Positions 1 through 64,000 of a DNA stretch of 64,000 bases are shown piece after piece. Under the pieces are notes generated by a model. It had not been told where the DNA came from. It ran no database searches and saw nothing but the letters and a program-made list of their open reading frames with translations. The position numbers were made by a program, and so were the translations under genes. Each line of letters starts with the position of its first letter. The first letter of the stretch is position 1. This stretch comes from an uncultured Opitutales bacterium (lineage in GTDB: Bacteria > Verrucomicrobiota > Verrucomicrobiia > Opitutales > UBA9783). Where the stretch lies: positions 544-64,543 of the forward strand of contig CALXMI010000052.1 of the NCBI GenBank assembly GCA_944389435.1, in the 5' to 3' direction.

Positions 1-1581
1 GTCAAAATAGACATCGCCTTGTGCGGACAAGTAGGTACATTCACCTTCTTTAACTTGTGTCATACCTGTAGAGGTCAATTTAAAGAAAGGGGTAAACTTT
101 GTATCGCTTAATGCAATTTTTGTTTTAAAGGTTGCTGCATCAAAATTGTTGGTAAAAGACACGTTGTTGTCGCATCGAATAAGGGTATTGGTAAGCACAT
201 TCTTTTGACCGACAGCCATCTCGATCACGCGTGCGTAAATAGGCTGTAAGGTGGCAATCTCCCAATGATTCTTCTTTTCACTCCACTGAAAACTAAGCAT
301 GCCCGAATCCAAACTGCCACGTAGTTTGCAATCATATTTCTGCAGATAGGGATTAAACAGCTCGAATGGGATTTCGTAGACATTTAATTCCAGCAAAGGT
401 ACGTCTGTTTTTTCAGCTTTTTCAAAGCCAGTAGCGTAATTGTAGGTTATTGCATGCGCCCCATTTAAGGCAAAAAACAACCGCTGAGCACCCTTTTCCT
501 TTAACGAAATATTGTACTGCTTCAAAGTAACCTTTTTACTATCCAATTCGGCATCTACATTCATCTTTAGGTTAAGGCTTGGCAGTTGGCTTAATCCAGG
601 ATCAAGGACTTCAAAACGCTTACCCCAAGCACTTATGTAGGTATGCGTGTTCCAAACGTTTGTCTTCTTGTTAAGAGAAACTTCGCCTTCCGCCATAAAA
701 GACAATGTCGGTAAAGCCTGATCCAAAAAAACCTTTAGCAAACTATGATCACAAACACCTTGCCAAGTAAACGTATAGGCGTGATCGACCGTTTTCAAGG
801 ACTCACCTACGACAATAAAGTCGTTCGCTTGCCCATAGTGAACGGATAGCTTCAAATGCTCCTGTGGAGCCGTATCAGAACCCTTTACGTAGAGCGAATA
901 TGTTAATGTCGGCAGTTTTTTGCCCGCTTGAACGACCCTCATATGCCCGGAACTATTGAGAGTTTGAAACACACCCTTAGCATTGGAAGTTGCTTGAATT
1001 TTACCTTTAGTTTGCAACTTTAAGGCTTCACCTTGTTTCATAAGGCCTGAAAACTTCAACTCTCCTGTCTGACCGGGCATTAAATTTTCAAGCGTAATAT
1101 GCAAACCATCCATCTCGGTACCCATTACGTGACCTGACAACCAAATGTCGGTTTGTTTGATTCGTACTGGGAGCGGCAGCCGCAAATACTGCAAAAAGCT
1201 GTACTTTTTTTCAGCACTACGTGTTAAAAAATTGGCTTCTGCTTTCTCACCTTTTTGCAAATCCACACCCTTTAAGTCTAAATTGACGTACGCTTTAAAA
1301 CTATCAATATCCAAACCTTTACCGAGGACTATAGACCACGGATTCCATTTAAGGGAAACTTCTTTTGCCTCCAAAGAGAACTGTTTTCGCGAAACCGAAA
1401 TGCGAGCCATATTTATTTCATGGCAGTTGCTCTTATAGTTTACAATCTCTACATTTTTAAAATAGCACTTTAACGCTATAGACAGACAAACATACTGCAG
1501 TTTAGAGCTCAATGCAAGTGTAACGATAAGGGTAGCAAAAAGGGCTCCAATGAACAAAGCATATTTCCAAAACCTTTTCAT
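1..1581 (-). CDS. Membrane-anchored large protein, N-terminal 527 codons only (continues past the left edge); tentatively an AsmA/TamB-like envelope protein
   Basis: It is absent from the ORF track because its stop lies outside the window. In the minus frame (codons aligned to + positions 1-3, 4-6, ...) I found no tta/cta/tca triplet from 1 to 1581. ATG is at 1581-1579. The N-terminus 'MKRFWKYALFIGALFATLIVTLALSS' is a single anchor followed by long non-repetitive sequence. The family assignment is by architecture only. Confidence 0.7.
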   Translation of the reverse strand, partial: MKRFWKYALFIGALFATLIVTLALSSKLQYVCLSIALKCYFKNVEIVNYKSNCHEINMARISVSRKQFSLEAKEVSLKWNPWSIVLGKGLDIDSFKAYVNLDLKGVDLQKGEKAEANFLTRSAEKKYSFLQYLRLPLPVRIKQTDIWLSGHVMGTEMDGLHITLENLMPGQTGELKFSGLMKQGEALKLQTKGKIQATSNAKGVFQTLNSSGHMRVVQAGKKLPTLTYSLYVKGSDTAPQEHLKLSVHYGQANDFIVVGESLKTVDHAYTFTWQGVCDHSLLKVFLDQALPTLSFMAEGEVSLNKKTNVWNTHTYISAWGKRFEVLDPGLSQLPSLNLKMNVDAELDSKKVTLKQYNISLKEKGAQRLFFALNGAHAITYNYATGFEKAEKTDVPLLELNVYEIPFELFNPYLQKYDCKLRGSLDSGMLSFQWSEKKNHWEIATLQPIYARVIEMAVGQKNVLTNTLIRCDNNVSFTNNFDAATFKTKIALSDTKFTPFFKLTSTGMTQVKEGECTYLSAQGDVYFD

Positions 1582-1687
1582 CGTACCGTTTATGAAATAC
1601 TTTTTTAAAAAATTTCGCAAACATATTTTATAAAAAACGCAATAAAAGCTTGTTTCCTTTACGAAAACAGTAGATAGTTTTATTACT

Positions 1688-2431
1688 ATGAAAAAATTAG
1701 ATAACCGTGTTGCGCTTGTCACAGGAGCAGGTAGGGGAATCGGCAAAGCTATTGCAGAACATTTTGCTAAAGAAGGGGCGACTGTTTTGTGCGTTAGCAA
1801 AACGCCAATCAACTGTAAACAGGTTGCGCAAGGCATTATCGATCAAGGAGGTAAGGCGGTTGCTTTCCCCATGGATGTTGCAGACAAAGCATCTATTCAA
1901 AACGTCAGCCAAACCATCCTAGCAGCTTATCCACAAGTAGATATTTTGGTAAACAACGCAGGCATCACTCGCGACAAACTTTTTGTTCGCATGTCCGACG
2001 AAGACTGGGAGCAAGTTCTATTCACAAATTTGTTTAGCGCCTTTTACCTTTGTAAGCAATTCGTTCCAGCCATGACACAAAAACGCTGGGGTCGCATCAT
2101 CAACATTTCGTCCGTTTCAGGTATTATGGGCAATGCAGGTCAGGCCAATTATTCGACCGCCAAGGCAGGTCTTATCGGCTTCACCAAAACCTTGGCTAAA
2201 GAATTGGCCTGTCGCTCCATAACTGTCAACGCAATTGCGCCTGGATTCATTGCCACCCAAATGACGCAAAATTTAAATGAATCGGTTGTAGAACAAGCCA
2301 AAAAGTTGATTCCATTGCGCCGTTTCGGAGAAGCTAGCGAAATCGCCAACATGGCTACATTTTTAGCCTCTGAAGAAGCCAGTTACATAACGGGACAAGT
2401 CATAAAAATCGACGGCGGTATGGTCATGTAG
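1688..2431 (+). CDS. fabG: 3-oxoacyl-ACP reductase (short-chain dehydrogenase)
   Basis: 247 aa. Rossmann motif 'VTGAGRGIGKAIA', 'NNAGITRD', and catalytic Y-x3-K 'YSTAKAG'. Confidence 0.93.
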   Translation: MKKLDNRVALVTGAGRGIGKAIAEHFAKEGATVLCVSKTPINCKQVAQGIIDQGGKAVAFPMDVADKASIQNVSQTILAAYPQVDILVNNAGITRDKLFVRMSDEDWEQVLFTNLFSAFYLCKQFVPAMTQKRWGRIINISSVSGIMGNAGQANYSTAKAGLIGFTKTLAKELACRSITVNAIAPGFIATQMTQNLNESVVEQAKKLIPLRRFGEASEIANMATFLASEEASYITGQVIKIDGGMVM

Positions 2432-2613
2432 CCTTTAGACTATTTTGCGTTGTCATTAGAGCACCGTGGATATTGCTAGCGGGGCTTATTTTTTGAAGTT
2501 CATTGTTTTTAAATAAGATTTTACACTCTTAAATAACAAGATCTTTGTAACATTTATTCACCGACAATATCGCTTGCTTTCGCGTAAAAGCAATAAAAAG
2601 ACTCCGAATAGGC

Positions 2614-3717
2614 TTACGTGTTAAACTTAAACAGAGCAATGTCGCCTTCTTGAAAAACATACTCTTTGCCTTCAAGACGAACCTTACCTTTTTCTCGAGC
2701 ACCGAGGAAGCCATTGTTCTCGACAAAATCTCTGTAAGAAACAACTTCAGCCTTGATAAAACCTTTTTGGAAGTCGGTGTGAATGATTCCGGCACATTCG
2801 GGGGCTTTCATACCCAACTTAAACGTCCAAGCTCGCACTTCCTGCACGCCTGCTGTAAAATAGGAGGCCAGACCAAGTAACCGATAGGCTTTCTGAATGA
2901 GCTCATTAACGCCACTATCCTGCAAATTTAAGGATGCTAAATATTCTTTGGCTTCATCCTTTGACAAATCAACCAATTCCGCTTCTAGTTTTGCTGAAAG
3001 CATGCAATAAGATGCTTGCGTCGTTTTCTCTAAATAACCTCGTACAGCTTGCACGTGATGATTTTCTTCATTCGATTGCAAATCCTCTTCAGCAACGTTA
3101 CAAACGTATAAAACCGGCTTCTGCGTTAGCAAACAAAGCTGTTTCATGAGATGAGCCTCATCGTCTTCTATGTCAAACTGGCTTGCGGGCTTACCTGCAT
3201 TCAGGTGTTCACAGAGACGCTTAAGCAAGTTATGCATGGCAACAGCCTCTTTGTCGGCTGATTTGGCTTTCTTGGCCCAACGATCGACCTGTTGCTCAAC
3301 CGATTGAACATCCGCCAATAGCAGCTCGGTACTGATGACTTCAATGTCGCGCACAGGATCAACAGAACCCATATTATGCAAGATATCATCGTTGTCAAAG
3401 CAACGTACGACTTGCGCAATCACATCCACCTCTCGAATATTAGCAAGGAACTGATTGCCTAGACCTTCCCCTTGATAGGCACCCTTTACAAGACCAGCAA
3501 TATCTACAAATTCAATGACGGCTGGAACAATTTTTTCCGTATGTACCAATTTTGCCAAAACGGGCAAGCGATCATCAGGAACCTCGACCATACCTACATT
3601 GGGTTCTATAGTACAAAATGGATAATTCGCCGCCTCAGCTTTATGCGTATGTGTTACCGCATTAAATAGCGTACTTTTGCCTACATTTGGCAGTCCAACA
3701 ATTCCTACTTTCAACAT
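2614..3717 (-). CDS. ychF: Ribosome-binding ATPase YchF
   Basis: 367 aa. P-loop 'GIVGLPNVGKSTLFNA', with the OBG-HflX-like YchF layout and a C-terminal TGS-like end '...FIKAEVVSY'. Confidence 0.95.
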   Translation of the reverse strand: MLKVGIVGLPNVGKSTLFNAVTHTHKAEAANYPFCTIEPNVGMVEVPDDRLPVLAKLVHTEKIVPAVIEFVDIAGLVKGAYQGEGLGNQFLANIREVDVIAQVVRCFDNDDILHNMGSVDPVRDIEVISTELLLADVQSVEQQVDRWAKKAKSADKEAVAMHNLLKRLCEHLNAGKPASQFDIEDDEAHLMKQLCLLTQKPVLYVCNVAEEDLQSNEENHHVQAVRGYLEKTTQASYCMLSAKLEAELVDLSKDEAKEYLASLNLQDSGVNELIQKAYRLLGLASYFTAGVQEVRAWTFKLGMKAPECAGIIHTDFQKGFIKAEVVSYRDFVENNGFLGAREKGKVRLEGKEYVFQEGDIALFKFNT

Positions 3718-3721
3718 AACT

Positions 3722-4300
3722 TCAATTCCGTTCTCTCATGGCTTCATTTAAGGCTTGAACACTTAATCGATAAGTGTGGCAATCGTCTTTATCTTTATGC
3801 CACTCTGTAACGTAAATACCTGTAGGATCTTTTGAATCCTTATGCAAGGTTATTTTGAAACCACCTGCATTGATGACATTATTTTTGTTTGAAAAAGGAT
3901 ACTTTTGCTGTGTTTTTTCACAAAAAATCAACCCGCTAAAAGCCTCTATGTTATAGGCAGCCACGCCTTTTGTAAGCGTTTGTAACACACCCTCATCGGT
4001 TGCAATAATGGCTTCTTTGGTATCACAACTTACCTGTCGTAAGGTAAATCCATACGGCGATCTTTGGCCTTGTGTCAAGTGAAGCAGTTCCTGTTTATAT
4101 AAAAATACGAAACGTTGTTCCCCTGAAGGCATTTGAAGGCAACCATGGTACTGCAATGGAAACGGCTCATATTGGAATTGCTCCAAACGGTAAGCGTTGG
4201 TTTGATTCTGAAGCGGGACAAAAATGGATACTTGTGGTAAGTCATCTGCCATAACAAAAGTTGACAGGAACCATAAAAATAAGGTGCGTAAGGATTTCAT
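3722..4300 (-). CDS. Secreted hypothetical protein encoded directly downstream of a GspE-like ATPase
   Basis: The track ORF is 3722..4327 with a TTG start. An in-frame ATG at 4300 gives a signal-peptide-like 'MKSLRTLFLWFLSTFVMA/DD' and lies 4 nt after the ATPase stop (4305). No domain recognised. Confidence 0.7.
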   Translation of the reverse strand: MKSLRTLFLWFLSTFVMADDLPQVSIFVPLQNQTNAYRLEQFQYEPFPLQYHGCLQMPSGEQRFVFLYKQELLHLTQGQRSPYGFTLRQVSCDTKEAIIATDEGVLQTLTKGVAAYNIEAFSGLIFCEKTQQKYPFSNKNNVINAGGFKITLHKDSKDPTGIYVTEWHKDKDDCHTYRLSVQALNEAMRERN

Positions 4301-4304
4301 AGCG

Positions 4305-5453
4305 TTAATTTTGAAAAATCCATTCAAATTGAGGAACGGCAGCTTGTGTCCATTGCTGATGAATTTGCAGTTTTACGTTATCCTTAAAAACAGAAAAATC
4401 GATACCTAATTCTGCGCAACGTTGAGAAACCATTGCCAGGTCGTTTGCATGCAAAGTCGTAATAACCAAATAGCCAGATAGGCTAGAATAAAAGGCAGCT
4501 TGAGCAGTTTCAGTATCTCGAATTTCGCCCCAAACAATAACGTCTGGATCTTGTCGCAAAACGGCATGCATTGCGTCTTGGATCCTGTAATTTTGCTGTG
4601 GATTTATTTCCGTCTGAACAAGCGACGACAGTTCAATTTCTATCGGATCTTCAATCGCAATAATCTTCTTACCCTGTTTATGCAGAAAATCTGCAATTGA
4701 ATAAAGCGTCGTCGTTTTTCCGCTACCGGTTGGCCCTGAAATAAGGATCATGCCTGCTTTAAAGGTTTTACCTTTCTGGGTTAAAGTCTGATATAAGTCA
4801 TCTGGCAGCTGCAACGACGATAACTGACACGGAAAGATCGATTCACTCAATAAACGCAACACAAGGCTTTGTACAACCGGACTCGCCATGTAAGAAAGAC
4901 GACAAAATACATGCATTTGTTGACAGACATATCGAAAATGACCTTCCTGAGCTCGAAGCGTATTGTCAATGTTTAAGGAGGCTGCCGACAAAAAGCTTTT
5001 TAACAAGAGCTCGCCTTGTTCAAGCGGTAACTGCTTTTGCGTAAACACTTGCCGCTGACAACGAAATTGAAGTTGTGCCCCTTGCGATGTTAACGTTAGC
5101 AATACATCCGAAGCTCTTTGCTGTAGTGCTTGAGATAAAATGTCTTCAAATGCATTATGGTCCGACAAGAGCCTAACACCAGAAAGCTTCGATTTATGCT
5201 GACAAGCATACCATCGAGCATCGGTTGCCGCCTCAAGCTTTGTCCAACACACTTGCGGCAAATCCCAAGGCAAAGCAATCGTGAACGTTTGCGGTCCCAT
5301 TTGGTAAAAAGGCACTCGCAGCTTTCTTAATTGCACTAAAGTCGAAAAACGGTCTTCCGCTTTAAGCTTTGTGAGGGCATGAATGATGGTTCTCTTTTGA
5401 ATGGCAGCCTGAACACGTTGCAGGATGCTTGTAATCCGTTTCATAAAAGCCAT
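4305..5453 (-). CDS. Short GspE/PilB/ComGA-type secretion ATPase (copy 1)
   Basis: Walker A 'GPTGSGKTTT', Asp box 'IAIEDPIE', Walker B 'DPDVIVWGEIRD', His box 'LVITTLHAN'. The N-terminal segment looks like T2SSE_N. The protein ends about 44 aa after the His box, so it has no Cys4 zinc domain. In-frame ATGs are at 5453 and 5444, and the track start at 5486 is TTG. Every candidate start overlaps the upstream FmdB gene. Confidence 0.85.
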   Translation of the reverse strand: MAFMKRITSILQRVQAAIQKRTIIHALTKLKAEDRFSTLVQLRKLRVPFYQMGPQTFTIALPWDLPQVCWTKLEAATDARWYACQHKSKLSGVRLLSDHNAFEDILSQALQQRASDVLLTLTSQGAQLQFRCQRQVFTQKQLPLEQGELLLKSFLSAASLNIDNTLRAQEGHFRYVCQQMHVFCRLSYMASPVVQSLVLRLLSESIFPCQLSSLQLPDDLYQTLTQKGKTFKAGMILISGPTGSGKTTTLYSIADFLHKQGKKIIAIEDPIEIELSSLVQTEINPQQNYRIQDAMHAVLRQDPDVIVWGEIRDTETAQAAFYSSLSGYLVITTLHANDLAMVSQRCAELGIDFSVFKDNVKLQIHQQWTQAAVPQFEWIFQN

Positions 5454-5607
5454 GTCCTTTAAAGATGATACCCGAACCTGCTCCAATACACTTCTTCAAA
5501 GCAGGTTTGTTGCATTGTGGACAAATGGTCTTCGCGGGCTCACTGATGGAATGAAAAATCTCAAACTTTTTTCCACACTCAAGACAAATGTAATCATAAG
5601 TTGGCAT
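5362..5607 (-). CDS. FmdB-family zinc-ribbon protein
   Basis: 81 aa. 'MPTYDYICLECGKKFE...CPQCN' (CxxC...CxxC), followed by 'GIIFKGHGFYETDY'. Confidence 0.85.
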   Translation of the reverse strand: MPTYDYICLECGKKFEIFHSISEPAKTICPQCNKPALKKCIGAGSGIIFKGHGFYETDYKHPATCSGCHSKENHHSCPHKA

Positions 5608-5867
5608 ACGATCATTCTACAACACCTCCTTTTTTATTTTGCAAGAATAAACAAAATGTTTTTTGAGCTAAAACAACCCATATTCACAGATAAATCACCG
5701 CAAAATAGTTTCTATTTGCATGAGCAATACTCCTGTCTGCCAAAATTTTCTCTGTTTACATCTAAGATTTTGCAAAAAAGTTATCGATACAGGTGATCTT
5801 TAAGGAAAATTCATTTTTCCCATGGACAAATCAAAAATTTTAACTACATACTAGGACTGGATACATT

Positions 5868-7376
5868 ATGCTTTCTATTATCGATTCGGGTAGTTTACAT
5901 GGGATAGACGCACTTCCTATTCAAGTGGAGGTCAATACAGGAGAGCGCGGTGAATTAAAATGGGTTATCGTCGGTTTGCCAGACGCAGCTGTTAAAGAGT
6001 CCCAAAACCGTGTTTTTTCCGCATTGGGCAACTGTGGATTTATGCTGCCTATTTCTCGAACAACCATCAACTTGGCTCCTGGCGACTTGCGCAAAGTCGG
6101 GCCCATTTATGATCTTCCTATCGCCTTAGCCATTATCTCGGCAACACAACAGGCTGATCTTTCGCTTGCTTCTGACTTTTTAATCGCCGGAGAGCTCAGT
6201 CTTTCGGGGAAATTGCGATTTATCCCTGGAGCGTTTAACTTCGCACTTTTAGCTAAGAAAATGGGTAAAAAAGGCGTCATTTTGCCTTTAGAGTGCGCCC
6301 ATTTGGCAACCTACGTAGAAGGTATCGATGTCTATGGCATGGAACATCTAAGCGATTGTGTTGCGTTTCTAAAGCGAACAAAGACCGTTGAGCCTCTGAA
6401 GATTCCAACACAAGAAAGCACGCCTTTAATTACGAACGACTTACAAGCCATCCATGGTCAGCAAATCCTAAAAAGAGTCGTTGAGATCGCCGTTGCAGGC
6501 AATCATAATCTGTTGATGATGGGCCCTCCTGGATGTGGCAAATCGATGATAGCCAAATGTATTCCCGACTTAATGCCCACGCCTACATTGGACGAATGGC
6601 TCGAAATATTGAAGATTCAAAGCGCCTGCGGTCTGCATCCAGAAACCTCTCAACGACGACGTCCTTTTCGCTCACCTCATCACAATGTAAGTGACGCAGG
6701 GCTTATTGGTGGTGGCATTATTCCACAACCCGGCGAAATTTCTTTGGCTCACGGTGGCGTCCTTTTTCTAGATGAATTGCCTGAGTTCAAACGTTCTGTT
6801 CTGGAAATGCTGAGGCAGCCGCTTGAAAACGGACAAGTTTCTATTGTTCGTTCTAATGGAAAGCTAACATTTCCTTGTCAAACACTTTGTATTGCCGCGA
6901 TGAACCCGTGTCCTTGTGGCTATTTCGGCAATCACCAGCGTCGTTGTACCTGCTCACAGCGGCAAATTCAACAATATCGTTCGCGCATAAGCGGGCCTTT
7001 AATGGATCGTTTTGATTTGCAACTGGACGTTCAACCGGTTGACTTATCCTCCTTTCGAGAGTCCACACCCAAAGGACCTTCGTCGGCTGAAGTAAAAAAG
7101 CGCATTGTATCGGCTCGTAAACTACAAATGGAACGAAGCCATAGTTGTAACGCATACTTATCTGCAGGCCAAATTGAGGCCACCTGTCAGTGCTCACAAG
7201 CGCATCTGGTTTGGTTGCAAAACGCTTGTCAACAGTTACAATTGTCCGCTCGGGCTTATCATAAAGTCCTAAAAATTGCACGTACGATAGCCGATCTTGA
7301 AGCTAGTTCCTCGGTTGAGCAAAAGCATCTTATGGAAGCTATGCAGTACCGCTGTCTCGATCGATCGTGGAAATAG
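5868..7376 (+). CDS. comM: YifB/ComM Mg-chelatase-like AAA+ ATPase
   Basis: 502 aa. Walker A 'GPPGCGKSM', Walker B 'VLFLDELPEF', and a typical N-terminal Lon-like domain 'LHGIDALPIQVEV'. Confidence 0.92.
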   Translation: MLSIIDSGSLHGIDALPIQVEVNTGERGELKWVIVGLPDAAVKESQNRVFSALGNCGFMLPISRTTINLAPGDLRKVGPIYDLPIALAIISATQQADLSLASDFLIAGELSLSGKLRFIPGAFNFALLAKKMGKKGVILPLECAHLATYVEGIDVYGMEHLSDCVAFLKRTKTVEPLKIPTQESTPLITNDLQAIHGQQILKRVVEIAVAGNHNLLMMGPPGCGKSMIAKCIPDLMPTPTLDEWLEILKIQSACGLHPETSQRRRPFRSPHHNVSDAGLIGGGIIPQPGEISLAHGGVLFLDELPEFKRSVLEMLRQPLENGQVSIVRSNGKLTFPCQTLCIAAMNPCPCGYFGNHQRRCTCSQRQIQQYRSRISGPLMDRFDLQLDVQPVDLSSFRESTPKGPSSAEVKKRIVSARKLQMERSHSCNAYLSAGQIEATCQCSQAHLVWLQNACQQLQLSARAYHKVLKIARTIADLEASSSVEQKHLMEAMQYRCLDRSWK

Positions 7377-7504
7377 GCTACAAATTTAAGGCTTCATCTT
7401 GCTATCAAGCTTGTTAGGTCTCTTTTGCGACTTGTCTTGCTTCACATCCGAAAAGGCAATATAAAAGCTTGATTTTTTTGAAGAAATGCGTCGAAATAGT
7501 GCCC

Positions 7505-8866
7505 ATGTCTTTACCATCGGTTTTATTATTTGGCCAAACGAACGTAGGTAAAAGTACGTTGTTTAATCGCTTGACTCGTACCAAAAATGCAGTTGTATAT
7601 AATCAGCCAGGCATAACACGTGATTTTATTTCAGGCGACGTAGACCAAACGTTTCGATTGATGGACAGTGGCGGGTTATTTAGTCCAAAAGATGACTTTA
7701 GCAAGTTGGTCGAAAATCGCGTATGGAAAGCCCTAAAGCAGGTGGACGTTATTATCTGGGTTTTGGATGGACGACAGGGACTTAGCCCCATGGACCGCGA
7801 AGTATCGCAGTCCTTACGTAAACTGCCTCAACCCAAGATTTTAGCGATTAACAAAATTGATAACAATGTAGACGAAACCCATTTGTCCGAATTTTATCGA
7901 CTAGGATGGAACGTCTTGATCCCTATTTCCGCAGAACATAATCTCAATATCGATCTTCTGAAAGAAGCCATTCGTCAGTTTTTACCCAAACAGGGACAGC
8001 CCGAAGAACCTATTCCGGTAACAGCTCAATTTGCCCTGGTTGGACGGCCCAACGTGGGCAAATCCTCTCTGACAAATGCGTTACTGAAGGAAGAACGTGT
8101 TTTGGTAAGCGATGTGGCCGGTACAACGCGTGATGCGGTTGAGTGTCCTTTTACATGGACCTTCAAAAAGACACAAACCACGGAACGCTTTATCCTTGTA
8201 GATACAGCCGGTATTCGAAAGAAAACAACCGATGCAGTCGAGTTTTATTCGTCTGTTCGCACCAATGCTGCGTTGGCAAAAGTAGACATGGCCGTTATTT
8301 TGTTGGATATTTTAGCCGGGCCAACAACCTTGGACAAAGCCCTCATTCAAGAAGTCCAAAATTTGGGCAAAGGCTGTATTTTAGTTGTTAACAAGTGGGA
8401 TATTGCGCGTGAAAAATTGGCAGAAGAAGGCCAAAACATTGCTAAATTCCAAGAAAAGTTTCTAGAAGAAGTTCAACGCGCCTGCCACTTTAGCGACGCA
8501 AGCATTACCTTTGTTTCAGCAAAAACTGGCGAAGGCTTAGAAAGTTTACTGTATCAAATCAAAGCTTTACAGCGGCGTCTACAAACGAAGATTACAACCG
8601 GCATCTTAAATCGCTTCTTTCAAACGATTCAATTAAAGAGCCCACCGGCATCTTGCAACGGAAAGCATTTTAAGATTTACTACGCCGTTCAAAAAGGAAC
8701 GCGACCGTTCACTTTAAAGGTTTTCTGCAATCGCTTAGCCTGGATACCACAAAATTACAAACGCTTCCTGGAAAACAGCCTAAGGAAATCCTTTGATTTG
8801 GCTGGTTGCCCTATTGTTTGGGATTGGATTGAAAAGCCAAAAGACAGCGGCGTATCCAACGAATAG
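7505..8866 (+). CDS. der: Ribosome-assembly GTPase Der (EngA)
   Basis: Two G domains ('GQTNVGKSTLFNRL' and 'GRPNVGKSSLTNAL') plus a KH-like C-terminus. The ATG at 7505 is preferred over the TTG at 7469. Confidence 0.93.
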   Translation: MSLPSVLLFGQTNVGKSTLFNRLTRTKNAVVYNQPGITRDFISGDVDQTFRLMDSGGLFSPKDDFSKLVENRVWKALKQVDVIIWVLDGRQGLSPMDREVSQSLRKLPQPKILAINKIDNNVDETHLSEFYRLGWNVLIPISAEHNLNIDLLKEAIRQFLPKQGQPEEPIPVTAQFALVGRPNVGKSSLTNALLKEERVLVSDVAGTTRDAVECPFTWTFKKTQTTERFILVDTAGIRKKTTDAVEFYSSVRTNAALAKVDMAVILLDILAGPTTLDKALIQEVQNLGKGCILVVNKWDIAREKLAEEGQNIAKFQEKFLEEVQRACHFSDASITFVSAKTGEGLESLLYQIKALQRRLQTKITTGILNRFFQTIQLKSPPASCNGKHFKIYYAVQKGTRPFTLKVFCNRLAWIPQNYKRFLENSLRKSFDLAGCPIVWDWIEKPKDSGVSNE

Positions 8867-8868
8867 TT

Positions 8869-9729
8869 ATGGAAGAAATCGAAGAATTTAAAATCTTCTT
8901 GAGGAAGCGCAATTATTCCACTTACACCCAAAGAGATTACCTGGATACGGTTGAACGATGGCATGCTTTTACGCAAAGTCAGCATATTGCCTTAAACGAT
9001 GGTCATTTGCTACCTTCCTTCTTAGCAAAAAGACAAGTGGGGAAGCGTACGCTGAATCATGATTTATCGGCCCTAAGGACCTTTTTTAAGTTTTTATTAG
9101 ACACGCGAGGTCTCGAAATTCCAACGGAGATATCAGAAACAAGCCCTAAGTTTACTGCAAAACTGCCTACTTTTTTTACAATAGAACAGATTAAAACTTT
9201 GCTCGATATGCCCGATCAATTGTTTGCCAAAGGCGCCTTAAAGGACTTCTTTTGGCGCCGTGACAAGGCTATTTTAGAACTTTTATACGGCAGCGGCATC
9301 CGTGTCGGCGAATTGGTTACGTTGAAATGTTCAGATGTTGATTGGGAACACTCCTTTATACGCGTTATGGGCAAAGGTCGCAAGGAAAGAATCATACCCA
9401 TCGGTGTGCCATCCCTGAAAGCCTTACAAAATCTACACGTGCTCATTCAAACGCCAGCGCTGATTCCTAATGAACATGGAAAGTTTCTGACAACGCGCTC
9501 GGTCCAATTGATTATAAAAAAATATCTGCAAGAAGGACACTTGCCCATGAACATGACGCCACATAGTTGCCGACACAGTTACGCAACACACATGATTCAA
9601 AATGGAGCTGATTTACGTTCCGTCCAAGAATTACTGGGGCACGCTAATTTATCTACAACACAAAAGTATACCCACGTTAACATCAACTTTTTGAAAAAAG
9701 TATACCAACAGGCTCATCCGCAAAAATAG
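8869..9729 (+). CDS. XerC/XerD-family tyrosine recombinase
   Basis: 286 aa. 'GIRVGELVTLK', 'GKGRKERIIPIG', 'HSCRHSYATHMIQNGADLRSVQELLGHANLSTTQKYTHV' (R..H-x-x-R..Y). Confidence 0.9.
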   Translation: MEEIEEFKIFLRKRNYSTYTQRDYLDTVERWHAFTQSQHIALNDGHLLPSFLAKRQVGKRTLNHDLSALRTFFKFLLDTRGLEIPTEISETSPKFTAKLPTFFTIEQIKTLLDMPDQLFAKGALKDFFWRRDKAILELLYGSGIRVGELVTLKCSDVDWEHSFIRVMGKGRKERIIPIGVPSLKALQNLHVLIQTPALIPNEHGKFLTTRSVQLIIKKYLQEGHLPMNMTPHSCRHSYATHMIQNGADLRSVQELLGHANLSTTQKYTHVNINFLKKVYQQAHPQK

Positions 9730-9764
9730 CTTTTCAACAATTTGCTTGTAAATTCAATGGTATC

Positions 9765-10652
9765 ATGGCACACTCCATCTATTTTATGAAGACGGTAAAA
9801 GGCGTTAGTTGGTTTTTTGCAAGTTTGTTTATTGGCGTTGGGCTAGATGTCATACAAAGGCTATTGGGCAAGACGTTAAGCGGCGAGGAAATTACTTTCT
9901 TTCGGTTTTTCTTAGGGACGGTGGCTTTGTTGCCCTTTTTGTGCCATCGATGGTTAAAGAAAGGCTTTCAAGTAACTCAATTTTGGGCTATACACCTTTT
10001 TAGAGGATTTTTACTCTTTTCGGGCATGGTGCTTTGGTGTCACGGTTTGCGCTTGGTACCGTTGAGCACAGCAATCGCCTTAAACTACTCCATCCCCTTT
10101 TTTACACTCATTTTATCGAGGCTACTCTTAAAAGAAAAAGTTAACGCTATGCGTTGGCTTACAACCTTTATCGGCTTTTTGGGTATCTGCATCGTCCTTA
10201 AGCCGCAAAGCATCGTCTTAGATGTAAGACCATGTATCATTCTAGTGTCCTCGTTTTTGTTTGCCTTACTGGATGTGTTTAACAAAAAATACGTCTGTAA
10301 GGAATCCATGTTGAACATGCTGTTTTATACCGCCTTTTTCACTTGTCTGTTTAGTGCTTACCCCGCATGGAAACATTATTGGTACGGCTTTTGGGACAAC
10401 CTAAACCTGCTGGTACTTTTGGGGGTTGGGGCCAATCTTATCTTTTACTGCTTATTGAAGGCCTTTAAGTACATGGATGCGTCAGCTTTGGCACCTTTCC
10501 GGTATTGCGACTTTTTTATCTCCGTATTGTTAGGCTTTCTGTTTTTTTCGGAAAAGCCGGCCCCTTCAACGTATATCGGCTTTACCATCATTGTACCCTG
10601 CACATTGTTCCTAACTCACCGCGAAATAAAAGACAGCAAGAACAACCGCTAA
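9765..10652 (+). CDS. EamA/DMT-superfamily transporter
   Basis: 295 aa with about 10 hydrophobic segments arranged as two EamA-like halves. Confidence 0.75.
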   Translation: MAHSIYFMKTVKGVSWFFASLFIGVGLDVIQRLLGKTLSGEEITFFRFFLGTVALLPFLCHRWLKKGFQVTQFWAIHLFRGFLLFSGMVLWCHGLRLVPLSTAIALNYSIPFFTLILSRLLLKEKVNAMRWLTTFIGFLGICIVLKPQSIVLDVRPCIILVSSFLFALLDVFNKKYVCKESMLNMLFYTAFFTCLFSAYPAWKHYWYGFWDNLNLLVLLGVGANLIFYCLLKAFKYMDASALAPFRYCDFFISVLLGFLFFSEKPAPSTYIGFTIIVPCTLFLTHREIKDSKNNR

Positions 10653-10784
10653 TCTCATCAAACAGCTTCACGGTAAGATCTATCGATGCAACACTCTACT
10701 TTTTTGATGTGTTTTCTCAACCTATCGTCTTAATCTATGGGTTTAACATTGACTTTACCGATAAAAAGAACTTGACTGGTTGCA

Positions 10785-12530
10785 ATGGATTTTTCTTTAG
10801 AGTCGTATTTAAACAATAAGCTTAAAGTATTGGCTGCCGATTTGCCAATTTTTGGAAAAGATTTTGATCCTGAAATTCGGCCTGCAGATGAACGTTTTGG
10901 CGATTTTCAAGCTAATGGTATCCTTTCTTACTTGGGCCGACGAAAAGAAAATCCACGTCAAGGTGCTTTGCAGATGTTGGAAGTGTTCAAACAAAACGAT
11001 ACGTTGTTTGACGTCGAAGTTGCTGGGCCTGGTTTTTTGAACTTTAAGCTGAAAGATGCGGGTGTTTTAGCTTGGTTAAAGCAGTTTCATACGGCCGATT
11101 CCTACAAAGGGCACTATCAATCTATTTTTTCCAACAAAACGGTCGTGATTGATTATTCATCGCCTAATACTGCCAAACGAATGCATGTGGGCCATTTGCG
11201 CTCGATGGTTATTGGTGAAGCACTTCAGCGTTTTATTCGTTTTGGGGGCGGAAATGTCATTCGAGACAATCACATTGGCGACTGGGGAACTCAATTCGGC
11301 ATTCTGCTTATGCAGATAAAAGCTACGGGCTATTCTTTTAATGAAGCACCTGAGCAGGCAATTGAGACTTTGGAGCGTTTGTATCAAGACGGAAGCGCTC
11401 TAACCAAGGAGGATACTCATGCTTTAGAGACGGCACGGCAAGAATTGGTTAAGCTGCAGAAGGGCGATGCAGAGAATTTGGAGCTTTGGAAGAAAATCAA
11501 TGCCATTTCTTATCAAAGCTTTGAAGTCATCTATAAGCGCATGGACGTTACGTTTGACGAAGTACTCGGTGAGTCTTTTTATCGCGACAAAGTGAATGCT
11601 GTCTATGAAGCTTTACAGCAGCATCAACTTGCTGTTGTAGATCAAGGTGCTTTGGTTGTTTTTCATCCGGAGCATCCTCGTTTTTGTAAGCAACCGTTTT
11701 TGGTTCGCAAGTCCGATGGTGCTTCCAATTACGCTTCTACGGATTTGGCTACCATCCTTTATCGCGTTCAACATTTTCAGGCGGATGCCATTGTTTACGT
11801 AACTGATTGCCGACAAAGAGATCACTTTGAGCAGCTGTTTTTGACGGTAAAGAAATGGTTTCAAGCTGAAAGCCGTCCGTTACCGGAATTGTACCATGTC
11901 TATTTTGGTACGGTTTTGGACGCCAACGGAAAGGCTATTAAGACCCGTGAAGGTAAACCGATCCAATTGCAGGCGTTGTTGGACGAGGCCGTTCGTCGCG
12001 CGCATGCATTGATTTGTGAAAAGAGCCCTGATCTGCCTGAAGATGAGAAACTGCATGTGGCCGAGGTTGTTGGCATTGGTTCTATAAAGTACGCCGATTT
12101 GTCTCAAGAGCGAACGGGAAATTACCGCTTCGAGTGGGATAAGATGATCAATTTTGATGGTAATACAGCACCCTATCTGTTGTACGCAATTGCACGTATT
12201 TATGCAATTTTAAGGAAGTGTGATGCAAGCGATACCGTGAGTGGTGAAGGCGTTCTATCGTTTTCGACGGAAACTGAGCGCGCTTTGGGCCATAAATTGC
12301 TTGCGTTCTCGATGGCGCTAACGTTGTCGCTTAGAGAGCTGAAACCACATTGGTTGTGCCGTTATTTGTTTGAATTAGCTGGAACGTTTTCAACATTTTA
12401 CAATGCCGACAAGGTTATGACGGAAGATAAAAACACTCGCTGGGTTCGATTAACGTTGTGTAAAGCCACTTTGGCGACCTTAGAAACTGGACTGAGTTTG
12501 TTGGGCCTTAAAACCTTACAAAGAATGTAA
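10785..12530 (+). CDS. argS: Arginine--tRNA ligase
   Basis: 581 aa. 'SSPNTAKRMHVGHLRS' (HIGH region) and a C-terminal DALR-type anticodon-binding end '...LLGLKTLQRM'. Confidence 0.95.
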   Translation: MDFSLESYLNNKLKVLAADLPIFGKDFDPEIRPADERFGDFQANGILSYLGRRKENPRQGALQMLEVFKQNDTLFDVEVAGPGFLNFKLKDAGVLAWLKQFHTADSYKGHYQSIFSNKTVVIDYSSPNTAKRMHVGHLRSMVIGEALQRFIRFGGGNVIRDNHIGDWGTQFGILLMQIKATGYSFNEAPEQAIETLERLYQDGSALTKEDTHALETARQELVKLQKGDAENLELWKKINAISYQSFEVIYKRMDVTFDEVLGESFYRDKVNAVYEALQQHQLAVVDQGALVVFHPEHPRFCKQPFLVRKSDGASNYASTDLATILYRVQHFQADAIVYVTDCRQRDHFEQLFLTVKKWFQAESRPLPELYHVYFGTVLDANGKAIKTREGKPIQLQALLDEAVRRAHALICEKSPDLPEDEKLHVAEVVGIGSIKYADLSQERTGNYRFEWDKMINFDGNTAPYLLYAIARIYAILRKCDASDTVSGEGVLSFSTETERALGHKLLAFSMALTLSLRELKPHWLCRYLFELAGTFSTFYNADKVMTEDKNTRWVRLTLCKATLATLETGLSLLGLKTLQRM

Positions 12531-12532
12531 CG

Positions 12533-12745
12533 ATGGAAGTCTATCTCATAGCGCTTTTGGTGGTAAGCATTTTGGGCTGTCTGGTATTTTTATGCGGCAT
12601 AGAAGATCGTCAAATAAGCCGCTATGAAGCTTTAGAGGCGAAACATGCGTTTCTTTGTCATGATTGTCAGCACGTATACATCGGCAGCAAGGACTTAGTT
12701 AAATGTCCGCATTGTGGGCACAAGAATTCTTTTTTAAGGTTTTAA
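12533..12745 (+). CDS. Small membrane-anchored zinc-ribbon protein (hypothetical)
   Basis: 70 aa. N-terminal TM 'VYLIALLVVSILGCLVFLCGI', then 'CHDCQ...CPHCGH'. It sits 2 nt after argS and 1 nt before kpsF. Confidence 0.55.
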   Translation: MEVYLIALLVVSILGCLVFLCGIEDRQISRYEALEAKHAFLCHDCQHVYIGSKDLVKCPHCGHKNSFLRF

Positions 12746-12746
12746 T

Positions 12747-13718
12747 ATGCAAGCATGGGGCGATTGGGGTAAAAAGGTTTTAGCTGAAGAAATTAACAGC
12801 TTGCAGCGTATATATGAGCGTTTTGATGGGATTGGCTTTGCAAAAGTGGTTGATTTGATTATAAAGCATACTGGTAAAGTCGTACTGACGGGCATTGGTA
12901 AATCCGGCTACATCGCTCAAAAAATAAGCTCAACACTGAACAGTACGGGCACACGTTCTGTTTTTTTACACCCATCGGAAGCGCTGCATGGCGATTTAGG
13001 GATTTATACAAGCGGCGACCCTACTATTTTTCTATCGCGCAGTGGAAGCACTACAGAATTATTGCGACTTGTTCCCATCGTTCGACAATTTAATTCCCCC
13101 GTCATTGCCTTGGTGAGCAATTTGATGTCGCCTCTGGCCCAAATGGCTGACCATGTACTTGACGCCTCCATTTTGAAAGAAGCCGATCCGCTGGGCTTTG
13201 TACCCACATCCAGTACCACACTTGCGTTAGCTTTAGGAGACGCTTTGGCCTGTACTCTCATGCAGGCACGTGGGTTCAAAAAAGAAGACTTTTTCAGATT
13301 TCATCCTGGCGGTCAACTAGGTAAAGCCTTAAGTCGATGTGTAGGCGACTTTACCTGCGCGTTGAAAGATGTGGCCTGCGTAACCCCAGCAACATCTTTG
13401 CGCGACGTTGTGATTGCCATGACCCTAAAACCACTTGGTGCGGCTTTTGTTATGGAAGGCAACCTATTTAAGGGACTGATAACCGATGGCGATATTCGAC
13501 GCTCTCTGCAAACGCACGCATCCATTGAGAACGTTTTTGCTAAAGATCTTATGACCGAAAATCCGGTAAAAATTTATGCGAATATGAATCTCGAAGAAGC
13601 ATTACAGCTGATGGAAGCGCGCCCGCAGCAATTGAGCGTGCTACCGGTTTTCAACGAAGATAAATCCTGTCGCGGTCTATTCCGCTTGCACGACGCTTAT
13701 GCCCCCTTACGTAGCTAA
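12747..13718 (+). CDS. kpsF: Arabinose-5-phosphate isomerase (KpsF/GutQ, SIS + 2 CBS)
   Basis: 323 aa. SIS motif 'LTGIGKSGYIAQKISSTLNSTG' and tandem CBS domains at the C-terminus. Confidence 0.9.
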   Translation: MQAWGDWGKKVLAEEINSLQRIYERFDGIGFAKVVDLIIKHTGKVVLTGIGKSGYIAQKISSTLNSTGTRSVFLHPSEALHGDLGIYTSGDPTIFLSRSGSTTELLRLVPIVRQFNSPVIALVSNLMSPLAQMADHVLDASILKEADPLGFVPTSSTTLALALGDALACTLMQARGFKKEDFFRFHPGGQLGKALSRCVGDFTCALKDVACVTPATSLRDVVIAMTLKPLGAAFVMEGNLFKGLITDGDIRRSLQTHASIENVFAKDLMTENPVKIYANMNLEEALQLMEARPQQLSVLPVFNEDKSCRGLFRLHDAYAPLRS

Positions 13719-14020
13719 CAGAAGCGGAATGGGAGGACTAGTGTTTCCAAACCATCTGGCTTCAAAAACTTTGACGTTTAAATACTGATACTGAAATTCT
13801 TTTGTTGAAATGGGCTGACACGGTGGAGTGTGATTTGTTATTTTCAAAATTCATACGGGACCTTTTACCAATGTGGGAAGGTGTGAGAGATCGAATTAAC
13901 ACTTTAAATGAGAATTAATCCATAAACGGATAAACTTAACCATCGTATAAACAATGTGATAAAACACCTTAAAAACGAAAAACAACTCATTTGAGAAGTT
14001 TTCCATCAAAATAAACCTTA

Positions 14021-14074
14021 GTGCTTCATGCAGCACGCCCCAGCCAGCTAAAAGCTGTCTGGGGGACATTTTTT
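14021..14074 (+). terminator. Orphan tandem hairpins plus T-tract (candidate Rho-independent terminator or sRNA 3' end)
   Basis: Hairpin GTGCT(14021-25)/AGCAC(14032-36). Then CCCCAGCCAGC(14038-48)/GCTGtCTGGGG(14054-64), followed by 'acatttttt'. It lies about 300 nt after the kpsF stop and about 50 nt before mutS. Confidence 0.45.
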
Positions 14075-14124
14075 GAAAGATTAGGGTTGAATTGAAGGCC
14101 ATTTTTCCGTTTTAATGCTTATGT

Positions 14125-16614
14125 ATGCAAGGTGAGAAACCAATTACGCCGATGATGCAGCAGTATCGTTCGGTACACACAAAGTTACCTAAGGATACGA
14201 TCCTGTTTTTTCGATTAGGTGACTTTTACGAAATGTTTTTTGATGACGCAGTCACCGGATCGCGTATATTGGGATTGACGTTAACACAACGTGGGGGAGC
14301 TCCAATGGCTGGAATACCCTTTCATGCATCGGAGACTTATATTGACAAACTGCTGAAAGCCGGCAAAAAGGTTGCCATTTGCGATCAGATGGAAGAGCCA
14401 AAACCCGGCAAGTTGGTTGAGCGCTCTTTGACGCGCATTTTAACGCCTGGAACGGTTTTGGAGGACAGTCAACTTGAAGCGTGCAACAACCATTATATTG
14501 TATGCGTAGAACTAAATCACGGACAACTGTGTGCGGCTTGGCTTGATCTATCAACCAGCGAATTTAAGATCGCTGCAGAAGCCGACAAGAGCAGCCTTCT
14601 ATCATTTCTTCTCGCTCTAGACCCAAAAGAGGTGATTTTATCTGAAAAGTCCACGCAAGAGCAGCGAGCTGAACTCTCATCCCTATTACAAAATCGCGTT
14701 GTTTCAGAAGTTCCGCATTTTTCATTTGATAACAAACAGGCACGTGAAAATTTACAGCAGCTTTTAGGTGTTCAACACTTGGATGGCTTTGGAATTTTAA
14801 CCGATGAGCTTGCTTTGGGATGCGCCAATGCTCTTGTTTATTATGTAACCGAAAATCTGTGCCATTCCCCGAAAAACCTGAAAAAGATTTCGCGTCATTA
14901 TTGCCAAAAAAATTTGCAGTTAGATGGAGCTACGCTTCGAAATTTGGAAATTTTGCAAACCCAGCGTGGCAGCCGAGAGGGCTCCTTGTTGCATTTTCTG
15001 GATGTTGCAAAAACAGCTGCCGGCAGTCGACTCATTCAAACCTTTCTTGTTAGCCCGCTTATTGATTTAACACAAATTCGCTTTCGACAAGCTTGCATAA
15101 AGGCTTTTTACGACAAACCGATGGTAACGCATGGCTTGCAGGAAGCCTTGATGCATACAAGAGATTTGATACGCATCCTGTCCCGTTTACAGAATCGCTT
15201 ACGGTCACCTAGAGAATTGGGAGCCATCCTGGAAACTTTAGAGCAATTGCCTATCATTGACGACTGGATCCGTCAAACAGACGATGTACATATTCATGAA
15301 CTGGCTAAAAATTTAAATCTTTTTGAGGACTTAAAAGCCTTATTGCAAACATTTCTGGTAGATGATCTACCCAATGATTTGAGCGATGGTGGTTTTATTC
15401 GCACGGGTGCAGATACAACCTTAGACCATCTGCGTTCGGCTCAAAAAGAATCACAAATTTGGCTCCAGCAATACGAGCAGCGAGAGCAGCACAACACCGG
15501 TATTCGTAACTTGCGAGTCAAGTATAATTCGGCTGTTGGATTTTTTATAGAAGTTTCGAAAACGAACTTAGGTCTCGTACCTGTTCATTACATTCGAAAG
15601 CAAACCATGACACATTTTGAGCGCTATTATACGCCTGAACTGAAAGAGAAAGAGGATTTTATTGTTCATAGCCAAGAGCGTTCGATTGCCCGTGAGAAAG
15701 AGCTTTTTACCAACCTTGTTCAACAGGTCTTATCCCAAACCGACGCTTTGCTTCAAACGGCAGAAATCTTAGCCCAACTAGACGTGTTCTCGGCGTGGAG
15801 CTGTTTGGCGCGTGAACAACATTACTGTTGCCCTACCGTAGATGACTCGCACGTTTTCGAAGTTGAAGCAGGCCGGCATCCCATTGTAGAAAGCGCTTTG
15901 CGGGCTAAAAATTCTGTCACCAATTTTGTTGCCAATGATCTTACTCTCGATAGCAGCTCGAATCAAATATTGATCTTAACCGGGCCCAATATGGCAGGGA
16001 AATCAACCTACATTCGTCAAAACGCCATCATTGCCTTAATGTCCCATATTGGCTGCTGGGTGCCTGCAAAAGCTTGTAGAATCGGCTACGTCGATCGAAT
16101 TTTTTCCAGAGTGGGTGCCAGCGACAATTTGGCTAATGGACAGTCTACGTTTATGTTAGAAATGCTAGAAACAGCCAACATTTTAAACAATGCCACTCTA
16201 CGTAGCTTTATCATCTTGGATGAAATTGGACGTGGTACCAGCACGTATGATGGCCTAAGCATTGCCTGGTCGGTTGTTGAGTACTTACAGCGCGATTTAG
16301 AACAAGGACCGCGGACGCTTTTCGCAACCCATTATCACGAACTCACGCAACTTGAAAAACTTTACCCGCGTATTTTTAATGCTTACGTAATGGTCAAAGA
16401 ATGGAACGACGAAATCCTCTTTGTGCATCAAATCTGCAAGGGCAGCGCGCATCGCTCTTACGGTATTCAAGTCGCTAAACTAGCCGGATTGCCGCAGGAT
16501 GTGATTGAAAGGGCCAAAAATGTATTGGGTAAACTTGAAAACGAAGGTAAGGTTTTGCAAAAGCTACTAAAAGAGCATCCTGTCTCTGACATCCCCCAAT
16601 TAGACTTGTTTTAA
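14125..16614 (+). CDS. mutS: DNA mismatch repair protein MutS
   Basis: 829 aa. 'TPMMQQY', Walker A 'GPNMAGKSTYIRQ', 'DEIGRGTSTYDG'. Confidence 0.96.
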   Translation: MQGEKPITPMMQQYRSVHTKLPKDTILFFRLGDFYEMFFDDAVTGSRILGLTLTQRGGAPMAGIPFHASETYIDKLLKAGKKVAICDQMEEPKPGKLVERSLTRILTPGTVLEDSQLEACNNHYIVCVELNHGQLCAAWLDLSTSEFKIAAEADKSSLLSFLLALDPKEVILSEKSTQEQRAELSSLLQNRVVSEVPHFSFDNKQARENLQQLLGVQHLDGFGILTDELALGCANALVYYVTENLCHSPKNLKKISRHYCQKNLQLDGATLRNLEILQTQRGSREGSLLHFLDVAKTAAGSRLIQTFLVSPLIDLTQIRFRQACIKAFYDKPMVTHGLQEALMHTRDLIRILSRLQNRLRSPRELGAILETLEQLPIIDDWIRQTDDVHIHELAKNLNLFEDLKALLQTFLVDDLPNDLSDGGFIRTGADTTLDHLRSAQKESQIWLQQYEQREQHNTGIRNLRVKYNSAVGFFIEVSKTNLGLVPVHYIRKQTMTHFERYYTPELKEKEDFIVHSQERSIAREKELFTNLVQQVLSQTDALLQTAEILAQLDVFSAWSCLAREQHYCCPTVDDSHVFEVEAGRHPIVESALRAKNSVTNFVANDLTLDSSSNQILILTGPNMAGKSTYIRQNAIIALMSHIGCWVPAKACRIGYVDRIFSRVGASDNLANGQSTFMLEMLETANILNNATLRSFIILDEIGRGTSTYDGLSIAWSVVEYLQRDLEQGPRTLFATHYHELTQLEKLYPRIFNAYVMVKEWNDEILFVHQICKGSAHRSYGIQVAKLAGLPQDVIERAKNVLGKLENEGKVLQKLLKEHPVSDIPQLDLF

Positions 16615-16616
16615 AC

Positions 16617-17231
16617 ATGGACCGTCGTATTCATCATCTGCCTTTTCATAAAAAAATCGCGATCGCGTTCGTATACATACTGTTACGCTTTTGGTACGCG
16701 TCTCTTCGATTAAAAATGGATAAAACCACGCAAGAGGTTATGTCCCAAAAACCACAGGTTCCTTGCATTTTTTATTTTTGGCATCATAACCTTTTTGTAG
16801 CTCCAATGGTCCGAAAAATGCGTGGTAAGCGTCTCATGTATGGCCTTATGAGCGCTAGCAAGGACGGTGCTTGGCTAGAAGCACTCGTACGTTGGTTTCG
16901 CGTCGAGGCTATTCGTGGCTCAAGTTCTTGGCGAGCCTCTAAAGCTTTGCAAGAAATGGAACAATGCACGCATACGGTTTGTGACATCGTTATTACGCCC
17001 GATGGCCCCAAAGGTCCACGTTGCCAAAGCAAGCCAGGATCGATAAAATGGGCTTTCAATCAGCAAGCTAAGATCATTGGCATGAATTTTCAGATGCGTA
17101 AAGCTTGGTATTTAAAGTCCTGGGATCACTTTTGTATACCCATGCCCTTCTCCTCCATCTACCTAAAAGCACGCTATTTAGAAGCCAAAACTCCGGAAGT
17201 GCTTACCCATCAAATCGATACCTTTTTATGA
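16617..17231 (+). CDS. DUF374-family (lysophospholipid-acyltransferase-like) protein
   Basis: 204 aa. 'FYFWHHNLF', 'SASKDGAWLEALVRWFRVEAIRGSS', 'ITPDGPKGPR'. Confidence 0.75.
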   Translation: MDRRIHHLPFHKKIAIAFVYILLRFWYASLRLKMDKTTQEVMSQKPQVPCIFYFWHHNLFVAPMVRKMRGKRLMYGLMSASKDGAWLEALVRWFRVEAIRGSSSWRASKALQEMEQCTHTVCDIVITPDGPKGPRCQSKPGSIKWAFNQQAKIIGMNFQMRKAWYLKSWDHFCIPMPFSSIYLKARYLEAKTPEVLTHQIDTFL

Positions 17232-19529
17232 AGTAGGCGTAACCTCTAACGTCTTCAATCGTTGGATGTTGTTGGGAAGCCCTACCACAAAAACGCAGTC
17301 GCCATTTTTGAAAATATCGGTAGGTGTAAGCTGATCCAAACGCTGTGTCTTCCTTTGAATACTCAATACATTGACACCAAAGCGATTGCGAATGTTAGCT
17401 GAAGCCAAGGTTTCATTCAAGAAAGGATGCTTGTCGGTAATAACAATTTGATCAAAATCAAATTCGGCACTGTTGTTGATCGGTACGGTTCGTGCTTGTA
17501 CCAGAAGACGTTCTGCCGCATTCAGTTGTGAAAAGGTGCCCAAAAGCAGCAGCGCATCTCCTGGGAAAAAAATATAATCCGGTGGTATGGTATCGCAAAA
17601 AAAACCTTCACGGCCAATACCTAATAGCGTTACCTTGGTTTGTTCACGCAAGCGACAATCCTTTAAGGTTTGCCCTACAAATTTAGAAGAAGGTGCTAAA
17701 ACGACCTGCCGTGAGAGTACTTCCTGTGGATGCCTTTTAGACACGACTTTTATCATGGCTTGACGACGTTTTTCATTCTCTTGCTCAAGCTCATTAGAAA
17801 AGCTTTCCAAAAACTTAATTTCAAACTGGCTATTCAAATTACGAATACGTTTAAAAAATGCAAAACTCAAAATAATACCGATAAAGCTCAATAAAATAAC
17901 GGGCATGTATGTGGGCAAGTATTTTGCAGAAGAAATTAAGAATAGCCATGTAAAGACAAAAATCGCAATCGTAGCAACAAACAGCTGAAATATTTGATAA
18001 AGCGCCGCATGTTTTGTAAGGTTCACAAACAATCCGCGCAAGGTACTTTTACAGACGGTTAGGAAAATAAGATTTAAGTTTCTAACAACGCTGGTCATAA
18101 ACGGCAATGCAAGACATAAGGCAAGCATCGAAAGGCCTCGCTGTATCCAAATAAGGTAGGGTTCCGTTCGAGGAATCGGGTGGACAAGCAAAAATCCACA
18201 AAGCCAATTATTGCACCAAACAATTGCGTTTATAAGACAAAAATGGATAGCAATTTTGATCATAGGTTTCTTGACGATATTTACGAAACGGCTGCCCGAC
18301 AAGTGATTTTGGATAGATATCAAAATGCTTTGATAAACATTGCAAAGAGACACAAAAACGTGCGGAATCATTCGCTCACAACACCTCAAAAGCACTTCTT
18401 CTTTAGCACATAACACGTTTACGGCAATGATCGTGAACAACGACGTTCCAACGGTAATCGCCATCAGCTGGCCATCATCGATCCCCAGATTTTTAGCCAA
18501 TGCCGCAATGACGAAACTAAACTCACCTATTTGCGACTTGGGCAAAGAAGCTCGAAAGGCGACGCTTGGTTTCTGTCCACTTAAGAAAAAACCGAACCAT
18601 ACACTGCAAAATTGGCCAATAATAACGACCACCGTTAGCAGACAAATGAGCCATCGATATTGCCATAAAAGCTTGGGATCTATCAACATCCCTATTGAGA
18701 CAAAAAACACAGCTGTAAACACATCACGTATGGGGGCAATCATACTTTCCAATCGATGAATAACGGTCGTGTTTGAAAAAATCGCACCCGCCAAAAAAGC
18801 ACCCAATGCAGTTGAGTAACCTTTGGACATTTCACTAAGCAGCAAGATTAGGCCCACGACGCAAACGTGAATAATTTCTTCATGCGGAATTTTTTTCAAT
18901 AAGCCAATAAAACGCTGCGCCATAAGTCGTCCGAATATGAGCATACTCGCAATAAAAACGGTAATCCAAAAAATCAAATTAAAGCAGTCTACGAAGTTAA
19001 ATTGCCCATGCCTTAGATTGGATAAAACAACCAATAAAACGACCGCAAAGATATCTTCCAAGACGGCAACTCCTATTGTAAATTGAGCAAAAGGCTGTTT
19101 GAGTGCATTTTTATTTTTGAGAATAGGAATTGCTACCATACTGGAACTAATAGAAAAAATAGCTCCTAAAAAGGTTCCCAATAAAGGATTCCATCCCAAT
19201 AAATTCGCCACCAATGCACCTAAGAAAAACGAGGTAACCGCTTGTAAAAACATAGCCAAAACGGACGGAAATAGCGTTTGCTTTAATTTTTTCAGGTCAA
19301 ACTCCAATCCGATACAAAACATCAAAAAAATGACCCCCAGCTCACTTATACTGTGAATAGAAGCTTGGTCGTGAATCACAAGATTGGATGTGGTGTAAGG
19401 CCCTACAATGATACCTGAAAGCAAATATCCTAAAATGCTGGGCCAGCGTAGTATCGCAAAAACAATGGACACTAAGCTTGCTGTTACAACAATGGTTGTT
19501 AAGTCTTGTATAAGAAAATCTGTTTCCAT
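17226..19529 (-). CDS. CPA2 (Kef-type) cation:proton antiporter with an extra membrane domain and two C-terminal RCK_C (TrkA-C) domains
   Basis: The ATG at 19529 ('METDFLIQDL...') is preferred over the track start at 19646, which would overlap mreB. It has a Na+/H+-exchanger-like core, about 4 further hydrophobic segments, and then two repeats of the RCK_C pattern ('...GQTLKDCRLREQTKVTLLGIGREG...', '...NETLASANIRNRFGVNVLSIQRK...'). Confidence 0.85.
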   Translation of the reverse strand: METDFLIQDLTTIVVTASLVSIVFAILRWPSILGYLLSGIIVGPYTTSNLVIHDQASIHSISELGVIFLMFCIGLEFDLKKLKQTLFPSVLAMFLQAVTSFFLGALVANLLGWNPLLGTFLGAIFSISSSMVAIPILKNKNALKQPFAQFTIGVAVLEDIFAVVLLVVLSNLRHGQFNFVDCFNLIFWITVFIASMLIFGRLMAQRFIGLLKKIPHEEIIHVCVVGLILLLSEMSKGYSTALGAFLAGAIFSNTTVIHRLESMIAPIRDVFTAVFFVSIGMLIDPKLLWQYRWLICLLTVVVIIGQFCSVWFGFFLSGQKPSVAFRASLPKSQIGEFSFVIAALAKNLGIDDGQLMAITVGTSLFTIIAVNVLCAKEEVLLRCCERMIPHVFVSLCNVYQSILISIQNHLSGSRFVNIVKKPMIKIAIHFCLINAIVWCNNWLCGFLLVHPIPRTEPYLIWIQRGLSMLALCLALPFMTSVVRNLNLIFLTVCKSTLRGLFVNLTKHAALYQIFQLFVATIAIFVFTWLFLISSAKYLPTYMPVILLSFIGIILSFAFFKRIRNLNSQFEIKFLESFSNELEQENEKRRQAMIKVVSKRHPQEVLSRQVVLAPSSKFVGQTLKDCRLREQTKVTLLGIGREGFFCDTIPPDYIFFPGDALLLLGTFSQLNAAERLLVQARTVPINNSAEFDFDQIVITDKHPFLNETLASANIRNRFGVNVLSIQRKTQRLDQLTPTDIFKNGDCVFVVGLPNNIQRLKTLEVTPTS

Positions 19530-19614
19530 TTTTTGAAAAGATGTATTCTTTCGCTTGACGAATATAATGAACTCGTTAGAGTATGAGACAGGTACTTTTA
19601 TATATAAAACACTT

Positions 19615-20640
19615 ATGTCGCTATTTGGCAAGCTATTTTCTTTCATGTCTCACGACATTGGTATCGACCTGGGAACTGCAAATACACTTGTTTTTGCCAA
19701 AGATCGTGGGGTTGTTCTCAGTGAGCCAAGCGTTGTTGCAATCTACAACAAAACACGCAAGGTAAGAGCCGTGGGGTTGGAAGCCAAAAAAATGTTGGGA
19801 CGTACGCCCGGCAACATTACCGCCTTAAGACCCATGAAAGACGGCGTTATTGCTGACTTTGAAGTAACAGAGGCCATGCTGCGCTACTTCATCAATAAGG
19901 TTTGTCGCAATCACCGATTCGTTCCTCCTAGGGTTGTCATTGCAGTACCGTCTGGCATCACCGAAGTTGAACGTCGTGCCGTTAAGGAATCGGCTATACA
20001 TGCAGGCGCAAGAGAGGTTTTGTTGTTGCAAGAACCCATGGCAGCTGCCATTGGTGTAGGGTTACCGATTGATGAGCCTGCTGCAAGTATGATTGTAGAC
20101 ATTGGTGGAGGCACAACCGAAGTAGCCATTATTTCTTTGTCCGGTATGGTGTTCACTCGAAGCCTACGTGTAGGTGGCGATCAAATGGACATGGCGATTG
20201 CAAATCATCTGAAAAAAACGTACAATTTGTTGATCGGTGAACGGATGTCCGAAGACATCAAAATAGCGATCGGATCGGCCACTCCACTTGAGGAAGAACT
20301 TTCGATTGAGGTAAAAGGCCGCGATACGATCTCGGGGTTGCCGCGAACGGTTGTCATTTCGTCTTTAGAAATTCGCGAGGCATTAATGGACTCCATTTCA
20401 TCGATTGTTGAAGTAGTTCGACAGGCATTAGACCGTTGCCCTCCTGAATTGGCAGCTGACTTAGTTGATCGAGGTATTGTGTTAGCAGGCGGTGGTTCAC
20501 TGATTCGTAACTTGGACCGAAAGATTAGCGAAGCAACCCATTTGCCTGTCGTTGTTGCAGAGGATCCTTTACGGGCCGTTGCCAACGGAACCGGTGCTGT
20601 CCTACAAAATTTAAGCTTCTGGCTAAATGAGGAATGTTAA
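19615..20640 (+). CDS. mreB: Rod-shape protein MreB
   Basis: 'MSLFGKLFSFMSHDIGIDLGTANTLVF', 'VDIGGGTTEVAIIS'. The ATG at 19615 is preferred. Confidence 0.96.
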   Translation: MSLFGKLFSFMSHDIGIDLGTANTLVFAKDRGVVLSEPSVVAIYNKTRKVRAVGLEAKKMLGRTPGNITALRPMKDGVIADFEVTEAMLRYFINKVCRNHRFVPPRVVIAVPSGITEVERRAVKESAIHAGAREVLLLQEPMAAAIGVGLPIDEPAASMIVDIGGGTTEVAIISLSGMVFTRSLRVGGDQMDMAIANHLKKTYNLLIGERMSEDIKIAIGSATPLEEELSIEVKGRDTISGLPRTVVISSLEIREALMDSISSIVEVVRQALDRCPPELAADLVDRGIVLAGGGSLIRNLDRKISEATHLPVVVAEDPLRAVANGTGAVLQNLSFWLNEEC

Positions 20641-21459
20641 TTGGTTCATAAAAAGCATGCATCTTTTTGGGCCTATTCTATCCTTCTGTTTGTACTTTGG
20701 CTATTTGTTTTTCCATTAACCGTCAGAGAGCGCATTCGGGATACGTTTTTTTCGGCCCAAGTCGTTATTTTCAATTTGTTGCCCAATCTTTCCAATCTTC
20801 AGCAAGAAATTGCCTTACGCACCTACCCCAAAGATTGGTGGATAAAAAGGACGCAGGAACTCCTTCGTGAAAATGCTTACTTAAAGCTTCAGCTGCAGGA
20901 ACATAGGGACGTTCACGATTTTGCAAACCGAATTCTGAAGCTGAATCAAATTCAATTAGGCGAGGATTTTCGCGGCATATGTGCGCGTGTTATCTTTAGA
21001 GCTTATGAAACTTGGAATCAAACCCTTGTTATCGATAAAGGCACGCAAGACGGCATAAGTGTAGGCCAAGGTGTTATCTGTACAGGCGGCATCGTAGGGC
21101 GTATTTCTCACGTAAAAAATCATCTGGCTTTTGTGGAATTGGCCACATCGCCTCAATTCCGCATGTTTGTCCATCTGGAAAAAGATACGCAACCGCATTT
21201 ATTAAAGGGTGTTGCTAACGTTAGAGGCGGTTTTAAAGGTAAAGCCCATTTACTAGACATCGTCAGCGATAATCCAGGAGATTATCCCTGCCGTATTGAA
21301 ACAAGTAGCCTTGGCCATCAGTTCCCTGATCATATTTATGTCGGCCAGCTAAAAAAGTTGAAAAAAAAACATGGTCAATCTTATGGCGTTGTAACTCTTG
21401 GCAACTATTTTCATGATTTGCGTGAAGTAACCGTTCTCATTCCCAACACGCTGCTATGA
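20641..21459 (+). CDS. mreC: Rod-shape protein MreC
   Basis: 272 aa. N-terminal TM, a coiled-coil segment, 'GQGVICTGGIVGRISHV', and position directly after mreB. Confidence 0.85.
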   Translation: MVHKKHASFWAYSILLFVLWLFVFPLTVRERIRDTFFSAQVVIFNLLPNLSNLQQEIALRTYPKDWWIKRTQELLRENAYLKLQLQEHRDVHDFANRILKLNQIQLGEDFRGICARVIFRAYETWNQTLVIDKGTQDGISVGQGVICTGGIVGRISHVKNHLAFVELATSPQFRMFVHLEKDTQPHLLKGVANVRGGFKGKAHLLDIVSDNPGDYPCRIETSSLGHQFPDHIYVGQLKKLKKKHGQSYGVVTLGNYFHDLREVTVLIPNTLL

Positions 21460-21932
21460 AGTATTTTCTCCGTTTTTTTTATTTTCTGACCCTTAACTGT
21501 GCCTTTTCCATCCTAACCTTATGGGCAGGAAGCGCCCTAAACCTCCATGTTTACCTAGGCGGTTTTTGGGTGTTTTTGTCAGTTTGTTTGTTGCCTAAAT
21601 TTGAAGGCCTCTGGAGCGTTTTTTTCTTATGCCTGCTTTCAGAAGCATTATATGTACAGTCGTTTTTTGGTATCGTCTCCTGTTGCTTGGCCAGTTCCGT
21701 CTTATTCTTTTCAAAAGAAATTTGGAAGAACATCTGCATCTGTCGATTAAGATTAAGTTGCTTCCTGTTCTCGCTTATGGGACATATCCTATTTCTTCTC
21801 TTCCACCTTGGATTACAGTCTGGTTTTACAAAAAAATTATTGTATTATCTGCCATCGGTGCTCGTGTTAAATGTCCTACTAGCCTTTATCGTACCCTATT
21901 GGCTTAAATTCCAACGTCGGTATTTTGTATGA
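21456..21932 (+). CDS. mreD: Rod-shape protein MreD (by position and topology)
   Basis: 158 aa polytopic membrane protein overlapping the mreC stop by 4 nt. Confidence 0.6.
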   Translation: MKYFLRFFYFLTLNCAFSILTLWAGSALNLHVYLGGFWVFLSVCLLPKFEGLWSVFFLCLLSEALYVQSFFGIVSCCLASSVLFFSKEIWKNICICRLRLSCFLFSLMGHILFLLFHLGLQSGFTKKLLYYLPSVLVLNVLLAFIVPYWLKFQRRYFV

Positions 21933-22759
21933 ACTTAGAAAAGTATCAAGCCTTAGGAAATGATTATTGGGTATACGATCCCAGCTTTAATACAGAGCCT
22001 TTAACCCTTGAAACCGTTCGAGCGCTTTGCAATCGGCACTATGGCCTAGGTGGCGACGGCGTCCTGGTAGGCCCCAAAAGTATTTTTGGCGGTGCCTTTT
22101 CCGTGGAAATTTTCAATGCCGATGGTACGCTTGCCGAAATAAGTGGCAATGGTTTAACGATTTTTTCAAAATATTTGTATAACAAGCATTACGTTAACCT
22201 AGACGAAGACTTTCAAATCATACCATCGGCTTTACGTAAAGTACATGCGGTTTGTTTTCAAAAGGGGACTACCATAGCCTCCAAAATTACGTTTGCTAAC
22301 GGCACCTGTTTAGAAACGATTCCGTATAACGTTCCAAAAGATCTGCAAGAGACGCTCGGCCTACCCAAACAGCTGTTGTTGTATAAAGTGGATATGGGTA
22401 ATCCTCACTGCGTTGTTCCCGTCCATCAACCCACATCTGAGTTAGCGTGCCTGTTAGGGCCCATCTTAGAAAAGCATCCTAGCTTTCCTCAAAAAACAAA
22501 CGTGCAGTTTGTTCAATGGGACGCTTATCTTCCTAAAGCTTCGATAGAAATCTTTGAACGTGGCTCTGGGTACACGCTCGCATCCGGCTCAAGCGCTTGT
22601 GCCGTTGCATGCGTCTATGGCCATTTATTTCAACAGGAAACTTACAGCTTGGAAGTTCATATGCCTGGCGGTACGTTAAACGTTTGCTGCAACCAATCCA
22701 TCATCTCTTTTACAAACATGGCTACACATATTGCATCCGTAAAGATTGTGTCATGGTAA
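21929..22759 (+). CDS. dapF: Diaminopimelate-epimerase homolog with Ser at both catalytic Cys positions
   Basis: 276 aa. 'ALGNDYWVYD', 'FNADGTLAEISGNG', 'MGNPHCVV', 'ERGSGYTLASGSSACAVA'. Codon 72 is AGT (22142-22144) and codon 219 is TCC (22583-22585). E. coli DapF has Cys73 and Cys217 at these positions. Confidence 0.85.
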   Translation: MNLEKYQALGNDYWVYDPSFNTEPLTLETVRALCNRHYGLGGDGVLVGPKSIFGGAFSVEIFNADGTLAEISGNGLTIFSKYLYNKHYVNLDEDFQIIPSALRKVHAVCFQKGTTIASKITFANGTCLETIPYNVPKDLQETLGLPKQLLLYKVDMGNPHCVVPVHQPTSELACLLGPILEKHPSFPQKTNVQFVQWDAYLPKASIEIFERGSGYTLASGSSACAVACVYGHLFQQETYSLEVHMPGGTLNVCCNQSIISFTNMATHIASVKIVSW

Positions 22760-22841
22760 GTAAAGCCTTGGTTGACTAGCTAGCTTAATTCTTATGTTTT
22801 TTAGATTGTCGTTTATTCATATTTTTTATTGAATACAAATT

Positions 22842-23378
22842 ATGAGCGTTGAATGTTTTGTATATCTATTAAGTGGGTTGTTAACGACTTGTGGCCTTCT
22901 TGCGTTTTTTGTCCAAAAAAACCATCAGGATGCCGTTTATCGGTTCCTACGAAAAGACAGTTACGGCCTTATTTTTTTTGCCATTGCATCCATCTGGTTT
23001 ATATGGAAATTGGCCCACTTAGGCGAAGCTGATTTTGGACAATACAAGCAGTGGTTGATCGGCATCTTTTTGTTTGTTTTCATTGGGTGTAGCATTTATT
23101 GGCGCGATTTTTTAATTGTCCGTGCCTTAGCCATGCTATACATGATGCTTGCGGATGTCATGCTAGATATTGGATATATGAGCGACCGCCTCATTCATCC
23201 CTTGACTTCTGCGTTGATTTACATCGGCATTATCATTGCGTTGTTTTTTGGGACCTATCCATATTGGGCGCGAGATGTTTTACCTTATTTGTTTGCAAAA
23301 AAATGCCGTCTTATAAAGATAGCAGGCTGTATTTCGGTATTATATAGCGGCATTCTTTTATGGTTTATTCGGAAGTGA
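22842..23378 (+). CDS. Polytopic membrane protein, unknown function
   Basis: 178 aa with 5-6 hydrophobic segments. No motif recognised. Confidence 0.65.
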   Translation: MSVECFVYLLSGLLTTCGLLAFFVQKNHQDAVYRFLRKDSYGLIFFAIASIWFIWKLAHLGEADFGQYKQWLIGIFLFVFIGCSIYWRDFLIVRALAMLYMMLADVMLDIGYMSDRLIHPLTSALIYIGIIIALFFGTYPYWARDVLPYLFAKKCRLIKIAGCISVLYSGILLWFIRK

Positions 23379-23956
23379 AAAACTTTTTAATGGTATTAAC
23401 AGGACCTTCTGGAAGCGGTAAAACAACGCTATGTAGCCGCCTGTTGGAACATTTTAAGAACACACAGCGCGTTATTACAACCACAACGCGCTTGCCTCGT
23501 CCAGGGGAAATCGACGGTGTGGATTATCATTTTGAAACGCCAGAAAATTTTGAAAAACGATTAGAAAACGAAGAATTTTTTGAATACGCCAAGGTCTATG
23601 ATCGCTATTATGGTGTTTCAAAAAAAGCTATTTTGGATGAAGGCCTTGCCGGACGAGATCTGGTTATTTGTTTGGATGTTCAAGGTGCCCAAACGTTAAA
23701 AGCAAAGTTTTGTGTGTCTACAAATGCGCGTAAATTAATAACGATCTTTGTCTGTCCGGCAAGTTTGGATGAATTAAAACATCGCTTGATTACACGCGGA
23801 ACCGACGATGCAGAGACGATCCAAAAACGCCTTCAAATGGCTGAAAAGGAGTTGCGTACTTTGTCTCAATTCGATTATCATCTGTGTAGTCAAGACAAAG
23901 AGCACGACTGGCTTTGCTTGCAGCACATTTATTTTGCAGAGAAAATCCATATTTAA
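23360..23956 (+). CDS. gmk: Guanylate kinase
   Basis: 'LTGPSGSGKTTL', 'VDYHF', 'FEYAKVYDRYYG'. The start is uncertain (ATG at 23360 or ATG at 23390). Confidence 0.9.
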   Translation: MVYSEVKNFLMVLTGPSGSGKTTLCSRLLEHFKNTQRVITTTTRLPRPGEIDGVDYHFETPENFEKRLENEEFFEYAKVYDRYYGVSKKAILDEGLAGRDLVICLDVQGAQTLKAKFCVSTNARKLITIFVCPASLDELKHRLITRGTDDAETIQKRLQMAEKELRTLSQFDYHLCSQDKEHDWLCLQHIYFAEKIHI

Positions 23957-24366
23957 GCAATGTTTTCAAGATAAACCTCCTTGGATTGTTCCGCAGCAGG
24001 GATTCCCAGTTGCGATAGATTAAAAAATGCGAGTCCCATTTGTCCAAGATTGGAATCTCGAGAACAGGTCAAAATAACTTTGCCATCCTCTTTGAATAAG
24101 CAACGACCTTGCAAATCTTGAGAAATGGAAATGAGCGAATTTGAACTGGTTCTGAATTCACCCAGTAAAGGATTGTTATTGATAGATTCCAATAAATCTG
24201 CTTTCAGGCGGTAAACAGTTGACTGCGCACACCCTTTTCTTGACAGGTGTTGCATAATTGCTTTAAAATTAATGACGCCGTGTTCATTGTTTCTGATCTT
24301 GCTTAGCGTTTGATCGAGCAGTGAACTACCGATGCTTGATAAACCACTGATAATTAAAGGATGCAT
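23953..24366 (-). CDS. Small putative winged-HTH DNA-binding protein (hypothetical)
   Basis: 137 aa. HTH-like 'INFKAIMQHLSRKGCAQSTVYRLKADLLE'. Its stop overlaps the gmk stop (ttaa). A repeat-rich AT region lies upstream. Confidence 0.6.
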   Translation of the reverse strand: MHPLIISGLSSIGSSLLDQTLSKIRNNEHGVINFKAIMQHLSRKGCAQSTVYRLKADLLESINNNPLLGEFRTSSNSLISISQDLQGRCLFKEDGKVILTCSRDSNLGQMGLAFFNLSQLGIPAAEQSKEVYLENIA

Positions 24367-24461
24367 GCCCTATTAGAAGCAAAATTCATGCCAATTTTTT
24401 GTTTCACCTCTATTAGTTGAAAAAATAACAAATATGCTCAAAATTTTTCAAAAATTAAAAA

Positions 24462-24509
24462 TTTTGGCATCAAAATTGACTTTTGGCATCAAAATTGACT
24501 TTTTGCATC
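24462..24509. repeat. Tandem direct repeat, 19-bp unit x2 plus a partial third copy
   Basis: 'ttttggcatcaaaattgac' at 24462-24480 and, identical, at 24481-24499, then 'tttttgcatc' at 24500-24509. Confidence 0.9.
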
Positions 24510-24532
24510 TTAATTTTTACATCCACCCATAT

Positions 24533-24562
24533 GGAAAAATTTTCCTACTTGAAAAATTTTCC
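24533..24562. promoter_or_regulatory. Two copies of the near-palindromic 'GAAAAATTTTCC' spaced 17 bp apart
   Basis: Copies at 24534-24545 and 24551-24562, in the AT-rich region between cysS (3' end) and the HTH gene (5' end). Confidence 0.5.
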
Positions 24563-24783
24563 ATATCCATCTCCTTGAAGAAAATAAGACTGAGCCTACA
24601 TTTTAAAGCAAAATTTCGACTTAAGCATACCTAGGATACAGATAAAATCACCAAAAATGTGTTCATTTTTTATAAGCATCTCTCGACAAAGATTTTCTTG
24701 CTCGATTTTTCAGGATTTTACACAAACAAATGGCCTTCTCCTGCGTACAAAGGCACTTTATCACCGTAACAAAAACGAACAAG

Positions 24784-26214
24784 CTACAAAGGCAAAACCT
24801 TGTAAGAATCCTTCGAATCTAGAATCTTCCAACCTGACTCTTCCAGAATCTTACGAATATCATCAGCAGCCTTAAAATCACGTGCCAACTTTGCCTGCCA
24901 ACGTTGCTCTGCCATACGCCGTACCGGTAAAGGAACATGAACCTCTTCCTCTTGCAGCGCTTCATTAAGATCAATGCCTAAGGCATAAAGACAGGCAGCC
25001 CATTCTTTCAAAAGCAAGGGAAACATAGGAACTTCAACAGTTGGCATTTTTCGAATAAACAAGAACAAACAACCTAAGGCTTTTGGTGTATTTAGATCCT
25101 CGCAAAGGGCCTCAAAAAAAGCTTTTAAAAATCGACATTCTTTCGGCAACACAATTGTAGTCTGCAGCGATTTTAACTGTTCAAGTGAAACATTGCACAT
25201 TTGCGCCAACTTTTGAGAGAAAGCGTGAATTTTCTGTAAGGCCACTTGGGAGGCTTTCAACAGATCGAACGTAAAATTGAGAGGCTGGCGATAATGCCCA
25301 GCCAACAAAGCGTATCGAACGGCCGACGGAGTGTACTGCCTGTCTTGCAACATATCCAAGGTCAGTAAATTGCCTAAGCTTTTTGACATTTTTTGCCCTT
25401 CAACCTTTAAGTGGGCAATATGCATCCAATGCCGAACAAAAGGGCCTCCGTAAGCAGCTTCCGATTGCGCAATTTCATTTTCATGATGCGGAAAGCACAA
25501 ATCCACACCACCCGTGTGTAAATCAACCGTTTTTCCTAGGTATTCATGCGACATTGCACTGCATTCAATGTGCCACCCGGGACGACCTTTTCCCCAAGGA
25601 CTATTCCAAAAAATATCACCATCTTCGGGCTTATAAGCTTTCCACAAAACAAAATCGGCCACCTGATCTCTATCATATTCGTCAGCATCATTGGATCGTC
25701 CGGCACTATTGGTTGATTGTGTTTCAAGCTTACGCGCATCCAAATGCGATAAACGGCCGTAATCTTTAAAAGAAGAAACCTTAAAGTATACCGACCCTCC
25801 TCGTTCGTAAGCATGGCCCTTTTGGATGAGAATTTTTATCAAATCTTGTTGGGCTTCAATAGTAGCCGTTGCTCGAGGCTCTACCGTAGGAGGTAATAGA
25901 TTTAAACGGTCGCAATCTTTTTGAAAAACCTCAATCCAATGTTGTGTATAATCCGACAAGGCCTTTTGTGCGTCACGTGCGCCTCGAATGGTTTTATCAT
26001 CCACATCGGTCAAATTTCTAACGTAACAGACATCGTTCGACAACAACTTTAATAAACGCAGGACGGAATCTTGTATAACATACGTGCGGAAATTCCCGAC
26101 ATGGGCTGGTCCATAGACAGTGGGCCCACAACAATAAACGCCTAACTTTCGATCTTTGGGTTGTTGAATCTCTTCGTAAGCACGCGTATAGGTATTGTAT
26201 AGCCTTAACCTCAT
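24784..26214 (-). CDS. cysS: Cysteine--tRNA ligase
   Basis: 'CGPTVYGPAHVGNFRTY' (HIGH) and 'KMSKSLGN'. The ATG at 26214 lies 2 nt after the upstream gene's stop; the track start at 26220 is TTG. Confidence 0.95.
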   Translation of the reverse strand: MRLRLYNTYTRAYEEIQQPKDRKLGVYCCGPTVYGPAHVGNFRTYVIQDSVLRLLKLLSNDVCYVRNLTDVDDKTIRGARDAQKALSDYTQHWIEVFQKDCDRLNLLPPTVEPRATATIEAQQDLIKILIQKGHAYERGGSVYFKVSSFKDYGRLSHLDARKLETQSTNSAGRSNDADEYDRDQVADFVLWKAYKPEDGDIFWNSPWGKGRPGWHIECSAMSHEYLGKTVDLHTGGVDLCFPHHENEIAQSEAAYGGPFVRHWMHIAHLKVEGQKMSKSLGNLLTLDMLQDRQYTPSAVRYALLAGHYRQPLNFTFDLLKASQVALQKIHAFSQKLAQMCNVSLEQLKSLQTTIVLPKECRFLKAFFEALCEDLNTPKALGCLFLFIRKMPTVEVPMFPLLLKEWAACLYALGIDLNEALQEEEVHVPLPVRRMAEQRWQAKLARDFKAADDIRKILEESGWKILDSKDSYKVLPL

Positions 26215-26216
26215 TT

Positions 26217-26693
26217 TCAAATACGTAACATAGGATTAAGATTGGTGTCAACCCTTAACGCTTGTTCCATTACAGTACCATTGTTTTGTGTAAATTCAAG
26301 ATAGATTTTCTGTACATTTCGGACCGCGGCAATAAAGAGGTCGAAGGCTTTTATAAATTTATACTCGTCCAAATCCTCTATGAGAAACCTTCGGTACAGG
26401 AGTATTCGTTGCGAATCATCTTCAAGGGCCAATGTACTTCCGTAAGTCTTATGTCCCCAAAGATTTAACCTCAGAAAAAACTCTAATGATTTCTTTATGT
26501 CCGTCGAATCCGTTAAAGTCACAATAGGCGCACAAAAATAAACATAGGCGCTTGCCTCCGGCACATTAACAACATATTCTTGGTCATCGCTATCACGTGC
26601 TGCAAACGTTCCATTCGGATTTAAATGGAAAATCTTACCGCCCGTAAGCCCATATTGACGAACCCAAACATTAACTTGTTCTTTTGTTGTCAT
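26217..26693 (-). CDS. CesT/SycE/YbjN-superfamily (type III secretion chaperone-like fold) protein
   Basis: 158 aa. The pattern '...AYVYFCAPIVTL...FFLRLNLWGHKTYGSTLALEDDSQRILLYRRFLIEDLDEYKFIKAFDLFIAAV' matches the class I chaperone / YbjN layout. Its ATG overlaps the clpC TGA (ATGA at 26690-26693). Confidence 0.6.
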   Translation of the reverse strand: MTTKEQVNVWVRQYGLTGGKIFHLNPNGTFAARDSDDQEYVVNVPEASAYVYFCAPIVTLTDSTDIKKSLEFFLRLNLWGHKTYGSTLALEDDSQRILLYRRFLIEDLDEYKFIKAFDLFIAAVRNVQKIYLEFTQNNGTVMEQALRVDTNLNPMLRI

Positions 26694-29278
26694 TTTACAG
26701 ACACCTCTTTACAATGTAGTTGCTTTTTTGAAGTTGCCTGTTTCTTTTTAGATTTCTCGCTTGAACTTGAAAAACGTAATAGATTGTTATCTAACGAAAA
26801 AGTCACCCGTTGCCCTGATTTTATTTTACCTTCCAATAAGCCGTCTGCCAACGCATCTTCGACGTGCCGTTCGATGGTACGCCTAAGTGGCCGTGCTCCC
26901 ATTTTAGCATCAAACCCTTTATCAACAAGAAATTTTTTAGCTTCCCGATCCAAACAAAGTTCAACTTTGTTCTCAGCAAGACGTTCCCGTAACTTATCCA
27001 GCTCAAGGTCAACAATAGCCAGCATATGCTCTCGCGTCAAAGGCCTAAAGATAATAGTCTCGTCGATACGGTTCAAAAACTCGGGCTGAAACGCCGATTT
27101 TAACGCCTCTTGAACATTCGACTGTATCTGCTCAAATCTTGCCGTTTGTGAGGGTATACCAAATCCTAAACCTGTATCTTTTTGCAACGCTTGAGCCCCC
27201 ACATTGGAAGTCATAACAATGATAGTGTTCTTGAAATCAACACGACGCCCCAATGCATCCGTCAGATGGCCTTCTTCCAAAACCTGCAAAAGAATTTGAA
27301 TAACATCCGGATGCGCTTTTTCTATCTCGTCAAAAAGCACAATTGAGTAAGGCTTTCTACGAACAGCTTCTGTCAACTGCCCACCGTCTTCATGGCCAAC
27401 ATAACCCGGAGGCGAACCAATCAGCCTTGCGACCGTATGCTTTTCCATGTATTCAGACATATCCAGTTGAACAATGGCTTCCGGACGTCCAAAAATCTGC
27501 TCTGCCAAAATCTTAATGAGATACGTTTTTCCAACACCCGTAGGCCCTAAGAACATGAAAGAACCTATCGGTCGCTGGGGATCGCGAAGGTTGGCACAAG
27601 ATCGTTTTAAGGCCCTGGTAAGCGACGAAATGGCTTCTTGTTGGCCCACCACACGTTCTTCTAAAATCTTGTCCAAATTCAAAAATTGTTGCAACTTATG
27701 CGTGCGCATGCGTTCAATAGGAACACCGGTCCAATCAAAAACAATATGCTGCAAGGTTTCTTCCTTTACTAGAATCTTTTTTGTTTTTGAATTTCTCTTC
27801 CAATTTTCTAACAATTGGCTCCGTTCAGCAATCAACGTCTGCTCTTTATCGCGCCAACGAGCCGCTTCTTCAAATTTTTGATCGTTTATGGCTGTAAATT
27901 TTTTCTGATTTATAGCCTGAATAGCTTGATCTAAGGTTTCTGTCGAAGGCGCTAACATCGCACCCATGATCTTGGTTCGAGCACCCGCTTCATCCAGTAA
28001 ATCAATCGCCTTATCAGGGAAAACGCGATCGGTAACGTAACGCTGCGCAAGACCAACGGACTGCTCTAAAATAGCATCCGAATAGCGAACATTATGGAAA
28101 TCCTCGTAATGCGACTTAATACCTTCTAAAATCTTTAGAGTGTCTTCTGTAGAAGTTGGCTCGACTAAAATGGCTTGAAATCGACGATTTAAGGCCATAT
28201 CCTTCTCAATATAGCGTCGATACTCATCCAATGTGGTTGCGCCAATACACTGCAGTTGTCCACGAGCTAACACCGGTTTTAGTATGTTAGAAGCATCCAT
28301 GGAACCTTCCGCCGAACCCGCTCCCACGATGGTATGAAGTTCATCCAAAAACAGAATAATATTCGAACCTTTAACTTCGTCCATGAGGTTCTTCAAACGT
28401 TCTTCAAATTGTCCACGATACTTCGTGCCCGATAACAGAAGGGCCAAATCCAAGTTGTATATCGACTTATTAACCAATTCTGCAGGTACTTTTCCTGCGA
28501 CTATATGCTGAGCCAATCCCTCAACCACAGCCGTTTTACCAACACCAGCTTCTCCAATCAGCACCGGATTATTCTTGGTTCGGCGGCACAGGACCTGTAT
28601 CAAACGTTGAATCTCTTTCTCACGCCCAATAACAGGATCAAGCTCTTTATTTCTTGCTTTTTGCGTCAAATCCAAACCGAAATTCTTTAAAATAGAAGGT
28701 TTCGTTTTGCTTGTCCCTAACGAAAAAAACGAATCGTCGTTATCAAAATCGTCGTCTATCGAATCGTCATCGTTATACAAATCCTCATCGTCGTCATCGT
28801 CATTTTTATTGGGCATCATTTCGGCCAAAATTTCATGCTTACAGGTCTGAGGGTCAATATCAAGCACCTTCAAAATTCGAGCCCCTAACCCCTTGCCTTC
28901 TTCCAATAAACCTAACAAGAGATGTTCGGTCCCAATGTAAGTGTGCTGAAAATCTTTAGATATCTTCTCTGCAAATTTAAAAACTTTCTGTACGCGTGGC
29001 GTAACTGGAACGTCGGTTGAATTTTTTGATATTTTTTCAACGCAAGCGTAATCCACCTCCTCGGTTTTTCCAGACGCAACATGTTGCAACAACGTATCGT
29101 GAATGGTGTCAATATCCAAGCCAATCTTTTGAAGAACCCGAACGGCAATACTCTGCTTGAGCTCTAAAAGCCCTAACAATAAATGTTCGGTCCCTAAGCA
29201 CTTATGTTGAAACTTCAAAACAAATTTTTTGGCTAAAACAAAAACTTGCTGTGCCTTGGGTGTTAAATTATGAAACAT
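26690..29278 (-). CDS. clpC: ATP-dependent Clp protease ATP-binding subunit ClpC
   Basis: 862 aa. Two Clp-N repeats ('[10 protein letters not shown]' x2), Walker A '[15 protein letters not shown]' and '[15 protein letters not shown]', Walker B 'ILFLDELH' and '[11 protein letters not shown]', UVR-like '[12 protein letters not shown]', and a ClpP-loop candidate 'GLGFG'. Confidence 0.95.
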
Positions 29279-30344
29279 AGCTGCCTCCTTTCACTTTTAA
29301 GAAAAAAGGATCGTCTATTTTTGAAAAATAGGCACGCAAAACATCTGCTCGGACTTTGTCTATTGTTAAAACGTCCTTGCTAAAGAATTCTTTCAAGCAA
29401 ACGGACGACATAGATTGCCAAAGCCTAAGAACGGCACGACGTTTTTTATTAGAAATAAATCCCATATCTATGGCCATTAAAACAATCGAAAGTAAGTTCA
29501 TAGACTCCTCGTAAGATATTTCATAACAACGGCCCAATAACCCTAACGAACGACTGATACTATCTTGTAAAAGTGTTATATTATCCTTTGCCACCACCTC
29601 ACGTGCCCGATGTTCTAACTGGCACAATCGTTGCGCCATGTTGTTCACGTGATCTAAGAGGGTGTTTTCATCGCCCCCCAACGCGTCTAAATTGGACAAA
29701 AAGAAAAGATGACCCATTATTTTATCCTTATCCAGGTGGGCTGGGAGCAAACTTAACTGTAGCTCTTGTGTAGCTTCTAAAAGGGTCGGCAGCTTTTTTA
29801 AAAAACAAAGGGCTGGCAAATGCAGATACGTTTCCGCCACAAGCCCACAACCTAAATCGTGCGGGTTGCTGGTAAAGTACCCCCATGTAGGATCAAAGGC
29901 GTAAGTCAAATTTTGTTCCAACAAAGAATCTAACGCGTCCAATTTTTTCCACATCGTTTTAAGTTGCAAACGAGACAAAGTAAGCTGTAACTGTACATGA
30001 TCACCATTGTTAGCAATAACCTGCACGTGTTGCTTGGGATGATACCATATAACGGTCTCGTCACACGGAAAGTCCAGGTAGAACAGGTTTTTTAGAAGCT
30101 CTTTTTCGTTAGAATTGCAATCACTCCACCTAAGCTCAACACATTCGTCTAAAGGCAAAATAGGCGCGAAAGCCTTATACAAACGTTCCACGATCGCCTG
30201 TTTTTGAGCCGAAGATGCTTGACTCGAAAATGGAATATTTTCGATATTACGTGATAAGCGCACACGATTCCCCATCCACACGGAAGCATTATCTACTTTC
30301 GTTTTTGTTTCCCATATATCACGAATCTCTTGCCTTATACTCAT
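29268..30344 (-). CDS. mcsB: McsB-like ATP:guanido phosphotransferase homolog with degenerate catalytic motifs (probable pseudokinase)
   Basis: 358 aa. The N-terminal 'GNRVRLSRNIENIPF' and 'TYLHLPAL' are McsB-like. However 'NEEDH' is 'NNGDH', 'CP(T/S)N(L/V)GTGLRA' is 'NPHDLGCGLVA', and 'RG..GE' is 'LPAHLDKD'. It overlaps the clpC start by 11 nt. Confidence 0.8.
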   Translation of the reverse strand: MSIRQEIRDIWETKTKVDNASVWMGNRVRLSRNIENIPFSSQASSAQKQAIVERLYKAFAPILPLDECVELRWSDCNSNEKELLKNLFYLDFPCDETVIWYHPKQHVQVIANNGDHVQLQLTLSRLQLKTMWKKLDALDSLLEQNLTYAFDPTWGYFTSNPHDLGCGLVAETYLHLPALCFLKKLPTLLEATQELQLSLLPAHLDKDKIMGHLFFLSNLDALGGDENTLLDHVNNMAQRLCQLEHRAREVVAKDNITLLQDSISRSLGLLGRCYEISYEESMNLLSIVLMAIDMGFISNKKRRAVLRLWQSMSSVCLKEFFSKDVLTIDKVRADVLRAYFSKIDDPFFLKVKGGSYVS

Positions 30345-30434
30345 ACTTTGTTAACGTGCGTTATCATGGAATCTTTCCACAAAACACGCAAGCCTTTATT
30401 AGATATAACGGAAGTTTTTCAAAAAACTTATGTA

Positions 30435-30459
30435 TTTTTATAAAAAATTTTTATAAAAA
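30435..30459. promoter_or_regulatory. Tandem AT palindrome 'TTTTTATAAAAA' x2 upstream of mcsB-like/clpC
   Basis: Located at 30435-30447 and 30448-30459, about 90-115 nt upstream of the ATG at 30344. It could be an UP-element or operator. No CtsR box (GGTCAAA repeat) or CIRCE element was seen. Confidence 0.3.
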
Positions 30460-30571
30460 TTTAAACAAAAACCCAACATATAAGCTTGTGAAATCCATAT
30501 ATATTCCGCATTCCCAAACAAAATAGCTAACACATGATTTCAAAAACAGGCACAAACTCCTACTTTCGTAC

Positions 30572-30640
30572 AACACAAAAGGTCTCCCAAAGTTGAGACC
30601 TAAAAAAACCCCTTCAGAGCTTAATTGTTGGGGCGGCCTC
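30572..30640 (-). terminator. Possible ldhA terminator region (weak)
   Basis: On the minus strand a short hairpin (CCCC..GGGG) is followed by a 7-T run. Then GGTCTC(30600-30595)/GAGACC(30586-30581) is followed by 'ttttgtgtt'. The stems are short. Confidence 0.3.
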
Positions 30641-30751
30641 CAAACAAAGGTTAATTAACAACCCCACACCCTTACAAGCGCAAGTCTATAGAAGAAGCCC
30701 AAGAATGCTTATACAAGCGATCTAAAAGGCTATTCACTGCTCCTGCAAGCT

Positions 30752-31762
30752 TTACTGGGACGTCTGCGTGACTTCGTTTACAAGCGGCTTGCTGTCGATA
30801 AAAGCCTGTATGTTTTCTAGCGTCGTACTCGTAATGTTCGTAAGCGCTTCTTTCGTAAAGAAAGCTTGGTGCGAGCTTACAAGCACATTATTGAAAGACA
30901 AAAGGCGGGCCAAAACATCATCTTCAATCGGTTGATCTGAATGGTCTGTATAGAAATAATCGCCTTCACTCTCGTATACATCCAAGCCTGCAAAACCAAT
31001 TTTACCGCTCTTCAAGCCCCTAATAAGCGCTTGCGTATCGATCAATAGGCCACGACCCGTATTAATAATCATGACGCCTTTTTTCATGCGATTGATAGTT
31101 TCGTCGTTGATCATATAACGGCTTTCAGGGGTAAGTGGACAATGCAGTGAAATGATGTCCGAAGCTTCAAACAAGTGATCCAACGTTGTATATTGGACTC
31201 CATGAGCCTTAGCAAAAGCATCATCTTGGAAAATATCGTAGGCCAAAATCTTTACATCAAAGCCACCGAGCAGGTTTATAAGCACCTTGGCAATCTTTCC
31301 TGTACCTATAATACCGATAGTCTTTTCATGCATGTCGAATCCCATAAGGCCATTCAACGAAAAATTACCCTCACGTGTACGTTTGGAGGCTTGACAAATG
31401 TGACGATTGGAAGCTAACATCAATCCCAATGCGTATTCGGCAACCGCATAGGGCGAATAGGCTGGCACACGAACCACCTTAATCTTACCGGCAGCGGCCT
31501 CTAGATCTACGTTATTGAACCCTGCGCAACGTAACGCAATTAAGCGGGTTCCATTTTTATACAAAGTATCAATAACAGCCTTGTTAACAACATCGTTCAC
31601 AAACACGCAAACAACCTCGCTTCCACGAGCTAAATCTACCGTTGCTTCCGATAAATTCGGCTTTAGAAAATGTAAACTGAAGCCCAAATTTTTCTCGGAA
31701 TGGATTGCGTTAAAAAATTGTTCATCGTAAGGTTGTGTTCCAAAAAAAGTAACTGTTGTCAT
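30752..31762 (-). CDS. ldhA: D-lactate dehydrogenase / D-isomer-specific 2-hydroxyacid dehydrogenase
   Basis: 'MTTVTFFGTQPYDEQFF', NAD motif 'GIIGTGKIAKVL', 'INTGRG', 'VSSHQAFFT'. The ATG at 31762 is preferred over the track start at 31822. Confidence 0.9.
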   Translation of the reverse strand: MTTVTFFGTQPYDEQFFNAIHSEKNLGFSLHFLKPNLSEATVDLARGSEVVCVFVNDVVNKAVIDTLYKNGTRLIALRCAGFNNVDLEAAAGKIKVVRVPAYSPYAVAEYALGLMLASNRHICQASKRTREGNFSLNGLMGFDMHEKTIGIIGTGKIAKVLINLLGGFDVKILAYDIFQDDAFAKAHGVQYTTLDHLFEASDIISLHCPLTPESRYMINDETINRMKKGVMIINTGRGLLIDTQALIRGLKSGKIGFAGLDVYESEGDYFYTDHSDQPIEDDVLARLLSFNNVLVSSHQAFFTKEALTNITSTTLENIQAFIDSKPLVNEVTQTSQ

Positions 31763-31818
31763 GCTCCTATTATACTCCATTTTAGATAAACAACAAGCTC
31801 TTTTCGTTAATATTTTTA

Positions 31819-31842
31819 ACACGGTCCGTGTAAATATTTACA
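31819..31842. promoter_or_regulatory. Two overlapping perfect palindromes upstream of ldhA
   Basis: 'ACACGGtCCGTGT' at 31819-31831 and 'TGTAAATATTTACA' at 31829-31842, about 60-80 nt upstream of the ldhA ATG. Confidence 0.4.
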
Positions 31843-31944
31843 TTTAAAGGTCAAGTGCCACCCACAACTGTAGAGTTTTTATCAACCATTTACTTCAAGT
31901 ATGACTGAGTATGACTGATCGAATTTTTCGCAAAAACGAGGAGC

Positions 31945-33405
31945 CTATTGGATAACATCAAAAAAATTTTCGTGGAAATCTTGCTTTGAACAGCGCCAGC
32001 GCCAATTTTGACCTACTGTACCAGGTGTGTTCGTGCGAGCCTCTGAGCCTAACCCTAAAATATCTTGCAAAGGGATGATGACATGTTGACTGGTCCTATG
32101 TTTTAAAATCCATCGGATAATCTTCTTGGCTACATTGGTTTCATCAAGAACCTCGTTCATAATCGTTGCCACCTGCTGTCGCTGTTTTGCTGTTAAGCCC
32201 TTAAACCATCCGCACGTCGTATCATTATCGTGCGTGCCCGTATAAACAACCTGCAATTTTTGCCAATTGTCCGGCAAGTAAGGATTTTGAGGCCCTCCTT
32301 CAAAGGCAAACTGCACGACGGCCATCCCTGGAAGTTTCAATGTTGCTTTAAACTCACGAACCTTTTTATGCAAATCTCCCAAATCTTCTAAAATGAATGG
32401 CATTTGTGGAAAGTTTCGCTCGAGTGTTGCAAACAATTTATGCTGAGGTCCTTGTAACCATTGCCCATGCCGCGCAGTTTTTTCACCGAAAGGAATCGAC
32501 CAGTAATCATAAAAGCCCCGAAAATGATCCAGGCGAACCCTGTCAAACCATTCTAATTGCTTACGAATCCTCTTAAGCCACCAATCATACTCTCGACACT
32601 CCTGGTAGTGCCAATCGTACACAGGATTCCCCCAAAGCTGACCATCGCTAGAGAAATAATCAGGCGGTACACCTGCAACAGCCAGTGGCCGATCAAGGCT
32701 TGTATCCCACACAAACAACTTACGATTACCCCAAACCGTAGCACTGTCTTGTCCAACATATAGCGGTAGATCGCCTATAAGCTCTATATCGCTTTGTCGG
32801 GCATAATTTCGTATTTTCATCCACTGCTCGGTTAAAATCCACTGCTCAAACTTAAAGAAATCTACAAATTTCTTGCAAACTTTTCTGTAAGTTTCCACCT
32901 CTGGATTCCGATAGGAATGAAATTCGCGAGGCCATTGCCACCAAGGCGCTTTGTTAAATCGCTTCTTAAGTGCACTAAAGGTTGCGAAAACATCCAAATC
33001 TTCATTCTCTTCCTCCTTAAAATGGTTAAATGCCTCCGTATCGTCTTTTTCTAAAAACCGTTCATAGGCCAGCATCAACAGAGGTGTTTTATAGCCTTCA
33101 ACCTGTTCGTAATCAATGGTATGAGGATTGTTTCCATGGAAGCCTTGACTTTCTTGCTCCGTCAACCAACCTCGTTGAACGAAATCTTCCAAATCAATAA
33201 ACAATGGATTAAACACCGACTCTCCAAGCGCTTGATAGGGCGATTCCCCAAATCCGGTAGGCCCTAAAGGACAAACTTGCCAAGCATTTAACCCTGCTTG
33301 CTTTAATAAATCGATCCAACGGTAAGCCATGGCGCCAAAAGAACCTATTCCTCCCTTTGATGGCAGAGAAAAAACGGGAAGTAAAATACCTGTAAGTGGA
33401 TTCAT
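31945..33405 (-). CDS. malQ: 4-alpha-glucanotransferase (amylomaltase, GH77)
   Basis: 'GIGSFG', 'VRLDHFRGF', 'ILEDLG', 'YTGTHDNDT'. The ATG at 33405 overlaps the upstream TGA (ATGA). Confidence 0.93.
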   Translation of the reverse strand: MNPLTGILLPVFSLPSKGGIGSFGAMAYRWIDLLKQAGLNAWQVCPLGPTGFGESPYQALGESVFNPLFIDLEDFVQRGWLTEQESQGFHGNNPHTIDYEQVEGYKTPLLMLAYERFLEKDDTEAFNHFKEEENEDLDVFATFSALKKRFNKAPWWQWPREFHSYRNPEVETYRKVCKKFVDFFKFEQWILTEQWMKIRNYARQSDIELIGDLPLYVGQDSATVWGNRKLFVWDTSLDRPLAVAGVPPDYFSSDGQLWGNPVYDWHYQECREYDWWLKRIRKQLEWFDRVRLDHFRGFYDYWSIPFGEKTARHGQWLQGPQHKLFATLERNFPQMPFILEDLGDLHKKVREFKATLKLPGMAVVQFAFEGGPQNPYLPDNWQKLQVVYTGTHDNDTTCGWFKGLTAKQRQQVATIMNEVLDETNVAKKIIRWILKHRTSQHVIIPLQDILGLGSEARTNTPGTVGQNWRWRCSKQDFHENFFDVIQ

Positions 33406-33719
33406 AGCGCACCCTCTTTTGAACAAGGAAAACTTGCAGGACCTTCATGGCCAACTGTTTTTACGTAACACTCTGAAATAGGATCACGCACGTATTTCGT
33501 AAAACCATGGCTTGCAATATTTTTGTCTGTAAGCAATTGTTTGGTATGACCTTCAGAATACCCCTTCGATAGATTGGGAACCGTATATACTCTTTCAACC
33601 GGATATCCCGTTTGGGGATCCTGTGTTAACTTATTGTTAATTCCGTGATCCACTTCAAAAATAGGACACGCATCGCGCTTTACATTCGGCACCAAGACTC
33701 GATACAAATAGGTCGGCAT
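33402..33719 (-). CDS. FmdB-like small protein lacking the zinc-ligand cysteines
   Basis: 105 aa. It starts 'MPTYLYRV...PIFEVDH...DPQTGYPVERV', which parallels the FmdB layout 'MPxYxYxCxxCG..FE....CPxCG..v.R', but both CxxC pairs are absent. Confidence 0.6.
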   Translation of the reverse strand: MPTYLYRVLVPNVKRDACPIFEVDHGINNKLTQDPQTGYPVERVYTVPNLSKGYSEGHTKQLLTDKNIASHGFTKYVRDPISECYVKTVGHEGPASFPCSKEGAL

Positions 33720-33934
33720 GGATACATACTACACTTGATAAAAAAACTTTTCAAGCAAGTTTATACAAATGTACAACTACCTTACAGACATCTAAGGGTT
33801 GCTATTCTATCGTTTTTCGACTTCCTAAAGACGTTTCTTTTAAACTTCCAAAGGTCTTTTTTAGTTTATGTGGGAGTTTTATCAAATAACACTTGACTCG
33901 GAGACGAAAATTTTCAAACTATAAACCATCATAA

Positions 33935-34234
33935 ATGGAAGAAACTATTGAAGTTGAGGGAAACGTTGTCACCGTATTGCCAGGAACTACCTTTAGGGTA
34001 AGACTTGATAATAATCACGAATTATTGGCCCATATTTCAGGAAAATTAAGGAAGAATTTTATAAAAATAGGCGTCGGAGATCGCGTAAAGATGGAAATGA
34101 GTCCGTACGACTTAAATCAAGCACGTATTTGCTACCGATTAAAACAGACAGTCTCTCAATCTCAACCGCCTAAGCGTAGTTTCGGCCCACGTCGCAATAC
34201 CAATTCGCCTTCACGAGAGCCAAAGAATCGGTAG
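33935..34234 (+). CDS. infA: Translation initiation factor IF-1 with a ~29-aa basic C-terminal extension
   Basis: '[64 protein letters not shown]' is the full S1-like IF-1 core. It is followed by '[29 protein letters not shown]'. Confidence 0.93.
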
Positions 34235-34325
34235 GCTAGGTTCACCCCTTCTTGCCAAAAACACACAGGTGTTTTCGTTTCACTAAGACTCAAATGTAAT
34301 TTGGCTTCAGAATTTCCTTGCCTGA

Positions 34326-35816
34326 ATGGACGGAATGTTGTTCTTTGGATTTGCTATGGAAGACGAAAATACGTTGTTCGCAATTCGGAAAGAGAAATTT
34401 GATAATTTATGCCAACAAGGCAAAAATCCGTTTCAGGCAAATTTCAAGCAAAAGCATACTTCTCAAAAAGTGATCGAGCTTTTCACGAACGCAGAAAAAA
34501 ACGGTAAAGATTGCGAAAAGGTAGCTGTTGCCGGACGTATCATTGCTTTTCGTCTTATGGGCAAAGCATCCTTTTTAAAGCTTTTAGATCAAAAGGGCAC
34601 ACTGCAAGTCTATGTTTCTAACAACGAAGATACGGGCATTGGCTTAGAATCTTACACGGAGTTCAAAAAGCTGGACATAGGCGACTTCGTGGGCGTTGAG
34701 GGCGATGTTTTCAGGACATCTACCGGAGAAATTACCGTAAGGGCCCGATCTTACACGTTGGTGTCTAAATCGTTCCGCTCTTTACCAGATAAATTTCACG
34801 GCTTAAACAATCCTGACACCATCTACCGCCAACGGTATTTAGATTTGATCGTCAACAAGGATTCTCGTGAACGCTTTTTCAAACGGTCCAACATCATCAA
34901 GGGCATCCGCGAATTCTTGTGGAATCGCGACTTCGTAGAAGTTGAGACCCCCATGCTGCAAGATATCGCTGGTGGAGCAGCCGCACGGCCGTTCACAACC
35001 CACATGAACGCTTTGAATCGTGAATTTTACCTACGTATTTCTTTGGAGTTGTATTTAAAGCGTATGCTCATTGGAGGCTACGATCGCGTATTCGAAATTG
35101 GCCGAAATTTCCGTAACGAAGGACTTTCACGTCGCCATAATCCCGAATTTACTATGATCGAACTTTATCAAGCTTACTCTGATTATCGTGGCATGATGCA
35201 GCTGATTTACGATCTTATTCAGTATCTTTGCGTAAAGGTTATTGGTAAAACAAGCCTAACAAGTTACACCGGACAAACCATTGAGCTAAGCGGTGCATGG
35301 AAGGAAATTACCTACACACAGTGCATTTTAGATGCCACAAAAGATCCACAATGGTTTTCACATTCACGTGAAGAAAAGTTGCAAGCTTGCAAAGCTTTAG
35401 AAATTGAAGTTAATTCAGAAGCCGAAGATTTTGAAGTCACGAACAACGTTTTTGAAAAATGCGTTGCGCCTAACCTCATTCAGCCGACCTACGTCACACA
35501 ATTGCCCAAAGAGCTGTGTCCGTTAGCAAAACTCAACCCGAAAGATCCTCGTTACATCGACGTTTTTGAGCTGTATATCAACGGTCAAGAGATTGCTCCT
35601 GCCTATTCGGAACAAAATGATCCATTTGTTCAAAGAGAAATGTTTGAAGCGCAAGCCGGCGAAGAGACGCAAAAAGTTGACAACGACTTTCTAATGGCAC
35701 TTGAATATGGTATGCCACCGGCTGGAGGCATGGGCATTGGAATTGATCGCCTCTGCATTTTGCTAACAGAAGCCGATAACATCCGCGACACTTTACTCTA
35801 CCCAACCTTGAAATAA
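34326..35816 (+). CDS. lysS: Lysine--tRNA ligase (class II)
   Basis: 496 aa. OB anticodon domain, 'FRNEGLSRRHNPEFTMIE', 'GGMGIGIDRL'. Alternative starts are at 34335 and 34356. Confidence 0.95.
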   Translation: MDGMLFFGFAMEDENTLFAIRKEKFDNLCQQGKNPFQANFKQKHTSQKVIELFTNAEKNGKDCEKVAVAGRIIAFRLMGKASFLKLLDQKGTLQVYVSNNEDTGIGLESYTEFKKLDIGDFVGVEGDVFRTSTGEITVRARSYTLVSKSFRSLPDKFHGLNNPDTIYRQRYLDLIVNKDSRERFFKRSNIIKGIREFLWNRDFVEVETPMLQDIAGGAAARPFTTHMNALNREFYLRISLELYLKRMLIGGYDRVFEIGRNFRNEGLSRRHNPEFTMIELYQAYSDYRGMMQLIYDLIQYLCVKVIGKTSLTSYTGQTIELSGAWKEITYTQCILDATKDPQWFSHSREEKLQACKALEIEVNSEAEDFEVTNNVFEKCVAPNLIQPTYVTQLPKELCPLAKLNPKDPRYIDVFELYINGQEIAPAYSEQNDPFVQREMFEAQAGEETQKVDNDFLMALEYGMPPAGGMGIGIDRLCILLTEADNIRDTLLYPTLK

Positions 35817-35818
35817 CC

Positions 35819-36784
35819 ATGGACGAAATTGCGATTGTTCTAACTTGTGATGATCGATACATACGTCACGCAGCAGCAACCATCATTTCTGTCGTAAAAA
35901 ATTCGAAGCGTCGTTTCCATTTTTATCTGTTCGATTGCGGCATTAAGCCTGAAAATATACAGAAGCTTCTGCAATGGGATCTGGGCGATAACAAAATAGA
36001 AGTCGTCAACATTAAAAAGCAAGCAGTTTTTGAAAATTTTCACGTTCATTCGCGTTATACTTCCGCAATTTTTTACCGGCTTGTCATTCCTGAGGTTTTG
36101 GCCCATTTGGATAAAGCCATTTTTATGGACGCAGACATCATTGTCTTGGGAGATCTGGGCGAAGTATGGGACATTCCAATGGAAAATTGTTTACTGGGAG
36201 CCGTTAGCGAAGAGGACAATTTTTTTCCAGCCAAGATTTACAAAGCTCGCAAGTTGCGAATTGGCATGCCACTTCACGCAGAATTTTTTAACTCAGGGTT
36301 TTTGCTACTCAATCTGGATGCACTTCGTCAGTGGAAGTTGTTCGAGCGGGTTACAAACTTTTTTAAAACAAATACCTGCCCTCACATTACCCTACAGGAC
36401 CAAGATGCGCTCAATCTGTTGATTGACAGAGACCGTTACATCAGTCTGCCCGCCAAATTTAATTGCAGCATCCGGAGTCACCTGGGGGATAAAAATCCTA
36501 CATGCATTCATTTTATCCTAAAAATTTGGTTGTTTCGCGAAAATTTCGTTAAATATTTTTTGCAATTCTTCTATCCTCATAGTGTCGAATATTTCAAGTA
36601 CGCACATTTGACACCCTTTGCAGACAAGATAAATGAAGATGCTTCCTATTTAAAGGCCTTTAGCTGGCTGTGGAAATTCACATTCCTTCCTATTGAACAT
36701 TTCATACGGTTTAAAATTCGCGATCCTTTTATGAACGCTATCAGGACGCATCGACGTAATTCTGGTAAAAAAAGTACAAAATAA
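35819..36784 (+). CDS. Glycosyltransferase family 8 (LPS glycosyltransferase-like)
   Basis: 'IAIVLTCDDRYIRHAAATIISV', 'YTSAIFYRLVIPEVL', DxD 'FMDADIIVLGDL', 'FNSGFLLLNLDALR', 'DQDALN'. Confidence 0.88.
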   Translation: MDEIAIVLTCDDRYIRHAAATIISVVKNSKRRFHFYLFDCGIKPENIQKLLQWDLGDNKIEVVNIKKQAVFENFHVHSRYTSAIFYRLVIPEVLAHLDKAIFMDADIIVLGDLGEVWDIPMENCLLGAVSEEDNFFPAKIYKARKLRIGMPLHAEFFNSGFLLLNLDALRQWKLFERVTNFFKTNTCPHITLQDQDALNLLIDRDRYISLPAKFNCSIRSHLGDKNPTCIHFILKIWLFRENFVKYFLQFFYPHSVEYFKYAHLTPFADKINEDASYLKAFSWLWKFTFLPIEHFIRFKIRDPFMNAIRTHRRNSGKKSTK

Positions 36785-36826
36785 AGGTTTACAAAAAACC
36801 TCAAGTAGGATACAATTTTTACTGTT

Positions 36827-37852
36827 ATGAAAACAAGAATTGGGATTAATGGGTTTGGCCGTATTGGTCGTCTGGTTTTTCGCGCAATAACGGAAAGAGG
36901 CTTATTGGGTAAAGATTTTGAAGTTGTAGCTATCAATGATTTAGTTGGTGCTGATAATTTAGCTTATTTGCTCAAATACGATTCGACTCAAGGTCGTTTT
37001 AACGGAACTGTGGAGGCAAAAGGCGAAGACGTGTTGGTTGTTAATGGGCACGAAATCAAATGTTTAGCTATTAAAGAAGGACCTACAGCGTTACCTTGGA
37101 AAGATTTGAATGTAGACGTGGTTATCGAGTCGACTGGCTTATTTACCTCTGACGAGAAGGCTCAAGGACATCTTACAGCTGGTGCCAAGAAGGTCTTAAT
37201 TACTGCTCCAGCTAAGGGCGATAAGATTCGTACCATTGTTATGGGCGTAAACGATAAAGATTTACAAAAATCTGATACACTTATTTCGAATGCCTCCTGC
37301 ACAACCAACTGCTTGGCTCCTATTACGAAGGTTATTTTGGAGAACTTTGGTATTGAAGAAGGGTTGATGACAACCGTTCATAGCTATACCGCGACACAAA
37401 AGACGGTAGATGGTCCATCCAAGAAAGATTGGAAAGGTGGACGTACGGCTGCCATCAATATTATCCCTTCGACAACTGGAGCGGCCAAGGCGGTAGGTTT
37501 GGTTTTGCCAGAGGTAAAGGGCAAGTTAACTGGCATGTCTTTCCGTGTACCTACACCAACGGTTTCTGTCGTTGATTTGACCGTAAAGACCACGCGCCCC
37601 ACTTCCTATGCAGAGATTTGCAAGAAAATGAAGGAGGCTTCCGAGGGGTCTTTGAAAGGCATTTTGGGATATACCGAAGACGAAGTTGTCTCCAGCGATT
37701 TCATCCACGACACACGTTCTTCCATTTTTGACGCAGGTTCGGGAATCGAACTCAATGATCGCTTCTTTAAGTTGGTCAGCTGGTATGACAACGAATGGGG
37801 TTACAGCAATCGCTGCGTAGACGTTTTACAGCGTTTAGCAACCTTACTATAA
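36827..37852 (+). CDS. gap: Glyceraldehyde-3-phosphate dehydrogenase
   Basis: '[10 protein letters not shown]', active site '[12 protein letters not shown]', 'WYDNEWGYS'. Confidence 0.96.
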
Positions 37853-37911
37853 ATCATTTTTTATAAGCGACCTTCACGGATGTTCTTGTAGCATTCCGTA
37901 AGAGACTAAAG

Positions 37912-37958
37912 CCTCGAAGGAAACTCCTGCAGGTGTTTCCTTCGAGGTGTGTTTGTTT
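37912..37958 (+). terminator. Rho-independent terminator of gap
   Basis: A perfect 13-bp stem, CCTCGAAGGAAAC (37912-24) / GTTTCCTTCGAGG (37935-47), with a 10-nt loop, followed by 'tgtgtttgttt'. Confidence 0.85.
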
Positions 37959-38071
37959 ACGGGCACAGTTTTCTATCCATTTCCTACCTTACAACAGGTT
38001 ATGTTGATGGATCCATTTTTCGTGATAATTTTATTTACTCATCATTCGTTTTTCTCTATAATCAAGAGGCA

Positions 38072-38797
38072 ATGTTGAGGAGTCGAAAAAAAGGATTTAC
38101 GTTGGTTGAAGTGATTATTGCAGGAACCTTGTCGACTATTGTGTTGGCAGGCATCATGCAGTTTTTTTTAGCTCAACTCAATCAATACCGTCTTATTTCT
38201 GGGTATAATAAGTTAAATGAGTCATTGCGAATTTTCGGAAAATTCTTTGAAAAAGACGTACACAATGCATTGTCGTTTTATGTATTTTCATCAGAAGGAA
38301 ACTCTACGACTTCGGGAACGGCTTTGAATTTTACAAAAGCAAATATGTCGTCATACACCTTTCCTAAGGTTGGCAATTGTCTACTGCTGATTGAAGAACG
38401 CGGTATGATTTCTGGAGGCCGAGGCACGCTCTATTACGTAGGTTCATCCATCGTTAGAAATGGACAGCTGTGTTATCCGCTTTACAGGACGCTTGTTACC
38501 TTTAATACATCCAATAAGATCGCAGAGACGGCATCTAGTTTTTCCAACCTTCCTGTTGCCTACTTAAAGCCAAATGCCGATGAAACGGGGCCTGTAACCT
38601 TTTTCAGTTACGGTGGATCCACAGGGATTTTTTACTTAAATTCGCGAAAAATGATCGATACTGAGGGCATTTACACCCCTGGATGCCGTCATGGAGTTTA
38701 TTTTAAAGGCACTATGCTTGAACCAGGCTTACATGGGCAATCCGCTGAGTTGACGACGCAGTTTTGTTTTTTCTCGCGCAATCCAAGATTCCTGTAA
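38072..38797 (+). CDS. Prepilin-type (class III signal) minor-pilin-like protein, GspJ/PilW-sized
   Basis: An ATG at 38072 is preceded by 'aagagg'. 'MLRSRKKG/FTLVEVIIAGTLSTIVLAG' has Gly-1 and Glu+5. The track start (GTG at 37949) lies inside the gap terminator and is rejected. Confidence 0.8.
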   Translation: MLRSRKKGFTLVEVIIAGTLSTIVLAGIMQFFLAQLNQYRLISGYNKLNESLRIFGKFFEKDVHNALSFYVFSSEGNSTTSGTALNFTKANMSSYTFPKVGNCLLLIEERGMISGGRGTLYYVGSSIVRNGQLCYPLYRTLVTFNTSNKIAETASSFSNLPVAYLKPNADETGPVTFFSYGGSTGIFYLNSRKMIDTEGIYTPGCRHGVYFKGTMLEPGLHGQSAELTTQFCFFSRNPRFL

Positions 38798-38838
38798 ATT
38801 GGCTTGCTAAAACGGCCATTATTTTTATAGCGTAAAGC

Positions 38839-40014
38839 ATGTTGTTTTTTTGCAAGGTGTTCAGCACGCATGAAATCTGGAAGTGGCGTTGCGTCTTTGC
38901 ATCTTCACATCGTCAATGTTTACGCAAGTTGCTGGGCAGAAACGACTACTGCAGTCAGGTTTTTAGCGTAGGCGATATTTTTGAAAAAATTTTTAAAAGG
39001 CTTGATTTACCCCCCATTCAAGAGAAGCATTGGCTTATCTTTTTTGAAAAATTACGCGCTCAACTTTCTACATCCATATCTCTGATAAATGCTTTACGGC
39101 AAATGGCGGATATGCCTTTTAACCATTCTTTGCAGTATTTTATCGCCAAGGCCATTGATCGTCTTTCGAACGGCTTTTACATGTATCCCTTATTGAGCGA
39201 TCCGCGATTAAACTTGGGCCAGCAGTCGATAAAGCTTTTGCAATCGGCGGAAGTCGGCGGTTATCTGCCGCAAGCCTTAGAACGACTGATAGAGCTTATG
39301 CATCTACAGCAAAAAATCCGAAAGCAAATGCTACAGAGTCTTATTTATCCAACCTGCGTTTTAGTGACCATCGTTGTATTTTTACTACTGATGAGTTCTT
39401 TTTTACTCCCTCAGTTTGAGGCATTTTTTATCCAACAAAGCATACCGATAAATGATTTTTTGAGCTTTTTATTCCACTCAAACCGCCACTTAGGCAAAGT
39501 TTTTATGATCGCCGGTGTAGGTTTTTGCGGGTTGTATCTCTGGATGAAGACTAAAAAAATTTCTGTACAAAATGGACTTAATCGTCTCTTAAGCCATTGG
39601 TTCCCGTCTTTTAAGTATACACTGTTCGCAATGAATTTAGCTGAGCTTTTAGAAAACCAAATACCGCTACTTGAATGTTTAACCTTAGCTGCGGAAAATT
39701 TGCCCAAAAAGTTCTCTGTCGATAAAATGTCTGTTGCTTTATCGAATGGCATACGGCTGTCTATGGCTTTAGAAGACTTGCCTGAGGATTTTTCTCACGT
39801 CTTACAAACATCTGAGGTTGACAATCGATTGATACAAAATCTACGGCAATTATCTGCGGATTATTACAAGCGTTACGAAAATCAGTTGCTAGGGTTATCC
39901 AAATGGCTCGAACCAGTTAGCATTTTGCTCATGGCATTGATTTTGTTTTTAGCAGTCGCCTGTTTGTTTTACCCCCTACTGCAGGTTTTTCAGTCAATGA
40001 AGTTCGAGCTATAA
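38839..40014 (+). CDS. gspF: GspF/PilC-family inner-membrane platform protein
   Basis: 391 aa. It has two T2SSF-like repeats, each ending in TM segments ('...LIYPTCVLVTIVVFLLLMSSFLLPQF', '...LEPVSILLMALILFLAVACLFYPLLQVF'). Confidence 0.85.
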   Translation: MLFFCKVFSTHEIWKWRCVFASSHRQCLRKLLGRNDYCSQVFSVGDIFEKIFKRLDLPPIQEKHWLIFFEKLRAQLSTSISLINALRQMADMPFNHSLQYFIAKAIDRLSNGFYMYPLLSDPRLNLGQQSIKLLQSAEVGGYLPQALERLIELMHLQQKIRKQMLQSLIYPTCVLVTIVVFLLLMSSFLLPQFEAFFIQQSIPINDFLSFLFHSNRHLGKVFMIAGVGFCGLYLWMKTKKISVQNGLNRLLSHWFPSFKYTLFAMNLAELLENQIPLLECLTLAAENLPKKFSVDKMSVALSNGIRLSMALEDLPEDFSHVLQTSEVDNRLIQNLRQLSADYYKRYENQLLGLSKWLEPVSILLMALILFLAVACLFYPLLQVFQSMKFEL

Positions 40015-40095
40015 TCACCGTAAAGTGTCATGAATTTTATTTGATTCTTACTTTAGGTATTGCAAATTATTTCATATACATTAGAATTTATTATA

Positions 40096-42822
40096 ATGGA
40101 CATTCGTTATACCCGAAGGAAGCGACACCGTGGAAATGTCGTTTTTACTTCATTGATTTTTTTATTTATCTTAACAGGAACGTTACGCCTATGCGTTAAC
40201 AAAACGCTTCTTGAAAGTCGCCAGACATCCCTATTTATTCAAGAAACGCAAGCATATTACCTATCCGAAAATTTGATGTCCCTAGGTCGCGACTACGTTT
40301 ATCAAATGATGCAAAATCCTAGAGAAACCAACATTTTCTTAGGTACAACTGCGTTTTACGACAAAGATAAATCGATAACAGCAAACGGCATCATTGATTT
40401 CAATGGATCGCTCAGCAAGCAGCAAATTGTACCCGACGATTTCCCGTTACAAATAGAAGATAATTCTTGGAGCATAAAAGGCGGTCCTGTTTTCTGGCAA
40501 AGCAACAACAAAAACATCAACGACGAACGCTATTTATCGGAAATTTACCTTATAGGCAAATTCGATGTCAATTCTGCTTTCATGAACGATTGGACCTATC
40601 GTATGGTACAAACCATAGAAATCGAACGTAATCCTCTGTGCGATTTTTCCCTTTATGCCGAAGGAGATTTGGCTATACGAGTACAAAATGTTACAGACAC
40701 CACTTTTGAAAAACCTGTACAAATCAACGGAAATGCACGTTATTATAGGATACACACACAAGATCAAGCTAAAGGCTTCGGTCGTAGTACAAGCAGCTTC
40801 AATATTGCAGGACATTTTCTAAGAATTAACGAAAACGATACAACATCCACCTTTAGCTCTATAAAAATTCCAGATAAGTATTGTTTGTACGACAATAGCT
40901 CCTTTTACGATAACTTTAAAAACCCTTACTTGCCTAAAAGTGCTGGCAAGTATTATTCTTCTTTTCATCTTCTCGACAAGGAACTTTTAAACTATTACAG
41001 TAATGCAACCAATCCTGCTTATAAAAACTATGAACATTATATCTATAAAACCTTTAAAGGCAAATTTTTGACACGCAGCCGTATTTATCGCCCATGTGGG
41101 TTTGATCCAGAAAACGACTGGGGCTATTGGTGGCCGATCGAAGATGGCGGAAAATCGGCTAATGCTCGTCTGTTGGACTACGTGACCGGCATGCATAACC
41201 TAACCGACTCTTCGAAAGTAAGCAGTTCTAGGATCTTTACCAACCGAATAGGAAACATTAAAACTGCATTTAGTTCTTTGAGAGGATTAAATGAGTATCA
41301 ATTGACCGAAAAAGCTCGATTGGTTGAAATGCAAAAATTATGCAATCATCCGCATCTTCAATTAAAACTATTAATTTCCTTCTCCGAAAGCACCGGTATA
41401 TCCACTACAGTCGACACCTTTTACACACGCTATGGGTTAAGTTGTTGCAAGTCAGCTGAAAATAATACCTTTGCTCCTAATCCCATCTTTCATCCAGCAA
41501 AAGATAATATCTTTATCAGTCGTTACTATGCTCTGATAAATCAGAAAAAGTATATTTATGATGCAAGTATGCGTTACTCTGAAGATGAAGGTGTTGCTTT
41601 TTATAAAACAAATGAAAATAACATACCTACAGCAAGTAACAGCATCGAATCTAATTACTATTTTAATAAAATAGACAATGGAAAATTATGTTGTCATACA
41701 AAAAGTAAAGACCCAACCTACACGGGTGAAGTTTATTACAATACAACCTATAACACCACACCAACTTCTTCAACAGATATTAATTTCGGCCCACATAAGC
41801 TCGTTGAATCGACTGAAAATTATAATCACTGGGAACCAGATGCAACCGCCACACCCGTTGTGCCAGATTCCAATACGCCCATTTTCATGTACGACCGAAA
41901 TCGTGCAAAATGGATACAAATTATCGACATTGATGTTGCTAAATTATGTAACATAAGCTCAGACAATTGGAAAATTTACAATCATACTTTAGCCGTTAAC
42001 ACATATTGGGTTGGAGCAAACCTAGGGCCACGTAATTATACAGTAGGCACAAACGATATTAGAAAAAATTATATCACAAATCGAACAAATGAAACCTCTT
42101 TTACACCTAAAAACACTAACGTTATTGATATTGGCGTTCGCCTCATTAACGCATCAAAGATTCCAACAGGTGGCTTAACGATTTGGTGCCCTTATCCGCT
42201 CTATATTAAAGGGGATTTTAATACTACCGATACACAGCCAGCTTTCATCGTAACTGATTCCTTAACTGTTTTAACGAATTCCTGGGCAGATTGGCGAAGC
42301 ATGGTAGATCCCTACGATAGTTACTTCAACAACATGACAGGACTGTATTCCTATCGCTCACAAACACCACCTACCATCAAAGCCCATATTATGACTGGCC
42401 GCACCCATCCGAATTACTGGCTCACCAGCGATAAATCTAAAATTTCTCCGGACGGTGGCCATCGCGAAGCCATTCGTACACTAGAACCCATGAACGACGT
42501 TATACCCTTGTACGGCTCATTGCTGTTGCCGTATTATTGCAAAGAACAATGGGAGCCACCGATCAACTTTCAAAAATGGGAAACGGCTGGTTTCTATCCC
42601 TGTTGTTTAGAGCTTCACTCCTTAGACACAAAGATCCCAGCTGGAATGACGTTTTACCACAAGGTTAATCGTGGCCGTAAAACTCAGGCCATTGGCCCAA
42701 CTACGTACAGCATCCTCGAAGGCAGTACACTTTGGAGTAAGGATTGGTCAAATATCAGCAACGTATTTTCATCCTACCACAACGCTTTGCCAAATTACCT
42801 AAAATACGAAACCGCCCCGTAG
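40096..42822 (+). CDS. 908-aa protein with a PilX-N-like uncleaved N-terminal anchor; otherwise unknown (candidate filament tip/cap protein)
   Basis: The ATG at 40096 gives 'MDIRYTRRKRHRGNVVFTSLIFLFILTGTLRL' (basic stretch plus hydrophobic helix, no G/F cleavage motif). The body is rich in N, Y and T. The C-terminal region contains 'GGLTIWCPYPLYIKGDFNTTDTQPAFIVTDSLTVLTNSWADW'. Confidence 0.8.
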   Translation: MDIRYTRRKRHRGNVVFTSLIFLFILTGTLRLCVNKTLLESRQTSLFIQETQAYYLSENLMSLGRDYVYQMMQNPRETNIFLGTTAFYDKDKSITANGIIDFNGSLSKQQIVPDDFPLQIEDNSWSIKGGPVFWQSNNKNINDERYLSEIYLIGKFDVNSAFMNDWTYRMVQTIEIERNPLCDFSLYAEGDLAIRVQNVTDTTFEKPVQINGNARYYRIHTQDQAKGFGRSTSSFNIAGHFLRINENDTTSTFSSIKIPDKYCLYDNSSFYDNFKNPYLPKSAGKYYSSFHLLDKELLNYYSNATNPAYKNYEHYIYKTFKGKFLTRSRIYRPCGFDPENDWGYWWPIEDGGKSANARLLDYVTGMHNLTDSSKVSSSRIFTNRIGNIKTAFSSLRGLNEYQLTEKARLVEMQKLCNHPHLQLKLLISFSESTGISTTVDTFYTRYGLSCCKSAENNTFAPNPIFHPAKDNIFISRYYALINQKKYIYDASMRYSEDEGVAFYKTNENNIPTASNSIESNYYFNKIDNGKLCCHTKSKDPTYTGEVYYNTTYNTTPTSSTDINFGPHKLVESTENYNHWEPDATATPVVPDSNTPIFMYDRNRAKWIQIIDIDVAKLCNISSDNWKIYNHTLAVNTYWVGANLGPRNYTVGTNDIRKNYITNRTNETSFTPKNTNVIDIGVRLINASKIPTGGLTIWCPYPLYIKGDFNTTDTQPAFIVTDSLTVLTNSWADWRSMVDPYDSYFNNMTGLYSYRSQTPPTIKAHIMTGRTHPNYWLTSDKSKISPDGGHREAIRTLEPMNDVIPLYGSLLLPYYCKEQWEPPINFQKWETAGFYPCCLELHSLDTKIPAGMTFYHKVNRGRKTQAIGPTTYSILEGSTLWSKDWSNISNVFSSYHNALPNYLKYETAP

Positions 42823-43902
42823 CTCGCTAAAAAGCTTTTCTGTGAAGGATAACGTACGCGGAGGAACTTCTGTCCAAGATTGAAAAAGAATGCCTCGTAA
42901 AAACGTCCGCTGCAAATCTTCCGCATATCCGAAGTTTTTCAAACGCTGGATAACCTCTCGTACAGAACCTGCGTGAAAGGTTGCTAACGTACAATGGCCT
43001 GTTATCGATGCATTAACTGCCAACTTTAGTTGTTGCGGTGTACGAATTTCTCCAATGCCCACCACATCGATAGCCTGCCTTAAAACATTACGCAGCAACT
43101 GTGGCGCGGTCTCGTTTGAAAGCTTGATCTGAACAAGAGAGGGCTGTGGTAATTCTATAGGGTCTTCCAAACTTAACACACGCTTATGATCTAACGTTTT
43201 TAATAAGCGATAATAGGATGTTGTCTTACCATTACCAATGGGGCCCGAAATAAGCCATAACCCTAACCCGCATCCTTTGAATGCAGCTGCAAATTTTGTC
43301 CGGAGCAACCCATCTTGGTAATCGGCTTCCGTACGTTTTTCAGAAAGTAATCGAACAACAAAACTTTCGCCATGTAAACACGGAAGGGTAGACACACGAC
43401 AACTCATGCTATCGTTGGGTAAAAACACCTGAAATTGGCCATTTTGTGGATGTAACCGATCCGTAGTATTCAGACTGGCCTTCAATTTTATGAGATTCTC
43501 AAAAGCTTTTTGCGTGGATTGATCAACCGACTTAAAACGTAGCAGTCGCCCTTGCCGTCTTATATAGATGGTCGCCCCTTTCGCATTTGGAATAAAATGC
43601 ACATCTGAAGCCTGCTGATAAAAACTCTCTTGTAAGATTTGCGTAAGCTGCTTAGAAATGGGTTTTACGCTATGATCCGTATCAGAAACATCGTTAAAAC
43701 AAGCCATTTTGAGCTCATCAGCAAAGACTTTGTTGTCAATATATTCCAGTAAAACCTCTTTGCCGTAAAATTGACTTAAGTAATGGACCATCTGCACAGT
43801 TTGTGGCGTTATAGGCTGCCTAACTTTACAAAGCATCTGATCCCTGTCAATGTGCACAGGGATGATTCCTGCCTTATTCAAGCAATGTTTACTCAATTGC
43901 AT
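42799..43902 (-). CDS. Short GspE/PilB/ComGA-type secretion ATPase (copy 2)
   Basis: 367 aa. Walker A 'GPIGNGKTT', 'LSLEDPIE', 'DVVGIGEIR', His box 'TGHCTLATFHAGS'. There is no C-terminal Cys4 domain. It converges on and overlaps the 908-aa gene by 24 nt. Confidence 0.85.
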   Translation of the reverse strand: MQLSKHCLNKAGIIPVHIDRDQMLCKVRQPITPQTVQMVHYLSQFYGKEVLLEYIDNKVFADELKMACFNDVSDTDHSVKPISKQLTQILQESFYQQASDVHFIPNAKGATIYIRRQGRLLRFKSVDQSTQKAFENLIKLKASLNTTDRLHPQNGQFQVFLPNDSMSCRVSTLPCLHGESFVVRLLSEKRTEADYQDGLLRTKFAAAFKGCGLGLWLISGPIGNGKTTSYYRLLKTLDHKRVLSLEDPIELPQPSLVQIKLSNETAPQLLRNVLRQAIDVVGIGEIRTPQQLKLAVNASITGHCTLATFHAGSVREVIQRLKNFGYAEDLQRTFLRGILFQSWTEVPPRTLSFTEKLFSELRGGFVF

Positions 43903-43916
43903 GCAACAACCCTAAA

Positions 43917-44594
43917 TCAACGTACATAACGCTCTAAAACCTTGCCTAACACAAGCCATTGTTTAGGCTCAGGCTTTTCAAGAACAACTTGCGTACCCAT
44001 GAAATTAAAAACAAGCCGTATTAAGGCCAGATGCAGCCCTGTCGAAATTGGGCTATTCGTTGACTTCTTTACGGACGACTTCAAATCTTCCAAATATACC
44101 CAATGCGGACACGGAATCCATAGATCATCACCTAAAATATCAAAAAAAGTAAAATGTGAATGAGTTTGAATTTGCTGTGGCCTTAAAAACTTTGTTGTCG
44201 CTAATACCGATAGGTAAGGCCCATATTCACCTTGAATCCTAAAGTTCGTAAACGTCTTTTTGCCATTTTTGTTTGGATAAGAACGCTGCTTGCAAGCATC
44301 CCAAGCAATCGACAGGTCGCAAGTCCAATCCTTCGGACCGGCTGTATGTCTTTTCCCTACGCACGCAAATGTAAAAGTTAATTGATCCGAACCGTAAGCG
44401 TTTTTCAAGCAATCACGCGCATCTAAAGTTTTTGCCAACAACAAGAAACCGTTAACATCCGCATCCAATGCATAAATGCAGGAAAATTTTGATCCCCGAC
44501 GATCCCTCTTAAACTGTTGCAAAACAGCTTCTGTGGAAACGCCAGGTTTTTTATCCACACAGACCCATTCGGGTGTCTCGGATAAAATTTCCAT
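43917..44594 (-). CDS. RluA-family pseudouridine-synthase-like protein with a divergent motif II
   Basis: 225 aa. 'WVCVDKKPGVS', 'IYALDADVNGFLLLAKT' (versus 'HRLDxxTSG'), 'LRPQQIQTH' (versus 'GRxHQIRxH'). The catalytic Asp is retained. There is no S4 domain. Confidence 0.65.
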   Translation of the reverse strand: MEILSETPEWVCVDKKPGVSTEAVLQQFKRDRRGSKFSCIYALDADVNGFLLLAKTLDARDCLKNAYGSDQLTFTFACVGKRHTAGPKDWTCDLSIAWDACKQRSYPNKNGKKTFTNFRIQGEYGPYLSVLATTKFLRPQQIQTHSHFTFFDILGDDLWIPCPHWVYLEDLKSSVKKSTNSPISTGLHLALIRLVFNFMGTQVVLEKPEPKQWLVLGKVLERYVR

Positions 44595-45341
44595 CTATGA
44601 TTCTAGATTGAGCGATGGATCCATTTCGTAATTGGTATAGACTTCTTTTACGTCTTCCAAATCGTCAAGACGCTCAACTAACTTAAGCAATTTCGTGCCC
44701 AAATCGGCATCATTGACAGGGACCATTGTCACAGGCAAATAGACTAAGTCAGCTGATTCAGTTTCCAATTGTGCATCCTCAAAGGCTTTCGAAACCGTGT
44801 AAAAATCGGAAGGACTGCAGATCACCTCATAGTAATCATCCTCAGTCGTAACATCTTCCGCACCCGCATCCAAGGCTATTTCTAACAAGCGATCTTCGTC
44901 AATTTTGTCCTTCGCGACAAGGAATTGGCCCTTGCGCTGAAACGTAAAAGCCAAAGCGCCTGAATTGGCCATATTGCCACCACACTTAGAAAATGCATTA
45001 CGAACTTCCGAAACTGCACGATTCTTATTGTCGGTTGTCACCTCAACAATAAAACCAACACCGCCAGGGCCATAACCTTCATAAATCAGCTCTTCGACTT
45101 GAAGACCAGGAATTTCACCGGCTCCTTTCTGAATGGCCTTCTGAATGTTATCGTTTGGCATGTTCGCTGACTTCGCTTTCGCCAATAGCGTACGCAGTTG
45201 AGGATTAAAATCAGGATTTTTACCACCTGTCTTAACCGCCAGTGTAATTTCTTTACCGATGATACTAAACATTTTCCCGCGCTTAGCATCCACAAGGGCT
45301 TTATGCCTCTTAATTGTAGACCATTTACTATGTCCTGACAT
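44595..45341 (-). CDS. yebC: YebC/PmpR-family transcriptional regulator
   Basis: 'MSGHSKWSTIKRHKA...DAKRGK'. 248 aa. Confidence 0.95.
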   Translation of the reverse strand: MSGHSKWSTIKRHKALVDAKRGKMFSIIGKEITLAVKTGGKNPDFNPQLRTLLAKAKSANMPNDNIQKAIQKGAGEIPGLQVEELIYEGYGPGGVGFIVEVTTDNKNRAVSEVRNAFSKCGGNMANSGALAFTFQRKGQFLVAKDKIDEDRLLEIALDAGAEDVTTEDDYYEVICSPSDFYTVSKAFEDAQLETESADLVYLPVTMVPVNDADLGTKLLKLVERLDDLEDVKEVYTNYEMDPSLNLES

Positions 45342-45347
45342 GATAAA

Positions 45348-46988
45348 TTAATGTTTCAGAGGTTCAGGTTGAACGTTTTTCATCATTCGATTCGTCAACC
45401 ATTGTTGAAAAATTGTAAAAAGATTTTGTACGGTCCAATATAGGATTAAAGCCGCCGGAAAACTATAACAGAACACCAGAAATATGAATGGCATCCACTT
45501 GATAATTTTCTGTTGCATGCCATCCATTGAAGGCGTCGGCGTAATCCGCATCTGAACAAACATGGTAATACCCATCAATAACGGTAAAATGTTAATGGGG
45601 AAACTGCCCCAATACGCAATCGTATCCGGTACTGACAAATCCTTTATCCATAAAAACGATTGAAAACGAATCTCCGACGATGTTCTCAGCATGTAGTACA
45701 ATCCGATAAAAATAGGAATTTGAATAAATATCGGCAAGCAACCCGCTGCCGGATTAATCTTGTTTTCCTTAAACAACTTCATCGTTTCCATTTGCAATTT
45801 CTGCGGATTCGCTTTATATTTTTCACGAATTTGCTTCAAAGGAACCTGTATGCTGGCCATTTTTTTGGACGATCGCAATTGCGCTTGGGTAATCGGCCAC
45901 ATAAGCATTTTTATGATAATGGTGAGCAAAATGATCGTCCAACCCCAATTCGGAATGAGGGCGTGAATACCTCGCATCGACATCAATAAAATTTTGCTAA
46001 CGGCGCCAAAAAATCCAAACTGCATCAGCTGATCTTGCCCTTCACCCATTTTATCAAGCAGCATAAAATCCTTAGGCCCCACAAAATAATCAGAAGCGAT
46101 ACGAACATCTGATCCTGTCAGCTCAAACTTTACCAATCCGTCTAAAAAACGGCACCCTTCAACATTGCGCGGGAAAGTCAAGTAGCCATCCACAGACTTC
46201 TTAGGCGTTAAAATAGCTGTAAAAAACTGATTCTTCAAGGCCACCCAACGAGCCGGTTGTTCTTTTTTCAAATAGGAATGGGCGCCATGCCGACCGATAC
46301 CTAAAAAACCATTGCTGGCCTCAAAATCAGCCATACGCTTAAACTGAACCTTTTTACCATCAAATACAGCAAAATTCAAATATTCCAAGTATTTGTCGCC
46401 AGGCGTATCAGGCATCGTTCCCAAATACAGCCAGACGCTATCATGCGTAAAGTTCGACTGACGAATCGCAAATTCATTACGAATCGTGTAGGGATTGCGT
46501 GCATCGGATTTCTCAATCTGATAGCCACGGACCACAACCGTTCCATCAGGCAGTTCGGCGCTGAATTGAATAAAATGATCTGTTTGCGCCGTTATTTTAA
46601 AATCCGTCGTCCAAGGATGTTTGGGATCCCAAGCTAACGTTAAGGCCGGATAAGTCGCCTGTTGGTTAAAAATATAAGACCGTATGCCCGATATATCGGC
46701 CGAAAAACGCTTCATTTCAACCGAATGAATAGCACCACCTAATAAAAAAAAATGAACCTTTATGAAGGCATTTTCAAGCGTAACCATTTGCGATGGATTA
46801 AACGAAGGCAGCTTGTAAGAAGTTCCCATCCCCTCCATGGGAACCTCCGCTTTCACAGGAGTTTCAGCGGTCTTCTCAACATTTGCAGATGACTGCAATT
46901 GCTCGCGCAACTTTCTTTCTTGATTAGAAAACAAGAAAAAAGCAGCCGATAAACATAAAAGACCCAATATAAAATTTTTCTTATCCAT
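45348..46988 (-). CDS. yidC: Membrane protein insertase YidC
   Basis: 546 aa. N-terminal anchor, a large periplasmic domain, and the conserved core 'MQFGFFG...NWGWTIILLTIIIKMLMWPIT...GCLPIFIQIPIFIGLY'. Confidence 0.95.
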   Translation of the reverse strand: MDKKNFILGLLCLSAAFFLFSNQERKLREQLQSSANVEKTAETPVKAEVPMEGMGTSYKLPSFNPSQMVTLENAFIKVHFFLLGGAIHSVEMKRFSADISGIRSYIFNQQATYPALTLAWDPKHPWTTDFKITAQTDHFIQFSAELPDGTVVVRGYQIEKSDARNPYTIRNEFAIRQSNFTHDSVWLYLGTMPDTPGDKYLEYLNFAVFDGKKVQFKRMADFEASNGFLGIGRHGAHSYLKKEQPARWVALKNQFFTAILTPKKSVDGYLTFPRNVEGCRFLDGLVKFELTGSDVRIASDYFVGPKDFMLLDKMGEGQDQLMQFGFFGAVSKILLMSMRGIHALIPNWGWTIILLTIIIKMLMWPITQAQLRSSKKMASIQVPLKQIREKYKANPQKLQMETMKLFKENKINPAAGCLPIFIQIPIFIGLYYMLRTSSEIRFQSFLWIKDLSVPDTIAYWGSFPINILPLLMGITMFVQMRITPTPSMDGMQQKIIKWMPFIFLVFCYSFPAALILYWTVQNLFTIFQQWLTNRMMKNVQPEPLKH

Positions 46989-46994
46989 AGCAAA

Positions 46995-47273
46995 TCAAGG
47001 GACAGGATCGTAACCTCCTTGTCCAAAAGGATGACAGCGCATGAGGCGCTTTACAATATACTTACAAGCTTGTTTAAACGGAAACTTGCGTAAACACTGC
47101 AGTGCATATTCCGAACAAGTTGGCGTAAACCGACAACCTACTTGAAATCCGAAACATACATGTAGAATGTGTTGAAGCGGCGAAACAAACATTTTGTACA
47201 AAATAACAAAACAAATGGCGCCACGATTACACCATCCATCCACATCTTTATTCTGCCAGTTTATAGAAACCAT
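46995..47273 (-). CDS. yidD: Membrane protein insertion efficiency factor YidD
   Basis: 'ILYKMFVSP...GCRFTPTCSEYA...RLMRCHPFGQGGYDPVP'. It overlaps the rnpA 3' end by 26 nt. Confidence 0.9.
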   Translation of the reverse strand: MVSINWQNKDVDGWCNRGAICFVILYKMFVSPLQHILHVCFGFQVGCRFTPTCSEYALQCLRKFPFKQACKYIVKRLMRCHPFGQGGYDPVP

Positions 47274-47580
47274 CTTCTAAGTTTTTTTTCAGATCGGCAA
47301 ATTGCATTTGCACAACACTTGGATGCTTCGCCACGACCAAAATATCGCAAGGATTGGGCAACAATGTCACAATTGAACCAAATAAATTCCGAACACGTCG
47401 CTTAAACTTGTTACGTTCGACCGCACATCCCATTCGTCGCGAAACCACGATCCCCATACGATATCCGGAAGCGACAGAGCGTAAACAATAAACGGCTAAA
47501 CCACGTAAACGGAGCATTTTACCTTGCTCGTATAAACGCTTAAAATCGTTGCTTTTGCAGATTCTCTGGTCTTTGTTCAC
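47248..47580 (-). CDS. rnpA: RNase P protein component
   Basis: 110 aa, basic. 'FKRLYEQGK', 'VVSRRMGCAVERNKFKRRVR'. It lies between rpmH and yidD. Confidence 0.9.
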   Translation of the reverse strand: MNKDQRICKSNDFKRLYEQGKMLRLRGLAVYCLRSVASGYRMGIVVSRRMGCAVERNKFKRRVRNLFGSIVTLLPNPCDILVVAKHPSVVQMQFADLKKNLEDGFYKLAE

Positions 47581-47590
47581 ACGAAATCCA

Positions 47591-47725
47591 TCAAGCGCAC
47601 AACTTTCTGCGTCCCTTGCGACGTCTTGCGGCTAAGACTCCGCGTCCGCCCTTTGTAGCCTTTCTTGCGAAAAATCCACACATTCTGACTCGTTTTAATT
47701 TAGAGGGTGAATAAGTAGGTTGCAT
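47591..47725 (-). CDS. rpmH: 50S ribosomal protein L34
   Basis: Not in the track (44 aa). My translation is '[44 protein letters not shown]', with ATG at 47725-47723 and TGA at 47593-47591. Confidence 0.92.
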
Positions 47726-47773
47726 AATACTATACAGGATTTGAAAAATTTACCGCTGGGTCAATCTTATTTT

Positions 47774-48742
47774 TTATTTATCTTCTTGTTTGGAAGCGCT
47801 TTCGTAAAGATTTTTAAGAATGTAACGTGGCCGATTTTGCAAAATTTGAAACATTCGCCCCACATACTCACCGATTAATCCAATACCTACCATGGCCACA
47901 CTTATCATAAAAAACAGGATTGCAAACAGTGTAAATATGCCATCAGCTTCCGGTCCACTCCACAAACGACGACCTAACAAATAAAGCATCCAAAGAAGGC
48001 TGGCCACCGAAAGCCCTAAGCTGATCAACGTAAACCATTGCAGTGGTACCAACGAAAATCCTGTCATTAAGTCGAAATGCGTTCTCAACAGATAATAAAG
48101 GCCATACTTTGTCTCGCCTTTAAAACGAGGTGCATGCTTCATCCCAACTTCCGTGTATCGGGACGCAAATTTATAGGCTAACGCTGGAATGAAAGCCGTA
48201 TAATCACCACAACGAACAACGGCATCCACAATCGACCGACGATAAGCCCTTAACATACAACCTTGATCGCGCATACATATGTCCGAAACTTTTGCCCGCA
48301 GCTTATTATCAAGCTTAGAGGCCCAATCCCGCCATTTAGCATCTTGTCGTTTCCCTAACCGCCAACTGCCCACGTAATCGTAGCCTTCGTCGATTTTTTC
48401 AAGTAACTTAGGTAATTCCTCAGGTGGATTTTGCAAGTCGGCATCCATTGTAAAAATGATTTCTCCGCGCACATGCTCAAAGCCGGCCCACAGCGCATTA
48501 TGATGACCGAAATTGCTGTTAAAATCTAAAATGCGGAAATAGTCCGGATACTTTTTAAACCACTTCAAGAGAGCTTCCAAGGTATGATCTTTGCTGCCAT
48601 CGTTCACAACAACAATTTCAAAAGTACGTCCCAATTTTTCTAAAACAGCAACCAACCGTGAACATAACTCGTCCACATTTGGCTCCTCATTATACATGGG
48701 GACAACAACAGATAATTCCGGAGAATTTAACGTAGCCATCAT
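47774..48742 (-). CDS. GT2 polyprenyl-phosphate glycosyltransferase (ArnC/DPM1-like) with C-terminal TM helices
   Basis: 'LSVVVPMYNEE', 'VVNDGSKD', 'MDADLQNPPEE', and two C-terminal TM segments. Confidence 0.88.
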   Translation of the reverse strand: MMATLNSPELSVVVPMYNEEPNVDELCSRLVAVLEKLGRTFEIVVVNDGSKDHTLEALLKWFKKYPDYFRILDFNSNFGHHNALWAGFEHVRGEIIFTMDADLQNPPEELPKLLEKIDEGYDYVGSWRLGKRQDAKWRDWASKLDNKLRAKVSDICMRDQGCMLRAYRRSIVDAVVRCGDYTAFIPALAYKFASRYTEVGMKHAPRFKGETKYGLYYLLRTHFDLMTGFSLVPLQWFTLISLGLSVASLLWMLYLLGRRLWSGPEADGIFTLFAILFFMISVAMVGIGLIGEYVGRMFQILQNRPRYILKNLYESASKQEDK

Positions 48743-50352
48743 GGTCTATTTGAGTATAAAATAAAATGCGGGTCCTGCGTCAAACGATAAACCGTATTTT
48801 CCGCCATCAAATCCTCAAAACGCTGCTTTTCTTGATGTCGCACAACCACGTAACAACGCTTATCTTCTTGCCAACGATTCAAGATAGCCGATCCCTGTAA
48901 ATAACGCCCACATCCTTCCTTTTTGTAGCCCAATGTATGCTCTTCCGGCACACAATCTATCGTACCTACAGACTGCTTCAAATAGAACGGTAAATCGTTG
49001 AAAAACCCGAAAGCACAAAAAACATCAACCTTTTCAGGACTCCGTTCGCGGATCGCTTGGCAGATTTGCTGCCCACTCAATTGCTGAAAATAAGCCATAC
49101 AAGCCGGAAAAATCCCGTAAAGCAACAGGGTGGTTGCCATCAGGGTATAAAAAGACATTTGTGGCCGTTTTCGAACAAGCCATAACGCCATCAGGGAACC
49201 CACAAAAAGAAGTCCCTGGACACCCCACATCAGTCCCCTTGGAATAGGCACGGTATGGTATTTCGCAGACGCAAAAACAAGCCCTACGCTCACCAACAGA
49301 AAAATCACTGCCCAGCAAACGTATTCCACTCGCAAACGACTCAAATCGATTTTCGAAAAACCATACGCCAAAACAATTGAGATGCCCGAGATTGCCGGCA
49401 AAACATAGGGAATCAATTGCGATTTCGATTGTGCAAAAAATAAAACAATGCCTACAGCCCAAATGATAGAAAAAGCAACCACCTGCTTTTCTTTTCGGCC
49501 TCCTTCAGCTTTTAGCGCTACCCACAAAGACCTTGGCAAAAAAAACAGCCAAGGCATAAGCCCCAGCAGAAAAGCATTGATCAAGAAATAAAAAGGACGT
49601 ACTCGATTATGCACGGTCGTCAAATACCGCTCAAAATGCTCATGCCAGAAATAAAAAACCCAAAAGCAAGAATGTCTATGCTGCACATAAACATGCCAAG
49701 GTACTACAATCAACAGAAATATGAGCAGGCCCCTCCCTAAATACATGTGTGGAATTTTTCTAAAATAACCCGTATAAAACAACCAAGGCAATCCAATAAG
49801 GCCCGGGAAAACAATACCAATAAGGCCTTTGGTCAAAACAGTTAGCGCCATGAAAACATAAGCCCACAAAAAACACCTTCGACTCGCTTTTGCATCCTCT
49901 TCTAAAAACCCGCTCGCAAATAACACTAGCGTCGTTGTTAAAAAGAACGTTAGCGTGTTGTCGATCGTCAGCACCTGACTCATGCCGAAAGCTAACCCCG
50001 ACGTCCCATAAATAAAGGCTGCCCATAAGCCTACGTTACAGCTCAAGAATTTTCGACAAAAACAATAAAGCACAAAGCAGGTTAACAAAGAATACAACGC
50101 ATTAAAGAATCGAACTCCCAAATGATTTTCGCCAAAAATTTTTTGACCTAAAGCAATTGACCAGTACGCCAACGGCGGCTTTTCAAAGTAAATAAGTCCG
50201 TTTAAGCGTGGAGTCATCCAATCGCCACTCGCCAACATATCACGCCCAATGCTGGCATACCGACCTTCATCAGGATTGGATAGTGGCCGCGAAGACAGAT
50301 GTGCAAAAAATAATACAGTTAAACACGAAAAAACTAAGAAAAACGTCCTCAT
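48739..50352 (-). CDS. ArnT/PMT_2-family (GT39/GT83) polytopic glycosyltransferase
   Basis: 'PDEGRYASIGRDMLASGDWMTPRLNGLIYFEKPPLAYW', with more than 10 TM segments. It overlaps the GT2 start by 4 nt. Confidence 0.85.
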   Translation of the reverse strand: MRTFFLVFSCLTVLFFAHLSSRPLSNPDEGRYASIGRDMLASGDWMTPRLNGLIYFEKPPLAYWSIALGQKIFGENHLGVRFFNALYSLLTCFVLYCFCRKFLSCNVGLWAAFIYGTSGLAFGMSQVLTIDNTLTFFLTTTLVLFASGFLEEDAKASRRCFLWAYVFMALTVLTKGLIGIVFPGLIGLPWLFYTGYFRKIPHMYLGRGLLIFLLIVVPWHVYVQHRHSCFWVFYFWHEHFERYLTTVHNRVRPFYFLINAFLLGLMPWLFFLPRSLWVALKAEGGRKEKQVVAFSIIWAVGIVLFFAQSKSQLIPYVLPAISGISIVLAYGFSKIDLSRLRVEYVCWAVIFLLVSVGLVFASAKYHTVPIPRGLMWGVQGLLFVGSLMALWLVRKRPQMSFYTLMATTLLLYGIFPACMAYFQQLSGQQICQAIRERSPEKVDVFCAFGFFNDLPFYLKQSVGTIDCVPEEHTLGYKKEGCGRYLQGSAILNRWQEDKRCYVVVRHQEKQRFEDLMAENTVYRLTQDPHFILYSNRP

Positions 50353-50495
50353 TATGACTTTCAGAGTAGTCTATTTTTGAATTTTTTGTAAAGCGTATTT
50401 TAACAAAATTAACACGTTGATACGTCTGTAATCCTCAACCAACAAGGAACACCATAACACACCGGAACTTTAAGGCATACAAGTCTGGCTACTCT

Positions 50496-51329
50496 CTAAA
50501 AACCCACCAGTCGAATGCCCAATTTTTTCGCCTCAGCAAGCACGTTTTTCTTGTCAAGAATGAGTGTACGCTGGCTTTCTAACGCGGCCCAAGCAATACC
50601 GGCAGCATGCATCTTTTGAAGCGTTGTAAGGCCAAAAACCGGGATATCATACCGGAAATCCTGCGTTTTTTTCGCAAGCTTAATAATGCCCATAGGCTTT
50701 GAACAAATACCGCCTGCACGCTCGATCATTGCGTCGGTCCCATCAAAGCCTTCAGCAATGATGGTCGTACCTTTACACACAACAACGCTTTGTCCAACGT
50801 CCAGCTCCGCAAGCTGTTGGCAAACATGAATACCATGTTTTAGCTCGTAATCTTCAATCTTTACGCCGAACGTAGGCGTTATGTCACCCATAGTTGCCAG
50901 TTGGTCCTCCACAAAACAACGTGCATCTAGGACCTGTATATCCAACGCTTCCATTTCCCGAATAAGGGTACCAAAAATCGTTGTCGCATTCTTCTGCTTT
51001 AGTTTTGTGAGCAGCGTAATAGCTTTCAAGTCTGGAATAAGCCCGTGAAACAGCTTCTTGGGCTTGATTTGTCCAATAAGTGTCACGTAACGCGCATCTA
51101 GCTTTTTCAAGGCCTTCAGCCAGACACCCACCTGCCCGATAGACTGCTTAAAACATAGACTTTTTGGGATATCGTTTAGCCAATCGGCTTCTTCGAAAGC
51201 AAAAATATAACACCGAAAGCCAGCAGCCTGCATTCTTTGCCAAACCAAACGCGGATAATCGCCACGCCCCGCTAGCAAAACAAACGTTTTGCTGCGATCA
51301 AAATTTTGTGGGAAAAAGCCACTCATCAC
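50496..51329 (-). CDS. lpxI: UDP-2,3-diacylglucosamine pyrophosphatase LpxI (DUF1009)
   Basis: 277 aa. 'LAELDVGQSVVVCKGTTIIAEGFDGTDAMIERAG', 'LAKKTQDFRYDIPVFG'. Confidence 0.75.
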   Translation of the reverse strand: MMSGFFPQNFDRSKTFVLLAGRGDYPRLVWQRMQAAGFRCYIFAFEEADWLNDIPKSLCFKQSIGQVGVWLKALKKLDARYVTLIGQIKPKKLFHGLIPDLKAITLLTKLKQKNATTIFGTLIREMEALDIQVLDARCFVEDQLATMGDITPTFGVKIEDYELKHGIHVCQQLAELDVGQSVVVCKGTTIIAEGFDGTDAMIERAGGICSKPMGIIKLAKKTQDFRYDIPVFGLTTLQKMHAAGIAWAALESQRTLILDKKNVLAEAKKLGIRLVGF

Positions 51330-53890
51330 CGTACAACAAAATTGACAAGCCTCTTAGGAACATAAATAGTCTTCACCAATGTACCTTTTTCGAGGTAAGA
51401 AATGACCTTCGAAATACGCTTGGCGGCTTCAATGACTTCTTCTTGCGAAGCATCCATTGGCAGAGAAATTTCGTCGCGTACCTTACCGTTAACTTGAACC
51501 ACATACTTAGCTTCTGTATGGATACATTTGCTGGGATCAAATTGTGGCCAAGGTGCATCGACAATAGAACCCTGCTCGCCTAGGCGCTCCCAAAGTTCTT
51601 CGCAGATATGCGGTGCAAATGGAGCCAAAAGCTGCAGAAAAATCCTTGCAGAGGGCTTTGTGATCTTTTTTGCCTTTTGCATCTGATTAACACAAATCAT
51701 CAACTGCGAAATGGCGGTATTAAAACGTAGATTGTCAATATCCTCTGTTACCTTGGCAATCGTCTCATGCAATACCTTCTCGAACGTTGGCTCATCGGTA
51801 TCACCACCTATTTTTTTCGAAATTTGGCCTTCGATATCGATAAATTCACGCCAAACCTTTTTGAGAAACCGATAAACGCCTTCGACATTTTGTAAGCTCC
51901 ACGGCTTAGAGGCCTCCAAAGGCCCTAAGAACATTTCATATAGGCGCAAAGAGTCCGCACCATACTCATCGATCACCGTATTTGGATTGACGACGTTCCC
52001 TAACGACTTTGACATTTTGTTGCCATCAGGACCCAAAATAATGCCAGGGTGAAACAGTTTTATGAACGGTTCGGAAGTTGGAAGTAAGCCCAAATCGAAC
52101 AAGAATTGATGCCAAAAGCGCGCATACAATAAATGCAAAACGGCATGCTCGGCCCCACCAACATAAATATCGGGTGTTTTCCAGTAAGCAACCTCCTTGG
52201 GATCTACTATACCCTCTTCAAAATCGGGAGACAAATAGCGTAAATAATACCAGCAAGAACCGGCCCACTGCGGCATAGTATTTGTTTCGCGCGTTCCCTC
52301 AATCCAATCGCCCTCTGCTTGCCCATCCGCAGGCAAAATTTCACCGGTTACCAAATTCAACTTTACATGCAGCCATTTCGAATCCGCATTTTGCAAAACC
52401 GTTGTCGCCCCTTGATTGGGCTTGTAAGAAGACACCTCTGGCAATGTTAAAGGCAAGTGCTTAGACGTTAACGGAACCGCATAAACGGTACCACTTGAAG
52501 TCGTATATGCAATCGGCTTTTGCGGCAAAAATTCCTGAAAGGGTGATGTTTTTAAGCCTTCTAAACGCTTATAATCGGTCTCTTTTACCCAAATAATAGG
52601 GAAGGGCTCACCCCAGTAACGTTGACGCGAAAACAACCAATCATGCAACTTATACTGTACGGTCGTTTGACCAATACCAGCGTCACCCAACCGCTTTAGA
52701 ATAGCTTTTCGAGCTTCTTGTGTACTTAGAGCCGAAAATTCACCTGAATTTACCAACGTACCCTCACTGCAGAACGGCAATGGAGATTCTTCTGATCCCT
52801 GAATCACTTGTTTAACCGGCAAGTGGTAGGTTTGGGCAAATTCAAAATCGCGCTCATCATGAGCCGGAACGCCCATGACGACGCCTGTCCCATGATGCAT
52901 AAGGATGTAATCTGAAACCCAAATCGGTATACGTTCACTGGTAAGAGGATGAATCGCGTAAGTGCCCGTAAATACCCCAGTTTTATTTTTGGCTAAATCC
53001 GTACGCTCAAGGTCACTTTTGGCCGCTACTTGCTTGCAGTAATCCTGAACACACGTCTGTTGATCAGCAGACACCAATTGCGCCAAAAGCGGATGCTCCG
53101 GAGCTATCGCGATGAAAGAAACACCGAAAAAGGTATCTGGTCGTGTCGTAAAGACTTCTAAAGAAGCGCCTGACTCTGTTTTGAAACGAATGAGGCCGCC
53201 TTCCGAACGTCCAATCCATGCCGTTTGTTGACGCTTGGTTGCCTCAGGCCAATCTAGGTTTTCGACCCCCTTTAAGAGCTTGTCACCGTAAGCCGTAATC
53301 CTCAAGACCCACTGTAATAAAGACCGACGTTCTACCGGATAATGACCACGCTCGGATTTGCCATCGATCACTTCCTCGTTTGCCAAGACGGTTCCTAATT
53401 CAGGGCACCACCATACCGGCTTTTTATCCACGTAAGCCAATCCGTGCTTAAATAATTGCAAAAAGATCCATTGCGTCCAACGGAAATACTTGGGTTGTGT
53501 CGTATTAACTTCGCGGCGCCAGTCAATCCCCAGGCCAATGCGCTGCATCTGCTGGCGAAAATTATCAATATTATTTTGTGTGTTAATGGACGGATGCAAC
53601 CCGGTTGAAATCGCATGTTGCTCAGCAGGCAAACCAAAGGCATCCCAACCCATCGCGTGCAACACATTGAATCCATTGGCCCTTTTGTATCGGCCGATAA
53701 TGTCCGTGGCCGTATAGCCTTCAACGTGCCCCACGTGCAAACCAGCTCCCGATGGATAAGGAAACATATCCAAAACCCAATACTTTTTTTTGTTAAAATC
53801 TATGTTTGCCTCAAAGGTCTTTTTTTCAGCCCAAAAAGCATGCCAACGTGCCTCGATTGACTTAAAATCGTATTCGCCTGTTTTTAACAT
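51326..53890 (-). CDS. leuS: Leucine--tRNA ligase
   Basis: 'FPYPSGAGLHVGHVEGY' (HIGH) and 'KMSKSLGN'. The ATG at 53890 ('MLKTGEYDFKSIE') is preferred over the track start. Confidence 0.96.
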   Translation of the reverse strand: MLKTGEYDFKSIEARWHAFWAEKKTFEANIDFNKKKYWVLDMFPYPSGAGLHVGHVEGYTATDIIGRYKRANGFNVLHAMGWDAFGLPAEQHAISTGLHPSINTQNNIDNFRQQMQRIGLGIDWRREVNTTQPKYFRWTQWIFLQLFKHGLAYVDKKPVWWCPELGTVLANEEVIDGKSERGHYPVERRSLLQWVLRITAYGDKLLKGVENLDWPEATKRQQTAWIGRSEGGLIRFKTESGASLEVFTTRPDTFFGVSFIAIAPEHPLLAQLVSADQQTCVQDYCKQVAAKSDLERTDLAKNKTGVFTGTYAIHPLTSERIPIWVSDYILMHHGTGVVMGVPAHDERDFEFAQTYHLPVKQVIQGSEESPLPFCSEGTLVNSGEFSALSTQEARKAILKRLGDAGIGQTTVQYKLHDWLFSRQRYWGEPFPIIWVKETDYKRLEGLKTSPFQEFLPQKPIAYTTSSGTVYAVPLTSKHLPLTLPEVSSYKPNQGATTVLQNADSKWLHVKLNLVTGEILPADGQAEGDWIEGTRETNTMPQWAGSCWYYLRYLSPDFEEGIVDPKEVAYWKTPDIYVGGAEHAVLHLLYARFWHQFLFDLGLLPTSEPFIKLFHPGIILGPDGNKMSKSLGNVVNPNTVIDEYGADSLRLYEMFLGPLEASKPWSLQNVEGVYRFLKKVWREFIDIEGQISKKIGGDTDEPTFEKVLHETIAKVTEDIDNLRFNTAISQLMICVNQMQKAKKITKPSARIFLQLLAPFAPHICEELWERLGEQGSIVDAPWPQFDPSKCIHTEAKYVVQVNGKVRDEISLPMDASQEEVIEAAKRISKVISYLEKGTLVKTIYVPKRLVNFVVR

Positions 53891-54102
53891 CTTGTAGCAC
53901 ATCTTGCCCCAATTTTTGCAACAATGCAATCAAATTTTGCTGAAGAGGATAAGTGAAAGAAGTTGACGTGACGATGCTTAGTGCACAGAGCCTAGAAAAC
54001 CTCATTTGAAACCTATGTACTCACCCATTCCATGGAAATATCGATGAACGCTCCAAGAGCACATAAACGACTACAGCCGTTAAAGACAACAGCCATGAAA
54101 AG

Positions 54103-54164
54103 TAAAAAAAAAAATATCTATAAAACGAACAAAGGCGCGGAAGATAACTTCCGTGCCTTTGTTC
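54103..54164 (-). terminator. Rho-independent terminator of rpsB-tsf
   Basis: A 17-bp stem (54127-54143 / 54148-54164, with one G-U pair) and loop 'ataa'. On the minus strand it is followed by 'gttttatagatattttttttttt'. It begins 15 nt after the tsf stop. Confidence 0.85.
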
Positions 54165-54178
54165 GTCCAACAAAAGGA

Positions 54179-54769
54179 TTACTCCCCCAATTGAAAGCGA
54201 ACAAAACGCCTTATGACAATGTTTTCGCCCATCTTCGCAATTTTAGATGTAATCAAAGCCTGAACTGTTAAGGAAGAATCTTTTACAAACGGCTGCTCAA
54301 GCAAGCAAATTTCACCCAACCACTTGTTTAACTTTCCTTCGACAATCTTCTCAATAGCCGAAGCTGGCTTACCAGCACACTGTGCCTTGGCAATCTCGCG
54401 CTCCTTTTCGATGGCCTCTGCAGGCACATCTTCGCGCTTCAAATACAAAGGATTGGCTGCCGCAACGTGCATGCAAATGTCCGATACGAGCTGCTTAAAT
54501 TCTTCGTTACGAGCAACGAAATCAGTTTCGCAGTTGATTTCAACCAAAACTCCCAACTTGCCACCCATATGAATATAGGAACCAATCAAACCTTCTTGGG
54601 CCGAACGTCCTGCCTTTTTGGCTGCACTTGCAATACCCTTTTTTTTCAAAATAACAATGGCCTCTTCTTCGTTTCCATTGCTTTCCATCAAAGCTTTCTT
54701 GCAATCTATCAAACCTGCGCCTGTTTTTGCACGCAAAGCAGCCACCATACTAGCACTAATCTCACTCAT
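54179..54769 (-). CDS. tsf: Elongation factor Ts (short form)
   Basis: 196 aa. UBA-like N-terminus '[23 protein letters not shown]', and '[15 protein letters not shown]'. Confidence 0.95.
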
Positions 54770-54770
54770 T

Positions 54771-55685
54771 TTACTTTTCCTCCGTAACTTCTGATGGCTT
54801 TTCTTCTACTTCTTCTACCTTTATATCCGCAGGTTTTTCTTCAACCTTAGCAACATCGGCTGCCTTTTTGGCTTCCAACCTTGCTCCGGAATTGACTGAC
54901 TTTTTTACTTCCGATGCTTTTTCTGCACGTGGCTTGCGAGATTTGGCCTTAGCTGCACTAGCAACCTCTGTTGAAATATCTTTGTTGCTTGCACGATTTA
55001 ATTTGCGCAATTCAAGACCCTGCTCAATCGCCTGGCGTAAGTACTCAAAAATAATACGCAAAGCTTTTACAGAATCATCATTAGCTGGAATTGGGAAGTC
55101 CAAAACTGTTGGATCCGAATTCGTATCGACAACGCCAATAACAGGGATTTGCAAACGACGAGCCTCGCGGATCGCAATCGCTTCATGCGTGGCGTCAATA
55201 ACAAACAAAATATCGGGTCGTTTCTCAAGCGTACGGATACCTTCAAATCCACGATGCATACGAACCATTTCGCGACGGATTACCGAGCCTTCTTTCTTTG
55301 GCAACTTATTCAACTCCCCAGTTTCCTCCATAGTCAAAAAGCGCTGATACTTAGCCAAACTTGTCTTAACCGTTTCGAAGTTTGTCAAGCATCCGCCCAA
55401 CCAACGATTGGCACAAAAAGGCATTCCAACGGCCTGACCCAATTCGCGGACAAGCTCCTGAGCTTGCAATTTCGTACCAACCAACAGTACATTTGCGCCA
55501 TCTTTGATGCGTTCTGTCAAAAAAGCCGCAGCTTTTTCCAAACACTTTTGGGTACGTTCCAAGTCAATAATGGAAACTCCATGAATATTGCGGTACAAAT
55601 AAGGACCGAACTTTGGATTCCAACGTTTTGTCTGATGGCCAAAATGCACACCCGACTCTATCATGCTTTCGTAATCTAATTCCAT
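54771..55685 (-). CDS. rpsB: 30S ribosomal protein S2 with a Lys/Glu/Ala-rich C-terminal tail
   Basis: '[15 protein letters not shown]', '[34 protein letters not shown]', and a tail of about 60 aa, '...[25 protein letters not shown]'. Confidence 0.95.
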
Positions 55686-56001
55686 ACGATCTTCTCCGTC
55701 TTCTTTTTAGAATCTAGGATATTGTTGTTAAGGGTTAATGCGACTATGAGAAACCTTTTTTCTCCTCAAGGCAAGCGAATAAATAAAATTTTTGCAATCA
55801 TACCACGACCGCCTCCAACCCCTTCAATGAACCCTTTCGCAACCACTCACGAGTGCACCACAACACCAAAATACACAGGTGCGCAACCGCTCATGATTTT
55901 AACAAGCAAGCATGCATGCAGAACGCACGACACCTTCTCCTCTCCTCACAAAGGTCGAACCTTGCAACACAAACTTTCAGTCCAGTCATAAATCCATCGT
56001 A

Positions 56002-56031
56002 GTCAGCTAAAAGCCGGCTGAAGGTGCCGGC
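56002..56031 (-). promoter_or_regulatory. GC hairpin plus U-tract on the minus strand within the long rpsB upstream region (candidate attenuator/terminator)
   Basis: GCCGGC (56026-31) / GCCGGC (56013-18) with a 7-nt loop. On the minus strand it is followed by 'ttttagctgac'. Confidence 0.35.
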
Positions 56032-56342
56032 GACCTCTCTTTATCTCTTTATTGACCTCCTTTACACCACGCTCACACTCCAACGCTTCTTCTATCACAG
56101 ACATTTCCAGACTCAATTTTCCAAAACTAAAGCTATATTCCATCTCAAAGAGGAACGCTTACTGAAATCCTTTTCTTTGCATCTTTGGATGTCTAATTCT
56201 GTCAGTAATCTATTTGTTGGAGCTTTCGAAGGAACGTGATCCATATTCTTGTATCTCGCAAAAATTCTCACAAAAACACTACCGTATTCTAAAAAATCAC
56301 CCAACTGCGCAACAACCTTCCTTAGAAAAAAAGTTGCAATAT

Positions 56343-57755
56343 GTGCGTAAATCCTTTACTTTAGAGTCTGTGAAGGCGTATCGAAACCTATTAATCTTGC
56401 CTGCGTTTTGTTGTTTGCCCCTAGTTTTATCGGCCAGTAACAACGAACGAAGGTGGAATTTTTGGATAGAAAAAAGGACGACGCCTGACGAAACTCAATC
56501 GTTTGTTCGGCCCATTGGCGCCAGTTATGAGACAAAAGAGCGAATCGAGAATTTCTTTTTTTATCCTTTTGGCTGGGAATATCGTCAGCCCGATCGTCGT
56601 TACGCTTCTGCTATATTTAGCCTTGTTCAGTACGATTACCATAACGGCCCAACCCCTTACCGCGAAGGGAAGGTTTTTCCTTTTGTTTACTTTAAAAAAG
56701 GCGTAAACAAAGAAGCTGATTATGCAGCTGTTTGGCCTTTAGGTGGAACCGTCAAACCTTTCTTGGGATGCGACCAAATTAGCTGGTTCATGTGGCCCCT
56801 ATGGGTAAAAACTCAGAACAAAGGTGTCGTAAGCCGCTGGATGCCTTGGCCGTTTATTAATTGGCGTAAGGGTGACCACTGTGGTTTTGGATTTTACCCA
56901 CTTGGCGGTCATTTTTATAAAAAAGACGAATTCGACGAACGTTACTTTTTATGGCCTCTGGGATACCACCATAACCATTGGAAGCAAAACACCTACAAAT
57001 GTGGATTTCTGCCATTTTACACTTACGAAAAAAGTCCTAACGTAAAAGACCTATCGATCGTTTGGCCGTTTTGGGGCCATCGAATTGAAAACAAGCCTCA
57101 TTATGAAGAACATCGCCTTTTATGGCCATTATGGGTCCAAGGACGAGGCGAATTACGTACGGTAAAACGCTGGGCGCCTTTCTATACATTTTCAGAGATT
57201 AAAAACGATTCAAATTACCAAAAGACTTGGTATGCTTGGCCCTTCTTTAAGTTTCTATCTTGGACCGAACATGGCGTAAATATTCAACAGGAACAATTTT
57301 TGTATTTTTTATTTTGGCATCAAGAACAGTTCCATGCCCAAACGGATGAATTTTTAGGCAGCAAGACCCACGTCTGGCCCCTCTATTCTTATTGGGACGA
57401 TGGTCATGGACATAAACAATTGCAATCTTTGAGCCCCTTTGAGGTGTTTTTTCCCGGTAACAAAGTCGTACGCGACGTTTATACGCCCTTATTTACCCTT
57501 TTTCGATACGAAGAAAAGGATGGTTCCATACAACAATCTTGCTTGTTTAAGCTATTTCAGGAGAAAAGAGATAAAGAGGGCACAAGCCTGCATTGTCCAC
57601 TTTGTTTAGACTATAAAAATACTCGGCAAGAAAAAAGCTTTTCAATTTTAAAAGGTTTATTAGAATATAAGAAAGCCGGCAGTGAAAAGACGTTTCGGTT
57701 GTTTTGGATTCCGTTAGGAAAGGCAAAAATCGTAAAGGATAACAGGCTGTTATGA
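56343..57755 (+). CDS. Secreted aromatic-Pro-Leu/Phe repeat protein (~19-residue period), unknown family, translationally coupled to mlaE
   Basis: The track ORF is 56214..57755 (TTG), and there is no ATG in the first ~190 codons. A GTG at 56343 gives a signal-like 'MRKSFTLESVKAYRNLLILPAFCCLPLVLSA/SNN'. About 16 motifs of the type (W/Y/F)P(L/F) follow: FYPFGW, VFPFVY, VWPLGG, MWPLWV, PWPFIN, FYPLGG, LWPLGY, FLPFYT, VWPFWG, LWPLWV, WAPFYT, AWPFFK, VWPLYS and others. The stop overlaps the mlaE ATG (ATGA at 57752-55). Confidence 0.75.
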   Translation: MRKSFTLESVKAYRNLLILPAFCCLPLVLSASNNERRWNFWIEKRTTPDETQSFVRPIGASYETKERIENFFFYPFGWEYRQPDRRYASAIFSLVQYDYHNGPTPYREGKVFPFVYFKKGVNKEADYAAVWPLGGTVKPFLGCDQISWFMWPLWVKTQNKGVVSRWMPWPFINWRKGDHCGFGFYPLGGHFYKKDEFDERYFLWPLGYHHNHWKQNTYKCGFLPFYTYEKSPNVKDLSIVWPFWGHRIENKPHYEEHRLLWPLWVQGRGELRTVKRWAPFYTFSEIKNDSNYQKTWYAWPFFKFLSWTEHGVNIQQEQFLYFLFWHQEQFHAQTDEFLGSKTHVWPLYSYWDDGHGHKQLQSLSPFEVFFPGNKVVRDVYTPLFTLFRYEEKDGSIQQSCLFKLFQEKRDKEGTSLHCPLCLDYKNTRQEKSFSILKGLLEYKKAGSEKTFRLFWIPLGKAKIVKDNRLL

Positions 57756-58495
57756 AAGTATTAAAAGACTGGCAATATGCGTTCGTTTTGTTGTGGCAGA
57801 CGTTTAAGGAGTTGCGTTATTTGCCGCGTCAATGGCAACGTTGTATTGAACACAGCTGCAACATGGGCTACAAAACCTTCCCAATTGTTGGAATTTTGAG
57901 CCTATTTATGGGCGGCATCCTAGCTCTACAGACCGGTTACAGCCTGAGCAATTTGCCGGGAGCACAAACCTTTTTAGGCAGTATCGTAGGACTATCCATG
58001 TGTCGAGAATTGGGGCCCTTAATGACCGCATTCTTGCTCACTGGTAGGGTCGGTTCGGCCATCACGGCAGAGTTAGCTTCCATGTCCGCCTACCAAGAGA
58101 TTGACGCTCTGAAGACAATGAATCTTTCACCGACGCGTTTGCTTGTCATGCCACGCGTCCTGGGAGGATTATTAATGATGCCCTTATTGACCATGTTCTC
58201 AAATGTTTTGGGTTGGATAGGCGGCTGGTTTGTTGTAAAAACGGTAGACGTTATTTCCATTGACGGAGGTACTTACTGGAGGAGCTTACAACAATTTGTC
58301 GACTTGGACAGCCTAAATGACGGCCTTGTTAAAGCAGAAATCTTTGCCCTAACCATCATTCTTATGAGCTGTTCCATCGGCCTCAGGACCTTTGGCGGTC
58401 CTCGAGAAATAGGCGCATCCGTAACCAGTACACTTGTGCAGACAATGATCGCCATTTTAACCTTAGATTACTTTGTAACCAAACTCTTGTTATAG
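57752..58495 (+). CDS. mlaE: MlaE-type ABC permease
   Basis: 247 aa with the MlaE/YrbE layout ('CRELGPLMTAFLLTGRVGSAITAELASM'). Confidence 0.9.
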   Translation: MKVLKDWQYAFVLLWQTFKELRYLPRQWQRCIEHSCNMGYKTFPIVGILSLFMGGILALQTGYSLSNLPGAQTFLGSIVGLSMCRELGPLMTAFLLTGRVGSAITAELASMSAYQEIDALKTMNLSPTRLLVMPRVLGGLLMMPLLTMFSNVLGWIGGWFVVKTVDVISIDGGTYWRSLQQFVDLDSLNDGLVKAEIFALTIILMSCSIGLRTFGGPREIGASVTSTLVQTMIAILTLDYFVTKLLL

Positions 58496-58497
58496 AC

Positions 58498-59283
58498 ATG
58501 CCCATTTTTGATCAACATCGTAAAGCTCCTGTTTCCATCAAAATTAATGGAGTGTGTAAAGCTTTTGGCGAACGCATCGTGTTGAATCAACTGAATTTAG
58601 AGGTAAATCCAGGAGAAATTTTTGTACTCATGGGACCCAGTGGTGTCGGCAAAAGTGTTTTTTTAAAGCTGCTTGCAGGCTTAGACCGTCCAGATGCGGG
58701 CCACATTACCATTAACAGAACGTCCCTGGATCGCGTAAAGAAGACCAACAAATACGTTCTAGGATTGGTTTTTCAAGCGGGCGCCTTGTTCAATTCTATA
58801 TCCGTTTTTGACAACTTAGCCCTGTATTTTCGCGAACACGCCCTATACGATGAAGCCGAAATTGAAAAGCGTATTTTTCAAGTTTTACACATGCTCAATT
58901 TGCAAAACACAGCCTTTTTGATGCCTTCCAACCTCTCTGGCGGGATGAAAAAGCGTGTCGCCTTAGCGCGCGGACTTCTTATGGAGCCTGACGTCTTGTT
59001 GTTTGACGAACCCACATCCGAATTGGACCCTATGACGGCCGCATCCATTATTGAACTTATTGGGTTTGTCAATAAAAACTTAGGCATGACCACCGTTATT
59101 GTGTCTCATGATATTATCCTCGCTAAAAACATAGGTACGCATATCGGCGTGATTCAAAATGGAAAAATTGATGAAGTCTACACGGCTCAAACCATTATGT
59201 GTGCCAAAAATGAATATGTTAAAAATTTTCTAAACCCAACCATTAACCTGGAACATCCTAACTTCCTTTCTTTGTTATCATGA
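58498..59283 (+). CDS. mlaF: MlaF-type ABC ATPase
   Basis: Walker A 'GPSGVGKS', signature 'LSGGMKKRVALAR', Walker B 'LLFDEPTS'. Confidence 0.92.
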   Translation: MPIFDQHRKAPVSIKINGVCKAFGERIVLNQLNLEVNPGEIFVLMGPSGVGKSVFLKLLAGLDRPDAGHITINRTSLDRVKKTNKYVLGLVFQAGALFNSISVFDNLALYFREHALYDEAEIEKRIFQVLHMLNLQNTAFLMPSNLSGGMKKRVALARGLLMEPDVLLFDEPTSELDPMTAASIIELIGFVNKNLGMTTVIVSHDIILAKNIGTHIGVIQNGKIDEVYTAQTIMCAKNEYVKNFLNPTINLEHPNFLSLLS

Positions 59284-60275
59284 AGATCAAATATGACAGT
59301 ATTCGCGTAACCTTATTTACGATTTTTGGAATCGCCTTAATGTTCATTGTCTATTCAGCCTTGAATCGACTTTCAGTAACCAAGCATGACAGTTACAATA
59401 TTAAAGCATTATTTTCCGATTTAAAGCAGCTTCAAATCGGTGACGATGTGCGCGTAGCGGGTGTACGTGTCGGAAGCGTTACCAACACCTCTCTCAATCG
59501 AAATTTAGCCGTAGCGACTTTAAGCGTTGAAAAGCGCTTTAGCATACCTGAAGATTCGGTCGCAACCATTCTAATGTCTGGCTTATTGGGAGCCAATTAT
59601 GTTTCCATTATTCCAGGAACCTCGCAAAAAAATATTACTGATAACAGCTATCTTGACACGCAAAAAGCAGTCGACATCTATTCTGTAGTTAGAAAATTTA
59701 GTTCTATCGGCGACCGACTCGATCGTGTTTTATCAAGTTTTGACGGCAGTGGCGACGATATTGCTACGGAAGGAAAGCCTACGTTGTTCCAGGACATTGC
59801 TGATTTTGTTAGAAACAACAAAGACAAAATGAGTCAAGTCATCGACGACTGCTCTGTCATTACCCATAAAATTGCTCAAGGAGAAGGAACCTTAGGCCGC
59901 ATCATCCATGAAGACAAAGCCTATAACGATTTGATAGAAATGATGGATTCCATCAAGGTTGCCGCCCAAAAAGTCGACGGCATGATAAAATCTTTTCAAG
60001 GCGTAGCTGATGATATAAGACAAGGCAACGGTCTGCTAGGAAAATTGATGTACGATCCAAAAGTTGAACAATCTTTTAGTAAAATTATCAAAAACATCGA
60101 AAACTTTTCTGGCAAATTGAACAACGACAACAGCACCTTAGGCCGTATCATTACAAGCGACTCTCTGTACAAACAAGCTGAATCCGCCATTGAAAAGGTT
60201 GAAAAAGCCGTCGACAGTGTTGCCAACTCAGGACCTATTACAGCCGTCGGAGCAGCCGCAAACGCCCTCTTCTAG
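59280..60275 (+). CDS. mlaD: MlaD/MCE-domain protein with an extended C-terminal region
   Basis: N-terminal TM, MCE core 'GDDVRVAGVRVGSVT', and a long helical C-terminus with repeated '(E/N)GTLGRII' and 'GLLGKLM' motifs. Confidence 0.85.
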   Translation: MKIKYDSIRVTLFTIFGIALMFIVYSALNRLSVTKHDSYNIKALFSDLKQLQIGDDVRVAGVRVGSVTNTSLNRNLAVATLSVEKRFSIPEDSVATILMSGLLGANYVSIIPGTSQKNITDNSYLDTQKAVDIYSVVRKFSSIGDRLDRVLSSFDGSGDDIATEGKPTLFQDIADFVRNNKDKMSQVIDDCSVITHKIAQGEGTLGRIIHEDKAYNDLIEMMDSIKVAAQKVDGMIKSFQGVADDIRQGNGLLGKLMYDPKVEQSFSKIIKNIENFSGKLNNDNSTLGRIITSDSLYKQAESAIEKVEKAVDSVANSGPITAVGAAANALF

Positions 60276-60318
60276 TTTAAGAACGGCTTCTCGTCTTTTT
60301 AAAAAAAGCAGAAGCGAA

Positions 60319-61353
60319 TCAAGGCTTTACCGTTAACGATTTTACCTCATCTTTTCGCTCGTGAAATTCAAAAAATTGTTTCAGTGGAAAAATTTTTTCT
60401 TTGTTTAAAAACTGAATACGAACCGCATCATCGACCCATTTTTGAATGCTTACCTCCTCCACATGGGTTTCTAGGGAAAGATTTTCTAGGGTCTTTACAA
60501 CAAAATCGACAGGAAAGTCCAAATGGGTTTGGTATTTCAATTCCTGGTTTATGAGCTCTGCGGCCTGCTTTTTATTGTTCACAATCCACTGTGTAAGGTC
60601 TTCATGCAAACGTGTAATAGCCTGTCTTAAGGTTTTATTTTCACAGAAATTTTTGGAACCAACCAATAAGGTTGTCCAATTATCCTTGTCGTAGAAAAAC
60701 AATTGGCCTTTGGCTTCTTCTATGAGTCGAGACAGCCATGGCTCTATTGTCCAAACACCATCCACTTGCTTACGTTGAAACAACCTAAGCTGATCTGGGT
60801 TGGCCGTTGGCAACATAAACGTCTTCGTATAACCCTGCTTTTGAAACCATGCACGACAAGCAACATCCTGTGTATTTCCAAACTGGGGCGTTGCAATTTT
60901 CTTGTTTTCCCAACATTCGTCATTTTTCGTTGAAAAATTTGGCTGCAAAACAAGTCCCGATCCGCCTTTTACAGCACCATCAATAAGGTAAACTTCCTTA
61001 CCTTTTGTCCGCATATACAGATTAACAGCAGGACTTGGCCCAACATACGACAGGTCTATATTTCCCGTTAGCAAGCACTCCATGGCCAATGGCCCCGCAT
61101 TAAAACGACTCCATTGAAGCGTTACCTCTTCAGGAAGGTATTTTTTGAAATCAAACGAATACGAACTTGCCGACCCTAACCGCATAAGCGCTTGAAGGAC
61201 GAGTGCTTGTGGATGTGTTAAATTTGGGAAAAAACCCACTCGCAACACCTTCGTCTTTAATGTGGCGTTCGGTAACTTCGAGACCTCTAGAAACATACAA
61301 TAGAAGCCCATTACAAAGAAAAACAAAAGCCTCACGAGGACAGTTTTAAACAA
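60319..61353 (-). CDS. Orphan periplasmic substrate-binding protein (NMT1/SsuA/TauA-like)
   Basis: 'LRVGFFPNLTHPQALV', 'FNAGPLAMECLLTGNIDLSYVGPSPA', 'KKIATPQFGNTQD'. No permease or ATPase gene is adjacent. Confidence 0.7.
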   Translation of the reverse strand: MFKTVLVRLLFFFVMGFYCMFLEVSKLPNATLKTKVLRVGFFPNLTHPQALVLQALMRLGSASSYSFDFKKYLPEEVTLQWSRFNAGPLAMECLLTGNIDLSYVGPSPAVNLYMRTKGKEVYLIDGAVKGGSGLVLQPNFSTKNDECWENKKIATPQFGNTQDVACRAWFQKQGYTKTFMLPTANPDQLRLFQRKQVDGVWTIEPWLSRLIEEAKGQLFFYDKDNWTTLLVGSKNFCENKTLRQAITRLHEDLTQWIVNNKKQAAELINQELKYQTHLDFPVDFVVKTLENLSLETHVEEVSIQKWVDDAVRIQFLNKEKIFPLKQFFEFHERKDEVKSLTVKP

Positions 61354-61450
61354 AGTTTTTTAAAAGTAAATACTTTTTTATTTTTTATACCATAAAATGC
61401 TTTCAATTAAAAGATTGCATTTTTTACTCGTTTGAGCCATAATTGGGTCC

Positions 61451-61903
61451 ATGAAGAACAAGTTTTTAAGTCAATGTAGAGGGTTCTCCCTCATGGAAAT
61501 ATTGATCGTACTAGCTCTTATGGGCATGCTGCTAGGGTTGGTCATTTTCAACTCAGAATCGATTTTTGGTGGTGGCCAGAAAAAAGTCGCCAAGTTGTTT
61601 GTTTCAAAAAGCGTGGATATTCCGCTCATTGCGTATCGTTCACATATTGGCAGTTATCCTTCTACAGAAGAGGGCTTAAGTGCTCTACTGAAAGCACCTA
61701 TGGGAAAATCTTCACGCTGGCAAGGGCCTTACATCAAAGATCGTGAAAGTTTAGTAGACCCCTGGGGCAATCCTTACCAATACCGATATCCAGGCGTTCA
61801 TAATCCCAACAGTTACGATGTTTGGTCTATGGGGCCGGGCGGACAAAGTGGCGATGACGATGACATTGGCAATTGGGACAACAATGACGAAAGCGAAGAT
61901 TAA
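61451..61903 (+). CDS. gspG: Type II secretion major pseudopilin GspG
   Basis: 'CRG/FSLMEILIVLAL', 'YPSTEEGLSALL', 'DPWGNPYQYRYPG', 'YDVWSMGPGGQSGDDDDIGNW', plus an acidic tail. Confidence 0.92.
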   Translation: MKNKFLSQCRGFSLMEILIVLALMGMLLGLVIFNSESIFGGGQKKVAKLFVSKSVDIPLIAYRSHIGSYPSTEEGLSALLKAPMGKSSRWQGPYIKDRESLVDPWGNPYQYRYPGVHNPNSYDVWSMGPGGQSGDDDDIGNWDNNDESED

Positions 61904-61911
61904 TTGCTGCA

Positions 61912-62397
61912 ATGCCAGGTAATCGAAAATGCGCCTTTTCTTTAATCGAGGTGCTATTAGTACTGGCCCTGTTTGGATTAATAGGGTCTGTATGTGTCAT
62001 CAATTTTGACGTCGTACAAAAGGTCTTTTCCTCTGGCAATACGCAATGGATAACCTTGATAGAGGAAGCCGTTCAAGAAGGGCGGCTTTTGGCCTCTAAA
62101 GATCACTGTGTTGTTTTTTTAAAACAGGACGAAAAAAACCTTTCCTTGTATAAAAGGCCTCAGGAAATTTTGAGAATATTTCCTTGTCCTGCGACGGAAG
62201 ATACCTGTCATTTTGTATCCGGAGTATTGACCGAAAATGGCCTATTGCGCCCGTCTGAGCAAAAAATATCGCAAATCGAAATCAACCCAGACGGCTTTGT
62301 CAAAAGCGCATTCGTTGTCATTAATGGTGAAGAAGAACAAATTTATTCCATCGATCCACTAACAGGGATTTTTAAACAAACGGAGACATCCTTATGA
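61912..62397 (+). CDS. gspH: Minor pseudopilin, GspH-like by position
   Basis: 'NRKCA/FSLIEVLLVLALFG' (Ala at -1, Glu at +5). It is the second gene of the gspG operon. Confidence 0.6.
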   Translation: MPGNRKCAFSLIEVLLVLALFGLIGSVCVINFDVVQKVFSSGNTQWITLIEEAVQEGRLLASKDHCVVFLKQDEKNLSLYKRPQEILRIFPCPATEDTCHFVSGVLTENGLLRPSEQKISQIEINPDGFVKSAFVVINGEEEQIYSIDPLTGIFKQTETSL

Positions 62398-62810
62398 AAC
62401 AAACACGTACGGGTTTTACCCTTATCGAAGTGGTTGTGGCGCTGACGCTGTTTTCCATCTCTGTACTTGTTCTAACACAAAGTTTTATGAATGGTCTAAT
62501 GTGCAAAACAACATTAGAAAAGGAAGACACCAGACCATTTGTTCTCTTCACGATCCGACAACAACTATACGAAATGGAACGCGATAAGGTTACCGCTACC
62601 CACATTATTCCTTTTCCTGACAATGAAACAAAAGTCGAATGGCAAGGCTCCGTAGAGTTTTCAAAAATTTTGAACCTATACAAAGTAAGTGTAAAAATCA
62701 AGGACCAAGACGAACCGTTATACATTTGGCTGCATCGTCCCGATTGGATGACGAACGACGAAAGAAGTACGGTTCAACAAAAGTGGTTAACCGAAACAAA
62801 TGATGCGTAA
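62394..62810 (+). CDS. gspI: Minor pseudopilin GspI-like
   Basis: 'MKQTRTG/FTLIEVVVALTLFSISVL'. 138 aa, third gene of the operon. Confidence 0.7.
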   Translation: MKQTRTGFTLIEVVVALTLFSISVLVLTQSFMNGLMCKTTLEKEDTRPFVLFTIRQQLYEMERDKVTATHIIPFPDNETKVEWQGSVEFSKILNLYKVSVKIKDQDEPLYIWLHRPDWMTNDERSTVQQKWLTETNDA

Positions 62811-63519
62811 GAAAGGTTCAGGTTTTACGCTTATAGAGGTGGTTGTTGCTCTTTCTTTGGGCGGACTCATTCTAACCTCCATCATGTCGTTGCTCGTTGG
62901 TTTTTTGTATGCCTGGGAAAACAAAAAGACGCCTTATGAACTCTTTGTTCAACACGTGGATGCGTGCATGCGTTTCCTGGATAAAGAGTTGAATACGTTT
63001 GTCCCCATTTACCAAGGGAAATCGGTTGAATATGAAGCTTATCAACCCGTAAAGTTGAGTTTCAAAAATAAATCTGAACAGAATATTTTTGCCTTTGGTG
63101 GGCTCAAACAAACTCCGTTATTCTTTGTAGAGGACAATGCCTGCATCGCTTGGCGAATCTTGTTTTTGTCTCCAGAAGGGCTTTGTTTAGCCATAGAAAC
63201 TCCTGAAACCGTTGCCAAACGTTTACAAGAAGGCGTAGAAGCCACCGGTAAAACCGTGCAACAATGTTTTATATTAAGTCCTTACGTCAACAAGCTTGAA
63301 TATGGCATTTTAAATGAAGACAGAAGTACATGGGAATTTGCAACAACCATCGAACAATACGCTAAGCTTTTCCCGAAAAAAACAGACATAGGCCGTCCTC
63401 ACGGCTTACGTGTAACGTTCAAACAAGAAGATTGGGAATTGACGCGATTTATCTCTTTAAAAACAATCAAAAAGACCGATGACAAAAAACTTCAACGAAA
63501 GGTCCCCCATGCGCAATAG
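62800..63519 (+). CDS. gspJ: Minor pseudopilin GspJ-like
   Basis: 'MMRKKGSG/FTLIEVVVALSLGGLIL'. 239 aa, fourth gene of the operon. Confidence 0.7.
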   Translation: MMRKKGSGFTLIEVVVALSLGGLILTSIMSLLVGFLYAWENKKTPYELFVQHVDACMRFLDKELNTFVPIYQGKSVEYEAYQPVKLSFKNKSEQNIFAFGGLKQTPLFFVEDNACIAWRILFLSPEGLCLAIETPETVAKRLQEGVEATGKTVQQCFILSPYVNKLEYGILNEDRSTWEFATTIEQYAKLFPKKTDIGRPHGLRVTFKQEDWELTRFISLKTIKKTDDKKLQRKVPHAQ

Positions 63520-64000
63520 GCAAACCCTTGGGGCTGTTCTCATCATGGTTTTGGGTATGCTGATGGTTTTGTCAGCTCTGGTCGGCCTGTTTTTATCGGA
63601 AGTTACAAGAGATGTCCAGCTTCGATTCCAATTGTCGGGAAAGATAAACTTGAAGCATGAAGCTTACAACATTATGGATATCGTTCAAAGTCAATTGGAA
63701 GAACATCTAACCTTCAGCCAAGCTCCGCTTCCAAAAAATCCATTAAAAAACATTGCGTTGAATTTGCCGGAATCCTTACAAGTAGTCGTTGAACTCACAG
63801 ATGAATCTGGTAAACTTCCCCTAAACGAAATAAATCAGACGATGCTGACGGCTATTTTTCATTTATTTGGAGACATTTGGGACGCTCAAAAATTGGCCCG
63901 AGATTATATAAAATGGATCAAACGCAAGCCCGTACGAAGTCAGATAATAGAGTCCTGGAATAAGTCGTCTACCTTCAAACAATTACCTGAAGAAAAAAAT
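63509..64000 (+). CDS. gspK: GspK-like minor pseudopilin, 5' part (runs off the right edge)
   Basis: Not in the track because there is no stop in the window. ATG is at 63509, and I read 164 open codons to 64000. 'MRNRQTLGAVLIMVLGMLMVLSALVGLF' and 'LTDESGKLPLNEINQTML' fit the GspK 'D-E-x-x-K-x-N-x-N' region. Confidence 0.75.
   Translation, partial: MRNRQTLGAVLIMVLGMLMVLSALVGLFLSEVTRDVQLRFQLSGKINLKHEAYNIMDIVQSQLEEHLTFSQAPLPKNPLKNIALNLPESLQVVVELTDESGKLPLNEINQTMLTAIFHLFGDIWDAQKLARDYIKWIKRKPVRSQIIESWNKSSTFKQLPEEKN

What the first reader, a model, noticed from the sequence alone, without database searches (positions are those of the whole stretch)
40096..42822. 908-aa Asn/Tyr/Thr-rich protein anchored like a minor pilin but without a prepilin cleavage site
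The N-terminus 'RRKRHRGNVVFTSLIFLFILTGTL' looks like the PilX-N / GspK-type anchor: a basic stretch plus a hydrophobic helix, with no Gly-Phe cleavage motif and no Glu+5. The remaining ~870 residues carry no motif I can name and no obvious internal repeat. A conserved-looking C-terminal block is present ('GGLTIWCPYPLYIKGDFNTT...AFIVTDSLTVLTNSWADW'). Its size and position between the platform and the ATPase suggest a filament tip, cap or adhesin (a PilY1/GspK functional analogue). That role is inference.
Basis: inference. Interest (0 to 1): 0.55.

Follow-up and report, generated by a model that had tools for sequence, protein, structure and literature searches.

The report
Giant tip-type minor pilin, gut Verrucomicrobia
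This unannotated 908-residue protein is most likely an oversized cap subunit of a pilus-like filament, a distant relative of PilX, GspK, ComZ and HpsA, and its roughly 350-residue central part matches nothing known.

Summary
The ORF at 40096-42822 (+), 908 aa, is real and largely as described. It is about 2-fold enriched in Tyr and Asn, has one N-terminal hydrophobic helix and shows no internal repeat.

About 40 full-length homologues (37-46% identity) exist, all labelled hypothetical. All come from gut, rumen or termite Opitutales/Puniceicoccales MAGs.

No family model or PDB entry matches the protein directly. Profile comparison gives two collinear links to a widespread family of about 560-aa "PilX N-terminal domain-containing pilus assembly proteins":
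- Residues 598-889 match the family's C-terminal domain (99.7% probability, E 1.6e-25).
- Residues 1-246 match its N-terminal part (95% against one alignment, 37% against a second).

That family has three properties that matter here:
- It matches the C-terminal region of cyanobacterial HpsA.
- It sits in minor-pilin operons.
- One member folds like the Thermus tip pilin ComZ (Foldseek E 5e-8).

One correction is needed. A Gly is conserved at position -1, as in GspK and PilX, so cleavage by prepilin peptidase is not excluded.

Two caveats remain. The position between platform and ATPase is seen only in this window, not in about 20 homologous loci. The function of the head domain is unknown.

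The parts
40096..42822 (+). Gene for the 908-aa protein, proposed to be a K-type (apical) minor pilin with a giant head.
   Evidence: ORF listing and translation. About 40 full-length homologues.
40096..40134 (+). Basic leader, aa 1-13 (MDIRYTRRKRHRG), ending in the conserved Gly13. This is a candidate -1 position for prepilin peptidase.
   Evidence: Family N-termini. Cleavage itself is inferred, not shown.
40135..40314 (+). Long N-terminal helix, aa 14-73. Its hydrophobic first third (aa 14-34) has Thr at +5 in place of Glu. The conserved motif QETQ.YYL.EN follows.
   Evidence: AF2 helix 14-73. Hydropathy. Weak ComGG_2 match over aa 9-62. hhalign to the PilX_N family.
40315..40833 (+). Beta-rich region, aa 74-246. 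It has long strands at 146-159 and 166-180, then short strands carrying the motifs NPLCDF.LYAEGD and VQINGN.
   Evidence: AF2 pLDDT of 83-93 up to about aa 190. Collinear hhalign to aa 1-227 of the compact family (95.4%, E 1.8e-8; 37%, E 3.5e-4).
40834..41886 (+). Lineage-specific central expansion, aa 247-597. It is the least conserved part and matches nothing.
   Evidence: hhalign to the compact family gives 0.1% probability. Column identity 0.54. No Pfam, PDB or Foldseek match.
41887..42693 (+). Conserved C-terminal domain, aa 598-866, shared with PilX_N/HpsA-like proteins. It contains YDRNRAKWIQ..DIDV, the GLTI..PLYIKGDFNT...DSLTVL..W.DW block (aa 692-733) and LPYYC.EQWEPPINF.
   Evidence: hhalign 99.7%, E 1.6e-25 and 99.5%, E 2.9e-22. 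963 representative proteins share it. The relatives match NCBIfam EPS_HpsA positions 1320-1440.
42634..42696 (+). Predicted terminal beta-strand, aa 847-867 (IPAGMTFYHKVNRGRKTQAIG). It is a candidate for the in-cis C-terminal strand that completes the pilin sheet.
   Evidence: AF2 strand 853-866. It aligns with the last strand (543-554) of the compact relative P0185. Pairing with the N-terminal sheet could not be checked.
42694..42819 (+). Family-specific C-terminal tail, aa 867-908, with the conserved motif LPNYLKYE.
   Evidence: Alignment A1. The tail is absent from the compact family.
38072..38797 (+). Prepilin-type pseudopilin, 241 aa from M42 of the 282-aa ORF (RKKG|FTLVEV). It is probably J-class (PilW/GspJ/ComGF/HpsC-like).
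   Evidence: Pfam N_methyl, E 2.2e-5. Weak NCBIfam matches to PpdB, ComGF, HpsC and GspJ.
38839..40014 (+). Inner-membrane platform protein of the GspF/PilC/ComGB family.
   Evidence: Pfam T2SSF, E 3.8e-26. NCBIfam ComGB and GspF matches, both below their cut-offs.
42799..43902 (-). Short GspE/PilB/ComGA-type assembly ATPase (367 aa), convergent with the gene and overlapping it by 24 nt.
   Evidence: Pfam T2SSE, E 1.2e-53. The best NCBIfam match is the ComGA core.
61451..64000 (+). Second pseudopilin operon with GspG, H-like, I-like, J-like and K-like genes. The K-like gene starts at 63509 and is cut by the window end. It probably supplies the filament and a conventional small cap.
   Evidence: GspG scores above its cut-off (102 bits against 88.85). 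N_methyl motifs are present. The fragment gives a weak GspK match.

Best explanation
The gene encodes a very large member of the K class of minor pilins (PilX/PilK, GspK, ComGG, ComZ, HpsA/PilX-EPS). These are the apical subunits of the complex that primes and caps type IV filaments.

**Proposed mechanism (inferred).**
1. The basic leader and hydrophobic helix insert the protein into the inner membrane. Prepilin peptidase may cut after the conserved Gly13.
2. The N-terminal helix and the sheet behind it form a pilin-like module. The absence of Glu5 marks this subunit as the top one, with nothing above it.
3. A bulky head of about 700 residues sits between that sheet and a conserved C-terminal strand. 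The head consists of solenoid-like rungs related to the PilX_N/HpsA family plus a lineage-specific part of about 350 residues. The terminal strand probably returns to complete the pilin sheet.
4. The subunit associates with a J-class pseudopilin, one of which is encoded two genes upstream. The complex is lifted by the GspF-like platform and a GspE-like ATPase, on a filament probably built from the GspG pseudopilin encoded 19 kb away.
5. The head then acts as a tip plug and/or adhesin. Its ligand is unknown.

**Shown:** the sequence features, the remote homology, the context of relatives and the fold of a relative.

**Inferred:** cleavage, incorporation at the tip, the partner proteins and the function of the head.
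For: **Sequence features.**
- Basic leader, conserved Gly, about 20 hydrophobic residues and Thr/Ser at +5 across the family.
- AF2 model with pTM 0.82: helix 14-73, then a beta domain.
- Weak ComGG_2 match over aa 9-62.

**Remote homology.**
- The profile search finds 963 representative proteins sharing the C-terminal block.
- Two of ten sampled relatives reach Pfam PilX_N. Several give weak GspK matches at the N-terminus and EPS_HpsA matches of E 1e-13 to 1e-22 at the C-terminus.
- Sources name these relatives 'PilX N-terminal domain-containing pilus assembly protein'.
- hhalign: aa 598-889 at 99.7%, E 1.6e-25; aa 1-246 at 95.4%, E 1.8e-8. Both alignments are collinear.

**Context of relatives.** All four remote relatives examined lie in minor-pilin operons (L008, L009, L010 and L024).

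**Fold of a relative.** The compact relative P0185 was modelled at pLDDT 92. Its only significant PDB match is the Thermus tip pilin ComZ, 6qvi (E 5.3e-8, probability 1.0).

**Local context.** A J-class pseudopilin, a platform and an ATPase flank the gene.

**Literature.**
- K-type subunits lack Glu5 and are apical. Where PilY1 is absent they carry large insertions before the C-terminal strand (PMC13533445).
- Cyanobacterial PilX, including HpsA, is a pilin fold with an inserted beta-solenoid and is proposed to be a tip plug or adhesin (bioRxiv 10.64898/2026.02.12.705559).
- ComZ is argued to fit only at the tip (PMC6561018).
Against: - The protein reaches no curated threshold. There is no PilX_N, T2SSK or PilY1 match. 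ComGG_2 scores 16.7 bits against a cut-off of 40, and only 2 of 40 family members touch HpsA, at E about 0.01.
- Its own AF2 model has no PDB match below E 0.07 and none to ComZ among the matches listed. The ComZ link is therefore indirect.
- The N-terminal homology is only 37% probable against the second alignment.
- In about 20 homologous loci no platform, ATPase or matching pseudopilin lies within 7-8 kb. The recurrent neighbour there is an uncharacterised lipoprotein.
- Asn or Asp at +1 is unusual for a prepilin peptidase substrate.
- No prepilin peptidase or secretin gene lies in the window.
- A conventional small K-like gene already exists at 63509.
Confidence: 0.7

Rival explanations
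1. The protein is an exapted pilin relative. It descends from a K-type minor pilin but no longer joins a filament. It stays anchored in the inner membrane by an uncleaved signal anchor and acts in the periplasm or envelope, perhaps together with the conserved lipoprotein of about 370 aa encoded next to many homologues.
For: - About 20 homologous loci lack pilus genes nearby.
- Ten of them have a convergent conserved lipoprotein. That lipoprotein family is confined mainly to the same clade.
- The residue at +1 is polar, Asn or Asp.
- A regular K-like gene already sits in the GspG-K operon.
Against: - The Gly at -1, the pilin-like helix and the terminal strand are all strongly conserved (column identity 0.75-0.81 for the helix). 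This is what continued assembly into a filament would predict.
- In this window the gene lies between a J-class pseudopilin with platform on one side and an ATPase on the other.
- A distant long Verrucomicrobia relative sits directly after an I-like and a J-like pseudopilin gene.
- The lipoprotein is not always adjacent. In one MAG it lies on a different contig.
Confidence: 0.17
2. The protein is a periplasmic or secreted carbohydrate-active enzyme or binding protein with a Sec-type signal anchor. It would be unrelated in function to pili, and the beta-rich head would be a catalytic beta-helix.
For: - The Tyr/Asn/Thr-rich composition is typical of glycan-binding surfaces.
- The compact relative gives faint structural similarity to solenoid adhesins and ice-binding proteins, with E above 0.7.
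- There is a weak Peptidase_S6 match (E 0.003, 17.5 bits against a cut-off of 23.3).
Against: - No enzyme family is matched in Pfam, NCBIfam or PDB by sequence or fold.
- The collinear homology to pilus assembly proteins covers both ends of the protein.
- Relatives are encoded in minor-pilin operons.
Confidence: 0.08
3. The protein is a DNA receptor at the tip of a competence pilus, working as ComZ does. The neighbouring short ATPase and platform would be ComGA- and ComGB-like parts of a DNA-uptake machine.
For: - The best NCBIfam matches of the four local genes are ComGA, ComGB, ComGF and ComGG.
- The fold of the compact relative matches ComZ.
Against: - All four Com matches are below their cut-offs. 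The other ATPase in the window also matches ComGA best, so these matches reflect short length and not function.
- No comEC, comEA or dprA gene was seen in the window.
- The protein is not basic overall. Lys and Arg are both below the window average.
- The closest sequence link is to HpsA-type proteins, not to the Com type.
Confidence: 0.05

Closest known systems
Compact 'PilX N-terminal domain-containing pilus assembly proteins' (about 550-600 aa; NC10/Methylomirabilales, Syntrophus, Binatia, Verrucomicrobia)
   Same: - Collinear profile homology at both ends.
- The same leader, Gly and hydrophobic helix, without Glu5.
- The same motifs: P.F.F..Y...DLE / V..NG; R..K...V..IDV..L; VRL.N...LP..GLT....P.Y.KGD.NT...PA....D..T.LS..W.D.
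- The same terminal strand.
   Different: - The window protein is about 350 aa longer in the middle and has a 40-aa tail.
- It does not reach the Pfam PilX_N threshold.
- Its close homologues are usually not encoded in minor-pilin operons.
HpsA / PilX-EPS of cyanobacteria (NCBIfam NF038301; hps locus of Nostoc punctiforme)
   Same: - The C-terminal conserved domain is shared, through the compact family.
- HpsA is also a very large K-type subunit encoded with pseudopilins (PMC4284469, PMC6495340, bioRxiv 10.64898/2026.02.12.705559).
- The neighbouring pseudopilin gives a weak HpsC match.
   Different: - There is no direct match for the window protein. Only 2 of 40 family members match, at E about 0.01 against a cut-off of 400 bits.
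- HpsA is about 1500 aa and is linked to glycosyltransferases and gliding motility. Here the host is a gut verrucomicrobium, and no hps-like glycosyltransferase set flanks the gene.
ComZ of Thermus thermophilus (PDB 6qvi)
   Same: The architecture is a pilin fold with a large beta-solenoid inserted before the last strand, which is argued to fit only at the pilus tip (PMC6561018). The compact relative matches it structurally (E 5.3e-8).
   Different: - No sequence similarity is detectable.
- The window protein's own model did not give a significant match to ComZ.
- ComZ binds DNA. Nothing here suggests DNA binding.
GspK / XcpX (type II secretion) and ComGG (Com pilus)
   Same: - The leader ends in Gly, and Glu5 is absent.
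- The proposed role is apical, with a C-terminal strand supplied in cis (PMC13533445).
- Weak ComGG_2 match on the window protein, and weak GspK matches on relatives.
   Different: - GspK is about 300-330 aa and carries an alpha-helical insertion in the middle of the sheet. ComGG is about 120 aa.
- No T2SSK domain is detected here.
- The window has a separate small GspK-like gene at 63509.
PilY1 / PilC tip adhesins
   Same: Similar size and a similar proposed place at the filament tip. K-type subunits with large insertions are proposed to replace PilY1 where it is missing (PMC13533445).
   Different: PilY1 has no pilin-like N-terminal helix and has a C-terminal beta-propeller (Pfam T4P_PilY1). 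Neither a propeller nor a PilY1 match is present.

Membership tests
K-class apical minor pilin (PilX/PilK/GspK/ComGG class) | Class III-type N-terminus: short basic leader, Gly at -1, about 20 hydrophobic residues. | tested here: met
   RRKRHRG|NVVFTSLIFLFILTGTL. The Gly is conserved in all complete family N-termini, and there is a single hydrophobic segment at aa 14-34. The residue at +1 is Asn or Asp, which is unusual.
K-class apical minor pilin (PilX/PilK/GspK/ComGG class) | No Glu at position +5. | tested here: met
   Position +5 is Thr in the window protein and Thr or Ser across the family. PMC13533445 states that K homologues invariably lack Glu5.
K-class apical minor pilin (PilX/PilK/GspK/ComGG class) | Pilin fold: a long N-terminal helix packed on an antiparallel sheet, completed by a C-terminal strand. 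| tested here: inconclusive
   AF2 secondary structure fits: helix 14-73, long strands 146-159 and 166-180, terminal strand 853-866, pTM 0.82.
K-class apical minor pilin (PilX/PilK/GspK/ComGG class) | Encoded with I- and J-class minor pilins and the assembly machinery. | tested here: inconclusive
   In the window a J-class pseudopilin, a platform and an ATPase are adjacent, but no I-class gene is. In about 20 homologous loci none of these is adjacent. Remote relatives do lie in minor-pilin operons.
K-class apical minor pilin (PilX/PilK/GspK/ComGG class) | Processed by prepilin peptidase and located at the filament tip. | not testable with these tools
   This needs N-terminal sequencing or mass spectrometry of the mature protein, and immunolabelling.
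Pfam PilX_N (PF14341) | Match at or above the gathering score (25.5 bits). | tested here: not met
   No match at E <= 0.1 for the protein or for its first 135 residues. Of ten relatives sampled, only P0073 passes the threshold (29.4 bits), and P0064 falls just short (25.1). The link for the window protein rests on hhalign alone.
NCBIfam EPS_HpsA (NF038301) | Equivalog score of at least 400 bits over the full length. | tested here: not met
   No match for the window protein. Only 2 of 40 family members match, at E about 0.01. Only the C-terminal domain is shared, and only through the compact family.
GspK (NF037980 / Pfam T2SSK) | GspK profile match and an alpha-domain insertion within the pilin sheet. 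| tested here: not met
   No GspK or T2SSK match. The head is predicted to be mainly beta with scattered helices.
ComZ-like solenoid pilins | Structural match to ComZ: a pilin fold interrupted by a beta-solenoid. | tested here: inconclusive
   The compact relative P0185 matches 6qvi at E 5.3e-8, although the TM-score is only 0.26-0.28. The window protein's own model gives no significant match.
PilY1/PilC tip adhesins | C-terminal beta-propeller (Pfam T4P_PilY1), and no pilin-like N-terminal helix. | tested here: not met
   No PilY1 match. The protein does have a pilin-like N-terminal helix.

The most novel reading that the evidence does not exclude
Gut and termite Opitutales/Puniceicoccales have evolved their own giant cap for a type II-secretion-like pseudopilus. 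The cap is a K-type subunit whose head carries a module of about 350 residues with a previously unseen fold. It is duplicated in tandem in some genomes, is often paired with a clade-specific lipoprotein, and would serve as a host-glycan or mucus adhesin or as a surface sensor. On this reading a second, alternative tip complex (this protein plus the extra J-class pseudopilin) re-purposes the same GspG machine, much as cyanobacteria prime two different filaments with two minor-pilin sets.
Probability: 0.3. Interest if true: 0.65.

Novelty: new variant of a known kind. Interest (0 to 1): 0.45.

Why it matters
K-type minor pilins decide how type IV filaments and type II secretion pseudopili start, and what sits at their tip. 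Work from 2026 argues that lineages lacking PilY1 solve the tip problem by inflating the K subunit.

This protein extends that idea to Verrucomicrobiota of animal guts. The subunit is about 100 kDa, is invisible to every curated family model and is annotated only as hypothetical.

It gives a concrete candidate for the surface-contact or adhesion organelle of poorly studied gut Opitutales. It also supplies a new domain for structural study, and it shows that such proteins can be recognised by their two conserved ends.

Tried and rejected
**Searches that found nothing useful.**
- Direct Pfam and NCBIfam scans gave only sub-threshold matches: Peptidase_S6 at 17.5 bits against 23.3, and ComGG_2 at 16.7 against 40. 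Peptidase_S6 was dismissed as noise.
- PDB sequence searches with the protein and with profiles A1, A2 and A3 gave only noise: PrgK, cofilin, IL-20, ATP synthase subunit b.
- Foldseek of the protein's own model gave nothing below E 0.07. The TraM/VirB8 and SPLUNC1 matches have TM-scores below 0.3 and were not used.
- hhalign of the central 351 residues against the compact family found no relation.
- NCBIfam scanning of all 40 family members found HpsA in only 2 and ComGG in only 3.
- The promoter and terminator scan of 37.7-44.7 kb gave counts at or below the shuffled expectation, so it says nothing about operon structure.
- Pfam, NCBIfam and homologue searches on the recurrent lipoprotein neighbour returned only hypothetical proteins.

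**Hypotheses tested and weakened.**
- The idea that gene order is conserved was tested on about 20 homologous loci and failed.
- The idea that this is a Com (competence) system because all four local genes match Com models best was rejected. The unrelated second ATPase also matches ComGA best, and all scores are below their cut-offs.
Full report
**1. Observation**

The ORF runs from ATG 40096 to the stop at 42820-42822 on the plus strand and encodes 908 residues. An upstream TTG at 40060 would add 12 residues. Homologues begin about 12-14 residues before the conserved Gly, and a 98%-identical database protein is called at 908 aa. Both facts favour the ATG.

Compared with 20 other proteins of the window, Tyr (2.3x), Asn (2.2x) and Thr (1.7x) are enriched. 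Self-BLAST shows no internal repeat. The only strongly hydrophobic stretch is aa 14-34.

The neighbours are as described:
- A prepilin-type pseudopilin. Its N_methyl motif starts at aa 44 of the 282-aa ORF, so the real start is probably ATG 38072.
- A T2SSF-family platform at 38839-40014.
- A short T2SSE-family ATPase at 42799-43902 on the minus strand, convergent with the gene and overlapping it by 24 nt.

**2. The immediate family**

A search of 5.8 billion proteins returned 40 hits. Nearly all are 870-1120 aa, 36-46% identical and full-length. None carries a Pfam domain and all are called hypothetical. The named ones are Puniceicoccales MAGs.

A scan of one genome per species found 13 loci. 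All are in Opitutales, Puniceicoccales or other Verrucomicrobia MAGs from human gut, rumen or termite gut.

The alignment shows strong conservation at both ends and a more variable middle. Mean column identity is 0.72 for aa 1-246, 0.54 for aa 247-597 and 0.66 for aa 598-908. Some genomes carry two or three tandem copies (L015 and L003).

**3. The N-terminus**

Every homologue with a complete N-terminus has a basic leader, then Gly, then [N/D]-T-F-x-T-S-L-x-F-L-F. Position +5 is Thr or Ser.

This is the layout of GspK, PilX and ComGG-type subunits: Gly at -1 and no Glu5. It is not the layout of a protein without a peptidase site. Whether cleavage occurs cannot be decided here.

NCBIfam gives a weak ComGG_2 match over aa 9-62 (E 0.0085, below the cut-off).

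**4. Remote homology**

A profile of the family was searched against 1.84 billion representative proteins. It found 963 proteins at E <= 0.001.

Sampled members of this group show the following:
- Two of ten reach a Pfam PilX_N match.
- Several give weak GspK matches at their N-terminus.
- Nine of ten give NCBIfam EPS_HpsA matches, seven of them at E 1e-13 to 1e-22 over HpsA positions of about 1320-1440.
- Their sources name them 'PilX N-terminal domain-containing pilus assembly protein' or 'Tfp pilus assembly protein PilX'.

Profile-profile comparison of the two alignments gave these results:

| Window residues | Matched region | Probability | E-value |
|---|---|---|---|
| 598-889 | compact family 347-559 | 99.7% | 1.6e-25 |
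| 598-863 | second alignment, 342-553 | 99.5% | 2.9e-22 |
| 1-246 | compact family 1-227 | 95.4% | 1.8e-8 |
| 4-276 | second alignment, 2-234 | 37% | 3.5e-4 |
| 247-597 | none | 0.1% | - |

The matches at the two ends are collinear. The protein is therefore an expanded relative of this family, with the same two ends and a lineage-specific central region of about 350 residues.

**5. Context of the relatives**

Three compact relatives lie in minor-pilin operons:
- L008: two N_methyl genes directly upstream.
- L009: an N_methyl gene on one side and an N_methyl/PpdB gene on the other.
- L010: a cluster with several N_methyl genes and a PilY1 gene.

A distant long relative from Verrucomicrobia (889 aa, L024) follows directly after an I-like and a J-like pseudopilin gene.

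The close 900-aa homologues differ. None of about 20 loci has a homologue of the window's platform, ATPase or pseudopilin within 7-8 kb. Ten of them have a conserved lipoprotein of about 370 aa, convergent and downstream. Several have fabH and a hydrolase gene upstream.

The position 'between platform and ATPase' is thus peculiar to this window and adds only modest weight.

**6. Structure**

The AF2 model of the window protein has pLDDT 75 and pTM 0.82. Its main elements are:
- A 60-residue helix, aa 14-73.
- Long strands at 146-159 and 166-180.
- Short strands through aa 243.
- A mixed, less confident middle.
- A confident C-terminal core (pLDDT about 90) that ends in a long strand at 853-866.

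Foldseek against the PDB found nothing below E 0.07.

A compact relative, P0185 from a Verrucomicrobia MAG, was modelled at pLDDT 92 and pTM 0.87. It has the same order of elements, a run of 3-residue strands typical of a solenoid, and a terminal strand at 543-554. Its only significant PDB match is ComZ of Thermus thermophilus, 6qvi (E 5.3e-8, probability 1.0). The global TM-score is low, at 0.26-0.28.

ComZ is a pilin fold with a large inserted beta-solenoid, and it is argued to fit only at the pilus tip (PMC6561018).

The window segment IPAGMTFYHKVNRGRKT aligns with the terminal strand of P0185.

**7. Fit with published work**

HpsA was long described as a protein of unknown function encoded with the pseudopilins HpsB-D (PMC4284469, PMC6495340).

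A 2026 preprint (10.64898/2026.02.12.705559) classifies cyanobacterial PilX proteins, with HpsA as the 'PilX-EPS' subfamily. It describes them as pilin folds interrupted by a beta-solenoid before the last strand, and proposes that they plug the tip and act as adhesins.

A 2026 PNAS paper (PMC13533445) makes three relevant points:
- K-type subunits invariably lack Glu5 and are apical.
- A C-terminal strand licenses tip-complex assembly.
- Systems without PilY1 often carry a large insertion in the K subunit between the sheet and that strand. CpaL and the K homologues of the Thermus and Vibrio cholerae competence pili are given as examples.

The window protein fits this description in every sequence-level respect that could be tested.

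**8. Wider system in the window**

Three further observations bear on the system:
- A second cluster at 61451-64000 encodes GspG (above the NCBIfam cut-off), H-like, I-like and J-like pseudopilins, and a small K-like protein that starts at 63509 and is cut by the window end.
- A second short ATPase lies at 4305-5486 on the minus strand.
- No secretin or prepilin peptidase gene lies in the window.

The most economical reading is a dispersed type II-secretion-like machine. It would have two alternative caps: a small conventional K subunit, and this giant one paired with an extra J-class pseudopilin. This is inference.

**9. Verdict**

The protein is best described as a new, very large and lineage-restricted variant of the K-class apical minor pilin. 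It is related at both ends to the PilX_N/HpsA-like family and, through that family, to ComZ in architecture.

It is not a member of any curated family by threshold. What its head does is unknown. Tip plug and adhesin are the leading ideas, taken from its relatives.

The main rival is that this clade has detached the protein from filaments, which the non-pilus gene neighbourhoods of most homologues suggest.

Noticed in passing
window 61451-64000 (+): A second pseudopilin operon. It encodes GspG (150 aa, above the NCBIfam cut-off), an H-like (161 aa), an I-like (138 aa) and a J-like (239 aa) pseudopilin, and a small GspK-like ORF. The last starts at 63509 (MRNRQTLGAVLIMVLG..., no Glu5) and runs off the window end.
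   Followed up: partly
window 4305-5486 (-): A second short T2SSE-family ATPase (393 aa, 30% identical to the one at 42799-43902). It also matches the ComGA core best. It lies next to ychF and is not in a pilus cluster.
   Followed up: partly
L004 10871-11980 (-); also L003, L006, L007, L012-L015, L021: A conserved lipoprotein of about 370 aa (LLGGCQT... lipobox) lies convergent and directly downstream of the 900-aa homologue in 10 of about 20 loci. It has no Pfam or NCBIfam match, its family is found mainly in Puniceicoccales/Opitutales, and no copy lies in this window.
   Followed up: partly
L003 10001-18650; L015 3944-9847: There are three (L003) and two (L015) tandem paralogues of the 900-aa gene, about 40% identical to the query. 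This points to diversification of the head, as seen for surface-exposed proteins.
   Followed up: no
window 56214-57755 (+): A 513-aa ORF with no Pfam match. It is rich in recurring W-P-L/F motifs (VWPLGG, MWPLWV, LWPLGY, VWPFWG, LWPLWV, AWPFFK, VWPLYS). It lies directly upstream of three ORFs (57752-60275) that were not scanned. By eye these look like a multi-pass permease, a Walker-A ATPase and a membrane-anchored protein.
   Followed up: no
window 42799-42822: The 3' ends of the 908-aa gene and the convergent ATPase gene overlap by 24 nt, and no terminator-like hairpin lies between them.
   Followed up: partly
L005 11174-12672: In one homologous locus, a tubulin/FtsZ-family gene (376 aa) and a small N_methyl pseudopilin (123 aa, MKQHCGFSLIELL) follow the 944-aa homologue.
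   Followed up: no
window 26690-30344 (-): A ClpB/ClpC-type AAA+ chaperone (862 aa) is followed by an ATP:guanido phosphotransferase (358 aa). The pairing resembles McsB-ClpC, which is unusual outside Firmicutes.
   Followed up: no

What the first reader, a model, noticed from the sequence alone, without database searches (positions are those of the whole stretch)
56214..57755. Unrecognised ~19-residue aromatic-Pro-Leu/Phe repeat protein translationally coupled to mlaEFD
After a signal-like N-terminus the protein contains about 16 (W/Y/F)-P-(L/F) motifs. The Pro residues are at about 118, 156, 175, 195, 213, 229, 248, 267, 285, 305, 322, 343, 389, 408, 425 and 500 (numbering from the TTG at 56214). 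Most spacings are 16-21 residues, with a hint of a two-unit (~38 aa) super-repeat. It is extremely Trp/Tyr/Phe-rich. Its stop overlaps the mlaE start (ATGA). No MlaA/VacJ-like, MlaB or MlaC gene is present in the operon. An aromatic-rich repeat protein exported to the envelope and co-translated with an MCE/ABC lipid transporter is a plausible novel outer-membrane or periplasmic partner. The gene must also use a non-ATG start, since there is no ATG in the first ~190 codons.
Basis: partly seen in the sequence, partly recalled or inferred. Interest (0 to 1): 0.6.

Follow-up and report, generated by a model that had tools for sequence, protein, structure and literature searches.

The report
Undescribed partner protein of lipid transporter
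This gene encodes a secreted, aromatic-rich protein made of about 21 beta-hairpin repeats, from a large undescribed family that sits next to needle-type Mla/MCE lipid-transporter genes in at least five bacterial phyla, so it is probably the transporter's missing outer-membrane-side partner.

Summary
The ORF, all 16 motif prolines, 21% Trp/Tyr/Phe, the ATGA overlap with mlaE and the lack of an early ATG are real. The start at 56214 is probably too far upstream; GTG 56370 puts a signal peptide at the N-terminus.

The protein ("X") matches no Pfam, NCBIfam or PDB entry. It belongs to a family of about 2,000 50%-identity clusters. AlphaFold2 (pLDDT 92) predicts about 43 short strands. Covariation shows a continuous antiparallel hairpin meander. 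Its turns alternate strictly between aromatic (W-P-L/F) and polar, giving one greasy and one polar edge.

X sits directly upstream of mlaE-mlaF-mlaD in 77 of 78 informative Opitutia genomes. All seven ordinary-length relatives checked from other lineages are also mla-linked, including NC10, Omnitrophota, Tectomicrobia and a deltaproteobacterial MAG. Some of these are lipoproteins encoded after mlaD. That is the slot held by the PqiC-like lipoprotein in PA3211-PA3214 and Brucella Mpc.

The linked MlaD always carries a helical needle and a conserved hydrophobic C-terminal tail.

Best reading: X is a new structural class of outer-membrane-proximal docking partner for needle-type MCE transporters. 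Its 3D shape and location are untested.

The parts
56214..57755 (+). ORF of protein X as called from the first TTG (513 aa). The first about 52 codons are probably 5' leader rather than protein.
   Evidence: Homologs are 447-490 aa and cover 78-90% of the query.
56370..56435 (+). Probable true start (GTG) and Sec signal peptide MKAYRNLLILPAFCCLPLVLSA, with an SPase-I-type LSA|S site and no lipobox.
   Evidence: N-terminal helix 2-19, low pLDDT; signal-like N-termini in 322/367 members. Alternative starts are TTG 56334 and GTG 56343.
56466..57716 (+). Beta-hairpin repeat array, residues 33-449 of the 461-aa form. It has about 43 strands of 5-8 residues. Turns alternate between hydrophobic/aromatic (W/Y/F-P-L/F and variants) and polar/Gly-rich. 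Fourteen of the 25 family-invariant residues are motif prolines.
57717..57752 (+). Short basic, poorly conserved C-terminal tail (GKAKIVKDNRLL) after the last strand ...FRLFWIPL. About 10% of family members instead end exactly at the aromatic residue (...LWISF).
   Evidence: (pLDDT 41-54).
57752..57755 (+). ATGA overlap: the stop of X and the start of mlaE (translational coupling).
   Evidence: The same 4-8 bp overlaps occur in L001, L086 and L087.
57752..58495 (+). mlaE, the MlaE-family ABC permease (247 aa).
   Evidence: PF02405, E=6.5e-66. TIGR00056.
58498..59283 (+). mlaF-like ABC ATPase (261 aa).
   Evidence: PF00005, E=6.6e-32; MlaF NF008809, E=6e-49, below the curated cut-off.
59280..60275 (+). 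Long, needle-type mlaD (331 aa): an N-terminal TM segment, one MCE domain, then about 190 residues of helical needle built of GxGTLG(K/R)-type repeats.
   Evidence: PF02470, E=2e-17. PF28544 Helical_needle on this protein (faint) and on its orthologs; repeats.
60231..60272 (+). MlaD C-terminal tail GPITAVGAAANALF. It is nearly invariant across Opitutia and conserved in type in every X-linked MlaD examined. It is the proposed docking peptide.
   Evidence: (P319 and G324 invariant). Precedent for tail docking: PMC13631591.

Best explanation
X is a dedicated fourth component of a needle-type Mla/MCE ABC lipid transporter. It most likely acts at the outer-membrane end.

The proposed mechanism is as follows. 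X is exported by Sec. In the window organism the signal peptide is cleaved; in some other lineages X is lipid-anchored. It folds into a long single antiparallel beta-meander of about 21 hairpins. One edge of the meander carries all the W/Y/F-Pro-Leu/Phe turns and the other edge all the polar turns.

The MlaE2F2 ABC module sits in the inner membrane. The hexameric MlaD forms an MCE ring plus a helical needle that crosses the periplasm. X receives or anchors the needle tip at the inner face of the outer membrane, probably by binding the conserved hydrophobic MlaD C-terminal tails. Its aromatic edge probably contacts the lipid leaflet. In this role X would be a functional analogue of the PqiC-like lipoprotein rings of PqiABC, PA3211-PA3214 and Brucella Mpc, built on an unrelated fold.

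Shown here: family membership, secretion signals, secondary structure and hairpin topology, the alternation of turn types, conserved gene linkage, and conservation of the MlaD tail.

Inferred: outer-membrane location, the tail-X contact, membrane insertion of the aromatic edge, and the direction and substrate of transport.
For: Gene linkage:
- X-mlaE-mlaF-mlaD is present in 77 of 78 informative GTDB loci and in Lacunisphaera and two further Verrucomicrobia contigs.
- The same order occurs in a deltaproteobacterial MAG, an NC10-type contig, Omnitrophota and L092.
- The permuted order mlaE-(mlaF)-mlaD-X occurs in L088, L089 and Tectomicrobia.
- Linkage that survives rearrangement across phyla argues for a shared function.

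Localisation signals:
- Signal peptides are found family-wide.
- P0215, P0252, P0210, P0225 and P0198 have canonical lipoboxes. Where X is encoded last (L088, L089, L091; all lipoprotein forms), it occupies the position of the PqiC-like lipoprotein gene in PA3211-14/Mpc (PMC13631591, PMC12436622).

The MlaD partner:
- Every linked MlaD has the Helical_needle domain.
- Every linked MlaD has a conserved tail of the type [GT]P[ILV]xx[ILV]G...F, near-invariant in Opitutia while the rest of MlaD falls to about 33% identity.
- In PA3213 and PqiB the C-terminal peptide is what binds the OM partner.

Structure:
- AF2 gives pLDDT 92.2 and pTM 0.79 for the full length, and 97.1 and 0.81 for a fragment.
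- DCA ladders (z 5-10) are centred on both turn types.
- Wimley-White interfacial energy sums to -35 kcal/mol over the hydrophobic turns and +44 kcal/mol over the polar turns.

Context: MlaD of PVC bacteria lacks the OM beta-barrel seen elsewhere (PMC10665443), so an OM-side partner is missing there.
Against: - No experiment and no complex prediction was possible.
- The model's coordinates could not be inspected. Its overall shape (ring, spiral or open ribbon) is therefore unknown.
- The window protein and most Opitutia and NC10 members have no lipid anchor and no clear BAM beta-signal. Nothing in their sequence forces an outer-membrane location.
- One genome (L024) has X without adjacent mla genes.
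- A giant relative (P0234) is not mla-linked.
- The tail motif was not shown to be absent from MlaD proteins that lack X.
- MAG taxonomic labels may be imprecise.
Confidence: 0.6

Rival explanations
1. X is a soluble periplasmic lipid-binding or substrate-capture protein. It would resemble MlaC or a substrate-binding protein in role, loading or unloading hydrophobic cargo at the MCE needle rather than anchoring it.
For: There is no lipobox in the window protein or in most Opitutia/NC10 members. The protein is very aromatic, with a strongly hydrophobic edge that could bind acyl chains. No MlaC is present in the operon.
Against: Remote members are lipoproteins, and those encoded after mlaD sit in the PqiC slot. 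A needle-type MlaD forms a continuous conduit and should not need a shuttle (PMC10665443, PMC13631591). No enclosed-pocket fold was recognised by Foldseek.
Confidence: 0.15
2. X is a sheath, collar or assembly scaffold that binds along the helical needle, or helps it pass the peptidoglycan. It would work as MORN and G-box single-layer sheets do when they bind helices or peptides on their face, and would not contact the outer membrane.
For: The closest local structural analogues are MORN arrays and CPAP G-box sheets, which bind helices or extended peptides. Needle length varies through 34/41-aa repeats.
Against: It does not explain the strictly one-sided aromatic W-P-L/F edge, nor the lipid anchor of remote members. 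The best-conserved element of MlaD is the extreme C-terminal tail, not the needle surface.
Confidence: 0.1
3. X is an integral outer-membrane beta-barrel (porin-like) that forms the lipid portal, like the OmpC/F partner of MlaA or the barrel domain of Veillonella MlaD.
For: It is all-beta and aromatic-rich with a Sec signal. About 10% of members end in ...LWISF/LWMTF, which resembles a BAM beta-signal.
Against: Strands are only 5-6 residues long (maximum 8) and have tight turns at both ends. That is too short to span a bilayer. Hydrophobicity is concentrated at one edge rather than along the strands. Most members have a polar tail after the last strand. No porin or OMP scored well in Foldseek.
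Confidence: 0.05
4. X has no role in the transporter and is merely co-transcribed, for example as a surface or envelope structural protein.
For: L024 has X without mla neighbours. The giant repeat relative P0234 lies among glycoside hydrolase genes.
Against: Linkage is 77/78 in Opitutia and 7/7 in the remote ordinary-length relatives sampled, with two gene orders and frequent start/stop overlaps.
Confidence: 0.03

Closest known systems
PA3211-PA3214 of Pseudomonas aeruginosa and MpcEFDA of Brucella abortus (Mla-Pqi 'chimeric' needle-type MCE ABC systems)
   Same: Both have an MlaE-like permease, an ABC ATPase and a roughly 310-330-aa protein with a single MCE domain, a helical needle and a functionally important C-terminal peptide. 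Both also have one extra exported partner encoded in the operon. In some X lineages that partner is a lipoprotein encoded last, exactly as there.
   Different: The partner here is not PqiC-like. It has no PF03886 or PDB sequence match. It is an all-beta hairpin-repeat fold of about 440 residues, not an alpha/beta domain of about 180 residues. In Opitutia it is encoded first and is not lipidated. The MlaD tail is Gly/Ala/Val-rich and usually ends in Phe. That differs from the PA3213 and PqiB tail residues reported as critical (E309/F310/P312; D538/P539/P541).
PqiC (PqiABC) octameric toroid
   Same: The proposed role is the same: an outer-membrane-proximal receptor that holds the tip of an MCE needle through its C-terminal peptides.
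   Different: The fold and size are unrelated. PqiC works as an octamer of small subunits; the oligomeric state of X is unknown. The Pqi system has PqiA rather than an ABC module.
MlaA (VacJ)-OmpC/F and MlaC of the proteobacterial Mla pathway
   Same: They work with the same MlaFED-type inner-membrane engine, and the envelope lipid-handling role is presumed to be similar.
   Different: MlaA is an alpha-helical lipoprotein and MlaC a soluble alpha/beta shuttle. Neither is present in this operon, and X matches neither. The MlaD here is the long needle type, which does not need a shuttle.
Veillonella parvula long MlaD with a C-terminal OM beta-barrel (Grasekamp et al. 2023)
   Same: It is a trans-envelope MlaEFD 'bridge' without MlaA or MlaC. 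It addresses the same question of how the needle engages the outer membrane.
   Different: There the OM element is fused to MlaD. That paper reports the barrel as absent from PVC bacteria. Here a separate protein appears to supply the OM-side function.
Single-layer beta-hairpin repeat sheets: MORN repeat arrays, the CPAP/SAS-4 TCP10 (G-box) domain, the OspA central sheet
   Same: The local architecture is shared: consecutive short antiparallel hairpins forming one continuous, aromatic-rich sheet. Foldseek probability is 0.98-1.0.
   Different: There is no sequence relationship; Pfam MORN and TCP10 are not hit. Global TM-scores are only 0.25-0.31. The W-P-L/F turn motif and the strictly hydrophobic edge are specific to X. 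The cellular context (bacterial envelope) also differs.

Membership tests
Mla/MCE ABC transporter (the operon) | MlaE-family permease, ABC ATPase and MCE-domain protein encoded together | tested here: met
   PF02405 E=6.5e-66, PF00005 E=6.6e-32, PF02470 E=2e-17; the genes are contiguous with 4-bp overlaps.
Needle-type single-MCE ABC systems (PA3211-14 / Mpc type) | MCE protein of about 310-330 aa with a C-terminal helical needle (PF28544) | tested here: met
   MlaD is 331 aa. Helical_needle is on record for it (faint) and is clear in orthologs. GxGTLGK repeats are present.
Needle-type single-MCE ABC systems (PA3211-14 / Mpc type) | PqiC-like (ABC_trans_aux) outer-membrane lipoprotein encoded in the operon | tested here: not met
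   No such gene appears in the window operon or in any of the 12 contexts read gene by gene. X takes that place.
PqiC-like lipoproteins | Sequence or profile match to PF03886 or to solved PqiC/PA3214; alpha/beta fold; lipobox | tested here: not met
   No Pfam hit at E<=10 in 67 members. No PDB sequence hit at E<=10. The model is all-beta. The window protein has no lipobox.
MlaA/VacJ and MlaC | Match to PF04333 or PF05494 | tested here: not met
   no match.
MORN repeat / TCP10 G-box | Repeat sequence signature (PF02493 / PF07202) and superposable fold | tested here: not met
   No Pfam match. Foldseek probability is high, but TM is only 0.25-0.31 and rmsd 10-23 A. The resemblance is of architecture only.
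Beta-propeller | Four-stranded blades packed around an axis, superposable on known propellers | tested here: inconclusive
Integral OM beta-barrel (BAM substrate) | Membrane-spanning strands of about 9 or more residues; C-terminal aromatic beta-signal | tested here: not met
   Strands are 5-6 residues long, maximum 8. Only 22 of 229 full-length members end in F/Y/W.
Parallel beta-solenoid | In-register i to i+repeat contacts between successive coils | tested here: not met
   Top couplings are antiparallel ladders centred on the turns, with no i,i+19 signal.
Bacterial lipoprotein | Lipobox [LVI][ASTVI][GAS]C at the end of the signal peptide | tested here: not met
   The window protein has LSA|S and no lipobox. 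Only 22 of 367 members have a lipobox-like match. Five remote representatives are clearly canonical.

The most novel reading that the evidence does not exclude
X defines a fourth structural class of outer-membrane partner for MCE lipid transporters, alongside porin-like barrels and the MlaA-like and PqiC-like lipoproteins. In this reading it is a single-chain, single-layer beta-hairpin ribbon of about 43 strands. It curls into a collar around the tip of the MlaD needle. It dips a rim of about 20 W/Y/F-Pro-Leu/Phe turns into the inner leaflet of the outer membrane. It captures the six conserved MlaD C-terminal tails. This would explain how barrel-less long MlaD proteins of PVC bacteria, NC10, Omnitrophota and others reach the outer membrane.
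Probability: 0.3. Interest if true: 0.85.

Novelty: new variant of a known kind. Interest (0 to 1): 0.7.

Why it matters
How phospholipids enter or leave the outer membrane at the far end of MCE bridges is an open question. Recent papers state that Let and Mce1 have no known OM component. They also state that MlaD of PVC and FCB bacteria lacks the OM barrel found elsewhere (PMC13631591, PMC10665443).

This is a large, unannotated protein family locked to needle-type mlaEFD in several phyla, together with a matching conserved MlaD tail. That gives a concrete candidate for the missing component.

It is directly testable in cultured hosts such as Lacunisphaera, Oleiharenicola and Opitutus. Suitable tests are pull-downs, tail deletions, fractionation and cryo-EM.

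It would also add a rare bacterial example of a very long single-layer beta-sheet with a one-sided aromatic edge.

Tried and rejected
- Long-range contacts by covariation. I tried mean-field DCA with Neff 250 and then 312. Hairpin ladders are clear. Long-range signals are at noise level; the only hint is contact between residues 35-63 and 419-439.
- Pseudolikelihood DCA.
- AF2 of MlaD.
- Domain fusions. Pfam on ten longer relatives found nothing.
- Regulatory elements. The Rfam and promoter scans of the 5' region and operon found nothing.
- Literature. Four searches found no description of this family.
- Rejected readings. Parallel solenoid: DCA is antiparallel. 'Beta-taco' of long bent strands: ladders are centred on the W-P-L turns, so these are true reverse turns. 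Choline-binding or YD/Rhs repeats: no Pfam or PDB hits.
Full report
**1. The observation**

The ORF at 56214-57755 (+) is real. Its TGA overlaps the ATG of the next gene as ATGA.

Eleven satisfy the strict pattern [WYF]P[LFI]. Composition-preserving shuffles give 1.25 +/- 1.09 such motifs, with a maximum of 7 in 20,000 shuffles.

The mature protein is 21% Trp+Tyr+Phe, against 4-12.5% in seven neighbouring proteins. The first in-frame ATG is codon 193.

One correction is needed. Homologs are 447-490 aa and cover only 78-90% of the 513-aa translation. The hydrophobic signal-like segment lies at residues 53-74 of that translation. Starting at GTG 56370 gives MKAYRNLLILPAFCCLPLVLSA|SNN, a typical Sec signal with an SPase-I site, and a 461-aa protein. 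TTG 56334 and GTG 56343 remain possible. I number from GTG 56370 below and call the protein X.

**2. The neighbours**

The next three genes on the same strand are:
- mlaE (PF02405, E=6.5e-66);
- an ABC ATPase;
- a 331-aa MlaD (PF02470, E=2e-17).

All are joined by 4-bp overlaps or 2-bp gaps. The MlaD is the long type. Precomputed annotation assigns it and its orthologs the PF28544 Helical_needle domain.

The flanking genes are on the opposite strand: rpsB/tsf/leuS upstream, and an SsuA/NMT1-like binding protein downstream. The operon therefore consists of X-mlaE-mlaF-mlaD. It holds no MlaA, MlaB, MlaC or PqiC-like gene.

The closest relatives are uncultured gut and rumen Opitutales (Verrucomicrobiota).

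**3. The family**

X matches nothing in Pfam or NCBIfam. This holds even at E<=10 across 67 members. A family profile finds no PDB chain at E<=10.

The family is nevertheless large:
- 597 90%-identity clusters by word-seeded search;
- 1,998 50%-identity clusters at E<=1e-3, and 711 at E<=1e-30, by exhaustive profile search;
- relatives in 448 GTDB species genomes;
- a further 1,016 hits around an NC10 member.

All annotated members are 'hypothetical protein'. Source names place members in:
- Opitutales, Opitutaceae and Puniceicoccales (Verrucomicrobiota);
- Candidatus Methylomirabilis / NC10;
- Candidatus Omnitrophota;
- Candidatus Tectomicrobia;
- a 'Deltaproteobacteria' MAG;
- MAGs labelled Acidoferrum or Sulfotelmatobacter.

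**4. Gene linkage**

Among the 80 best GTDB loci, two end right after X. Of the other 78, 77 have mlaE directly downstream on the same strand, and 73 of these also show mlaF and mlaD. In the remaining four the contig ends within mlaE or mlaF. The single exception is L024, where X lies between mutS and pheS.

Seven remote, ordinary-length relatives were checked, and all are linked to mla genes:

| Locus | Lineage | Gene order |
|---|---|---|
| L086 | deltaproteobacterial MAG | X-E-F-D |
| L087 | NC10-type | X-E-F-D |
| L090 | Omnitrophota | MMPL-X-E-F-D |
| L092 | unnamed | MMPL-X-E-F-D |
| L088 | unnamed | E-F-D-X |
| L089 | unnamed | E-F-D-X |
| L091 | Tectomicrobia | E-D-X |

Every linked MlaD carries Helical_needle. 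Linkage that persists through a change of gene order across phyla is strong evidence for a common function.

A 1,767-aa protein matching the profile in 12 stretches is not linked. This is probably similarity at the level of the repeat only.

**5. Export and anchoring**

Of 367 full-length members, 322 have a hydrophobic N-terminal segment. There is no conserved lipobox.

Five remote representatives do have canonical lipoboxes (LVGC, VSGC, VSAC, ASGC, ASAC). Three of them are encoded after mlaD (L088, L089, L091). That is the slot occupied by the PqiC-like OM lipoprotein in P. aeruginosa PA3211-PA3214 and Brucella MpcEFDA. A fourth, in L092, is encoded upstream of mlaE.

**6. Structure**

AlphaFold2 on a 67-sequence alignment gives mean pLDDT 92.2 and pTM 0.79. 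The model has a signal helix, then about 43-45 strands of 5-8 residues from residue 33 to 449, with only two tiny helices. A 204-residue fragment (residues 97-300) modelled alone gives pLDDT 97.1 and pTM 0.81.

Direct-coupling analysis used 300-432 sequences (Neff 250-312). Its top couplings are antiparallel ladders between consecutive strands, with z 5-10. They are centred alternately on the W-P-L/F turns and on the polar turns. There is no i,i+19 parallel signal.

These results lead to three conclusions:
- X is a continuous hairpin meander.
- It is not a parallel solenoid.
- It is not a 'taco' of long bent strands.

Family-averaged hydropathy shows that the turns alternate without exception. 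About twenty are hydrophobic/aromatic and about twenty-two are polar. In the window protein, Wimley-White interfacial energies sum to -35 kcal/mol over the hydrophobic turns and +44 kcal/mol over the polar turns. Because successive turns of a meander fall on opposite edges, X has one aromatic edge and one polar edge.

Fourteen of the 25 family-invariant residues are the motif prolines.

Foldseek finds no convincing neighbour:
- PDB, full length: TM <= 0.17.
- BFVD: the best hits are MORN-repeat proteins, TM 0.25.
- PDB, fragment: the highest-probability hits (0.98-1.0) are CPAP/SAS-4 G-box single-layer sheets, TM 0.26-0.31. Propellers reach only probability 0.2-0.5 and TM < 0.2.

Strands of 5-6 residues are too short to span a membrane.

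**7. The MlaD tail**

The X-linked MlaD proteins end in a hydrophobic, small-residue tail.
- In about 75 Opitutia loci it reads GP(I/V)TAVG(V/A)xAxxLF-COOH. It is nearly invariant, although the rest of the protein falls to about 33% identity.
- The other lineages have clear variants: APLNTLGAAFGILTLF, GPLSIIGIGIQALGAF, TPITTLGVIGAAAIQ, TPVTVLGVVLGAVLAR, GPLSVLGIAANSLF, TPVTILGTLLGFVIR and GPLSVIGLLFNGLF.

The 2026 study of PA3213-PA3214 and PqiB-PqiC shows three relevant points. The MCE C-terminal peptide docks in a hydrophobic groove of the OM partner. Deleting the peptide abolishes binding. The tail sequence is proposed to set partner specificity (PMC13631591).

The critical residues reported there are E309/F310/P312 and D538/P539/P541. 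They differ from the tail seen here, which fits a different partner.

**8. Interpretation**

The system is a needle-type MCE ABC transporter of the PA3211-14/Mpc kind. In it the PqiC-like lipoprotein is replaced by X, a member of an unrelated family.

The best-supported mechanism is that X is the outer-membrane-proximal receptor or anchor of the needle tip. It would bind the MlaD tails and present its aromatic edge to the inner leaflet.

My confidence is about 0.9 that X is a dedicated component of the transporter. It is about 0.6 for the specific OM-docking role.

Rival readings, in decreasing likelihood:
- a periplasmic lipid-binding factor;
- a needle sheath or assembly scaffold;
- a true OM barrel;
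- mere co-transcription.

**9. Novelty**

Grasekamp et al. (PMC10665443) report that the MlaD OM barrel is completely absent from PVC and FCB bacteria. They raise the possibility of unidentified proteins.

The 2026 JBC paper lists only porin-like barrels, MlaA-like lipoproteins and PqiC-like lipoproteins as known OM partners of MCE systems.

Four full-text searches found no description of this family. I therefore rate it a new variant of a known kind of system, involving a new protein family with an unusual fold.

Noticed in passing
window 60231-60272 (MlaD C-terminus); L001-L092 MlaD orthologs: MlaD ends in a hydrophobic Gly/Ala/Val-rich tail, GPITAVGAAANALF. It is almost invariant across Opitutia and conserved in type in every X-linked MlaD from other lineages. 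It is far better conserved than the rest of the protein.
   Followed up: partly
window 59880-60230 (MlaD needle); L086-L092: The MlaD needle is built of 34- or 41-residue repeats with the motif (G)EGTLGKL(V)xD(D/E)xLY. The number of regex-matching copies ranges from 0 to 5, and annotated MlaD length from 318 to 396 aa. This suggests that needle length is modular.
   Followed up: partly
L090 2790-5609; L092 3296-5968: An MMPL/RND-family transporter gene (PF03176) lies directly upstream of X-mlaEFD in an Omnitrophota contig and in another remote contig. This hints at a wider lipid-export neighbourhood.
   Followed up: no
window 56214-56369: The public gene call (513 aa, TTG 56214) includes about 52 non-conserved residues ahead of the signal peptide. 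About 680 bp separate rpsB from the likely start, and neither a promoter-like site nor an Rfam match was found there.
   Followed up: partly
window 56003-56143 (-) and 56013-56031 (-): A 46-aa ORF is called on the minus strand between rpsB and X in the public contigs. A GC-rich terminator-like hairpin (GCCGGC...GCCGGC followed by a T run) sits inside its 3' end.
   Followed up: no
P0234 (1767 aa) and P0255 (1402 aa), metagenome proteins: These giant proteins match the X profile in 12 and 9 separate stretches. P0234 is not next to mla genes; it lies among glycoside hydrolase genes. The hairpin repeat therefore also occurs in another, much longer architecture.
   Followed up: partly
L024 4872-6293 (Verrucomicrobia bacterium GWF2_51_19): This is the only informative genome among 78 in which X is not followed by mlaEFD. 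It lies between mutS and pheS.
   Followed up: partly
window 60319-61353 (-) and 61451 onward (+): Downstream of the operon are an SsuA/NMT1-like substrate-binding protein on the opposite strand and then a cluster of type II secretion pseudopilin genes (GspG-like, N_methyl). Upstream beyond leuS are lpxI and an ArnT/PMT-like glycosyltransferase.
   Followed up: no
family C-termini (P0028, P0032, P0034, P0064, P0071 and others): About 10% of family members end exactly at an aromatic residue (...KFLWISF, ...LWMTF), like an OMP beta-signal. The rest carry a short basic or Pro/Ala-rich tail after the same strand.
   Followed up: partly
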